DNA of 40,573 nt from an uncultured virus (IMG/VR IMGVR_UViG_3300042292_001068) (taxonomy: Duplodnaviria; Heunggongvirae; Uroviricota; Caudoviricetes): the IMG/VR virus record IMGVR_UViG_3300042292_001068. The stretch is one strand, 5' to 3'. Of the stretch, positions 1 through 40,573 are shown in pieces (within the stretch, counting starts at the first letter, position 1; the number at the start of each line of letters is the position of its first letter). Below the pieces are notes generated by a model. That model ran no database searches and was not told the origin of the DNA. It was given only the letters and a program-made list of their open reading frames with translations. The position numbers and the translations under genes were made by a program.

Positions 1-398
1 AAAATAACATATTGATAATCTACACCTTTTTCTTTACGATTAAAGTTTATACCATTATCTGAATGAATATTCGTATCAATCCATTGGTTAATTTCAACAC
101 CTCTCGGAATAGATAAATGAATTTTCTTTGTCCTATCAATATATTGGTATGCACGAATGGTAACACCCACAATTAAATCATAAAACCAAAATCCTTCTTC
201 TTTCATAAACTCAATAGTCGTTTCTAAATCCCATTTTCTCCACGAAGAACTTAAAACAATTTTAGCACCTGTCGAATCAATAATGTGTTTCAATAATTCC
301 TGTTTTTCATCTTCTATTTTCCATTCGCCACCAACACCCTCAATACTTTTAGGGGTAGCCAATACACCATCAATGTCTAAAAAAATATACTTTTCCAT
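1..398 (-). CDS. HAD-superfamily phosphatase (Swiss-Army-Knife RNA-repair HAD type); 3' end truncated by the window
   Basis: Not in the ORF track. Manual translation from ATG 398: MEKYIFLDIDGVLAT...KIVLSSSWR...PRGVEINQWI...YQYVI, giving HAD motif I DxDGV plus the SSSWR and RGxEI motifs. Confidence 0.8.
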   Translation of the reverse strand, partial: MEKYIFLDIDGVLATPKSIEGVGGEWKIEDEKQELLKHIIDSTGAKIVLSSSWRKWDLETTIEFMKEEGFWFYDLIVGVTIRAYQYIDRTKKIHLSIPRGVEINQWIDTNIHSDNGINFNRKEKGVDYQYVI

Positions 399-399
399 C

Positions 400-693
400 T
401 TAATTAATTCTTTCAAAAATATGACCAATAAATTCTCCGTTTTGATAACGATAAGAACCAACATACTTGCGTTCAACTCCCATATCATTCGGTATCGGAT
501 GACCTGTACCAAATAATTCAAAATACCTATTTTCGTATTCTTCTTCCAAAGGATAAACTAATCCCCAAATACAAGGGAGATTATTCGCATCAATATCAAC
601 ATAAAGTAGTTGAGTATTTATAGGCATTTTAATCTCAAATCTACCAACGAAACCCCTGTCGGTAGTGCAAAATTTCCAAACTTCTTGATTCAT
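400..693 (-). CDS. conserved phage hypothetical protein
   Basis: 97-aa ORF packed in the minus-strand operon; MP...IWGLV...R.F..FGTGH pattern typical of a small phage family. Confidence 0.7.
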   Translation of the reverse strand: MNQEVWKFCTTDRGFVGRFEIKMPINTQLLYVDIDANNLPCIWGLVYPLEEEYENRYFELFGTGHPIPNDMGVERKYVGSYRYQNGEFIGHIFERIN

Positions 694-704
694 ATTAAAT
701 ATTT

Positions 705-917
705 TTAAGGTGCAACGGCTAAAATCATATTCTTACTTCTTCTACTTAAAACCCTGCAATTTCTTCCTGTTGCATTATTTAAGTTTGATATTACATCTAC
801 GGCAACTGATATACTAAATTCAGTTGTAATATAATCCCATCTCCCCCTTTCATTATTAAACATTTCGATAGCATAATTACCATCTTCTGTTTCTTCATTT
901 ACTCTATGCGTTTCCAT
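705..917 (-). CDS. hypothetical protein
   Basis: 70-aa ATG ORF with 1-11 nt gaps to its neighbours. Confidence 0.7.
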   Translation of the reverse strand: METHRVNEETEDGNYAIEMFNNERGRWDYITTEFSISVAVDVISNLNNATGRNCRVLSRRSKNMILAVAP

Positions 918-918
918 A

Positions 919-1257
919 TTAAAATAAATTAATTTTTAATGGATTTTTAATTAATTCCTTACTTCCGTTTAATCCCTGTTTGTATTTCTTCAAAGCATTT
1001 TTAGAATTTAATGCAGAAACATAAGAATAACCACTACGAGTAATAATTTCGGGATTAGGATGATTGCCACCAATGATAAATGTTTTCAACTCAAATTCAG
1101 CCAATTTAATATCTAATGTTTCTTCGTTGATTTCATAAACTTTATGACCTGCGTATGGAATTATTTTACCTACCAATTCTTTTTCTTTTTGTTGCTTTTT
1201 TTGAATGGATAATTCCATTTTGTCTTTCTCTTGAAAAACTCCTTCAAATTCTTTCAT
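919..1257 (-). CDS. hypothetical protein
   Basis: 112-aa ATG ORF in the operon. Confidence 0.75.
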   Translation of the reverse strand: MKEFEGVFQEKDKMELSIQKKQQKEKELVGKIIPYAGHKVYEINEETLDIKLAEFELKTFIIGGNHPNPEIITRSGYSYVSALNSKNALKKYKQGLNGSKELIKNPLKINLF

Positions 1258-1267
1258 CTTATTTATT

Positions 1268-1513
1268 TTAAAACCAATCTAACATTCCTAATTGCCTTTT
1301 AGCATACATAGTATCATCTTCGGGATTGCTTTTCATATTTAATGAAATACTTTCTCCGTAGCAACTACAAGTAGGGTTTCCTTCCTTGTTTATACCGAAT
1401 GAAATAAAACCTGCTGAAACAGGTTGGAAATTACGAAAATTACTATGTTGCATTATTTCGCCAAATACGATTATTTCATTATCTTTTGTTCTGATGTATT
1501 TTACCTTATTCAT
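1268..1513 (-). CDS. conserved phage hypothetical protein
   Basis: 81 aa; KY..IIVF..H...SAGF...CYGESISL pattern; TAATG stop/start overlap with the upstream gene. Confidence 0.75.
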   Translation of the reverse strand: MNKVKYIRTKDNEIIVFGEIMQHSNFRNFQPVSAGFISFGINKEGNPTCSCYGESISLNMKSNPEDDTMYAKRQLGMLDWF

Positions 1514-1824
1514 TATTGATTTGCTTTACACATTTTACAACCTTCATTTTCTCTTTCGCCACCTTCACCTTTATACTTTAACCAATTACCTTTCGGGTCG
1601 CCAATACCATCCCAATTATTTAATTCCTGTGATGCTTCTGATTGGCTTGAATAACAATATCTTCCGTAATAACCAATAGGCGTTAATCCGATAACTATTC
1701 CTGTGGTAAAAACAAAATTTTGAAGTCCACAAATTCCGTGATTAGGAACTTTCTTAAATTGATAATACCCTTCTGTTTTTAGGTATTTAATCAATTCCAA
1801 TTCTTCTTTCGTAAATTCTTCCAC
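1513..1824 (-). CDS. conserved phage hypothetical protein
   Basis: 103 aa, GTG start; RYCY...WDG.GDP.G.W.KYKG pattern. Confidence 0.7.
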   Translation of the reverse strand: MEEFTKEELELIKYLKTEGYYQFKKVPNHGICGLQNFVFTTGIVIGLTPIGYYGRYCYSSQSEASQELNNWDGIGDPKGNWLKYKGEGGERENEGCKMCKANQ

Positions 1825-1825
1825 C

Positions 1826-1927
1826 TTAAATAATGTAATTCGTTAATAAATAAAAAAACAATATTCCTGCGATGAACCCATATATGAAGTTCTTTCTCGC
1901 AATTCTAATTTTTTGATAATTTCTCAT
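1826..1927 (-). CDS. small hypothetical protein (33 aa)
   Basis: Below the track cut-off: MRNYQKIRIARETSYMGSSQEYCFFYLLTNYII. ATGA overlap with the upstream micro-ORF; fills the gap exactly. Confidence 0.45.
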   Translation of the reverse strand: MRNYQKIRIARKNFIYGFIAGILFFYLLTNYII

Positions 1928-2010
1928 TTTTTCCTAATTCCTAAAATCAATGTAATTAATATAAAACCTATTACACATCCAATAATTACTTTCAATATAA
2001 AACTTTCCAT
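1924..2010 (-). CDS. small membrane peptide (28 aa)
   Basis: MESFILKVIIGCVIGFILITLILGIRKK: one hydrophobic helix plus a basic tail; starts 1 nt after the upstream stop. Confidence 0.55.
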   Translation of the reverse strand: MESFILKVIIGCVIGFILITLILGIRKK

Positions 2011-2011
2011 A

Positions 2012-2335
2012 CTAATTAATTTTTCTGTTTTTAATAAAATCGTGCGACAATTTTTCAATAGTTTTCATTTCACTTTCTGTCGGATAAGATTTATCCCTTT
2101 TGTTACCAAAGAACTCTGCACAATCAAGAAAACATTCTATATATCCTGCTTTCCAATCAAGTCGGGATTGCTCTATTTCTACATCTTTTAATCCCTCAAT
2201 AATTTGCATTATACCATCGCAAGTCGTAGATACATAATGTTTAGAAAATTTGGATAGTGATACACCTAATAATTTCTTTTTATGCTCTTTTATTAATTCT
2301 TCTAACGCATTTAGCGTGGTTAATTTATTCTCCAT
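2012..2335 (-). CDS. hypothetical protein
   Basis: 107-aa ATG ORF in the operon. Confidence 0.7.
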   Translation of the reverse strand: MENKLTTLNALEELIKEHKKKLLGVSLSKFSKHYVSTTCDGIMQIIEGLKDVEIEQSRLDWKAGYIECFLDCAEFFGNKRDKSYPTESEMKTIEKLSHDFIKNRKIN

Positions 2336-2337
2336 AC

Positions 2338-2562
2338 TTAAAATTTAATATACTCCTTAATATCATTTCCCAACCATTTAACTATTTTGAAAAAAGTCAA
2401 TAAATCGGGCATACTACCATTTTCAATTCTTGATAAAGTTGCTTTTGATATTCCTATTTCTTTACAAGCAACATTCATACTTAATTCCAACTCAATTATT
2501 CTCTTTAATCGTAAATCTTTTTTCAGCGATTCACTATCGTAAAAAACATCACATTTAATCAT
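2338..2562 (-). CDS. XRE-family helix-turn-helix regulator
   Basis: LSMNVACKEIGISKATLSRIENGSMPDL is a canonical HTH_3 pattern. Confidence 0.9.
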   Translation of the reverse strand: MIKCDVFYDSESLKKDLRLKRIIELELSMNVACKEIGISKATLSRIENGSMPDLLTFFKIVKWLGNDIKEYIKF

Positions 2563-2650
2563 TATCTCTCTGTAATAAATAAAACAATATAATCATCAAT
2601 ACAATCAGCACCCAAATAAAATTGATTGCTATTTCGTCATACTTATTCAT
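2555..2650 (-). CDS. small membrane peptide (31 aa)
   Basis: MNKYDEIAINFIWVLIVLMIILFYLLQRDND; overlaps both neighbours by 8 nt. Confidence 0.5.
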   Translation of the reverse strand: MNKYDEIAINFIWVLIVLMIILFYLLQRDND

Positions 2651-3143
2651 CTGCATAATCTTTGAATAATGATAAACCTGCTTTTGGGTAATCCAATAAA
2701 TTATCTGAACTCATATCTTTCCTGTTTACTTTTTGTTCTTCCCAAACTTTATTTAAACCATCTTCTGATGGAAAACCCCAAGCAAAAATTTCAGCAAAAA
2801 TTTCAAAAGTAATTTCATCTACACCTCGCTTTTTTGCTTCATATTGCAGATACCAACAATACATCACGCCAACACCTGCTGATTTACAAATCCACGAAAG
2901 GAATAAAAGAACCCTGTCATCAACTTTATAATCGTGAAGAACGGAAATTCTTTTTTCCATTAACACATACAGGAATGGCTTTTCACTTTCGGGTATTTCG
3001 TATTCACTATTTTTAGATAATATCAATTTCACAAATATCTCGGATGTTTCATTGTCCATCGGATATTTATTTAATTGTTCAAACTTATTGGCAAATAATT
3101 CTTGTATTGAATTAGGTTGCTCGGTTACACTAAATTCTAACAT
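2643..3143 (-). CDS. hypothetical protein
   Basis: 166-aa ATG ORF. Confidence 0.8.
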   Translation of the reverse strand: MLEFSVTEQPNSIQELFANKFEQLNKYPMDNETSEIFVKLILSKNSEYEIPESEKPFLYVLMEKRISVLHDYKVDDRVLLFLSWICKSAGVGVMYCWYLQYEAKKRGVDEITFEIFAEIFAWGFPSEDGLNKVWEEQKVNRKDMSSDNLLDYPKAGLSLFKDYADE

Positions 3144-3146
3144 ATT

Positions 3147-3461
3147 TTATTTTTTAATATTAATTGCATCACGAACTTTAACTGCCAATTCGTATCTTTC
3201 TTCATCTACTGCCCTATCAAGTATTTGTTGTAGGACTTCATTTGGTAAGGTATCTAAATCATCTTCCCCAACCACACGAATATTTACAGATTGGAAATGA
3301 AATCCATTCCCAACTTGTTGTTCAATGTTATTTATAAAATCCATAATAAATGGTGGTAATTTCGGAAATGGTGGTGCAGAATTATCATTCTCATTTTTTG
3401 AAGAATCATTATTCTTATTTGATTCGTTTTCTTCTTCGTTGTTTTCGTCTATATTTCTCAT
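3147..3461 (-). CDS. small protein with a C-terminal UVR (UvrB/UvrC coiled-coil) motif
   Basis: LQQILDRAVDEERYELAVKVRDAI matches L...A...E.YE.A...RD.I; acidic, Asn-rich N-terminus. Confidence 0.75.
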   Translation of the reverse strand: MRNIDENNEEENESNKNNDSSKNENDNSAPPFPKLPPFIMDFINNIEQQVGNGFHFQSVNIRVVGEDDLDTLPNEVLQQILDRAVDEERYELAVKVRDAINIKK

Positions 3462-3481
3462 AATAACGGCTTATTTAAAAT

Positions 3482-3503
3482 AGGTGAACCTTTCGGCTCA
3501 CCC
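3482..3503 (-). terminator. GAAA-tetraloop hairpin, probable terminator or leader structure
   Basis: Minus strand GGGTGAGCC-GAAA-GGTTCACCT followed by ATTTT, 3 nt after the stop of 3507..3752. Confidence 0.55.
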
Positions 3504-3506
3504 TTG

Positions 3507-3752
3507 TTATTTAACACTCAATACTTCCTTGATAATTGTTGGATGTTCATTTACATACCACCACTCGCCTACTTCTGTCGCAGGAATGAAATCCGAACCT
3601 TCATCGTTTAAGGATAGCATAAACATCGCATCACTCTTAATGTACCTACCTACATAGTAAATATCTGTCTTGCCCTTCAAGATAATGATTACAGGGCGTT
3701 CATCTATCGGGAAACCCCCGATAATGCTTGAATTTTGATTTTCTGTTGTCAT
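3507..3752 (-). CDS. hypothetical protein
   Basis: Start moved to ATG 3752 (MTTENQ) because a TATCTTTG box lies at 3774-3781, inside the longer track ORF. Confidence 0.7.
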   Translation of the reverse strand: MTTENQNSSIIGGFPIDERPVIIILKGKTDIYYVGRYIKSDAMFMLSLNDEGSDFIPATEVGEWWYVNEHPTIIKEVLSVK

Positions 3753-3773
3753 AGCGTTTCTTTTAATTATTAG

Positions 3774-3884
3774 CAAAGATAATAATATATCTGATACAAA
3801 CAAGTCATTAGTGAAACAAATTTATCAACAATGATTTATTGATATAGAAAATATATGATAGTAGCATAAAAGTCAATATATTTG
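3774..3884. promoter_or_regulatory. divergent Bacteroidota-type promoters (TAnnTTTG)
   Basis: Minus strand TATCTTTG 3774-3781 and TAAATTTG 3817-3824; plus strand TATATTTG 3877-3884, 18 nt before ATG 3903. Confidence 0.65.
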
Positions 3885-3902
3885 TTATTATTTAAAAATA
3901 AT

Positions 3903-6900
3903 ATGGCTACCAAAAAAATAAATTTTGATATTGAATCAAGGGAAGGTGAAGAAGATAGAACTACAATATCAATTAATGGAATTGGTGAAGTTGTTTTAGT
4001 TGAAACATTTCCCGAATATGAATTTTTAGAAGATGTTGGTGAAGATGGACTTGAAGAATTAAATGTTGAAGAAGGAGATTTAATTGGTAAAATAGAACAC
4101 CTTGAAATTGAAGATGAATATAAAGGACAAGGTTATGCAAAAATATTAATGAACAAAGCAATAGAATTAGCAAAAGAAAAAGGTTTAATGCCTTTATACT
4201 TAAATGCTTCTCCTATGGGTTCAAAAAGATATGGACTTGATGTTGATGATTTAACAGGGTTCTATGAAAGTTTAGGATTTGAAGTGTTTTTACGACAAGG
4301 TGGAAATAATTTAATGATATTAAAAGATACTTATAAAACAGGTGGCGAAACAAAAAATAAAATTATGGCAAAACAAATTAAAATTCAATTTGAAGATAAT
4401 TACGCTGATGGTGGTGTAACATATTCTGAATGGTCAAAATGTAATATTTGGCAAGGACAATTTAATGATTGGATGAAAGATGGAAATGTTTCTAAAAATG
4501 CCGATGGTACTTATTCCACGCAGGATGCACAATACACAAATAGTTTGAAAGGTATAAGTGGATTGAAAAAGTATTTCTATAATGAATTTATTAAAGGACA
4601 ATATGCAGATGGTGGAAAAGCCGTAAAGAAATATGTTGTAGTTGGAGAAGTTTACGATGGTGGAGAAGTATGGAAAGAAACATTTGATAATTTAGATGAA
4701 GCACTTGATTTAGCAAGAGAAATACAATATGGTTGGACAGACGATGGAACATATTATTTAATTACTATTTACAACGAAACAGGTAAAAAAGTAGCCGAAA
4801 TATCAGACGACAAGTATTTTAATGAATTAACCGAAAATAAATTATTCAAGAAATTTGATTTAAGTGCAGATACTAAAAAAACAAGACAAATTGAAAATGA
4901 AAAATTAAATGGGTATAAATTCAAATTAGAAGTTCGTATTGCAGATGGGGGGGCAACAGGAATATTTGAAAAAACATTTGATTCCATTTTTGATGTAATG
5001 GATAAAATGAATACATATTATGAAGAAGATTATTACGCTTTAATAAATGGTAAAGATTTAGATTATTGGGGAGAACAATATTCCGAAATTAATGCAAGTA
5101 GAAATTTTATTAAAGGAAAATATGGTTGGTCTTTCGTAAAAGAAAATAATTATTGGATAGCACAAGACGATTATGAAAATTATCATATTGTAAGAATGGA
5201 AAAAGGAAAACCTGTTTCTAATTCGTCAATTACAAAAGGTGCTTTAAAACAAATAATGGAATTAGAAGCACAAAAAAAGTATTCGGAAAAACCTAAACAT
5301 AATAATTCACTTTCCGATATGAAAAAAATATGGGATAAGTTGAGTAAAAATTATAAGGAAAGAGAAGATATAGCATTTCTTATAGGTTATTATGGTGGGT
5401 TATTAAGCGATATAGTGCCGAATAAATGGGATGATATAGATAAAGGCACTCAAATAGATATTATGAACGCATATTTTGGTCAAACCGAAGAACAAAAACA
5501 AAAAAGAATAAATGAATACAGAAAACGACACGAAGCATTAGTAAAAGAACATAAATCTTTAAGAAATCTTTATGGCATTAATAAAAGAGAATTTAAGTTG
5601 TTTGGAATAAAAATTTTTGAACAAGGTGGTTCACTTGATAACAAACATTTAATTGCCAAAGCGATTGAATATGTTACAGGTTATGCCGTTGATACTGATA
5701 CGATACAAGATGAAGCGAATAATTATTCTTTTAAATACAAAGGAAGAAATGTTTGGAGTACGCTTAATTCTAAATTGGTTAATGACACAATTCGTATGCA
5801 CAGGAAATCATTAGAAAGCAGATATGCAGAAGGTGGTTCAGTTGGCAAAGGATATAATGTATTTAATTATACGGATAATATTTATGCTACCGATGAAGTT
5901 TTCAAAACAAAAAAATTAGCAAATGATTTCATAAGAGAATTTAGAAATAGATTTTCTAAACAAGGTTATTATAGAGATAATCAAATGAATAAAATAGCCG
6001 TTGAAGATATTGACTTATTGGCTATACCTTCTGATTTTAATCCATTTGGTAAATACGAAGATGGTGGCAGAACTATGGAAAATAGAGCAAAAAAACAGGC
6101 GAGAAAAGATATTAAAACGCATTTGTATAGACCACAAGCACCATATCAATCAGTAGAAAAACCTTCGGAAGAATGGGAAAGATATGAATTGCCGTATGAT
6201 ACAAAAATGCAATATGATTTTGAACCCGATTCATTTTCAGCAGAAAATAAAAGATATTCAGAATACGCAAAAGGTGGGGAAGCAGGTTTTGATAATGAAG
6301 GAACTTCAATGGTGCTATATCACGAAAAGAACGGAAATTGGCTTGTACCAAAAGGGCAGGTTTATTTATATCTTTATGATGTTGAGAATAGTGGTAGTAA
6401 ATTAGGTAAAGAATTTGATTGGGTATTTTATCCATTGACTGCACCGATTATGGCTTGGCAAAGTGGTTATATTCCACCATTGAAAAAAATATGGACTAAA
6501 AAATTCCAAAAAGACCATAAAGGTTCAGAGCATTTATTAGGTGTAATTAAAGCATATTTAATTGAAGAAGATGGTAAAAAAGAATTATTTATTGATATGA
6601 TGTCGGTAAACCCTACTAAAAAGAAAAAGGGTATTATGTCTTATATGATTAAAGAATTAAGAGAATCATTTAATTTATCGCAAGACCAAGTTACATTTAG
6701 CGACCTTACAGATGAAGGTAAAAAATTCGTTGAGAAAAAAACATACGCTGATGGTGGTGAAACAAGTGGACTTATTACAGATGAACAAGTAAAAGATTTG
6801 TCATTCAAAATTAAGATTAAAAATGTTCCACTTCAAAAAGGAGTTTTACTTCACGAAATTGTTACTCTTGAAGAATTTGATTTAGGCGATGAAAAAAATA

Positions 6901-7802
6901 TAAATTTCTATCCATTCCATTTAATTTATGGAGATTCTTCTTTGGCAATTTTTGATGCGTTTGGAGTTGATGAAGTTGCAGGGTTAAAAAGAGAAGATGC
7001 CGAAAAGAAAATTAATGAATTAAAAGCACAAGGTAAAACTGAAAAGGATGGTTCATTTATGGCAGGTTTAACAAATTATGTTGGTGATAAATTATTTATG
7101 TTTTTCAATGTAGCAAGATTAAGTTACGAAGGATTTGCAAATAGAGTATTACCACACGAAGCGTTACATTTATCACGAAGTTTAATTTCATTATATAAAA
7201 ATGATTGGGTTCGTGAAAATCTAAACACTCCTAAATGGTGGGAAGATAAAAGAGCCGTTTTTGTTGATATGGGTGATTCAAACGAAGAATTTTTTGCCGA
7301 AACATTAGAAAGAACTACTGCTATTGCTATGGATGGATGGTATAGAGTTACAGGTCAGAAATGCGTTGTTGAGAAAAACAAAACATACGCTGATGGTGGT
7401 AGTGCTGATGAAGAAATGAATTTCTTTGTAGTAATTAATGAAGATGATAAAAATTATAACAAAGTTGGATATTCTTTGGGTGAAACGATTACTGATAAAG
7501 AAGGAAATGAATTTGAGAAATTGTATTTTGAAAATCAAAAATTACCCAAAAAATATAGTGTTAATGATATATCTTATTTAAACGATAGGGGTGAATTTTC
7601 AAAAAAAAATAAAATAACAGGAACAACAAATTTTGTTATTTTAGTTGATTACCAAGAAAAAGAACCATATTTCTATATTTATAATTTAACAGAAAAATTC
7701 GTAGCAACAGAAGGTTATAATTGGAGTTCAATAATAAAATCAGCAGGTATTGAAAATTCTATTTATGCACATCAAATATTCGATGGTGGTGGAGATATTT
7801 AA
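3903..7802 (+). CDS. 1299-aa modular polyvalent-type protein: GNAT acetyltransferase, second GNAT-like module and HEXXH zincin-like module, separated by (Y/F)xxGG motifs
   Basis: GNAT1: IEHLEIEDEYKGQGYAKILM...FYESLGF. GNAT2: FIDMMSVNPTKKKKGIMSYMI...LTDEGKKF. Zincin: PHEALHL...EEFFAE. Start moved to ATG 3903. Confidence 0.85.
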   Translation: MATKKINFDIESREGEEDRTTISINGIGEVVLVETFPEYEFLEDVGEDGLEELNVEEGDLIGKIEHLEIEDEYKGQGYAKILMNKAIELAKEKGLMPLYLNASPMGSKRYGLDVDDLTGFYESLGFEVFLRQGGNNLMILKDTYKTGGETKNKIMAKQIKIQFEDNYADGGVTYSEWSKCNIWQGQFNDWMKDGNVSKNADGTYSTQDAQYTNSLKGISGLKKYFYNEFIKGQYADGGKAVKKYVVVGEVYDGGEVWKETFDNLDEALDLAREIQYGWTDDGTYYLITIYNETGKKVAEISDDKYFNELTENKLFKKFDLSADTKKTRQIENEKLNGYKFKLEVRIADGGATGIFEKTFDSIFDVMDKMNTYYEEDYYALINGKDLDYWGEQYSEINASRNFIKGKYGWSFVKENNYWIAQDDYENYHIVRMEKGKPVSNSSITKGALKQIMELEAQKKYSEKPKHNNSLSDMKKIWDKLSKNYKEREDIAFLIGYYGGLLSDIVPNKWDDIDKGTQIDIMNAYFGQTEEQKQKRINEYRKRHEALVKEHKSLRNLYGINKREFKLFGIKIFEQGGSLDNKHLIAKAIEYVTGYAVDTDTIQDEANNYSFKYKGRNVWSTLNSKLVNDTIRMHRKSLESRYAEGGSVGKGYNVFNYTDNIYATDEVFKTKKLANDFIREFRNRFSKQGYYRDNQMNKIAVEDIDLLAIPSDFNPFGKYEDGGRTMENRAKKQARKDIKTHLYRPQAPYQSVEKPSEEWERYELPYDTKMQYDFEPDSFSAENKRYSEYAKGGEAGFDNEGTSMVLYHEKNGNWLVPKGQVYLYLYDVENSGSKLGKEFDWVFYPLTAPIMAWQSGYIPPLKKIWTKKFQKDHKGSEHLLGVIKAYLIEEDGKKELFIDMMSVNPTKKKKGIMSYMIKELRESFNLSQDQVTFSDLTDEGKKFVEKKTYADGGETSGLITDEQVKDLSFKIKIKNVPLQKGVLLHEIVTLEEFDLGDEKNINFYPFHLIYGDSSLAIFDAFGVDEVAGLKREDAEKKINELKAQGKTEKDGSFMAGLTNYVGDKLFMFFNVARLSYEGFANRVLPHEALHLSRSLISLYKNDWVRENLNTPKWWEDKRAVFVDMGDSNEEFFAETLERTTAIAMDGWYRVTGQKCVVEKNKTYADGGSADEEMNFFVVINEDDKNYNKVGYSLGETITDKEGNEFEKLYFENQKLPKKYSVNDISYLNDRGEFSKKNKITGTTNFVILVDYQEKEPYFYIYNLTEKFVATEGYNWSSIIKSAGIENSIYAHQIFDGGGDI

Positions 7803-7974
7803 TAATTATATCGGAAAGAATGTAAAGCGTAAAAACCTTCGTGGTGGTTACAGACATTACATTGTTTTATCGTATTCAGATTTGCTCGGATATACTTTAT
7901 TTGAGCCAAAGACAGATACACGATGTAATGTTAAATCCGAAGTATTTGAAAAGCAATTTAAAATAGTAAAATGA
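7783..7974 (+). CDS. hypothetical protein
   Basis: Short ORF, probable ATG at 7783; ATGA overlap with the next gene. Confidence 0.55.
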   Translation: MVVEIFNNYIGKNVKRKNLRGGYRHYIVLSYSDLLGYTLFEPKTDTRCNVKSEVFEKQFKIVK

Positions 7975-8210
7975 GTTGGAATAAAATCAAATTAAGGGAT
8001 TTAGAAAAAGTATTTAATAGAATTTTCAATCCCGAATCTTTATATGGTGAACAGGCAATTATTTATGATGAAGCACTTTCAAAATCAAAACACTTTGGAA
8101 CGACTTGGAAAGAAGAAATGCAAAAAGTTAGTGATAATGTTTATCTTTATTTTATTGTAAGTGTTCTTGAAGAAGAAGGTATGACACCCGATGATTTTAA
8201 AGAAAATTAA
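7971..8210 (+). CDS. hypothetical protein
   Basis: 79-aa ATG ORF. Confidence 0.7.
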   Translation: MSWNKIKLRDLEKVFNRIFNPESLYGEQAIIYDEALSKSKHFGTTWKEEMQKVSDNVYLYFIVSVLEEEGMTPDDFKEN

Positions 8211-8235
8211 TTATCTTTACTGAAAATAATTGATT

Positions 8236-8445
8236 ATGGCTATTATTGATTTATTAAACCCAAATAAATATGTGAGCAAGGAAGAATTGATTGAACGATT
8301 AACTCTTTGTAATAGTTGCCCCGAAAGATTAAAAGAAAGCAACGGAAACCCTTTGACGAAATTTAGCCGTTGCCCCGAATGTGGTTGTTTCCTTCGTCTG
8401 AAAGCACGATTAGAAACAGAAGAATGTCCATTAGGTGATTGGTAA
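8236..8445 (+). CDS. small Cys-rich putative zinc-binding protein (DUF6171-like)
   Basis: RL..CNSC...RCPECGCFL.LK.RL....CPLGDW; ATG at 8236. Confidence 0.75.
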   Translation: MAIIDLLNPNKYVSKEELIERLTLCNSCPERLKESNGNPLTKFSRCPECGCFLRLKARLETEECPLGDW

Positions 8446-8490
8446 ATAAATAATCAATAACTTTGTAATACTTAAAAGCAAATCATTTGC

Positions 8491-8533
8491 AAAGGGAATC
8501 ACTTGTCATAGCAGATATAGATTCCCTTTTTTT
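8491..8533 (+). terminator. intrinsic terminator
   Basis: AAAGGGAATC...GATTCCCTTT plus T-tract. Confidence 0.75.
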
Positions 8534-8559
8534 ATTTAACTTCGTTAAAATATATTATT

Positions 8560-9831
8560 ATGAGAAACGAAATTAAATCTCAAATTGAAAGAATAAAGGA
8601 TTCCCAATTAAAATATAGTTCTGATAAATCCAAAGAAAATAAAAAGGAATTAGAATATCTGATTAATCAAGTTTATGATGAACTCGTTAGGGGTACTGCC
8701 AATAAAGAAGAAATTGAGGAAAATACATATATTATTTCTAATGTTTTACCTATTGAAATAAAGTCATTCAATAGTAGTTGGTATATTAGTTCTTTATTAC
8801 TTGAAATACCACAAGTTGAATTAAATAAATCTCTTTGGAGTATTTTAATCAAGGGTGATTTAATTAAAAAATCAACTGCAAAAAGAGTTGATTATACAAT
8901 TAGTCCATTTAGCACAGGATTAGATAAGATTTTTAAGAAAATCGTTTCAGATGATGATTTAAACCCAAAATTACAAGGTATTAATTTTGAAGATGGTACT
9001 GCCACAGGAACGGATGCTCATAAACTTCTGCATATCGTTGCCGATAACAATAGTCAAGTAAATTACGAAACGAATGGGAATTATTATTTGGTTTCGGATA
9101 TGGAGAAAATTTATAATAAATATAATAAAGATGAAACAGATAAAACATTCAAAGAATATTACGAAAAAGTAGGTGATATAGGTCAAAAGTTTCCTATTTG
9201 GATAAAAATTGTACCACAAGATTATTTGTTTTATAAGAGTTTCGATTTGGATTATCTGAATAGTGTTTTATTAACCCTATACAAGAATAAATTAGCCAAT
9301 ACACAAACAAATGCCGTTGCGTTTGAATTTGATACAAAAGATGGCAAATTTCATATTGGTTTTAATACAGAACTATTATCTAATTTATGCGAATCAATGA
9401 TAATGGCAGGAGAAAGAATGGTTAATTTTTATTTTATATCTCCAACAAGGGGAATAGTAATAATGAATCAACAAATTAAATTTCCTAAAATAGCCAAAGA
9501 AGATTTTTATATGAAAAATAATTTTGGTTTGGCTATGCCTGTTATGTTGGATGAAAGTAGCGTTAAGGAAGGGGTTAATTATCCTTTGATTAAATACAAT
9601 GACACATACGATTTTGATATTCGTATAGGTGCTTCTCCGAGTTACAATTTGGTTCAAGGGGAAAATAAAACCAACGCAGTAAAAGAAAATAAAACAGAAT
9701 CAAAATCAGATACATACAGACAATTAATTGAAGGTTATGAATTGGCTTTGGAAATTGAAACTGATAAGAAAAAAATCAAAATGTATAATGATTTGATTGA
9801 AGGATATGAATTAGCATTAGAATTAGAATAA
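8560..9831 (+). CDS. divergent DNA polymerase III beta-clamp-like protein with a C-terminal LIEGYELALE tandem tag
   Basis: LQGINF...TGTDAHKL (cf. ATDGHRL), KFPIWIKIVP (cf. FPxYxxVIP), IGFNTELL (cf. IGFNxxYL) and LAMPVML (cf. LIMPVR), in DnaN order. Confidence 0.65.
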   Translation: MRNEIKSQIERIKDSQLKYSSDKSKENKKELEYLINQVYDELVRGTANKEEIEENTYIISNVLPIEIKSFNSSWYISSLLLEIPQVELNKSLWSILIKGDLIKKSTAKRVDYTISPFSTGLDKIFKKIVSDDDLNPKLQGINFEDGTATGTDAHKLLHIVADNNSQVNYETNGNYYLVSDMEKIYNKYNKDETDKTFKEYYEKVGDIGQKFPIWIKIVPQDYLFYKSFDLDYLNSVLLTLYKNKLANTQTNAVAFEFDTKDGKFHIGFNTELLSNLCESMIMAGERMVNFYFISPTRGIVIMNQQIKFPKIAKEDFYMKNNFGLAMPVMLDESSVKEGVNYPLIKYNDTYDFDIRIGASPSYNLVQGENKTNAVKENKTESKSDTYRQLIEGYELALEIETDKKKIKMYNDLIEGYELALELE

Positions 9832-9890
9832 CAGATATTTTTTCATACATTTGTTACTTCATTTTATCAATATAAATTGGTTACAATTAC

Positions 9891-9928
9891 AAGGGGGTTT
9901 GTCTGCCAAGCGATATACCCCCTTTTTT
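9891..9928 (+). terminator. intrinsic terminator or attenuator
   Basis: AAGGGGGT...ACCCCCTT plus T-tract. Confidence 0.75.
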
Positions 9929-9941
9929 AAAATATAAAGTA

Positions 9942-10706
9942 TTGAAAACTCTCAATAAGCAGGAAATAATAAATTATGTATTGGATAATCCATCCTACTT
10001 TGAATTTATGCCACACGAAATTCAAGGTCGTTTAAATACATCTGAAAATTTATCTATTACCGAAATACAAAAAAAGATTATTGAAGAAGTTTATTCGCCA
10101 TTGACACAAGCAGAAATAGATAAGATAACACCTGCCACTCAAAAAGCAGAAAGTGAATTGTACCCTATTTTACACAAAATTGGAATTACAATAAGTAAAC
10201 CTATGAATTGGGTAATAATTAAATCAAATAATGGCTTTAATTGGAATGTTTGCTATACGCAGGGAAGTGTTATTATTCTTTCTCAAAAAAGAATTGATAC
10301 AGACGATAATTTAGCAAGAACATTGGCTCACGAAATGATTCATATTTATCAGCGTAGATACCCAAAATTATTTAGGGAGTTATATAAGAAAAAAATGAAT
10401 TTCACAGATTTCAAACCTACGGAAAAACAATTACAAAAAATTGATGAATTAGGTATTGATAAAATATATGTGGAAAATCCCGATAATTGCCAATTAGGTT
10501 TAATGGTTTACAATAAAAAGTATTTACCAATTACGATTATTTTACCTAACGAAAAACAACCTATGAATATCGTTCTTGAATTAACAGATGATGATGTTAT
10601 TTGGGATAAAGAAAAGAAGCATCAGATGAACGCATACGATAAGGTACGGCTTGACCAACCGAATGAAATGTTTGCATATATGGTAACAAAAAATATAAAT
10701 TATTGA
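9942..10706 (+). CDS. HEXXH zinc metallopeptidase-like protein
   Basis: TLAHEMIHIYQR...ENPD...QPNEMFAY (candidate third ligand Glu); TTG start. Confidence 0.75.
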   Translation: MKTLNKQEIINYVLDNPSYFEFMPHEIQGRLNTSENLSITEIQKKIIEEVYSPLTQAEIDKITPATQKAESELYPILHKIGITISKPMNWVIIKSNNGFNWNVCYTQGSVIILSQKRIDTDDNLARTLAHEMIHIYQRRYPKLFRELYKKKMNFTDFKPTEKQLQKIDELGIDKIYVENPDNCQLGLMVYNKKYLPITIILPNEKQPMNIVLELTDDDVIWDKEKKHQMNAYDKVRLDQPNEMFAYMVTKNINY

Positions 10707-10708
10707 TT

Positions 10709-10837
10709 ATGGAAGAAAACGAAGTAACAGGTTTGGATGAAAGAACTATGTTTATGAGTAGGGCAATCGGTGTTGCATTGATTGTTGTAGGAATATATGG
10801 ACTTTATTTCGCATACAAAATATACAAGGGTAAATAA
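10709..10837 (+). CDS. small single-TM membrane protein (42 aa)
   Basis: Not in the track: MEENEVTGLDERTMFMSRAIGVALIVVGIYGLYFAYKIYKGK; starts 2 nt after the upstream stop. Confidence 0.65.
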   Translation: MEENEVTGLDERTMFMSRAIGVALIVVGIYGLYFAYKIYKGK

Positions 10838-10856
10838 AATAGATTAAATTTGTTTT

Positions 10857-11210
10857 ATGGATAAGAAAATTGTTATTGGATTACTTGTAGTAACAGGTTT
10901 GGTTGTTGGATATTATTATTTCAGCAAAAAACCATCTGTCGCTAAAAAAGATTATACAAATAAAGCATTGGCTACTCAAAAAGATGGACTTGATTTTTAC
11001 ACGAAACTATCTACCGAAGGAAATTGGGCGTATAGCGATGAAGGTATTGGTAGATTCATAATATTGTATAGCGAAAATGTTACAAAAGGAAAGCACAATC
11101 AAATGATGGACATATTGAATAGTTCCAAAGTAAATAGAAGTGCCGACCAAACTAAAATAATTGATGATACTTTCGATAGTGTTGTAGAAAAAATTAAAAA
11201 TAAAAATTAA
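10857..11210 (+). CDS. N-terminally anchored membrane protein, paralogue family A
   Basis: MDKKIVIGLLVVTGLVVGYYYFSKK anchor; FIILYSENVTKGKH is similar to 25052 and 33261. Confidence 0.8.
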   Translation: MDKKIVIGLLVVTGLVVGYYYFSKKPSVAKKDYTNKALATQKDGLDFYTKLSTEGNWAYSDEGIGRFIILYSENVTKGKHNQMMDILNSSKVNRSADQTKIIDDTFDSVVEKIKNKN

Positions 11211-11211
11211 A

Positions 11212-11397
11212 ATGGATAAGACAACAAAAACATTACTCGTAGGTGCAGGTGCAACAGGTGTAGCATTTGCCGTTCATAAGTTCTCAAAAGTTAAGGTAAA
11301 CCCTTATATTTTAGGTGGTGCAGTATTAATTGCTACTATTGGTGCTTATATGTATTTTGACAAACAAGAAAAAACTATTTCAATAACTATTGATTAG
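11212..11397 (+). CDS. small two-TM membrane protein
   Basis: Hydrophobic segments LLVGAGATGVAFAV and YILGGAVLIATIGAYMYF. Confidence 0.75.
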   Translation: MDKTTKTLLVGAGATGVAFAVHKFSKVKVNPYILGGAVLIATIGAYMYFDKQEKTISITID

Positions 11398-11419
11398 TTT
11401 TAATTACTCTCCAAGAATT

Positions 11420-11451
11420 AATCCCTTCAATTATTTGTTGGGGTTTTTTTT
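11420..11451 (+). terminator. intrinsic terminator (ATCCC..TTCA/TGTTGGGG family)
   Basis: AATCCCTTCAATTATTTGTTGGGGTTTTTTTT. Confidence 0.75.
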
Positions 11452-11504
11452 GTATCATAAAATATAGTATTTTTGTTAGTGATTTACATATAATATATAA
11501 ATAT

Positions 11505-13553
11505 ATGAGTAATAGTGTTTTTAGGGTAGTAAGTGCAGGAACAACATTCCTTTCGCCTACTGACTTCTATGTAAAAATAGATTCATCCACAGGTGCAGTT
11601 CAAATTGTTCTGCCAAATAGTGCGAGTATATTCCAAAATACAAATGCTACAAATACGGCATACAATTATCTCGGTGTTCGCTTTTTAGATTCATCAAACA
11701 ATGCTTCTGTTAATAATATAACAATTACAGGTTTTGAAAATGATTTAATTAATGGGCAATCAAGTATAGTTTTAGATACCGATGGTGTAGGTGGTATTTT
11801 AACTTTAATTGGTGAAGGTCAATGGTCTTATCAAAATAATTCGTCAAGTGGTGGTGGTGTTATCCAAGAAGATACAGGTATTGGTTCATCTGTTCGTATT
11901 GATAGCGGAAATACTGCGAGTGCAGATTATTCAACGGCATTAGGTGTTAGTAACAATGTAAATTCACTTGCTTCCTCTGTTAATGGGAAAGATAACTCTA
12001 TTGGAACAACATCTATTATTTGCGGTGCTGATTTAGGTATTCCTCAATTTATTGGTGGTGGGTGTGCTAATAGCATCGGAAATACTAATTCAAATTATTA
12101 TAGTGGTGGAAATGTTATCGTTGGTGGAAGTAACAATAATACAGGTGTCGGTGATAGTTCCTTAAATTTTATTGGTAGCGGTAGAAATCATACCATAGAT
12201 GGTTCTCTATCATTTATCGGTGGTGGAATACAGAATAAAAGTATAGGCGGTTCGGATGGAACATTTATTGGTGGTGGTAATGGTAATACGATAGGAACAT
12301 TATCTTTGGGTTCATTAATTGTTGGTGGTACAGGTAATGTTATTCAGAATAAATCTTGCGGTTCATCAATACTTGGTGGGGGTAAAAATACAATTATTTG
12401 TGCATTGAGTTCTAACATATTGGGTGGTGTTAATAACGATATTAATAGGCACGAATCAGCAACTATTGGCGGTGGTAATGGTAATTCAATAAGTAACATT
12501 TGCCTTACCAAAGATAGTGCGTTTTCTACAATTAGTGGTGGATTAAATAATGACACCTGTAATGGTTCGAGAGATGTAATTGGTGGGGGTTCATTTAATT
12601 CGCAAATATCCTGTAATAATTCTACATCACTTTGTAATACATTTGCATTAAGTAGTGGAACAATTAGTGGTGGGTATCGTAACACAATTACTCATTGTAT
12701 TGATGTTGCATCCGTTGGTGGTTCTCTTGCATTAGGACACAATACTATTGCAGGTGGTTGTTGCAATAAAGCAGGTAAAACAATATCTTCATATCAAATA
12801 TCGGGATATTCTTCCGTTGGTGGGGGTGCTTGTAATTTAGCAACAGGTGGTGTTAGCACCATTTCGGGCGGTGGCACGAATACGGCAAGTTCAGATTATG
12901 GAACAATCGGTGGGGGATATTTTAATACGGCAAGTAATTATAGAGCAGGTGTATTTACAGGAAGTCAAAACACGGCAAATGCTTGTTCATCCGTAATTGG
13001 TGGCGGTGCATTAAATATAACAACACTTGGTAGTTTTTCTTCCATTTTGGGCGGTTTGTCAAATGCAACGGCATCTGCATATTCTTTTATCGGTGGCGGT
13101 TTTAACAATACTATAACGGCATCGGGATATACTTCAACTATCGGTGGCGGTGGAAACAATACAATTTCATCTTACTATGCTTTCGTAGGTGGCGGTAGGC
13201 AACATTCAGTTTCGGGTCAGTACGCAAGTGTAATAGGGGGGCGAACAAATGTGGCAAGTGGTAATTACTCTACTATTTCGGGTTTAAATAATACAGGAAG
13301 TAATTCGTATAGTGTTGTAATGGGTCAAAATAATATTTCAAATGGAGTAGGTTCATCTATATTTGGTCGTGGAAATGGAGATTGTGGTAATTCTGACACT
13401 CATATTTTAGGGTGTAATATACCTGCAAACAGAGGTGGAACATTATTTTCTAACAGATTATCTGTAACTCAATTAGATAATTGCACGGCATTACCACCGC
13501 AATTCGGTCTTTATTATGACACGACTACTTGTGTAGTATATTATGTACCTTAA
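11505..13553 (+). CDS. fibre/adhesin protein 1: shared N-terminal anchor domain plus Gly-rich (S/F)IGGGxxN beta-solenoid repeats
   Basis: First ~110 aa closely similar to 20500 and 33780; about 30 imperfect ~14-15-aa repeats; TATTTTTG box at 11468-11475. Confidence 0.8.
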   Translation: MSNSVFRVVSAGTTFLSPTDFYVKIDSSTGAVQIVLPNSASIFQNTNATNTAYNYLGVRFLDSSNNASVNNITITGFENDLINGQSSIVLDTDGVGGILTLIGEGQWSYQNNSSSGGGVIQEDTGIGSSVRIDSGNTASADYSTALGVSNNVNSLASSVNGKDNSIGTTSIICGADLGIPQFIGGGCANSIGNTNSNYYSGGNVIVGGSNNNTGVGDSSLNFIGSGRNHTIDGSLSFIGGGIQNKSIGGSDGTFIGGGNGNTIGTLSLGSLIVGGTGNVIQNKSCGSSILGGGKNTIICALSSNILGGVNNDINRHESATIGGGNGNSISNICLTKDSAFSTISGGLNNDTCNGSRDVIGGGSFNSQISCNNSTSLCNTFALSSGTISGGYRNTITHCIDVASVGGSLALGHNTIAGGCCNKAGKTISSYQISGYSSVGGGACNLATGGVSTISGGGTNTASSDYGTIGGGYFNTASNYRAGVFTGSQNTANACSSVIGGGALNITTLGSFSSILGGLSNATASAYSFIGGGFNNTITASGYTSTIGGGGNNTISSYYAFVGGGRQHSVSGQYASVIGGRTNVASGNYSTISGLNNTGSNSYSVVMGQNNISNGVGSSIFGRGNGDCGNSDTHILGCNIPANRGGTLFSNRLSVTQLDNCTALPPQFGLYYDTTTCVVYYVP

Positions 13554-13564
13554 AAAATTAAAAA

Positions 13565-13942
13565 ATGGCAATCGAAAAAGTAAATACAGATTTTAATGTT
13601 CTTAACGCATTTCAGTTTATAGACAATGTAAACTTAATTGTAAATCAAGAAAGTGAATTTAATACTTCTCTAAAATCAGTTCCATCATTCGGAGATTTTA
13701 TGAGAGAATTAGTAACCAAACTACCAAGTAATTTTAATAAGGAACAATTAAGTAGTATCGTAATTGTTAATAAACAATATGCGAAACTAAATTCAAGTTT
13801 CCCGAAAGGAAAAATATTAAAAAGGGGTCTTATTTATGAATATATAGTACCTTATAACCAATTTGATTTGGTTCTTTTAGACAAAACTATTGTGGAAATA
13901 AAAACAGGTCAAAGACCATTTCCACCGAAGGAGAATTTGTAA
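13565..13942 (+). CDS. fibre-associated protein, paralogue family B (divergent)
   Basis: KSVPS...KLPS...SSIVIVNKQY resembles SSVPS...KPS...STIIVVNGYY of 15913; directly after fibre 1. Confidence 0.65.
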   Translation: MAIEKVNTDFNVLNAFQFIDNVNLIVNQESEFNTSLKSVPSFGDFMRELVTKLPSNFNKEQLSSIVIVNKQYAKLNSSFPKGKILKRGLIYEYIVPYNQFDLVLLDKTIVEIKTGQRPFPPKENL

Positions 13943-13945
13943 TTT

Positions 13946-14248
13946 ATGCCCTTATTGTTTACGAGAATATCATTGAATAGTGATTCTATATCAATTAATT
14001 TGACTAATTATTCTTTCCAATTAAAGCAAACAGAATTTAATTTAACTAAACTGAAAAAATATCTTTCAGAGTTAGTTGATTTTGAATACGAATATGTAAA
14101 CATAGATAATGAAATAAGCATCTATTTTTGTAATGAGAATTTTCATAAAAAATGTTTTATTCGTTGGGATAAATTGGATAAAGAAAGAATATTGGAAATA
14201 GCGGAAGAAATTATTGAAGAAATACCATTTGAAGGTGAAATCAATTAA
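13946..14248 (+). CDS. hypothetical protein
   Basis: 100-aa ATG ORF in the operon. Confidence 0.7.
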   Translation: MPLLFTRISLNSDSISINLTNYSFQLKQTEFNLTKLKKYLSELVDFEYEYVNIDNEISIYFCNENFHKKCFIRWDKLDKERILEIAEEIIEEIPFEGEIN

Positions 14249-15170
14249 TATAGAATTAGAACAGGAAGAATTACTTTTTATTAAAGGCGGTTTAATTGAA
14301 AATAGCGAAGGCGGTATTTACAATTCATCCTATTTTGAATTAAATGAAAAAAAGTATCTTATAAGTCGGGTAGAGAAAAATAATGAACTTGACAGGAAGG
14401 AAAGGCATACTCAACATAGACCTGTTATTTTTTTATTGAATGATGATTTCACAATAAATTCAAGTATTGATTTGGATTTTATTTATGATGGAGATATTGA
14501 TTCAAGGTTAGAAGAATTAGGGGTACAATTAAGTGGTTATCAAAATTACCGAATAGAAGATTATAGAGTATTCAGTTGGAATAATGAACTATGGTCAAAT
14601 CACATACTAAATGTTGGAAGAACAAGACCTGTATTATCTAAAATAAACTTTGAATCCAATAAATTAGAGCATAAAAAAATTAAGGTTTTTAGATTGCTCA
14701 ATAATATAGAGAAAAATTGGCTATTTTTTGAGCATAAATCAAAATTGAAATTTATCTATTCCATAAATCCATTTGTGGTTATGTCAAGTGCCGATGGATA
14801 TGAATTTCAAAAAGAATTAATTATTAAACTTCCATTAGATAAAAAACACTTTTGGTCGGGTTCAACAAATCCTGTTTCGTTTGACGATAAAAACTATATC
14901 TTCTTCGTTCATTATAGAGATGAAAATAAAGTATATTGTCATCACCTTGTTTTAATAGATAAAGAAACTCTTGAACCAATTTTAATATCTGAAAATCCTA
15001 TTTTTAGAGAAGAAGAAACAGAAGGGTTCAAAAATGGTGTTTTATATTTAATGTCGCATACAAGAATAAATGATAGCGATTGGATATTTTCTTTTGGATT
15101 CGGGGATTATAATACCAAATTGATAAAAATAAAGCACGAAGAATTAATCAATCAAATTCAGCCGATATGA
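14214..15170 (+). CDS. five-bladed beta-propeller carbohydrate-active enzyme (GH130 / beta-mannosyltransferase-like)
   Basis: YNSS, IEDYRVF, EKNWLFF, YSINPF, SGST and SFGFGD motifs; start may be GTG 14235. Confidence 0.65.
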   Translation: MKKYHLKVKSINIELEQEELLFIKGGLIENSEGGIYNSSYFELNEKKYLISRVEKNNELDRKERHTQHRPVIFLLNDDFTINSSIDLDFIYDGDIDSRLEELGVQLSGYQNYRIEDYRVFSWNNELWSNHILNVGRTRPVLSKINFESNKLEHKKIKVFRLLNNIEKNWLFFEHKSKLKFIYSINPFVVMSSADGYEFQKELIIKLPLDKKHFWSGSTNPVSFDDKNYIFFVHYRDENKVYCHHLVLIDKETLEPILISENPIFREEETEGFKNGVLYLMSHTRINDSDWIFSFGFGDYNTKLIKIKHEELINQIQPI

Positions 15171-15889
15171 TAAAGAGAATACTTGTTAGGGGTGAAAGAT
15201 GCACAGGAACAAATTATTTATTTAAACTGATTGAAAAAAACCTAAATACAATTACGCTATGTAGTGATTTGGGTTGGAAACATTCTTATATCAATGTGTT
15301 CAATAAAAACCTGTATCTCCAAGATGAATACCTAACAATTTTTATGTTCAGAAATCCTGTTGATTGGATTGGCTCAATGTATTATCATCTTTGGCATTTT
15401 GATAGAAAAGAATATCCAACTATATCATCATTTATTCGGGAAGAACCAAAACAGATAATTCAAGGATTAAGGGAATTGGTTGAAAAATATCCTATGGACA
15501 CGGAATTGTATTGGGAAAGGCATCCTTTTACATACGATAAGCCAACTAACATTTGTGATTTAAGGAATTGGAAAAACGAGAACTTTTTATCTACACCAAA
15601 AATACTTGGAAATGTAATGTTTATCACTTATGAAGAATTATACTCAAACCCAAAGGGAATAATCAATCAAATCAACGATAAATATGTTCATCAGAAAATT
15701 GGGAATTTTGAAAATGTTACCGATTATAAAGGGATTGAAAGAAAGGGGCAATACTTTCCAAAAAAATATGAATTAATATCAGAAGAAGATTTTCAATTTA
15801 TTAAATCAAACCTAAATTGGGAATTGGAAAATGCAATCGGATATACGGAAGAAAATGTGAATTATTACTACGATAAATCTAAAAAATAA
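15167..15889 (+). CDS. PAPS-dependent sulfotransferase-like protein
   Basis: GERCTGTNYL (5'-PSB-like), FRNPVDWIGSMY (3'-PB-like), ITYEEL. Confidence 0.7.
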   Translation: MIKRILVRGERCTGTNYLFKLIEKNLNTITLCSDLGWKHSYINVFNKNLYLQDEYLTIFMFRNPVDWIGSMYYHLWHFDRKEYPTISSFIREEPKQIIQGLRELVEKYPMDTELYWERHPFTYDKPTNICDLRNWKNENFLSTPKILGNVMFITYEELYSNPKGIINQINDKYVHQKIGNFENVTDYKGIERKGQYFPKKYELISEEDFQFIKSNLNWELENAIGYTEENVNYYYDKSKK

Positions 15890-15912
15890 TTATATTTACA
15901 AAAAAAAATAGT

Positions 15913-16212
15913 ATGTCAGAATTTAACACTTTATACATTTTTGGTAGTAATGAAATCCAATTAGTAGGGAAAGATACTAATATCATAAAGCCGTTTAGTT
16001 CAGTTCCATCCATTATTAGTTTAATACTAAACATATATCAACAAAAACCATCTGATTTGAATATACCGAATCAGTATAGCACTATTATTGTTGTTAATGG
16101 ATATTACGGAGAATATACTCCTTCTGATACAACAAATCCAATGTTCAGAATAAAATATCTTGATATTGATGAAAGCACTTTAACCGATGTAATCAACGAT
16201 ATGAAATCCTAA
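15913..16212 (+). CDS. fibre-associated protein, paralogue family B
   Basis: FNTLYIFGSNEIQLV...IYQQKP...IKYLDID aligns with WKTLHIFGYGETELV...VYGKKP...IEYNHID of 20021. Confidence 0.75.
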   Translation: MSEFNTLYIFGSNEIQLVGKDTNIIKPFSSVPSIISLILNIYQQKPSDLNIPNQYSTIIVVNGYYGEYTPSDTTNPMFRIKYLDIDESTLTDVINDMKS

Positions 16213-16239
16213 AAATAGTAATTTATATAAACGAGCAAT

Positions 16240-17115
16240 ATGAAAAACATAATCTTCAACATTGAAGGTGGTATTGGTAAATCTATTATGGCAACTGCCG
16301 TATGCGAAGCAATTAAAAAACAATATCCAAAAGACAGGTTAATAGTAGTAACTGCATATCCCGAAGTGTTCCTTTGCAATCCTAATGTAGATAGATGCTT
16401 TAATTACAATCAACTATCTTATTTCTATAAAGAATTTATTGAAGATAATAATTTCAAAGCGTTTTTACATAATCCATATTTGGAAACTAATTTCCTTCAA
16501 AGAAAAGAGCATTTAATTGATACTTGGTGTTCTATGTTTGGTATTAAATATGAAAACGAACAACCTAAATTATATTTAACCCAAAGAGAAAAGGATTTCT
16601 ATTCAAGACAATTCAGTTCCGATAAACCTATTTTTGTTTTACAAACAAATGGTGGTGCAGGTAATCAAGAAATAAAGTATTCTTGGTCAAGGGATATTCC
16701 TGTGAGTGTTGCTCAACAAGTAGTAAATGAATTTTCAAAAGAATTTAATGTAGTTCATATTCGTAGGCAAGACCAAATTGAATTACAAAATACAACGCCT
16801 GTTCACGCAGATTTTAGAGCATTATTCGGACTGATAAATATATCTCAAAAAAGATTATTTATGGATAGTTTCGGGCAACATACTGCACAAGGTTTGGAAT
16901 TGGATTCAGTAGTTTGTTGGATTGGTAATACACCTGTTCAATTCGGTTATGAAAATAACATAAACATTATCGCAAAAGAAGAAACTAAAAAACCCGAATT
17001 AAAAAATTCATTTTTAAGTAAATACAATATTGTTGGTGATTTAACAGAGTTTCCATACAATAATGAAAAGGAAATATTTGATGTAGAAGAAATTATTCAA
17101 GCGTTAAGAAAATAA
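16240..17115 (+). CDS. GT-B fold glycosyltransferase (GT9 / heptosyltransferase-like)
   Basis: GGIGKSIMATAV...IKKQYP...NPNV; SRDIP; FMDSFGQH; W...P..FGY. Confidence 0.75.
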   Translation: MKNIIFNIEGGIGKSIMATAVCEAIKKQYPKDRLIVVTAYPEVFLCNPNVDRCFNYNQLSYFYKEFIEDNNFKAFLHNPYLETNFLQRKEHLIDTWCSMFGIKYENEQPKLYLTQREKDFYSRQFSSDKPIFVLQTNGGAGNQEIKYSWSRDIPVSVAQQVVNEFSKEFNVVHIRRQDQIELQNTTPVHADFRALFGLINISQKRLFMDSFGQHTAQGLELDSVVCWIGNTPVQFGYENNINIIAKEETKKPELKNSFLSKYNIVGDLTEFPYNNEKEIFDVEEIIQALRK

Positions 17116-17116
17116 A

Positions 17117-17950
17117 ATGGTAGAGCAGATTTTTTTTCAAAGTAGTATGCCCCGAAGTGGTAGCACTATTTTTCAGAATTTAATGGGGCAGAATCCCGAT
17201 TTTTATGTAACGCCAACATCGGGAGTTTTAGAATTGATTTTTGGTGCAAGAGCCAATTTCAGCACATCACCCGAATTTAAAGCACAAGACAATTCTTTAA
17301 TGGAAGCAGGTTTTAAGGAGTTCTGCAATAAAGGAATGTATGGTTTTTATAATGCGGTTACAGATAAGAAATATGTATTAGATAAATCAAGGGGATGGGG
17401 AGTTTATAGACCTTTCTTAAATGAAGTTTATCCTAATCCTAAAATTATATGTATGGTTCGTGATTTGCGTTCTGTTGTCGCTTCCTACGAAAAGATATAC
17501 AGAAAGAATCAATTACGCCAAGACCCAATAAGAAACGATGCCACAGGCACAGGAACAACTATTCACAAAAGGGTAGATGAATGGGTGCATCCAACAAATA
17601 CAATCGGTAGAGCCGTTGAAAGAATATTTGAAATAAACCGATTGGGTTATCAAGATAAAATATTATTCGTTAAATATGAAGATTTATGTCTTTATACTGA
17701 AATGGAAATGAAGCGAATTTATGAGTATTTAGAATTGCCGTATTTTCAGCACGATTTTGATAAGATTGAGCAAATTACAAGTGAAGATGATGCAATCTAT
17801 GGACTTACAAAAGACCTTCATACGATAAGACCTAAATTAGAATTAAATAATCCCGATTATCACGATATTTTAGGTAAAGATGTATGTAGTTGGATTTACA
17901 ATACTTATAAATGGTATTTTGATATGTTTCAATACAAGGGCAATTATTAA
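17117..17950 (+). CDS. sulfotransferase (Sulfotransfer_1/3-like)
   Basis: SMPRSGSTI, DKSR.W, VRDLRSVVAS and VKYEDL motifs. Confidence 0.85.
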   Translation: MVEQIFFQSSMPRSGSTIFQNLMGQNPDFYVTPTSGVLELIFGARANFSTSPEFKAQDNSLMEAGFKEFCNKGMYGFYNAVTDKKYVLDKSRGWGVYRPFLNEVYPNPKIICMVRDLRSVVASYEKIYRKNQLRQDPIRNDATGTGTTIHKRVDEWVHPTNTIGRAVERIFEINRLGYQDKILFVKYEDLCLYTEMEMKRIYEYLELPYFQHDFDKIEQITSEDDAIYGLTKDLHTIRPKLELNNPDYHDILGKDVCSWIYNTYKWYFDMFQYKGNY

Positions 17951-18585
17951 TACCCAAAGTATTCAATATACTCTTTGAAATATTCCCTTACGATTGATTC
18001 AGTTGTTTCATTATATAATGACATATAATCGTCTGTGTATCTTCTTTTAGATGCTACATAATGACCTAATGTGCGGTTTGACACAGGTAGTTTTAAGTGG
18101 CTTGATATTCTGTCTATATCTTCCTGTAAGTTTTCGTATCTGATAAAATCATCAATAATTATTGAATTGTTTATTTTGTATATTTTTGAATCTCTCTTTT
18201 TTATTTTCTCTAAATTGGATGAATCAAGTATAAATTCATCAAATGTTAAATCTTTATTCTTGTGATAATAGAAATAATTACTGACTACCAAATCAAAAGG
18301 ATTTCTAACATTACAGAATTTATAATATGAATTGAAAATATCATCACCAATGTTGCTCTTTAATTTTTTAGCAGGTTGATGGTTAATGTATTTCAAATCT
18401 TCTTCACGAAATAGTTTCTTAAACTTTCTTGCACCAATTATTCCTTTTTCAGAAATAGTTTCTAATCTCTCTCTTTGTTCAGTTAGATTATCTGCACAAT
18501 ATTGCTCAAAATAAACATCCGTTGTAGTTGATGCAGTTTTGAATGTCTTTAAAAAAATAAACTTGTGTTCAAAAGAAATAAGCAT
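17947..18585 (-). CDS. sulfotransferase (Sulfotransfer_2-like)
   Basis: FIFLKTFKTASTT, VRNPFDLVVSNY and IRYENLQED; convergent, with overlapping stop codons. Confidence 0.85.
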   Translation of the reverse strand: MLISFEHKFIFLKTFKTASTTTDVYFEQYCADNLTEQRERLETISEKGIIGARKFKKLFREEDLKYINHQPAKKLKSNIGDDIFNSYYKFCNVRNPFDLVVSNYFYYHKNKDLTFDEFILDSSNLEKIKKRDSKIYKINNSIIIDDFIRYENLQEDIDRISSHLKLPVSNRTLGHYVASKRRYTDDYMSLYNETTESIVREYFKEYIEYFGY

Positions 18586-18617
18586 AATGTTTGTATATTT
18601 GATTAAAATATTAAGTT

Positions 18618-18851
18618 ATGGCAAAGACAAAGAAAAAAGCAGTTGTAGGCGAAAAAGCAAAAGTAAAGAAAAATTTTCGTGTTACCTTTGGTTACAATGG
18701 TGAAACTATGAATATTGATTGCGTAGGTGGTAGAAATAAAAAAGCAAGAATGGAATTTATGGATTTAATCAATTCAAAAAGTACATCACCTATTTTTACA
18801 AATATCACTTGTAATCCAATAGAAGTAGCATCAGCATCAGAATCAGTTTAA
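18618..18851 (+). CDS. small basic hypothetical protein
   Basis: 77 aa with a Lys-rich N-terminus; TATATTTG box at 18594-18601. Confidence 0.7.
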   Translation: MAKTKKKAVVGEKAKVKKNFRVTFGYNGETMNIDCVGGRNKKARMEFMDLINSKSTSPIFTNITCNPIEVASASESV

Positions 18852-18859
18852 TTGAAATG

Positions 18860-18889
18860 TAATAAGGGTAGAATTAACTGCCCTTATTA
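18860..18889. terminator. hairpin between convergent genes
   Basis: TAATAAGGGTAG-AATTAA-CTGCCCTTATTA. Confidence 0.6.
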
Positions 18890-19153
18890 TTTCACTAATA
18901 AAGCGGAACTTATAACTCCATTCAATGTGTTTGGTGCAGATGTACCACGAATAACAAAATTAACTTCTTCTCCTTCAATTCCAAATTCCTTTACACCTTG
19001 AATTGAATCAGCGTGTATCATTAGGCATTTAACCTGTGATTGACCAAATTCATATCTTACCTGCCAACCAAAATTATGTGTGTGTATTAAAACACCCTTT
19101 AAGGAATTATTCATTTTATTAGAATTAAATAACGCCCCTTCCGAAGTATTCAT
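18887..19153 (-). CDS. hypothetical protein
   Basis: 88-aa ORF; start uncertain (an internal MNNSL is possible). Confidence 0.6.
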   Translation of the reverse strand: MNTSEGALFNSNKMNNSLKGVLIHTHNFGWQVRYEFGQSQVKCLMIHADSIQGVKEFGIEGEEVNFVIRGTSAPNTLNGVISSALLVK

Positions 19154-19403
19154 TCATTATCTTCTTGCCTTCTTCTTCTTCAACCGATGTAAAAAGTATT
19201 TCAATCATTTCTTCTAACACAAAATCACTTTTATTAATCTTGGTTATCAAATCCTCTCCGTGTTCTTTATCAACAAACTCATATTTGACAAACACATTAA
19301 CTAAATCAAGTGCATCGGTTTTAATTAAAATATCATTGTCGTATGAATATACAAACTCGGCAATAATAGTTCTTTCTTCTTGTGTAAAATCTTCAAATTT
19401 CAT
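19125..19403 (-). CDS. hypothetical protein
   Basis: 92-aa acidic ORF; TACCTTTG box at 19425-19432. Confidence 0.7.
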   Translation of the reverse strand: MKFEDFTQEERTIIAEFVYSYDNDILIKTDALDLVNVFVKYEFVDKEHGEDLITKINKSDFVLEEMIEILFTSVEEEEGKKIMNEYFGRGVI

Positions 19404-19465
19404 ATTATATTTTTTTTATTTTTTCAAAGGTAATAAATTATTTAATAAAATAATTGCGTGTAGTT

Positions 19466-19666
19466 TTATTTTTTGAATTTTATATCATTTTGAAGGATGT
19501 TGTCATAAATTGTTTTATCCTTTGCTTCCAACCTGTATGTTCTCTTTTTAACCTTGTCTTTATTTGTCCATTCAAAAGCACAAACTACAATACAAGCAAG
19601 GGTTTCGCCCTTAATTACTATCTCACATTTCTTTCCTTCTTCTGTTATATCTACACTATAATTCAT
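19466..19666 (-). CDS. hypothetical protein
   Basis: 66 aa; TATCTTTG box at 19695-19702. Confidence 0.65.
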   Translation of the reverse strand: MNYSVDITEEGKKCEIVIKGETLACIVVCAFEWTNKDKVKKRTYRLEAKDKTIYDNILQNDIKFKK

Positions 19667-19784
19667 ATCAAATTGTATTAATTAAGATTATTTACAAAGA
19701 TAACAAATTATTTAATAAAATAATCTTAATGAATAGTAAAATGTGAAAATTTGTTTTGTAGAATAAAAATGCTATCTTTGGTAA

Positions 19785-19907
19785 ATGTATAAATTGATAC
19801 TTATAATCGGAATAATCGTAATTGCATCTGCTTGTAAAAGTAGTAAGGCAAATTGTGATGCGTATGGCGATAACAATACTATAAAAAAAGAAAATAGAAA
19901 TTCATAG
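19785..19907 (+). CDS. small lipoprotein (40 aa)
   Basis: Not in the track: MYKLILIIGIIVIASA-CKSSKANCDAYGDNNTIKKENRNS, with n-region, h-region and lipobox Cys17. Own promoter box at 19773-19780 and terminator at 19930-19965. Confidence 0.75.
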   Translation: MYKLILIIGIIVIASACKSSKANCDAYGDNNTIKKENRNS

Positions 19908-19929
19908 ACCTTTATTTCTCAATCTCAAC

Positions 19930-19965
19930 ATCCCCTTCATACGCTAATTTAGGGGATTTTTTTTT
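19930..19965 (+). terminator. intrinsic terminator
   Basis: ATCCCCT...AGGGGAT plus T-tract. Confidence 0.7.
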
Positions 19966-20020
19966 GTTTTATAATTACCATATTTTTTTATACTTTTACT
20001 CTTTATACAATAAAATAAAA

Positions 20021-20401
20021 ATGGCAAAGAAAAGTCAAGTGAATCAATCAGATATAGAGTGGAAAACACTTCATATTTTTGGTTATGGTGAAACCGAATT
20101 AGTAGAAGATTTACCATTAGATTTTGCAAATAGTTTTGCAAGTGGACAAATGCCCACGATAAATAGTAAGAAAGTGGCGACATCTACGCTAATAAAAGCA
20201 AAAGCGTTAATTGATTTCGTTTATGGAAAAAAACCTGTTGATTCGGATGCAGGTGTAGAATTTCACTCAATTACTATATTAAAGAACTATCGTTGTAGAT
20301 ATATTCCTAAAAATGTTGGTGAAAAAAATTACGAAATTGAATACAATCATATTGATATTTCATTAATTCAAGATTTAGTTGCTGAAATACAAGCGTTATA
20401 A
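20021..20401 (+). CDS. fibre-associated protein, paralogue family B
   Basis: Start moved to ATG 20021 (A-rich leader, downstream of the terminator); similar to 15913; directly upstream of fibre 2. Confidence 0.75.
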   Translation: MAKKSQVNQSDIEWKTLHIFGYGETELVEDLPLDFANSFASGQMPTINSKKVATSTLIKAKALIDFVYGKKPVDSDAGVEFHSITILKNYRCRYIPKNVGEKNYEIEYNHIDISLIQDLVAEIQAL

Positions 20402-20499
20402 TATCTGATTTATCAATAAATCAAATAATCCCTTTCATCATAGTTGGGTATTTTTTATTTTTGTACTTTTATCTTTTATATTAAAAATAAAAACAAACT

Positions 20500-23037
20500 A
20501 TGAGTAATAATTCATTTCGTTTAGTTGGGGCAGGTGTTAATTTTTTATCACCTACTGACTTCATAGTTCAAGTAGATACATCGGCAGGTGCAGTAACACT
20601 AATTATGCCTAAAATATCAACTATATTGGATTCATATACTACTCTTTATCAGTATATGGGTATTCGTTTTATTGATATTTCAAACAACGCATCTGTAAAT
20701 AATATAACAATCGAAGGTTTTGAAACAGATACGATAAATGATGTTACAAGTATAGTTTTAAATACTGATGGTGCAGGTGGTATGGTTTCTTTGATTGGTG
20801 AAAGCCAATGGTCATATCAACAAAATTCAACAAGCGGTGGAAGTCCTATTATACCAACATTACAAGAAGTATTGGATAATAATCACGACCTTGTTGATGG
20901 TAATAATTTTCAAGGAACTTGTGCAGGTGAAGGAAGCGTAGGAATAAATGTAATTGGTATAGGAACTAATTCTGCTTATAAAAACACAGGTAGTTGTATT
21001 ACTGCAATAGGAACTAATTCCGCTTGTAGTAGTAGTGGAGATTTTGTAACTGCATTAGGTTATAATTCTGCCTATAATAATACAGGTGGTTTTGTAACTG
21101 CATCGGGAAATTCTTCTGCGATGGGTAATCAAGGTTTTAATGTAACCGCTTTTGGTTCTCAATCTGCGTATTTAAACAATGGGAATTGCGTTACTGCTAT
21201 CGGTGTTAATAGTGCTATTAGAAACGCAGGTTTTAATGTTATTGCATCGGGTACTCAATCTGCATATTGTAACACAGGTAATATTGTTGTTTCGATTGGT
21301 TCTAATTCTGCATATTGTAACACAGGTAATATTGTTGTTTCGATTGGTTCTAATTCTGCTTATTACAATACAGGAAGCCAAATAAATGCCATTGGTTTTA
21401 ATTCTGCTTATTGTAATACAGGAAATGAAGTAACTGCATCGGGTTATGAATCTGCTTGTCTTAATACAGGAAATCTTGTAAATGCTATTGGTACTAAATC
21501 TGCATTTCAAAATACAGGAAATCTTGTAAATGCTATTGGTACTAAATCTGCTTGTCTTAATACAGGAAATCTTGTAAATGCTATTGGCGAAGGTTCTGCA
21601 TATCAAAACGCAGGTACTTATGTTAATGCTATTGGTACATTCTCGGCAAGAATTAACACAGGAAGTTGCGTTAATTCTATCGGTACATTCTCGGCATATC
21701 AAAACACAGGTGGTTTTGTAAATTCAATGGGATGTGGTGCTTCCCGAAGAAATGCAGGAAGTTGCGTTAATGCTTTTGGAACTTATTCGGCATATTGTAA
21801 TACGGCTAATAATGTAAATGCGTTAGGTGTCAATTCTGCATTTAAAAATACAGGTTGTAATCTAAATGCTTTGGGTTCTCAAACTGCTTTCTGTAATTTT
21901 GGTACAGATGTAAATGCTCTTGGAATTAATTCGGCATATTGTAATAACGCTAATAATCTAAATGCTCTTGGAAGTTATTCTGCTTTTTGTAATAAAGGTT
22001 ATTGTGTAAATGCTATTGGTTCTTGTTCAGCATATAGAAACACAGGTAGTTGTGTAAATGCTATGGGTGTGTCATCCGCATATTGTAATACAGGTTGTAA
22101 TGTAAATTCTATTGGTTATCGTTCAGCAGAATTAAATACAAGTAATGAAATAAATGCTCTTGGAAGTTTTTCTGCTTTTTTAAATACAGGTTATAATGTC
22201 AATGCTATTGGAAATCTATCAGCAAATTGCAATACAGGTTGGTATGTAGATGCTATTGGTTATCGTTCAGCATATTGTAATACAGGTTGTGATGTAACTG
22301 CATCGGGTTATCGTTCAGCAGAATCAAATATAGGTAAATGTGTAACTGCCATTGGTCGTTTATCTGCATATTTCAATCAAGGTGATTATTCAAATGCTAT
22401 TGGTTCTTGTTCAGCAAGACAAAATACAGGTTGTCAAGTAAATGCTATTGGAAGTAATTCTGCATATCAAAACACAGGAAATTATGTAAATGCTATTGGA
22501 TTACAATCAGCATTATTAAATACAGGTGCTTATTCAAATGGTATAGGATATGCTACGCTTCAAAGAAACACAGGAAGTTATGTAAATGCTATTGGTGTCA
22601 ATACTGCTTTCTGCAATATAGGTAGTCAAATCAATTCATTTGGTATTAGTTCAGCAGTTTGTAATAGCGGTAGTAATGTAGATGTTATTGGTACTAATTC
22701 TGCATATCGTAATACAGGAAGTGAAGTTATTGGTATTGGTTATCAATCTTTATATTGTAACACAGGTTCTTCTATTGTTGCATTAGGTAAAAATGCAGGA
22801 AGAAAAAATTGTGCGACATATACCACAATGATTGGCGAAAGTGCAGGGTATAATGCAACATTAGATACAGGTAATGCTATTGCAGGTCAATTTATTATTG
22901 GAAATCCTACCTTACCAAGTTACTTAAATTATGCTACGGCAGTTGCGAACATAACTATTGGTGCAGGGGCAGTTGCTTGTAGTACATACTTATTCTACAA
23001 TCAATCAAATTGCTCTATTGAAGCAGTAAGATTATAA
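20500..23037 (+). CDS. fibre/adhesin protein 2: shared anchor domain plus about 45 Cys-rich 14-aa beta-solenoid repeats
   Basis: Repeat consensus VNAIGxxSAYxNTGxx; PTLQEVLDN linker; shared N-terminal domain. Confidence 0.85.
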   Translation: MSNNSFRLVGAGVNFLSPTDFIVQVDTSAGAVTLIMPKISTILDSYTTLYQYMGIRFIDISNNASVNNITIEGFETDTINDVTSIVLNTDGAGGMVSLIGESQWSYQQNSTSGGSPIIPTLQEVLDNNHDLVDGNNFQGTCAGEGSVGINVIGIGTNSAYKNTGSCITAIGTNSACSSSGDFVTALGYNSAYNNTGGFVTASGNSSAMGNQGFNVTAFGSQSAYLNNGNCVTAIGVNSAIRNAGFNVIASGTQSAYCNTGNIVVSIGSNSAYCNTGNIVVSIGSNSAYYNTGSQINAIGFNSAYCNTGNEVTASGYESACLNTGNLVNAIGTKSAFQNTGNLVNAIGTKSACLNTGNLVNAIGEGSAYQNAGTYVNAIGTFSARINTGSCVNSIGTFSAYQNTGGFVNSMGCGASRRNAGSCVNAFGTYSAYCNTANNVNALGVNSAFKNTGCNLNALGSQTAFCNFGTDVNALGINSAYCNNANNLNALGSYSAFCNKGYCVNAIGSCSAYRNTGSCVNAMGVSSAYCNTGCNVNSIGYRSAELNTSNEINALGSFSAFLNTGYNVNAIGNLSANCNTGWYVDAIGYRSAYCNTGCDVTASGYRSAESNIGKCVTAIGRLSAYFNQGDYSNAIGSCSARQNTGCQVNAIGSNSAYQNTGNYVNAIGLQSALLNTGAYSNGIGYATLQRNTGSYVNAIGVNTAFCNIGSQINSFGISSAVCNSGSNVDVIGTNSAYRNTGSEVIGIGYQSLYCNTGSSIVALGKNAGRKNCATYTTMIGESAGYNATLDTGNAIAGQFIIGNPTLPSYLNYATAVANITIGAGAVACSTYLFYNQSNCSIEAVRL
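21259..21590 (+). repeat. near-identical 42-nt coding tandem repeats inside fibre 2
   Basis: TCTGCATATTGTAACACAGGTAATATTGTTGTTTCGATTGGTTCTAAT-type unit twice; AATACAGGAAATCTTGTAAATGCTATTGG three times at 42-nt spacing. Confidence 0.85.
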
Positions 23038-23074
23038 ATTAGTTATATTAATTTATTTACATTTAAAAAAAGAT

Positions 23075-23224
23075 ATGATAGTTCAACAAATGAATTTTAA
23101 CAATAAGCCAACAGGTGAAATAAGTGGAAAATTTGTTATTGGTTTTTTAGCATTTTTAACCATAGGTGTTGTAGGTATTTATATACTTAAAAAAGTAAAT
23201 GATAAAAAGCAAGTCCAAGAATAA
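23075..23224 (+). CDS. small single-TM membrane protein (49 aa)
   Basis: Not in the track: MIVQQMNFNNKPTGEISGKFVIGFLAFLTIGVVGIYILKKVNDKKQVQE. Confidence 0.65.
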   Translation: MIVQQMNFNNKPTGEISGKFVIGFLAFLTIGVVGIYILKKVNDKKQVQE

Positions 23225-23231
23225 GGAAAAT

Positions 23232-23255
23232 AAAAAAGGGGGCATAAACCCCCTT
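23232..23255 (-). terminator. intrinsic terminator, possibly bidirectional
   Basis: Minus strand AAGGGGG-TTTATG-CCCCCTTTTTT, just after the stop of 23259..23714. Confidence 0.75.
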
Positions 23256-23258
23256 CTA

Positions 23259-23714
23259 TTATAATTGCATTGGTTCTTCTAACCAAATACTGAAATCATC
23301 GCCAACCCTCTCCCGAACAAATCGCAGGGCATCTGCAATCGTTGGATATTCAGTCCGTGTAATACCTTCCCAAGCACGACCATCATTCAGTAAATCGAAT
23401 CCACCTTGAAAGGAATTATATCCCCTATCTTCATCATACTTGCGTATAATGTAATAGCGTGGTATCTGATTAGAAAGCGAACTCCATCTTTCAACATCTG
23501 TTGAGTAGTCCATCACTTCGTAGCCACCTAAAAACAACCTGTTTTCAGAAACAACTACTTCATCGCTTGAATAACCTTCGGGCATTAATTGAATACCACT
23601 ATAAGATGTTCCATCAAAATCGTGAATTTCAACAAAAAATTCATCCTTCGATGTAACTATGTATCTCGCACCTGTTTGGGTAGTGCAAACCTCATTTAAA
23701 CGAAACCCTTTCAT
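23259..23714 (-). CDS. hypothetical protein
   Basis: 151-aa ORF, visibly less AT-rich than its flanks. Confidence 0.75.
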   Translation of the reverse strand: MKGFRLNEVCTTQTGARYIVTSKDEFFVEIHDFDGTSYSGIQLMPEGYSSDEVVVSENRLFLGGYEVMDYSTDVERWSSLSNQIPRYYIIRKYDEDRGYNSFQGGFDLLNDGRAWEGITRTEYPTIADALRFVRERVGDDFSIWLEEPMQL

Positions 23715-23731
23715 ATCTCAAAAATTAGGGT

Positions 23732-23760
23732 AGGATTAACTTGCCGTAATCCCTTCGGCA
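23732..23760 (-). promoter_or_regulatory. 5'-leader H-type pseudoknot, copy 1
   Basis: UGCCG-AA-GGGAUUA-CGGCA-AGU-UAAUCCU, ending 17 nt before ATG 23714. Confidence 0.65.
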
Positions 23761-23772
23761 TTTTAATAAAAA

Positions 23773-24072
23773 CTAATCTTCTAATCCTTCCAAAAAACGA
23801 TAATAACTAATTCTATCATTTTCAAATCTTTCCATAGAATTATGAGAACTCATTCTGTCCTTGTGTCGTTCTTCTTGTGTCATAATAGAAACATCACAAA
23901 TTATTGCATCTGCAACTTCACGCAAGAACAATTTAGCAACAGGATTGTGGGTTTCATAACCTGCTTCAATCAATGTTTCACTATTTTCTTCATCTTTCCA
24001 CCACGCCATAAAAATATCACGCAAATCTTCTATTTGCTTTTCACTTAACGCTAACAACTTAACACTTTCCAT
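23773..24072 (-). CDS. hypothetical protein
   Basis: Start moved to ATG 24072 (MESVKLL); the promoter box 24129-24136 and structured leader lie in the extra 5' part of the track ORF. Confidence 0.75.
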   Translation of the reverse strand: MESVKLLALSEKQIEDLRDIFMAWWKDEENSETLIEAGYETHNPVAKLFLREVADAIICDVSIMTQEERHKDRMSSHNSMERFENDRISYYRFLEGLED

Positions 24073-24090
24073 AACACAAAAATTAAACTT

Positions 24091-24118
24091 GGGAGTAACG
24101 AGCCGTACCCCCTTCGGC
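24091..24118 (-). promoter_or_regulatory. 5'-leader H-type pseudoknot, copy 2
   Basis: GCCG-AA-GGGGGUA-CGGC-UCGU-UACUCCC, ending 18 nt before ATG 24072. Confidence 0.65.
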
Positions 24119-24178
24119 ATTGACAAAACAAAGATATAGGTCATCTGTGCAATCAATCTGCATAGCAACGATAAATTT

Positions 24179-24466
24179 TCACCAACCCCCGAAATTGCTC
24201 ACATCATTCATTACTTCAACACTCTTAATGTTGTTTATACGCATATAGGATTTTACTATTTGCTTACCACCATAGAATACCACTTCTTTCGTTTCTCGGT
24301 TCACGAAATAATATTTATAGTCAGAATAGTATAACCATTGATTCACTTCTGTATCTTCAAATAGATGATACAACCTACCTTCATTCTCTACTGCCTTTCT
24401 ATATAGGTCAAGTAGTTCTGCCAATTTGTCTTGCTTCTGTTTAATCTGCTCTATCTTATCTTTCAT
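24179..24466 (-). CDS. hypothetical protein
   Basis: 95 aa; TAAATTTG box 4 nt before the ATG. Confidence 0.7.
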   Translation of the reverse strand: MKDKIEQIKQKQDKLAELLDLYRKAVENEGRLYHLFEDTEVNQWLYYSDYKYYFVNRETKEVVFYGGKQIVKSYMRINNIKSVEVMNDVSNFGGW

Positions 24467-24591
24467 AGAACAAATTTATAACGATACAATGCACTCTATC
24501 TGCACTCAATCATCTTAATTTATTTTTTTTTACCAATAGGTATATTATTTAATAAAATAATTATATTTGTAAAAATTAAAAACGAGCAAGT

Positions 24592-24969
24592 ATGGAAAAG
24601 GTAATGCAAAAAGTTATTGAAACTGAAATTGTTTCATTAGAAAGAGATTCAAAAGAATATAAGGCAGTAATGTCTGAATATTTAAGAATTGAAGTAAAAG
24701 AATTAGGTGAAAAAGAAGCCAACGAAAAATTTGAAGGTGTAAATTCAGAATTTATTTATGGAACGAAAAGCATCTATAAATTTGATGATGGATTAGTGCG
24801 AAATGTTATTCAGTTAAATTTCTTGTCGCCAACATTTACTCCCGAAACATTTGAATATAGCAACCACATTCAAAATTGGTCGCTTATCGCTTGTGAAGAA
24901 GATGGGCATACTCATTTACTTCAAAGTATAGAACTTCACACATTCTGTATGCACGAAGGGGGGCATTAA
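24592..24969 (+). CDS. hypothetical protein with a His/Cys-rich C-terminus
   Basis: 125 aa; CEEDGHTH...HTFCMHEGGH; TATATTTG box at 24562-24569. Confidence 0.75.
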   Translation: MEKVMQKVIETEIVSLERDSKEYKAVMSEYLRIEVKELGEKEANEKFEGVNSEFIYGTKSIYKFDDGLVRNVIQLNFLSPTFTPETFEYSNHIQNWSLIACEEDGHTHLLQSIELHTFCMHEGGH

Positions 24970-24992
24970 TTAATTGCTTAATTAAATAAATT

Positions 24993-25022
24993 AGGGGTAG
25001 CATAACGCTATCCCTTTTTTTT
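24993..25022 (+). terminator. intrinsic terminator
   Basis: AGGGGTAGC-ATAAC-GCTATCCCT plus T-tract, immediately followed by a TAAGTTTG box at 25024-25031. Confidence 0.8.
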
Positions 25023-25051
25023 GTAAGTTTGTTTTTCTAAAAAGATTTAAA

Positions 25052-25429
25052 ATGGAAAAATTCTCTAATAAAAAAATAATTATATCACTATTGGTAATTG
25101 GTGTTGTTGTCGGTGGTGCTATTTATATCTACCGAAAAAATAAAAAGAAAACAGAAACAGGTTCTACTGATACAGGAACAACTACTACTGAAAAAGATGC
25201 TTTGGAAATGGCTGATGTTTTAGGTAAAAAAGACCAAAATATTCCAATTATCTTTATGAAGAAATTCGTTGATTTATATACAAAGAATATCAATAAAGAT
25301 TTACATAAAACATTATTGGTAGTTGCATCTAAAAAAGAAAGCGAATGGACTACACAAGAAAAATTAGATATGTCTATTCTAATCAATAAAGTATTCTTGC
25401 CTTTATCAACTGAAATGGGCGTAAAATAA
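25052..25429 (+). CDS. N-terminally anchored membrane protein, paralogue family A
   Basis: KKIIISLLVIGVVVGGAIYIYRKNKKK; FVDLYTKNINKDLH...SEWTTQE. Confidence 0.8.
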   Translation: MEKFSNKKIIISLLVIGVVVGGAIYIYRKNKKKTETGSTDTGTTTTEKDALEMADVLGKKDQNIPIIFMKKFVDLYTKNINKDLHKTLLVVASKKESEWTTQEKLDMSILINKVFLPLSTEMGVK

Positions 25430-25450
25430 AAACAACTTAAAAAAATAAAG

Positions 25451-25822
25451 ATGAATAAAGTATATTATTTTATAAATGATTACACGACAAAATATGGTGT
25501 AGTTAAAAAAGGAGATTCCTTAACAGGTAGATTCAGTCCAAGTACAAAGAAAATTGTATTTGAGTTCTTTGAAAAAACTGATAAGGAAAAAGCAGATTCG
25601 GGTGAAGGTGTTTTTAGTATTAATGAATCGGATTTAAAAAACTTTGCAACTGATGTCGCACCAACTGATGTAAAAACAAAAGATGATACAAAAGTGGGTG
25701 ATGATAAAAAAGCAACCACAGGTTTTCGTAGTTGGTCGGGAACAAAGAAAGCAGTCGTTGTAGGTAGTGGATTGGCAGTATTAGGATTAGCAGTATGGTT
25801 TTTCGCTATCCGTAAGAAATAA
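25451..25822 (+). CDS. tail-anchored membrane protein
   Basis: C-terminal AVVVGSGLAVLGLAVWFFAIRKK. Confidence 0.8.
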   Translation: MNKVYYFINDYTTKYGVVKKGDSLTGRFSPSTKKIVFEFFEKTDKEKADSGEGVFSINESDLKNFATDVAPTDVKTKDDTKVGDDKKATTGFRSWSGTKKAVVVGSGLAVLGLAVWFFAIRKK

Positions 25823-25843
25823 AATCAATTAATAATTAAAATG

Positions 25844-25874
25844 AATCCTGTTCTTAATTGAATGGGATTTTTTT
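25844..25874 (+). terminator. intrinsic terminator
   Basis: AATCCTGTTC-TTAATT-GAATGGGATT plus T-tract. Confidence 0.75.
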
Positions 25875-25894
25875 ATTACCATATTTATTTTCAT

Positions 25895-26395
25895 TTAATC
25901 AATCATTTTTGATTTATTACTCGAACCTGTTAATTTAATAAAATCAACTTCTACCTTTACAGAATTAATTATTGTTTGACCAAGCATAGAGATAGATTTT
26001 GCTTTTTCAACATCAAGCGTTCCTGCTTTAACCATTCTCATTGATTCAAATATTATTTCTCGCATTGAATCAAAATTATCTACACTTTTTTTATCGGTAT
26101 TTTCATTCATAATTTTTGGTTTTATTTCTGTTGGTTTTACCCAAGATAAATTAATATTTTCTGTTGGTTTAATTTTTTCTTTTTTGATTTCATTTATTTT
26201 AAATTCTGTAATCCATTTGGCTAAATCGTGTTCGGAAATAACCTCATTTATGGTTCTTTCAGATGCACCATAACCTGTTTTTATGTAAATAGAAATTTGT
26301 TCAGTTCCTTCATAATAACAATAATTGCTTATATAGGATAAATTTCCGAACCTATTAGAGAATTTTTGTTTCGTATCAAGTTCTTTAAAAATCAT
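25895..26395 (-). CDS. phage hypothetical protein
   Basis: C-terminal LDVEKAKSIS.LGQTIINSVKVEVDF helix pattern common in phages; ATGA overlap. Confidence 0.75.
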   Translation of the reverse strand: MIFKELDTKQKFSNRFGNLSYISNYCYYEGTEQISIYIKTGYGASERTINEVISEHDLAKWITEFKINEIKKEKIKPTENINLSWVKPTEIKPKIMNENTDKKSVDNFDSMREIIFESMRMVKAGTLDVEKAKSISMLGQTIINSVKVEVDFIKLTGSSNKSKMID

Positions 26396-26802
26396 TTGTG
26401 TTTATGTAATTCTGTAAATAAATTCAAAATAGGTATTAAGTTTTCAGCACTACAAGGCAATTCAACCGATTCAAAAACACCACAATTAGGACAAAAAATA
26501 TGTATAGAAGTTCCATCTGATTTAACTAATGGGTTTTGCATTTTTTTTATCGTTCTATTAAGAATAATTAAATCTGAATAGAAATTCAACATTTCTTCCG
26601 ATAATCCTTTTCCTTTGTAGTGGTTAATAACATCAGACCGAGTAATTAAATTATTTGCATTAAGAAGCCTATCTGTTAAAGAAGTTTTTTTTTTGGAACA
26701 ATCACGACAAGGTTTTCTTATCTTACCTCTGCGTTTGTCGAACCAATATTCATATTCTTCTTTCGGAACGCCACATTTAGTACAAACGATTAAATCACTC
26801 AT
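26392..26802 (-). CDS. zinc-finger protein
   Basis: CTKC...CRDC at the N-terminus plus CPNC. Confidence 0.75.
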   Translation of the reverse strand: MSDLIVCTKCGVPKEEYEYWFDKRRGKIRKPCRDCSKKKTSLTDRLLNANNLITRSDVINHYKGKGLSEEMLNFYSDLIILNRTIKKMQNPLVKSDGTSIHIFCPNCGVFESVELPCSAENLIPILNLFTELHKHK

Positions 26803-26920
26803 TATCTAATAATGATAAATCAAAATCAATTATATCCATAACATCAACAAATGTTATAAATGCAGATAGTAAAATAATTACCCACAAAAATAACGCTAAA
26901 AAATAATATAATACTTTCAT
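26795..26920 (-). CDS. small membrane protein (41 aa)
   Basis: Start moved to ATG 26920: MKVLYYFLALFLWVIILLSAFITFV... Confidence 0.55.
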   Translation of the reverse strand: MKVLYYFLALFLWVIILLSAFITFVDVMDIIDFDLSLLDNE

Positions 26921-26925
26921 AAATT

Positions 26926-27336
26926 TTAATATATTAAATCTGTCCAATGAATTAATTTGCCTGTGAAATCTTCCGAGAACCAAGCAAAAAAATCAGTAAG
27001 GTTATCAAAACCATCGTTTTTAGCCAATACTTCAATAACCATTTTATCAGTATCTTGAAACGAATGATTGGTAACATTTACACCATCAATAAAAACCATA
27101 ACACCTCTACTTTCGCTAACCAATCCTTTATTGTGAGTTTGCCACTTAAATTCAATCTTTTGAGTTCCAATACATATCTGTTCGGTAAACTTATTATATT
27201 GTTTTGTGCGAACACCTGTCGCCATATCAATTAATCTACCTTCTTTCCAACGATTAGTTGCATCTTCACGAATAGTATGTTTTTTTGTTCCATCTAAAAT
27301 TTTAGAAACAAATTGATTTTTAAATCCCAATACCAT
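26926..27336 (-). CDS. ASCH/PUA-like domain protein
   Basis: F..KILDGTKKHTIR (GxKxxTxR)...ATGVRTK...LAKNDGF. Confidence 0.75.
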   Translation of the reverse strand: MVLGFKNQFVSKILDGTKKHTIREDATNRWKEGRLIDMATGVRTKQYNKFTEQICIGTQKIEFKWQTHNKGLVSESRGVMVFIDGVNVTNHSFQDTDKMVIEVLAKNDGFDNLTDFFAWFSEDFTGKLIHWTDLIY

Positions 27337-27338
27337 AA

Positions 27339-27938
27339 TTAATCAATTTTAATATTTACAAAATCAACAACATAATTTGCGACCTTATTGAATATACGCA
27401 TACACAAATCAATATCGTATTCAGCATCGTGCAATTTCGCTTCATCTACTGCGATTCCAAGTGCCGTTGCAACCGAATGTTGTTTGAAGTCCTTAAACTG
27501 CGTTCTAACCCTTCTAAATCGGTTACTTGCGAGAACATAACAATCAATACTATCTGCCCAAAACCAAGAACCGAAATAATTATCATTATTCTGTACGAAA
27601 AATGCTCTAAAAAATGGATTATCAAATGAATTGATATTGTAACCTACCAAGTGGAATTTATCTGCCTTATTGAATTTATCAACATATTTTGAAAGCATAG
27701 AAATAATCTGACTATAAACTATTCCCATTGTAGGATATGCCATTATTTGTTCTTTGGTAACATTTCCAATTTTTAATGCTTCTTCATCAATAACTGCATT
27801 TTCATTTGGTCGAACCTTGAAATCAAATCGTTCTTTAATTTCTCCATCAATTACTATTGCCCCCGATATTTGGTGTATTCCATTCTTCCAAAATTTCGTT
27901 CCTGTGGTTTCCAAGTCGTAAAAAAATAATTTCTCCAT
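27339..27938 (-). CDS. DEDDh 3'-5' exonuclease (DnaQ / RNase T-like)
   Basis: ExoI YDLETTG, ExoII GYNINSFD, ExoIII HDAEYD. Confidence 0.9.
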   Translation of the reverse strand: MEKLFFYDLETTGTKFWKNGIHQISGAIVIDGEIKERFDFKVRPNENAVIDEEALKIGNVTKEQIMAYPTMGIVYSQIISMLSKYVDKFNKADKFHLVGYNINSFDNPFFRAFFVQNNDNYFGSWFWADSIDCYVLASNRFRRVRTQFKDFKQHSVATALGIAVDEAKLHDAEYDIDLCMRIFNKVANYVVDFVNIKID

Positions 27939-27946
27939 TTCTTTAA

Positions 27947-28912
27947 TTAGTATAATGGTTTAAATTGTATTCCGTGTTGTTCCATTACCTTCTCTAATTC
28001 AGCCAATACCTTAACGCCCATACCTTGCATTGTAGAAACTTGTTTCTTTGTTACATTACTTAATTCAGTAAGTGTTTCAAATTGAAGTATAAGACAATTT
28101 CTTAAATGGTGGCTCATTTCCATTGTTGAAATAAAAAGTCGTTCACCATTTTTAACCTTTTCAATTCTATCTTTAATACGCTGAATAATATTTGGCATAT
28201 CGCCTAAATTATAAACACCTGCTAAATCGGAAATATCTATCGTTCTTGAATTAATTTCATCGTCAAACTCATATTCATCTTCAATATCAATATCTTTTTT
28301 CTCAATTTCATTATCTTCTACATAGTTCTGAATTTCATCTGCAATTATTAATGATTGCTTTTTAAGTTGTGTAATTAGTCGTTCATCATCTGTATTGACA
28401 AGTAATCTTGCCTTCATTAAATTGAACCCCTTAATTTTTGATTGAATATCTTTTGGTAAATCTTCTATTGATAAACCATTTTCCTGCATCACCTCTGCGT
28501 GAAACATTTTTATTGTAATTATTTCCTTGCTCATTTTTTCCGATTGATTATTTTTTTCAACAATAATAACTCCATTTTGAATAAATACTTTTATATTCTC
28601 TACTCCATCTAAAATATGTATTGGTAAATTTTCAATATGGTTTTTAAGCCATTCTGATTTACCACATTCAATAAACCCATAATAAAGTCCGTTAGCATAT
28701 ATAGGGTCTAATTCATTTCTTGTTTTAGCAAATTGTTCTGCTTCTTCTTCGAGTGATTTAATTGTTGTTTTTGTATTGATGATTTCTTTCAGTCGTTTAA
28801 TTTCTTGAATAACATCATCGCCTAATTCAATTTTCGACATTAAAACTAATTCATTTATTTGTCCTTCCAATAAATCAATCAATTTATCATTTGCTTGTTC
28901 CTGTGATTCCAT
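27947..28912 (-). CDS. multidomain protein with a C-terminal RNA polymerase alpha-CTD-like domain
   Basis: ISTMEMSHHLRNCL...TLTELSNVTKKQVSTMQGMGVKVLAELEKVMEQHGIQF parallels alpha-CTD (LELSVRS.NCL...TI.DL...LGKKSL.EI...GL). Confidence 0.7.
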   Translation of the reverse strand: MESQEQANDKLIDLLEGQINELVLMSKIELGDDVIQEIKRLKEIINTKTTIKSLEEEAEQFAKTRNELDPIYANGLYYGFIECGKSEWLKNHIENLPIHILDGVENIKVFIQNGVIIVEKNNQSEKMSKEIITIKMFHAEVMQENGLSIEDLPKDIQSKIKGFNLMKARLLVNTDDERLITQLKKQSLIIADEIQNYVEDNEIEKKDIDIEDEYEFDDEINSRTIDISDLAGVYNLGDMPNIIQRIKDRIEKVKNGERLFISTMEMSHHLRNCLILQFETLTELSNVTKKQVSTMQGMGVKVLAELEKVMEQHGIQFKPLY

Positions 28913-28913
28913 T

Positions 28914-29339
28914 TTATTTTTTATTAGTAAGTTGAAAATAATCGTTTTCGCTTATTAAATACATAAGGAATTGACTTGTCATATCTTCTTTGTAATTTGA
29001 CAACCCCTGTTCCATCCAAAGTTTAAATTTAGCCAAGTGCCTTGCCTTTTCCAATCTATTCTGTTCACTATAATCTTCTACAAACATATAATTTGAATAG
29101 GTGCTATTCTTTATTTTTGTATCACCAATTATTTTAATAATCCCAATATCAAGAAGATTTGAAATTATTGCCGTTGCAGTTTGGTGTGCCATAGATAAAC
29201 CAACACGAATGTCATCGGTATTGCAATTCGGATTATCCTTAACGAAATTCAATATCTCCATTGTTTTCGATTTGATAACTCCCATTTTAAGGTTTTCAAT
29301 GTAGGTTTCCCTTTTCGCTGAACTAATTACTTGTGTCAT
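28914..29339 (-). CDS. winged-helix domain protein
   Basis: EILNFVKDNPNCNTDDIRVGLSMAHQTATAIISNLLDIGII. Confidence 0.7.
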   Translation of the reverse strand: MTQVISSAKRETYIENLKMGVIKSKTMEILNFVKDNPNCNTDDIRVGLSMAHQTATAIISNLLDIGIIKIIGDTKIKNSTYSNYMFVEDYSEQNRLEKARHLAKFKLWMEQGLSNYKEDMTSQFLMYLISENDYFQLTNKK

Positions 29340-29350
29340 ATTATATTTAT

Positions 29351-29506
29351 TTATTTATTTGTTTTTCGATTAATTATTTTAGTCAATTTATCTTCAAGTT
29401 CCTTTTCGCTAATCCATCCTTGCTCGTAATCAGCAAATGCAAGTAGTATATCTCTTTGTTTTGTTGAGATAGTGTTCATTAGTTTAATTTCGTGATGTTG
29501 TAACAT
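29351..29506 (-). CDS. small hypothetical protein
   Basis: Probable ATG at 29506 (MLQHHE), 4 nt after the upstream stop. Confidence 0.55.
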   Translation of the reverse strand: MLQHHEIKLMNTISTKQRDILLAFADYEQGWISEKELEDKLTKIINRKTNK

Positions 29507-29510
29507 AATA

Positions 29511-29747
29511 TTATTTCTTTTTAAATTGTTCAAACCATTCTCTTACATCTTCAATCTCCCTTACTTCTTGATTGAATTTAATAAGTAATTGAATTACATC
29601 TTCTTCCCTATACATTCTTTCCATTTGCCATTTAGCACCTTCAATAAAACATTCTCTTGATGCTTCACATATATCAATACCATTTATAACATAAACTCCT
29701 TGAACATATCTATTTTCAGCAACTTCTTCAAGTATTTCTTGTTTCAT
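29511..29747 (-). CDS. phage hypothetical protein
   Basis: MKQE.LEE.AE...FIEGAKWQ.ERMY.EE...EWFEQFKKK, a pattern I associate with Bacteroidota phages. Confidence 0.75.
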   Translation of the reverse strand: MKQEILEEVAENRYVQGVYVINGIDICEASRECFIEGAKWQMERMYREEDVIQLLIKFNQEVREIEDVREWFEQFKKK

Positions 29748-29758
29748 AATTATTTATT

Positions 29759-30169
29759 TTATTTATTTAATCTTAAAATCCAATCGGGTGTTTTTTGTAA
29801 AGAAGAAATATCTCTCATTCTTAATGTTGGGTGTGGTGGTATGACCAATCGTGTGCAATCGGTAAACATTCCGTTGCCTTCATAAATACCAAAATGAAAC
29901 CCCTTTGGTACATTCTCCCACATTATCTTACCATCTTTAATAGTAACTGACATATACTCCCATTTAATATCCTTATCCCACATTAATAAATCACCTACCT
30001 GTAATTTATCTTTGTATCTTACAAATGGGTATTGGTGAAAGTATTCGTGAAAGGTAATGTAGGTGCATAAATCCTTTGGCTGACCTAATCGCTTCAATAC
30101 AAAAGTTAAGCAGGTATCAGTTTTAGTCAAAGTAACATCCTTCAAAATATTTTCTATTTTTTTTGTCAT
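29759..30169 (-). CDS. NlpC/P60-like papain-fold cysteine peptidase
   Basis: DTCLTFV (cf. DCSGFV), LQVGDLL, HFGIYEGNG (cf. HVGIY.G.G); TATCTTTG box at 30187-30194. Confidence 0.6.
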   Translation of the reverse strand: MTKKIENILKDVTLTKTDTCLTFVLKRLGQPKDLCTYITFHEYFHQYPFVRYKDKLQVGDLLMWDKDIKWEYMSVTIKDGKIMWENVPKGFHFGIYEGNGMFTDCTRLVIPPHPTLRMRDISSLQKTPDWILRLNK

Positions 30170-30262
30170 AGCATAGTAATTATTTTCAAAGATAATAATT
30201 ATTTTAAATGATAATCATTTTGTTAAAAAATATTTTTGTATTTTTGGTAAAAATTAAGTGCT

Positions 30263-32080
30263 ATGAGTGAATCAAAATCAAATATGTATCTACAATTAAT
30301 CGAAGGATATGAATTGTCTTTGGAAATTGAAACCGATAAAAATAAAATCAAAATGTATCGGGATTTAATTGAAGGATATAAATTAGCATTGGAATTAGAA
30401 GAAGATTCACAACCCAAAAAACAAAAAATATCAGCAGAAAACAAAGCACAAATTAAGCAATTAATTAAAAGTATTCCTAAAAGCACATATCAAGAATATG
30501 GTGATGGTGGACTACCTTATGAATTATTGGTTTATGCTAATGACGATGAGTTTGAAGTTTCTGAATTTGTTTCTTTTAAAAACATTACGGAATTAGACAA
30601 AGTAATTGATAAAATAATTACAAAACATAAAAATAAACTACTCCGAATAGAATTTAGGTGGTCGCAATATTATGGCTATCCCGATTCAATCGAAATCTAT
30701 AATGCACAAGAATTAGAAGGCGAAGAAATTCAAGAAGAAATTAAAACAGAGCCGATTAAAATAAATGCAAAAAAGGAAGTAATAGTAGAAGAACCAATAC
30801 AGGAAGTAATTAGTGAAGAAGTAGCAAAGAATGATTTTCGACCAACTTATTTAATGACATTAGATGAATACCGAGAAAAAGTAACTCCACTAATACAGGC
30901 GTATAAGAAATTTTTAAGAAAGAATAAGGATTGGTTTGTTAAACCCGAATATAGTGGTATTGCTCATTATTCATTTGAAGAAGCACTTGAACAAATAGAT
31001 GATGAAGATAGTGCATTTGCCCCAACAACTAAATACTCAACTTACAAAAATAAAAAAGAGAAAGAAAAATCAATTAGAGAAAATTATTCTTATAAAAAAA
31101 CAAGAAAGCACGATGATAAATACACGCAAGAACCTACACCACCAAATTTGATTGCTGAAAATAAAGAGTACATTGAAAAACTTAAAAAGTATTTTTCTAC
31201 TGATGACTTAAATAGTAGAGTTGATGATGATGAAACAAAGTCAAATAAAAGAGCAGTTCGTAGAGCAATAGATAATGATATTTACAAAGAATTACTCACA
31301 AATAAAAAAGTTCAATTAATCGAATTACAAAAGGTTGCAGATAGTGTTGGTATAAGATTACCTAAATCTATTTTTGATAAGTCCACACAGAATCAAATGA
31401 AGTATGAAGAAGAATTAGGTAAATTGCTTTCTAATATTCCTATTTTAAGTTTTGAAAAATTAAAAGAATTAATTAAGCAGATTAAAGTTGATTTAATTCC
31501 ATTGGAAGAATTAGTTTACGAACAAGAATATGCACGATATACTGAATTAATTAAAAAGAACATTGGCACAACTAAAAAAGCAGAATCGTTTGGCGTTGTA
31601 ATTCCTGTTTGGAGTTTAATTTATAATTATGAATCCGAATACAGAAAAGAAAATACTGCATATAAAAATTGGAAGGGTGAGTATTACACAGAAAGCGTTG
31701 AATATGTCAAACTTAATAAATTAAAATCTGATTGGGAAAAACAATTAGAAAATTATTTGAAAGAATATGTTGCTAATCTTAAAAATTCAATCATAATAGC
31801 AATTATGCGAAATTTCCAAAGTATCAATATGCCAATTAAATCTATTGAAAGATTAACTATTGAAGTTGGTAAAAAAGGATTTGAAGGAAGTTATAAATTC
31901 ACTTTTGAAAATGGAAGTAGTTTTATTATGAATTTTCAAGGTGTGGGTGCAGGTGGATATAACATTCAATCTTACCATTTCCGTTACCTAACAAATTTCA
32001 GTAATGTTAAACTTGCTGATGGTTCAAAGGGTGGTACAAATTACTATGAAATAGCAGATAAATTTAGCACGAAAAGATAA
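30263..32080 (+). CDS. 605-aa modular protein with an N-terminal LIEGYELALE tandem tag
   Basis: Tag at aa 1-46; YGDGG at 30497-30511; C-terminal GAGGYNIQSYHFRYL motif. Confidence 0.85.
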   Translation: MSESKSNMYLQLIEGYELSLEIETDKNKIKMYRDLIEGYKLALELEEDSQPKKQKISAENKAQIKQLIKSIPKSTYQEYGDGGLPYELLVYANDDEFEVSEFVSFKNITELDKVIDKIITKHKNKLLRIEFRWSQYYGYPDSIEIYNAQELEGEEIQEEIKTEPIKINAKKEVIVEEPIQEVISEEVAKNDFRPTYLMTLDEYREKVTPLIQAYKKFLRKNKDWFVKPEYSGIAHYSFEEALEQIDDEDSAFAPTTKYSTYKNKKEKEKSIRENYSYKKTRKHDDKYTQEPTPPNLIAENKEYIEKLKKYFSTDDLNSRVDDDETKSNKRAVRRAIDNDIYKELLTNKKVQLIELQKVADSVGIRLPKSIFDKSTQNQMKYEEELGKLLSNIPILSFEKLKELIKQIKVDLIPLEELVYEQEYARYTELIKKNIGTTKKAESFGVVIPVWSLIYNYESEYRKENTAYKNWKGEYYTESVEYVKLNKLKSDWEKQLENYLKEYVANLKNSIIIAIMRNFQSINMPIKSIERLTIEVGKKGFEGSYKFTFENGSSFIMNFQGVGAGGYNIQSYHFRYLTNFSNVKLADGSKGGTNYYEIADKFSTKR

Positions 32081-32085
32081 TAAAA

Positions 32086-32373
32086 ATGACAACAATTAAG
32101 AAGAAAGAATTAAGCATTTGGGATAAACCACTTGGAAAAAAAACTTTGAAAGTAAAAGAATTACTTATCAAAAAAGGCGTGAAGGAAAATGATATTGATA
32201 TTGACTTTGATGATGAAGGAAAATTATTTCAGTTCTTTGTTTCGGTAGGTAAAAAACCTTATAATTTTGTAAGACCTTTCAGTAGTGTTTCTTATAAGAC
32301 AGATGCCAATATGAAAAAGATTGTAAGTAGTGTAGTTTCTTGGTATAAGAAAGCACCTAAAATTGTAAAATAA
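32086..32373 (+). CDS. hypothetical protein
   Basis: 95-aa ATG ORF. Confidence 0.7.
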   Translation: MTTIKKKELSIWDKPLGKKTLKVKELLIKKGVKENDIDIDFDDEGKLFQFFVSVGKKPYNFVRPFSSVSYKTDANMKKIVSSVVSWYKKAPKIVK

Positions 32374-32379
32374 AAAGAT

Positions 32380-32607
32380 ATGCCAAAGGTAATTTTAGAG
32401 TTTGATTCATTTGAAGATTCAGAAGAATTAAAAGTAGCATTAGATGGTGGGAAATGGAAAAGTGTAGTTTGGGAATTAAGCCAATACCTGCGTAATAAAA
32501 TTAAGCACCCTTCCGACACTATGACTGACGAAGCATTAAAAGAATTAGAAAAAGTAAATAGTGAATTGTACGAAATAATTCACGACAACCAAGTGTTTTT
32601 AGATTAA
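32380..32607 (+). CDS. conserved phage hypothetical protein
   Basis: LEFD..ED......ALDG.KW..V.WEL.QYLR...K pattern. Confidence 0.75.
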   Translation: MPKVILEFDSFEDSEELKVALDGGKWKSVVWELSQYLRNKIKHPSDTMTDEALKELEKVNSELYEIIHDNQVFLD

Positions 32608-32631
32608 CAATTTTGTACTGCAACTAATTTC

Positions 32632-32666
32632 ATCCCTTATCTATAAGTTGATAGGGGATTTTTTTT
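32632..32666 (+). terminator. intrinsic terminator
   Basis: ATCCCTTATC-TATAAGTT-GATAGGGGAT plus T-tract. Confidence 0.8.
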
Positions 32667-32711
32667 ATTGTTTATTTTATATTATATGTATTTTTGTTCA
32701 AAATAAATATT

Positions 32712-33251
32712 ATGGAAGCAAAAAAGAAAAAAATAGTAATAGGTGTAGTTGTTATATTGGCAATAGTCGTTGGCGTTTATTTATACAAAAAGAAAAAGAA
32801 TAAAGCAAAGACAAACACAGAATCGAAAGGAACTGAAATTAAATCTGATGCAGATGTAAATCAAACAACAAAATCTGTTGATGAAAACATTGTAGAATCT
32901 CCTACACCTGCGAAAGAAGATAATTCAGAAAACATCTTAAATGAAGTTATGAAAAATTCATTAGGTAAAGGGAAATTAAAAACTAATGATAAAAAAGTAA
33001 ATTATGTTGAGGTTATTATTAATGACCCTTTGAAAAAACCTTACACTTGGAATTTTTTCCCTACTCAAAAATTTGAAGTATTTAATGATAAAAAATTATT
33101 GACATTCAAAGGTTCTTTTAGAAATGGTGGATTAAGACAAATAATAGGTACGGATAATTATGAGTTCGGAACTGCTAATCTTACAGGTATTACAATAACA
33201 GGAAAAAACCTTGATGAAATAGCATTAAGAATGTTCACACTAAAACCTTAA
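32712..33251 (+). CDS. N-terminally anchored membrane protein
   Basis: Start ATG 32712; KKKIVIGVVVILAIVVGVYLYKKKK; TATTTTTG box at 32689-32696. Confidence 0.8.
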   Translation: MEAKKKKIVIGVVVILAIVVGVYLYKKKKNKAKTNTESKGTEIKSDADVNQTTKSVDENIVESPTPAKEDNSENILNEVMKNSLGKGKLKTNDKKVNYVEVIINDPLKKPYTWNFFPTQKFEVFNDKKLLTFKGSFRNGGLRQIIGTDNYEFGTANLTGITITGKNLDEIALRMFTLKP

Positions 33252-33260
33252 TTCAACAAA

Positions 33261-33617
33261 ATGAATAAGAAATATATTATTTTAGGATTAGTAATTACAG
33301 GAGTTGTTGGTGCTATTTATTTTTATAATAAGAACAAAAAAATATCAAATACAAATAATTCAGAAAATAATACTAATCAATCTGATTTCGCATCGAAACA
33401 ACAAGCGAATGAAATAATTAAATCATTTTCGGATATGGGAACTCCAATACAATCTGAAAAAATTAATTATTTTATTGATTTATACACAAAAGAAATACCT
33501 AAATCACTTCATCCAAAAATACTTGCTTTAATCAAAAAAAACTTTTCAGAATGGACAGAGCAAGATAGAAATGATTTTAAGGTATTTCAAGAAAAAATAA
33601 TTAATAAGTTAAAATAG
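33261..33617 (+). CDS. N-terminally anchored membrane protein, paralogue family A
   Basis: KKYIILGLVITGVVGAIYFYNKNKK; FIDLYTKEIPKSLH...SEWTEQD. Confidence 0.8.
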   Translation: MNKKYIILGLVITGVVGAIYFYNKNKKISNTNNSENNTNQSDFASKQQANEIIKSFSDMGTPIQSEKINYFIDLYTKEIPKSLHPKILALIKKNFSEWTEQDRNDFKVFQEKIINKLK

Positions 33618-33648
33618 ATTTCATTAAAAAATATTTTATTAAATTTGA

Positions 33649-33746
33649 AGATGTTTGTTTAAATCTGTGTTTTTCCTTAAATACACTCAATAACATCTGA
33701 AAGCGAATTACAATCCTTTGCATTATTTTGTAGAGGATTTTTTTTT
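33649..33746 (+). ncRNA. candidate ~95-nt structured small RNA
   Basis: TAAATTTG box at 33640-33647; hairpin AGATGTT/AACATCT enclosing GTGT/ACAC; terminator AATCCT...AGGATT plus T-tract; no ORF. Confidence 0.4.
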
Positions 33747-33779
33747 GTAGTTTTACAAATTAATATAAAATATAAAATT

Positions 33780-35621
33780 ATGTCAAATCCAAATAGTAAT
33801 TCGTTCAGATTGGTAGGTGCAGGAAAAACATTCCTTTCCCCTACTGATTTCATTGTTCAAGTAGATACATCGGCAGGTGCAGTAACCCTTGTGCTACCTA
33901 AAATTGAAACAATACTTGGAACTTACGCAACTATCCAACAATTTATTGGTGTTCGATTTGTAGATATTTCAAATAACGCATCTGTGAATAATATCACAAT
34001 CGAAGGTTTTGAAAGAAATACAATTAACGCAGAAAATACTATCGTGCTAAATACAGATGGTGTAGGTGGTATGATTTCTTTAATTGGAACAAACCAATGG
34101 AACTTTGTTCAAAATTCAGTAGATGGAAATGGTGGTGGAAATGGTGGTGGAAATTATCTATTACAGGAATTGCCAACGCCTTCTTGTGTTAATTACTTGG
34201 ACAGAAATGCTATCGGTAAAATTTATGAATATGGTATAAAGGAATTTGATACTACGGCAACTTCTTTTATTCTTCTTGATAATGGCGATGTGGTATCGGT
34301 AGGAGAACCTTGTTGTATTTTAGTAGATGAAACAATTATTGTAACTGCACCTTTTTTCGCTTCCGATGGAACAGACCCATCAAAAAGAGCATATTTTTTA
34401 GCGTTCAAAAAGTCGGCTTCTGATTCTACTAAATTAGATTTCCTAACTTATGTGAAAGTAACATCAGAAGAAGAAGTTAAATTCGTTGATTCGGGTGGTG
34501 GTAATAGTCGTTTAATTAGCGAAACTGAATCAACGGCTATTTTAATGAACCCAAACGCTAATTTTGAAACAGGTGGAGATTTATCACCATCAAATAATGT
34601 TAAATTGGTTTATAATTCAGCAACAAACACATTAACAAGTGAAGTAGTATTTCCATTTCCAAATCCAATTAGTGCATTAGAGATATTTAATCAATTAACA
34701 GGTTTATCTGTTGTAGCCGATAATTGGAAACCTGCTGATGCTCAATATCTTTACAATGGTCAATTAGATGGCACGGCACTAATGAATGGTCAATACGAGG
34801 GTGTTTGGTGGGTATCGAATGATGATAATACTGATTTTCCTGTTGGAAAGCAAGAATACAATTATGTAATTGGAATTAATTTCGTAACAGGCGAAACATA
34901 TCTTACAGATGCCCTTGAAGGAGTTAATAACTTGACAAACTTCTCTTATGCACCCGATGGTAAACCAATAACATTTATGGTCGCACATCCAAAAGGAGTT
35001 CAGTTTTATTTGAACGATGGTGTATCGCCCGATAATGGAAATAACAACATTGGTGTTACAGGTATTTTCTCTACCCTTTGGACAAATAATACTCAATGTA
35101 TTTATCTAAATTCAAGATGTGGTGATAACGGATTATTTGCCAATACAAATGGTAGTTATGGGAATGTTGGAAATAAATTTGAATCAAAATTAAAATATGG
35201 ATATTACGATAAGGAATATATTTTCCAATTAGGTTTTTCTGTTGATTGGTATAATGGTACGGCAAACAATATAATCCTTTGGCGTTGGAAATTAGATTCA
35301 CAAAATCTTGAATTTGAAACATTACAAATTCCTTTGGCGTGGAGTAATGCAAGTAAATCTATAAATTATCTTTCTGTAACTTCTGCTAACGGATATTCAT
35401 TAGCATTTGGTTATGAAGGAATGGTTGTTAATTCAGATAATTTCAGTCCTACAATTAATGGAATATATTGGGATGATAAAGAAGTTAATCCTGTTCAATT
35501 AAAAAGCAATCTTAATTTTGGTTCTGCTTTATTAAATAGCGAATCATATAACTTAATGGCAACAAATAGTTATGGTGGTTATTTAGTAATGATTGATTCA
35601 TACGATTCTGTTAAATTCTAA
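33780..35621 (+). CDS. fibre/spike protein 3: shared anchor domain, Gly linker and non-repetitive beta-rich head
   Basis: N-terminal ~110 aa nearly identical in pattern to 20500; GNGGGNGGG linker. Confidence 0.8.
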   Translation: MSNPNSNSFRLVGAGKTFLSPTDFIVQVDTSAGAVTLVLPKIETILGTYATIQQFIGVRFVDISNNASVNNITIEGFERNTINAENTIVLNTDGVGGMISLIGTNQWNFVQNSVDGNGGGNGGGNYLLQELPTPSCVNYLDRNAIGKIYEYGIKEFDTTATSFILLDNGDVVSVGEPCCILVDETIIVTAPFFASDGTDPSKRAYFLAFKKSASDSTKLDFLTYVKVTSEEEVKFVDSGGGNSRLISETESTAILMNPNANFETGGDLSPSNNVKLVYNSATNTLTSEVVFPFPNPISALEIFNQLTGLSVVADNWKPADAQYLYNGQLDGTALMNGQYEGVWWVSNDDNTDFPVGKQEYNYVIGINFVTGETYLTDALEGVNNLTNFSYAPDGKPITFMVAHPKGVQFYLNDGVSPDNGNNNIGVTGIFSTLWTNNTQCIYLNSRCGDNGLFANTNGSYGNVGNKFESKLKYGYYDKEYIFQLGFSVDWYNGTANNIILWRWKLDSQNLEFETLQIPLAWSNASKSINYLSVTSANGYSLAFGYEGMVVNSDNFSPTINGIYWDDKEVNPVQLKSNLNFGSALLNSESYNLMATNSYGGYLVMIDSYDSVKF

Positions 35622-35641
35622 ATAGACCACAAATAGTATAT

Positions 35642-35673
35642 AATCCCCTTCATTAAGTTGTTGGGGATTTTTT
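35642..35673 (+). terminator. intrinsic terminator (family)
   Basis: AATCCCCTTCATTAAGTTGTTGGGGATTTTTT. Confidence 0.8.
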
Positions 35674-35706
35674 GTAATTTAGTTTTTTTAAATCCGATTA
35701 AAAATA

Positions 35707-36936
35707 ATGATTGAAAAATATAATTTCAAGCCATCACTAACTTTTGATGAAAAGTACGGAACATCCGTTTCTAAAACTGATTGGGTATTTCCTAATGGAT
35801 ATACTGCCGATGAAGTTTATGATAAAATTATTTATCCTTTAATAAACAGAGAAAACAAAAAGAATTGGGAAAGGGTTGATAATTATATTGCTAAATTAAA
35901 TAGGTCGAATTTTGATTATCCTAAATTTAATTCATTGTCCGAAGATGATTTATGGAGTGTGCTTAATGGTATGGTAAGTGGATTTAATTATGACGACATT
36001 GTTTATTTTATTACTAAATGGGATTATACCAATCCTGTGGAAAGCAATAAAAATAAAAAAACACAAAATGAGTTAGTAAAATTAGGTGTAAATGAAAGAG
36101 ATATACGATGGATTGTTTCTCAAAAAACATTTCTCAAATTAAAAGAACAATTAAAGAATAAAAATATTCGTTTTGATGGTGGTGGAGATGTAAATAAATT
36201 CAAAGAATTAATCGAAGGATATAAGTTAGCGTTAGAAGTTGAACAGGATGCTGAAAAGATAAAACACTATCAAGATATTATTGATGGATATGAAATTGCT
36301 TTGGAATTAAATGGTAATACTACAAATGATTTAATAGAGAAGTTAGTGGAAGATTACGATGAAAACGAAAAACCTGTAATTGCAATTATTGATTGTGTTG
36401 GTGTTCACGAAATTAAAATAAAAAACTTTGATGAAAAAAAAGCAACGGATATAATGAATAAATATCTGAAACAATATAAAATTCAAGTTATTAAATGGTC
36501 AAGTAGTTCGTGTGGTTATGCTTATACGAAAAGAAATAAAGAAGGTTATTATAGAATTAAAGTTCCCAAGCCAACAGATTCAGATAGATTTGGAGTAGTA
36601 ATGCACGAAATTTATCATTGTATAGATAGTGGCTTTACTAAACCAAGTTATTTGGCAGAGTTTAAATGTGATAAGTTCGCACTTGATAATTTAAAGGAAA
36701 TGAATTTAGACACAACTATTTGGGAGAAAAGAATGAAGTGGCATATTTTGAGTAGAGTTGCTATGGCTACCAATCGTGGACATAAAAATATAAATAAAGA
36801 TGTTGAGAATTTTTATCCCGATGTTGATTTTAAATCGTGGTATGGTAAAAAAGTTTTTGTTGGAGTTAGACCACCAAAAGGAATTGGGTATAAGAACCCT
36901 ACATATTGGGATTACATTTACATAGATATTGATTAA
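35707..36936 (+). CDS. modular protein: N-terminal domain, FDGGG, LIEGYxLALE tag, HEXXH zincin-like domain
   Basis: RFDGGGDV then ELIEGYKLALEVEQDAEKIKHYQDIIDGYEIALEL; VMHEIYHC...LAEFKCD. Confidence 0.8.
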   Translation: MIEKYNFKPSLTFDEKYGTSVSKTDWVFPNGYTADEVYDKIIYPLINRENKKNWERVDNYIAKLNRSNFDYPKFNSLSEDDLWSVLNGMVSGFNYDDIVYFITKWDYTNPVESNKNKKTQNELVKLGVNERDIRWIVSQKTFLKLKEQLKNKNIRFDGGGDVNKFKELIEGYKLALEVEQDAEKIKHYQDIIDGYEIALELNGNTTNDLIEKLVEDYDENEKPVIAIIDCVGVHEIKIKNFDEKKATDIMNKYLKQYKIQVIKWSSSSCGYAYTKRNKEGYYRIKVPKPTDSDRFGVVMHEIYHCIDSGFTKPSYLAEFKCDKFALDNLKEMNLDTTIWEKRMKWHILSRVAMATNRGHKNINKDVENFYPDVDFKSWYGKKVFVGVRPPKGIGYKNPTYWDYIYIDID

Positions 36937-36976
36937 TTATTTTTTTGTAAGTTTGTTTTAAATTAAAAAATAAATT

Positions 36977-37468
36977 ATGAAAACATTTGACATATTAGTT
37001 AAAAATAGGAGTACAAATTTGTATCAAAAAGCAGGTATAAGTTTAGCATCCACTAAAAAAGGTGCTTTAACAGAGTATTTTAAAACAATATATATTAATT
37101 TAATAAAAAATAAAAATTCTTATTACTTTAATAGATATGCGAAAATATATGGAGAAAGAATTGTAAAAAAACTTACTCTTAATATGGATGAAAGGGAAAT
37201 TCAAAATATGTTATTTCACCATAGACATATAGTAGTGCCTTCACAAGATTTTGAAGAAATTAATTTAACTGAATCAGAAATAAAAAATTTGGCAAAAGCA
37301 GTAAAAACACCAAAAAAGGGATTGAATTTAAGCGAAAGTGCAAGAACAGAAGTAGTAAACGCATTTAAACAATTTAGAGAAGATGTAAAAGCAAATAGAA
37401 CTGCAACAAAGAAACCAACTGCAACAAAGAAAGCAGTTAATAAAAGAGTAATTGCTAAAAAGAAATAA
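36977..37468 (+). CDS. hypothetical protein with a histone-like basic tail
   Basis: C-terminal TATKKPTATKKAVNKRVIAKKK; TAAGTTTG box at 36948-36955. Confidence 0.75.
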   Translation: MKTFDILVKNRSTNLYQKAGISLASTKKGALTEYFKTIYINLIKNKNSYYFNRYAKIYGERIVKKLTLNMDEREIQNMLFHHRHIVVPSQDFEEINLTESEIKNLAKAVKTPKKGLNLSESARTEVVNAFKQFREDVKANRTATKKPTATKKAVNKRVIAKKK

Positions 37469-37471
37469 ATT

Positions 37472-37975
37472 ATGAGTATTTGGAAATATCTTCTCGCAGG
37501 TGGTGTCGGATTCGGTGTCGCTAAATTAATTGGTGGAATTAAAAAAACACAATCAGAACCTTCATCAACATCTTCAAATAAATCAACTACATCTTCAAGT
37601 GATTGGAAAGAAGAAGTACAGGGTGCTATTGATAAAGAAGGTGCTTTATATACTTTTACAGATTATTCTGATTGGAAAGAAATTAAAAGCAAATCATTTC
37701 AAACGGCTTTAACCAATTATAAGAAAGACCTAAAAGCATTTCAGAGTGTAATTAATGGATTACCGAAAAATCAAAAAGAATATGTTGATGGTGTAATTGA
37801 TAAAGAAGGATTTGATTATGCGTTTGATGGTTATTCTAATTTTAATACATTTAGCGAATATGGTGCTGATGGTAAATTTGCAAAAGACACAAAATTCACC
37901 AACCTTAAATTTCAGAACGCAAGAAAACAATATCTTAAATCATATAGAGCATTATTACGAGTAGTAAATAGATAA
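37472..37975 (+). CDS. protein with a Gly-rich hydrophobic leader and a duplicated internal domain
   Basis: YLLAGGVGFGVAKLIGG; V.G.IDKEG..Y.F..YS occurs twice. Confidence 0.8.
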   Translation: MSIWKYLLAGGVGFGVAKLIGGIKKTQSEPSSTSSNKSTTSSSDWKEEVQGAIDKEGALYTFTDYSDWKEIKSKSFQTALTNYKKDLKAFQSVINGLPKNQKEYVDGVIDKEGFDYAFDGYSNFNTFSEYGADGKFAKDTKFTNLKFQNARKQYLKSYRALLRVVNR

Positions 37976-37998
37976 TACTTTTCAATTCCATATATGTT

Positions 37999-38028
37999 AT
38001 CCCCTTCATTATTTGTTGGGGATTTTTT
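37999..38028 (+). terminator. intrinsic terminator (family)
   Basis: ATCCCCTTCATTATTTGTTGGGGATTTTTT, between convergent genes. Confidence 0.8.
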
Positions 38029-38278
38029 ATTGACAATCAATTAATTCGGGTAATTTACTACAATCCCAAAATGCCTTATTATTTACTATTGAATTGTAGA
38101 ATTTCAAAGCATCTAAAATAAAATCAAATTCCTTTTCTGATTCATCGTATTTTATCAAAAATTTACCAAAATAAGGAACATACTCAAATCCATCACCATA
38201 ACCATTTCCATTTTCTGCGATAGTAATTTCTTTATTGATTTCTTTTTTTAATTCCTTCGTTATTTCTATTCTTTCCAT
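38027..38278 (-). CDS. hypothetical protein
   Basis: 83-aa ATG ORF, 2 nt after the upstream stop. Confidence 0.7.
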   Translation of the reverse strand: MERIEITKELKKEINKEITIAENGNGYGDGFEYVPYFGKFLIKYDESEKEFDFILDALKFYNSIVNNKAFWDCSKLPELIDCQ

Positions 38279-38280
38279 AT

Positions 38281-39351
38281 TTACATTTTTTTTAGTATTT
38301 CAATTTCAACATTCAATCTCTTAATCTTATCCATTCTAATTTTTATTTCAACCATCTTGATTTTTTCTTTCACATCTTCATAAGTAGTCTTTGAACAAGA
38401 GTAAAATCCATTTTCTCTATACACTTGTGTTTTTTCATAATATTCATCAAGTGATAATTTGATTTCAAAATTATTAAAGTCCAAAGATTTTCGATTTATA
38501 AAAATACATTTATCTTTTGTTTCGATAGAATATATTTTTATCTTTTGAATATATGGCAATTTTAAAACAGAATGATTTATTCTTTTTTGTTTAACACCAT
38601 TTTCAATCTGTTCAAAATCATCTGAAATGAAATATATAGTATCATTCAATTTTAATTCAGAAAAACTATTTATTTTACGATTATCACTTATAGTCTGATT
38701 AATGATTTGTGCTTTTGATGGTCTGCCCCTTTTTTTAATTCTATTCAAATAGTTAATTTCATTCAGTTCTGATGAATCTGTTTCTATTTTTATTTCATCA
38801 TTACATTGTTCAATAAATTCGGTATTTATCATTTTCATAACAGGTTCATTTATTTGTTTAGAATAAGATTTATCGGGAATGTCTTTTTGTTCATTAGTTT
38901 CGTTTGAAATTGGTGTTTTATTTTTTCTATTATAGTACAAATGAAAAAATCCATTATAAATTCTATTTAAAATAGTTTTTCTATCTTCTTTCTTTTTATC
39001 TAACTCCTTTAAATTATCTGTTTCATAACCTTTATGCGTTAATAATAACTCATATAGTAAGTAATTTAGAAATGCAGATTTAGTTATATCAAGACTTACG
39101 CAGATGTCATTGATTTTATCATAAATTTTATTTGGCAATCTAAAACCCCCCGAATGTACTTTTTTTGAATCATATACTATTTCGTAGTAGTTGAATATAG
39201 TAGGTTCAGTTTTAAAATAATCATTTATTAAGTTCTGAATAAAATGACTTTTCAAAATGTTTTTTGATTCTGATAGTGAAGTAATTTCATTCATTAGTTC
39301 AGATGATGTTCTGAATGATACACATTTAGTTTTTGATTTTTCAGTCGTCAT
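38281..39351 (-). CDS. DNA-binding protein with two ribbon-helix-helix-like domains and an AT-hook
   Basis: VSFRTSSELMNEI...KSHFIQNLI; GFRLPNKIYDKI...TKSAFLNYLL; KKRGRPSK. Start moved to ATG 39351; TATCTTTG box at 39382-39389. Confidence 0.75.
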   Translation of the reverse strand: MTTEKSKTKCVSFRTSSELMNEITSLSESKNILKSHFIQNLINDYFKTEPTIFNYYEIVYDSKKVHSGGFRLPNKIYDKINDICVSLDITKSAFLNYLLYELLLTHKGYETDNLKELDKKKEDRKTILNRIYNGFFHLYYNRKNKTPISNETNEQKDIPDKSYSKQINEPVMKMINTEFIEQCNDEIKIETDSSELNEINYLNRIKKRGRPSKAQIINQTISDNRKINSFSELKLNDTIYFISDDFEQIENGVKQKRINHSVLKLPYIQKIKIYSIETKDKCIFINRKSLDFNNFEIKLSLDEYYEKTQVYRENGFYSCSKTTYEDVKEKIKMVEIKIRMDKIKRLNVEIEILKKM

Positions 39352-39472
39352 AATAATATATTTAAGTTTTTCAATTATTAACAAAGATAATAAATTATTT
39401 AATAAGATAATTACTAATCAATGAAAAAATAAAATACTTATGTGATTTTAAATAATATTACCATTAGTTATA

Positions 39473-39592
39473 GTTCCGAGTTTGTTCCGAGTTTGTTCCG
39501 AGTTTGTTCCGAGTTTGTTCCGAGTTTGTTCCGAGTTTGTTCCGAGTGTTCCGAGTGTTCCGAGTGTTCCGAGTGTTCCGAGTGTTCCGAGT
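39473..39592. repeat. perfect bipartite tandem array: 6 x GTTCCGAGTTT then 6 x GTTCCGAGT
   Basis: Counted directly: 66 bp + 54 bp, no spacers, in a divergent intergenic region. Confidence 0.95.
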
Positions 39593-39643
39593 GTTTTCGA
39601 TAAACAATTTTATTCGTAATTTAGTCGTTTAAAAAAAGAAATT

Positions 39644-40363
39644 ATGCTACCATATTTAATAGCAGGGGCAATCGGTTACGGAATTGCTAAATTAATTGAA
39701 GATGATGAAACACCTAAATATGAATTTGGTGGATTTACAAATGAAGAAGAATTAATTATTGATGAATTAAAAAACAATAAATTATTGGGTGATTATTTAA
39801 CAGGTCAATTCATAGGTAAGAGTAATGAAGCATTATATAATTCATTAAAAAAATATATTCCACTTAAAAATAAATTCCCTAAAATCTTCAAACCAAAATC
39901 AAAAATTTTTTATAGGACTGATACTATTTTAAGAACTCCACAATTAGAATATGAAATAATGGATATGGGTATAGGACAAAGAGATTTACCTTTAATTAGA
40001 CATTTATCTCATTTTTCTGCTGATTTATTAGAAAATGTAAAATACGAACCGAAGAATAAATTACAGGGATGGACTTCCGATAAGGATTTTGTTTTCGAGC
40101 ATTGGTATAATGTATATGTAATGGGTCAAGGTGGTGATTATGTTTTTGATGAAGAAAATTATTTTTCCTGCGTATATGTTTTGAAAGACACAACGGATTT
40201 ATTATTTAATGAGATTTTTTTGGATGAATTAAGAAGTTATTTCAATGGAAATGGTGATGAAAGTGAAAGTTTAAGATTAGGTAGTGAAGTTAATTGCGAT
40301 GTAATTATCATTACCAATTCTGATTTATGGTTAATGGAAGAAGAAGAATATGATAACGACTAA
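39644..40363 (+). CDS. protein with a Gly-rich hydrophobic leader, YEFGG, and a possible ADP-ribosyltransferase-like domain
   Basis: MLPYLIAGAIGYGIAKLI...KYEFGG; IFYRT...QGWTSD...ESE. The ORF is solid; the ART call is weak. Confidence 0.6.
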   Translation: MLPYLIAGAIGYGIAKLIEDDETPKYEFGGFTNEEELIIDELKNNKLLGDYLTGQFIGKSNEALYNSLKKYIPLKNKFPKIFKPKSKIFYRTDTILRTPQLEYEIMDMGIGQRDLPLIRHLSHFSADLLENVKYEPKNKLQGWTSDKDFVFEHWYNVYVMGQGGDYVFDEENYFSCVYVLKDTTDLLFNEIFLDELRSYFNGNGDESESLRLGSEVNCDVIIITNSDLWLMEEEEYDND

Positions 40364-40448
40364 TTATTTTTATTTTAATTATTTATTTTTCAAATAGTTA
40401 AAACCCTTGATGTTAAAGTATCACTTCAAGTAAAACATTTTTTTTATC

Positions 40449-40500
40449 AGTTTATAACCTTAAATTTGCTACTGCTTTTTAAGTTTATAACCTTAAATTT
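40449..40500. repeat. 19-bp direct repeat
   Basis: AGTTTATAACCTTAAATTT at 40449-40467 and 40482-40500. Confidence 0.8.
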
Positions 40501-40573
40501 TTCTTTTTATTTTTATTATAACCCATTCAACGGCTTCATTTCCCTTTCTCACACGCATTTTCGGGCATCAACC

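Follow-up and report, generated by a model that had tools for sequence, protein, structure and literature searches.

The gene at the centre of this analysis encodes a 1299-aa phage protein of the polyvalent kind described by Iyer, Burroughs, Anand, de Souza and Aravind (2017). It is composed of nine independently folding, exchangeable modules, namely two GNAT acetyltransferases, a zincin-like module with the sequence HEALH, and six small or other modules, joined by a conserved motif of the form [YF]xxGG (Table 1). It lies in a stretch of 40,573 nucleotides from an uncultured member of Caudoviricetes (IMG/VR IMGVR_UViG_3300042292_001068), the whole of which is called the window below. Our preferred reading, to which we assign a probability of about 0.4, is that a protease recognises the motif and cuts the chain there. 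Such polyvalent chains are regarded as a phage's first strike against host defences.

As in the class described by Iyer et al., a number of unrelated domains within the range of two to fifteen, several of them enzymatic, are united on one chain, and the protein (P0001) comes from phage-like DNA, in a class that is encoded by phages or conjugative elements; its relatives lie on contigs of up to 144 kb. The window is phage-like, with dense small ORFs, PHROGs matches and tail-fibre-like genes akin to Tenacibaculum phage proteins; capsid, portal and terminase genes were not recognised in it. With respect to the hallmark domains of the class, such as ART-PolyVal, MPTase, PBECR and RadC, P0001 matches only GNAT families, and its mosaic relatives contain ART-PolyVal, PBECR5, RadC and ArdA. 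PHROGs searches with P0001 returned acetyltransferase families only, and no match to tape-measure profiles. P0002, a protein of 1299 aa encoded on another contig, is 97% identical to it.

Table 1. Positions in the window of the polyvalent protein gene, its modules and joints, and related genes
Feature	Coordinates	Strand	Remarks
Polyvalent protein gene P0001	3903..7802	+	1299 aa and stop; nine modules, ten [YF]xxGG motifs
Module 1, GNAT acetyltransferase 1	3903..4331	+	residues 1-143; family in 36 proteins
Double joint	4332..4415	+	YKTGG (4332), 18-aa spacer ETKNKIMAKQIKIQFEDN, YADGG (4401)
Module 2, small 'WMxDGNV' domain	4416..4601	+	residues 172-233; model pLDDT ~70
Junction YADGG	4602..4616	+	pLDDT block mean 37
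Module 3, folded	4617..5615	+	residues 239-571; family in 33 proteins
Junction FEQGG	5616..5630	+	pLDDT block mean 39; clustered HSP boundaries at residues 572-581
Module 4, small alpha/beta domain	5631..5822	+	residues 577-640; pLDDT 83-90; family in 42 proteins
Junction YAEGG	5823..5837	+	GG-site listing, HSP ends, model
Module 5	5838..6053	+	residues 646-717; family in 24 proteins; model poor
Junction YEDGG	6054..6068	+	GG-site listing, HSP ends
Module 6	6069..6263	+	residues 723-787; family in 14 proteins
Junction YAKGG	6264..6278	+	GG-site listing, HSP ends, model
Module 7, GNAT acetyltransferase 2	6279..6743	+	residues 793-947; commonest module, 68 proteins
Junction YADGG	6744..6758	+	21 HSPs stop at residue 952
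Module 8, zincin-like	6759..7385	+	residues 953-1161; HEALH 7155-7169, NEEFFAE helix downstream
Junction YADGG	7386..7400	+	GG-site listing, model
Module 9	7401..7778	+	residues 1167-1292; family in 11 proteins; model poor
Terminal motif FDGGG, then 'DI' and stop codon	7779..7802	+	identical ending in P0002 and P0012
Solo module gene	7783..7974	+	likely ATG within codons of the last motif (GAT GGT); without motif
Conserved neighbour with HEMIH, SprT-like	9942..10706	+	Pfam SprT-like 22.6 bits, below cut-off 25.6
Solo module gene, 151 aa	23259..23714	-	without motif
Second motif-bearing gene	39644..40363	+	N-terminal membrane-like helix, then KYEFGGFT at residue 26

Modules of the 1299-aa protein

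The sequence-only reading had placed the motif at domain edges, and our analysis agrees for the three domains it named. In module 1, which exceeds the Pfam threshold of Acetyltransf_1 (38.5 bits vs cut-off 20.7), the Acetyltransf_7 match spans residues 58-128 and the next motif follows at residue 144. Module 7 scores just below the threshold of Acetyltransf_13 (21.9 bits, cut-off 22.8), and its predicted fold, at residues ~794-949 between the motifs at 788 and 948, resembles the GNAT structure 5f46_A (Z 6.9, rmsd 3.2 A over 95 residues); Foldseek also finds GNATs. The folded part of module 8 (residues 969-1155, with HEALH at 1085) lies between the motifs at 948 and 1162. Module 2 belongs to a family of 52 proteins with a median length of 69. 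Two further sites, VYDGG (4650) and IADGG (4938), had been listed as variants of the motif; they are present, but in the model they form beta-hairpin turns within the folded module 3 (strands 144-149/156-161 and 239-246/252-259) rather than linkers. The double joint looks like a former gene end fused to a gene start: its internal Met is the start in relatives with the same leader, e.g. P0053 and P0055.

Module 8 is modelled with high confidence (pLDDT ~90), with HEALH on a long helix that precedes the NEEFFAE helix, and HEALH is invariant in all 23 relatives that possess the module. The module is rare (just 34 cluster representatives among 1.84 billion) and has no Pfam or PDB sequence match; fold searches with a two-domain model returned GNAT matches only, and the Pfam models of polyvalent peptidases did not match the 1299-aa protein. 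All seven zincin-like modules found as solo proteins lack the motif; in newly returned embedded copies it occurs a few residues before the module in 6/6 cases, and in most also directly after it. Two solo HEALH relatives have signal-peptide-like N-termini, a feature that fits an effector better than a maturation protease.

The junction motif in P0001 and its relatives

Translation of the gene reveals 14 GG sites (15 if GGG is scored twice), ten of which have Tyr or Phe at position -3 (binomial p = 2.7e-7), exactly as the sequence-only reading had counted; the coordinates it gave are all correct, including those of three sites in other genes. The enrichment it had proposed to check by shuffling is real for this protein: composition-preserving shuffles contain 0.97 [YF]xxGG sites on average and 7 at most, and 0 of 20,000 reach ten. 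That the recurrence arises by chance, or from the composition of a protein rich in Gly and Tyr, therefore has next to no credit with us: the shortness of the core pattern is all that speaks for it, against the shuffle result and the retention of the motif, placed at module seams, across 121 relatives. We regard this origin as refuted by the shuffles together with the clustering of breakpoints described below.

The 121 mosaic metagenomic relatives contain 988 motifs in 147,817 aa (6.7 per 1000 aa), though they are not independent samples, as they have modules in common. A logo built from 855 contexts extends the motif to [KTR]-[YF]-A-x-G-G-x-[VITA], typically Lys-Tyr-Ala-x-Gly-Gly-x-Val, with 0.61 bits at position -1, 3.2 at the aromatic residue (position 0), 1.6 at +1, 0.87 at +2, the GG pair, 1.7 at +6, and uninformative flanks. 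A plain spacer would not be so conserved; a specific 8-residue motif of this kind would imply a partner that reads it. We found no published description of the junction motif in a literature search.

Whether predicted domain boundaries coincide with the motif had been named as a check, and its placement in linkers is borne out. All ten strict sites of P0001 fall in 10-residue blocks with a mean pLDDT of 25-41 between folded parts (one straddles a block of 71), an observation that is weak for four of the ten, which lie in long poorly modelled stretches (44-47% of residues <50). None of the 23 Pfam-matched stretches (2508 aa) contains a motif, with ~17 (16.8) expected. Moreover, 150 of 338 internal breakpoints in BLAST similarity are situated at -3..+8 relative to a motif (8.5% expected), and so do 47 of 178 when each position is counted once (p = 1.7e-12). 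Splitting the relatives at the motif yields 265 module families, each of constant length, and all nine modules of P0001 recur (11-68 members) next to many different neighbours. The polyvalent locus is variable between flanks that are syntenic at 50-92% identity. Enrichment, linkers and breakpoints together support the earlier proposal of a multi-module phage polyvalent protein in which the motif delimits modules. At the ends of proteins the motif is about as dense as in the background (near 29/109 N-termini and 13/95 C-termini).

Elsewhere in the window there are 14 [YF]xxGG sites vs 5.5 expected, six of them FIGGG repeats of a single protein (11505-13553). The three sites in other genes that had been taken as further boundaries do not, as a set, exceed chance. 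YEFGG (39719), in 39644-40363, is truly of the family type, and the N-terminus of this gene product is shared with the polyvalent relatives P0037, P0101, P0102, P0105 and P0106; FDGGG (36172) in 35707-36936 fits the extended motif and is a possible case, and YGDGG (30497) in 30263-32080 does not fit it. The module encoded by 7783..7974 occurs fused and motif-flanked in P0064, P0036 and P0070, and the product of 23259..23714 matches, at 58% identity, the module at the C-terminus of P0009, which is there preceded by YSVGG. As these two solo genes and all seven solo zincin-like proteins are devoid of the motif, the fused forms have free-standing equivalents.

What the motif may do

If the motif is a cleavage site, the polyvalent protein, probably delivered with the virion, would be cut at it while the virion is assembled or once the protein has entered the host, and the cut would release modules that other genomes make as separate proteins. 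The bond cut may be the one that joins the aromatic residue to Ala, the position used in T5 pb2, or the one that follows Gly-Gly. This reading is favoured by the enrichment, the 8-residue logo, the linker location, the seams, the motif-free solo copies and the mostly motif-free ends, as well as by the precedents of T5 pb2 and lambda gpH and the processing predicted by Iyer et al. (2017) in the passages available to us. Against it, the tandem motifs 4-7 residues apart that other phages have would be odd for a cut site, and crAss001 gp45 is modelled uncut.

Candidates for the protease would be the embedded HEALH module, the SprT-like neighbour, the RadC-JAB modules of relatives, or a host enzyme. 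The neighbour (9942..10706), which has syntenic counterparts in L003 and L005 at 72-78% identity, is one candidate for a trans-acting protease. Iyer et al. regard RadC-JAB as nucleic-acid-directed (PMC5512222, in part). No protease could be tied to the motif: any HExxH is present in only 25/120 relatives and RadC-JAB in 17/120, and the C5, C48, C39 and C57-type enzymes suggested by the sequence-only reading were sought by Pfam and PHROGs among the 62 window ORFs without success, including clan CE (C5/C63/C48).

Unrelated phages, too, have the motif peptide in their tape-measure, internal-virion and ejection proteins. Among 43 IMG/VR ORFs picked by DNA pattern alone, tape-measure proteins account for 10, internal-virion, lysin or ejection proteins for 6, and a tail-spike-like protein for 1, and none falls into another named class; many uncultured tape-measure proteins contain KYADGGxV. 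This distribution inside heads or tails speaks for an uncut hinge or handle, a reading we consider possible but unlikely. The motif would then be a flexible joint for packing beads-on-a-string cargo and threading it through portal and tail as a whole chain, and its conserved residues would bind DNA or a conserved surface of the virion such as the portal, the tail lumen or the hub. It is favoured by Lys/Gly-rich multi-motif proteins, encoded next to portal or major-capsid genes, and by tightly spaced tandem copies (pairs just 4-7 residues apart, up to 9 copies in 520 aa of a Lys/Gly-rich protein), which suit multivalent binding, as well as by crAss001 gp45, described as an uncut chain across capsid and tail with docked short segments. 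However, no binding partner was identified, and solo modules and most free termini are without the motif, hence it is not a tag needed by each module; this weakens the docking signal on every module that the sequence-only reading had offered as its alternative. In the cryo-EM maps, the parts of lambda gpH that hold the motifs (~690-817) are not resolved, according to the part of PMC12617516 available to us, and are thus not visibly docked.

A further reading, which appears to us improbable, takes the motif above all for an evolutionary seam: a standard in-frame cassette through which modules are swapped by recombination, retained since other joints would not give folded products, and read by no partner. 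Extreme mosaicism with breaks at the motif, in a locus that varies between syntenic flanks, agrees with it, and so does some uniformity of codons: GGT encodes the first Gly at 45 of 55 sites and GGA at none (p = 1e-9), there is an excess of TAC (p = 0.007), and TACGCTGATGGTGGT occurs three times in the P0001 gene. Yet the codons of Ala and the flanks vary, avoidance of GGAGG accounts equally well for the lack of GGA, and the shared identity is imperfect and spans ~14 nt at most. A spacer would need neither the conserved Tyr/Phe nor the beta-branched residue at +6, and as the motif is common to phages of GC 0.32 to 0.66 and to unrelated protein classes, DNA homology is no explanation.

Returning to cleavage, a bolder version, which we hold to be rather doubtful, makes [KR]-[YF]-A-x-G-G-x-[VIT] a general 'cut here' mark of tail-delivered proteins, common to the polyvalent effectors, internal virion proteins and tape-measure proteins of very different phages. 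A single conserved protease, possibly supplied by the host, would read it. It would explain the release of polyvalent proteins into working units, and lambda gpH would be cut at FATGG (733) or YATGG (778). The gpH cleavage site and its protease have been a puzzle for fifty years, T5 pb2 is cut right at AEGG, and the same peptide in tape-measure proteins suggests that a common rule may apply to several classes of proteins delivered through the tail.

Comparison with known systems

A Gly-Gly pair at the borders of the units of a virion-delivered polyprotein is also found in the systems of the adenovirus protease and ASFV pS273R. Adenain-type sites conform to [MIL]xGG, with the hydrophobic residue at P4. 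If P0001 were cut after GG, the aromatic residue would be at P5 and Ala at P4, and the host here is bacterial; in this register of the logo the adenain-type consensus does not apply. A C39 double-glycine leader was likewise rejected, the motifs being internal and repeated, with no match to a C39 peptidase or an ABC transporter (exporter) among the window ORFs.

Parallels are also offered by two tail rulers. T5 pb2 is cut after R1127 (PMC10038345, in the part available), which is directly followed by AEGG, one of two AxGG in its 1219 aa. Lambda gpH contains the motif twice, as FATGGFT (733) and YATGGYV (778), in a Gly-rich region from which a C-terminal piece of ~14 kDa is cut at an unmapped site (PMC12617516, in part). 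In both, an A-x-G-G peptide stands at the border of the ruler part and the C-terminal piece; unlike P0001, they are not multi-effector proteins, no homology to P0001 was found, and the T5 site, a single case, has Arg in place of Tyr/Phe. The crAss001 cargo protein gp45 has 21 GG in 842 aa, with FAEGG at 260 after a helix (214-245) and FAYGG at 559 after a domain (425-552). It was modelled as one chain across portal and tail with short segments docked (Bayfield et al. 2023, PMC10172136), and that paper contains no word beginning with 'cleav' or 'proteolytic'. Like P0001, this virion cargo protein, described as uncut, has motif-like sites, here beside resolved segments, but it lacks enzyme modules, and the likeness observed is in those sites.

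The conserved joint peptide makes the question of how one long chain becomes many working enzymes accessible to direct experiment. The motif is also a simple means of dividing such giant proteins into their modules, and of discovering new anti-defence modules in metagenomes. The polyvalent proteins of Iyer et al. share with P0001 many unrelated effector domains per chain, GNAT among them, solo versions and a mosaic architecture. For these, in the passages of PMC5512222 available to us, processing into units is predicted and a peptidase (MPTase) is named, but 'linker', 'GG motif' and 'glycine' occur 0 times and no junction or cleavage motif is described, whereas in P0001 the joint peptide is defined.

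A conserved motif in a protein of nine modules

P0001, a polyvalent protein of the window composed of nine modules (Table), contains 14 GG sites, ten of which have the form [YF]xxGG (strict sites in the following) and lie exactly where the sequence-only reading had placed them. In 20,000 shuffles of the protein the mean count was 0.97 and the maximum 7. VYDGG and IADGG, which the same reading regarded as variants of the motif, are also present, but the model places them in beta-hairpin turns inside a folded domain, so they are something different. The other 61 ORFs of the window (11,125 aa) contain 14 [YF]xxGG sites against 5.5 expected, six of them in the FIGGG repeats of a single protein (11505-13553); given these counts, the three sites in other genes that had been taken as further boundary marks are, as a set, within chance. 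P0002, a protein from another contig that is 97% identical to P0001, likewise begins with MATKK. The stop codon of P0001 is found two codons past the last motif, an ending shared with P0002 and another relative, P0012, and the following gene likely starts with an ATG at 7783, inside the codons of that motif (GAT GGT) and in the +1 frame; the arrangement at 7783-7802 resembles a junction that a frame change has divided.

Our search identified 161 relatives. We used the best 120 of them, each of which matches parts of P0001 only, with 50-98% identity. In P0001 and the best 120 of the 161 relatives, [YFW]xxGG occurs 988 times in 147,817 aa (6.7 per 1000 aa), most frequently as YADGG (172 occurrences), and 855 distinct contexts yield the logo [KTR]-[YF]-A-[DKNG]-G-G-x-[VITA] with uninformative flanks. 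No relatives were found in INPHARED phages (tblastn, megablast), in IMG/VR by peptide patterns, or in GTDB genomes.

Joints between exchangeable modules

There is good support for regarding P0001 as a polyvalent protein in which a specific and conserved linear motif connects exchangeable modules. In BLAST alignments of P0001 with 119 relatives (the near-identical P0002 was excluded, and alignment ends no more than 15 residues from a protein terminus were removed), 150 of 338 internal alignment ends fall at positions -3 to +8 of a strict site, with 8.5% expected; counted by distinct positions, the figure is 47 of 178 (p = 1.7e-12). When all 121 proteins were split at the motif, 1007 segments of 35 aa or more resulted; they group into 265 families, each of constant length, and 37 families have at least five members. 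Every one of the nine modules of P0001 recurs (11 to 68 members), and the GNAT2 module (module 7) is preceded by 21 and followed by 36 different families. Six metagenome loci were recovered. The window and locus L003 show synteny in the genes on either side of the polyvalent locus, with identities of 50-92%, but the polyvalent locus itself differs: it is a single gene in the window, a pair of genes in L003 and three genes in locus L002.

Two AlphaFold models of P0001 (residues 780-1299 and 101-800, from alignments of 36 and 40 sequences) have mean pLDDT values of 60 and 55. In agreement with the earlier suggestion that the motifs sit at domain edges, all ten strict sites are predicted to fall between folded parts, in 10-residue blocks with mean pLDDT of 25-41 (one straddles a block of 71), in models where 44-47% of all residues have pLDDT below 50 and where four of the sites lie within long stretches modelled poorly throughout. 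Furthermore, 23 Pfam-matched stretches of the relatives (2508 aa) contain no motif, against about 17 predicted from the density in the family.

Two genes of the window (7783-7974 and 23259-23714) are solo copies of modules and lack the motif, and their counterparts in P0064, P0036, P0070 and P0009 are fused and flanked by it. The zincin-like HEALH module (module 8) is rare, with 34 cluster representatives in a set of 1.84 billion proteins; its solo forms (174-250 aa) retain HExLH in seven of seven cases and all lack the motif, and all six newly returned embedded forms carry the motif within a few residues upstream of the module, most of them also directly after it. Two of the solo relatives, P0154 and P0157, have signal-peptide-like N-termini, a hint that this family may act outside the cytoplasm. 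Residues 102-337 of the protein encoded at 8560-9831 are 37-39% identical to a module in the N-terminal region of P0099 and P0120, which makes another pair of solo and fused forms. Of 109 N-termini, 29 have the motif nearby, as do 13 of 95 C-termini, which is about its background density. Because the solo copies and most free ends are devoid of it, the motif belongs to the joint and not to the module. A role as a general terminal leader or tag was dropped, the ends showing no excess over the motif density of the family; 14 N-termini have the common leader M-x-K-Q-x-K-x-x-F-x-D-x-YAxGG.

Candidate proteases and other features of the window

A search for C5-, C48-, C39- or C57-type proteases, as the sequence-only reading had advised, found none in the 62 window ORFs (Pfam, PHROGs). 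Putative candidates of other kinds are the embedded HEALH module and two further proteins of the window (Table), the RadC-JAB modules present in 17 of the best 120 of 161 relatives, and a host enzyme. The HEALH module has no match in PDB by sequence, and in the ESM Atlas it retrieves only unnamed clusters and a hint of LPD23 at 0.89. Fold searches with the two-domain model (Foldseek against PDB and BFVD; VIA-align wide) returned GNAT matches only, and a complex prediction that paired the HEALH module (residues 965-1160) with 36 aa around a joint (residues 625-660) gave no answer (score 0.00) and is neutral.

Another module shared within the window is a helical pair, 'LIEGYELALEIE ... LIEGYELALELE', which connects three ORFs to one L003 protein by BLAST and could serve as a common element for docking or oligomerisation.

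Features of the window (nucleotides) and folded parts of P0001 (residues)
Location	Feature	Remarks
3-521 (minus)	ORF cut off by the window end	Match to PF18143 (56 bits), the HAD domain of 'Swiss Army Knife' RNA repair proteins
3903-7802 (+)	P0001	1299-aa translation; longest ORF begins TTG, 3882
residues 172-233	Small domain	Folded in model
residues 577-640	Alpha/beta domain	pLDDT 83-90
residues 794-949	GNAT2	Fold match Z 6.9, rmsd 3.2 A, 95 residues
residues 969-1155	HEALH module	pLDDT about 90; putative protease candidate
4650; 4938	VYDGG; IADGG	Module 3
8560-9831	ORF, 423 aa	Helical pair at its end (9700-9831)
9942-10706	SprT-like HEMIH protein	Putative protease candidate, SprT-like match under Pfam cut-off; syntenic in relatives
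11505-13553	Large ORF, probably fibre or spike	Domain common to one L003 protein; five FIGGG/FVGGG repeats
15167-15889, 17117-17950, 17947-18585 (minus)	Three consecutive sulfotransferase-matching genes	Beside tail-fibre-like genes; unusual for a phage, suggests glycan modification
20500-23037	Large ORF, probably fibre or spike	Domain common to the same L003 protein; resembles Tenacibaculum phage proteins annotated chlorovirus glyco repeat
30263-32080	ORF	Helical pair at its start (30263-30410)
33780-35621	Large ORF, probably fibre or spike	Domain common to the same L003 protein
35707-36936	HEIYH zincin-like protein, 409 aa	Putative protease candidate, no family match; single motif-like site RFDGGGDV, helical pair right after, in the middle of the ORF (36190-36300)

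The motif in other phage proteins and its possible role

A scan of IMG/VR with the exact DNA pattern of K-Y-A-D-G-G-x-V retrieved at least 122 stretches. The matches listed comprise 114 distinct ORFs from contigs with a GC content of 0.32-0.66, and among these 63 have at least two motifs and 32 at least three, many ORFs being partial at the fetched flank. A PHROGs scan of 43 listed ORFs (the 14 richest and 29 of the 31 others of at least 250 aa, two duplicates being excluded) assigned ten to tape-measure proteins, three to internal-virion or lytic-transglycosylase proteins, two to other lysin-type matches, and one each to a DNA-ejection and a tail-spike-like protein; three matched only families of unknown function, 23 had no match, and none of the 43 fell into replication, regulation or any other named class. 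Lys/Gly-rich proteins, in which as many as 9 motifs occur in 520 aa, are encoded beside portal or major-capsid genes. At L010 (2305-6021) and L044, proteins of high-GC phages that include a lytic transglycosylase possess a longer joint unit of the form YAEGGLAxLDxKYADGGTVR, repeated on either side of an ART-like domain. Searches of named phages with the motif-rich IMG/VR proteins gave matches to shared lysin and ART domains only, or none.

Among named phages, the T5 tape-measure protein pb2 is cut after R1127, which detaches its C-terminal enzyme domain from the remainder (PMC10038345); AEGG, one of just two AxGG in the protein, follows R1127 immediately. The lambda tape-measure protein gpH loses a C-terminal fragment of ~14 kDa, with site and catalyst stated to be unknown; it bears FATGGFT at 733 and YATGGYV at 778, both within the glycine-rich region of fragment removal (PMC12617516), and a fragment beginning at 720-734 has a computed mass of 13.9-12.5 kDa.

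We favour, with a probability of roughly 0.4, the interpretation of the motif as a putative protease site, because such a motif implies that something reads it, because the fused modules have free-standing equivalents, because the only mapped cut in a motif-bearing protein, that of T5 pb2, falls on the motif, and because theory leads one to expect that polyvalent proteins are processed. Several observations count against cleavage: the Pfam and PHROGs searches of the window ORFs revealed no protease, any HExxH is present in only 25 of the best 120 of 161 relatives, and tandem copies 4-7 residues apart occur in the IMG/VR phage proteins. The crAss001 cargo protein gp45, with 21 GG in all and with motif-like sites immediately past its two resolved segments, also counts against it, as it appears to be uncut: the sections of PMC10172136 consulted by us describe a single chain and say nothing of cleavage. 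An uncut hinge or handle is a somewhat less probable but serious alternative, and a recombination seam a still less probable one. A seam would agree with the codon bias of the sites, where TAC is enriched and the first Gly is encoded by GGT at 45 of 55 sites and by GGA at none; however, avoidance of GGAGG and accurate codons at conserved residues explain these biases equally well without any role at the DNA level, and a DNA-level signal was rejected as the main explanation.

Our literature search, which covered main texts, found no description of the motif. The domains of the listed relatives (ART-PolyVal, RadC-JAB, PBECR5, ArdA, GNAT and several DUFs) correspond to the repertoire of polyvalent proteins as it appears in the consulted part of Iyer et al. 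2017 (PMC5512222), and what we add is a new feature within an established class of protein rather than a novel type of system.
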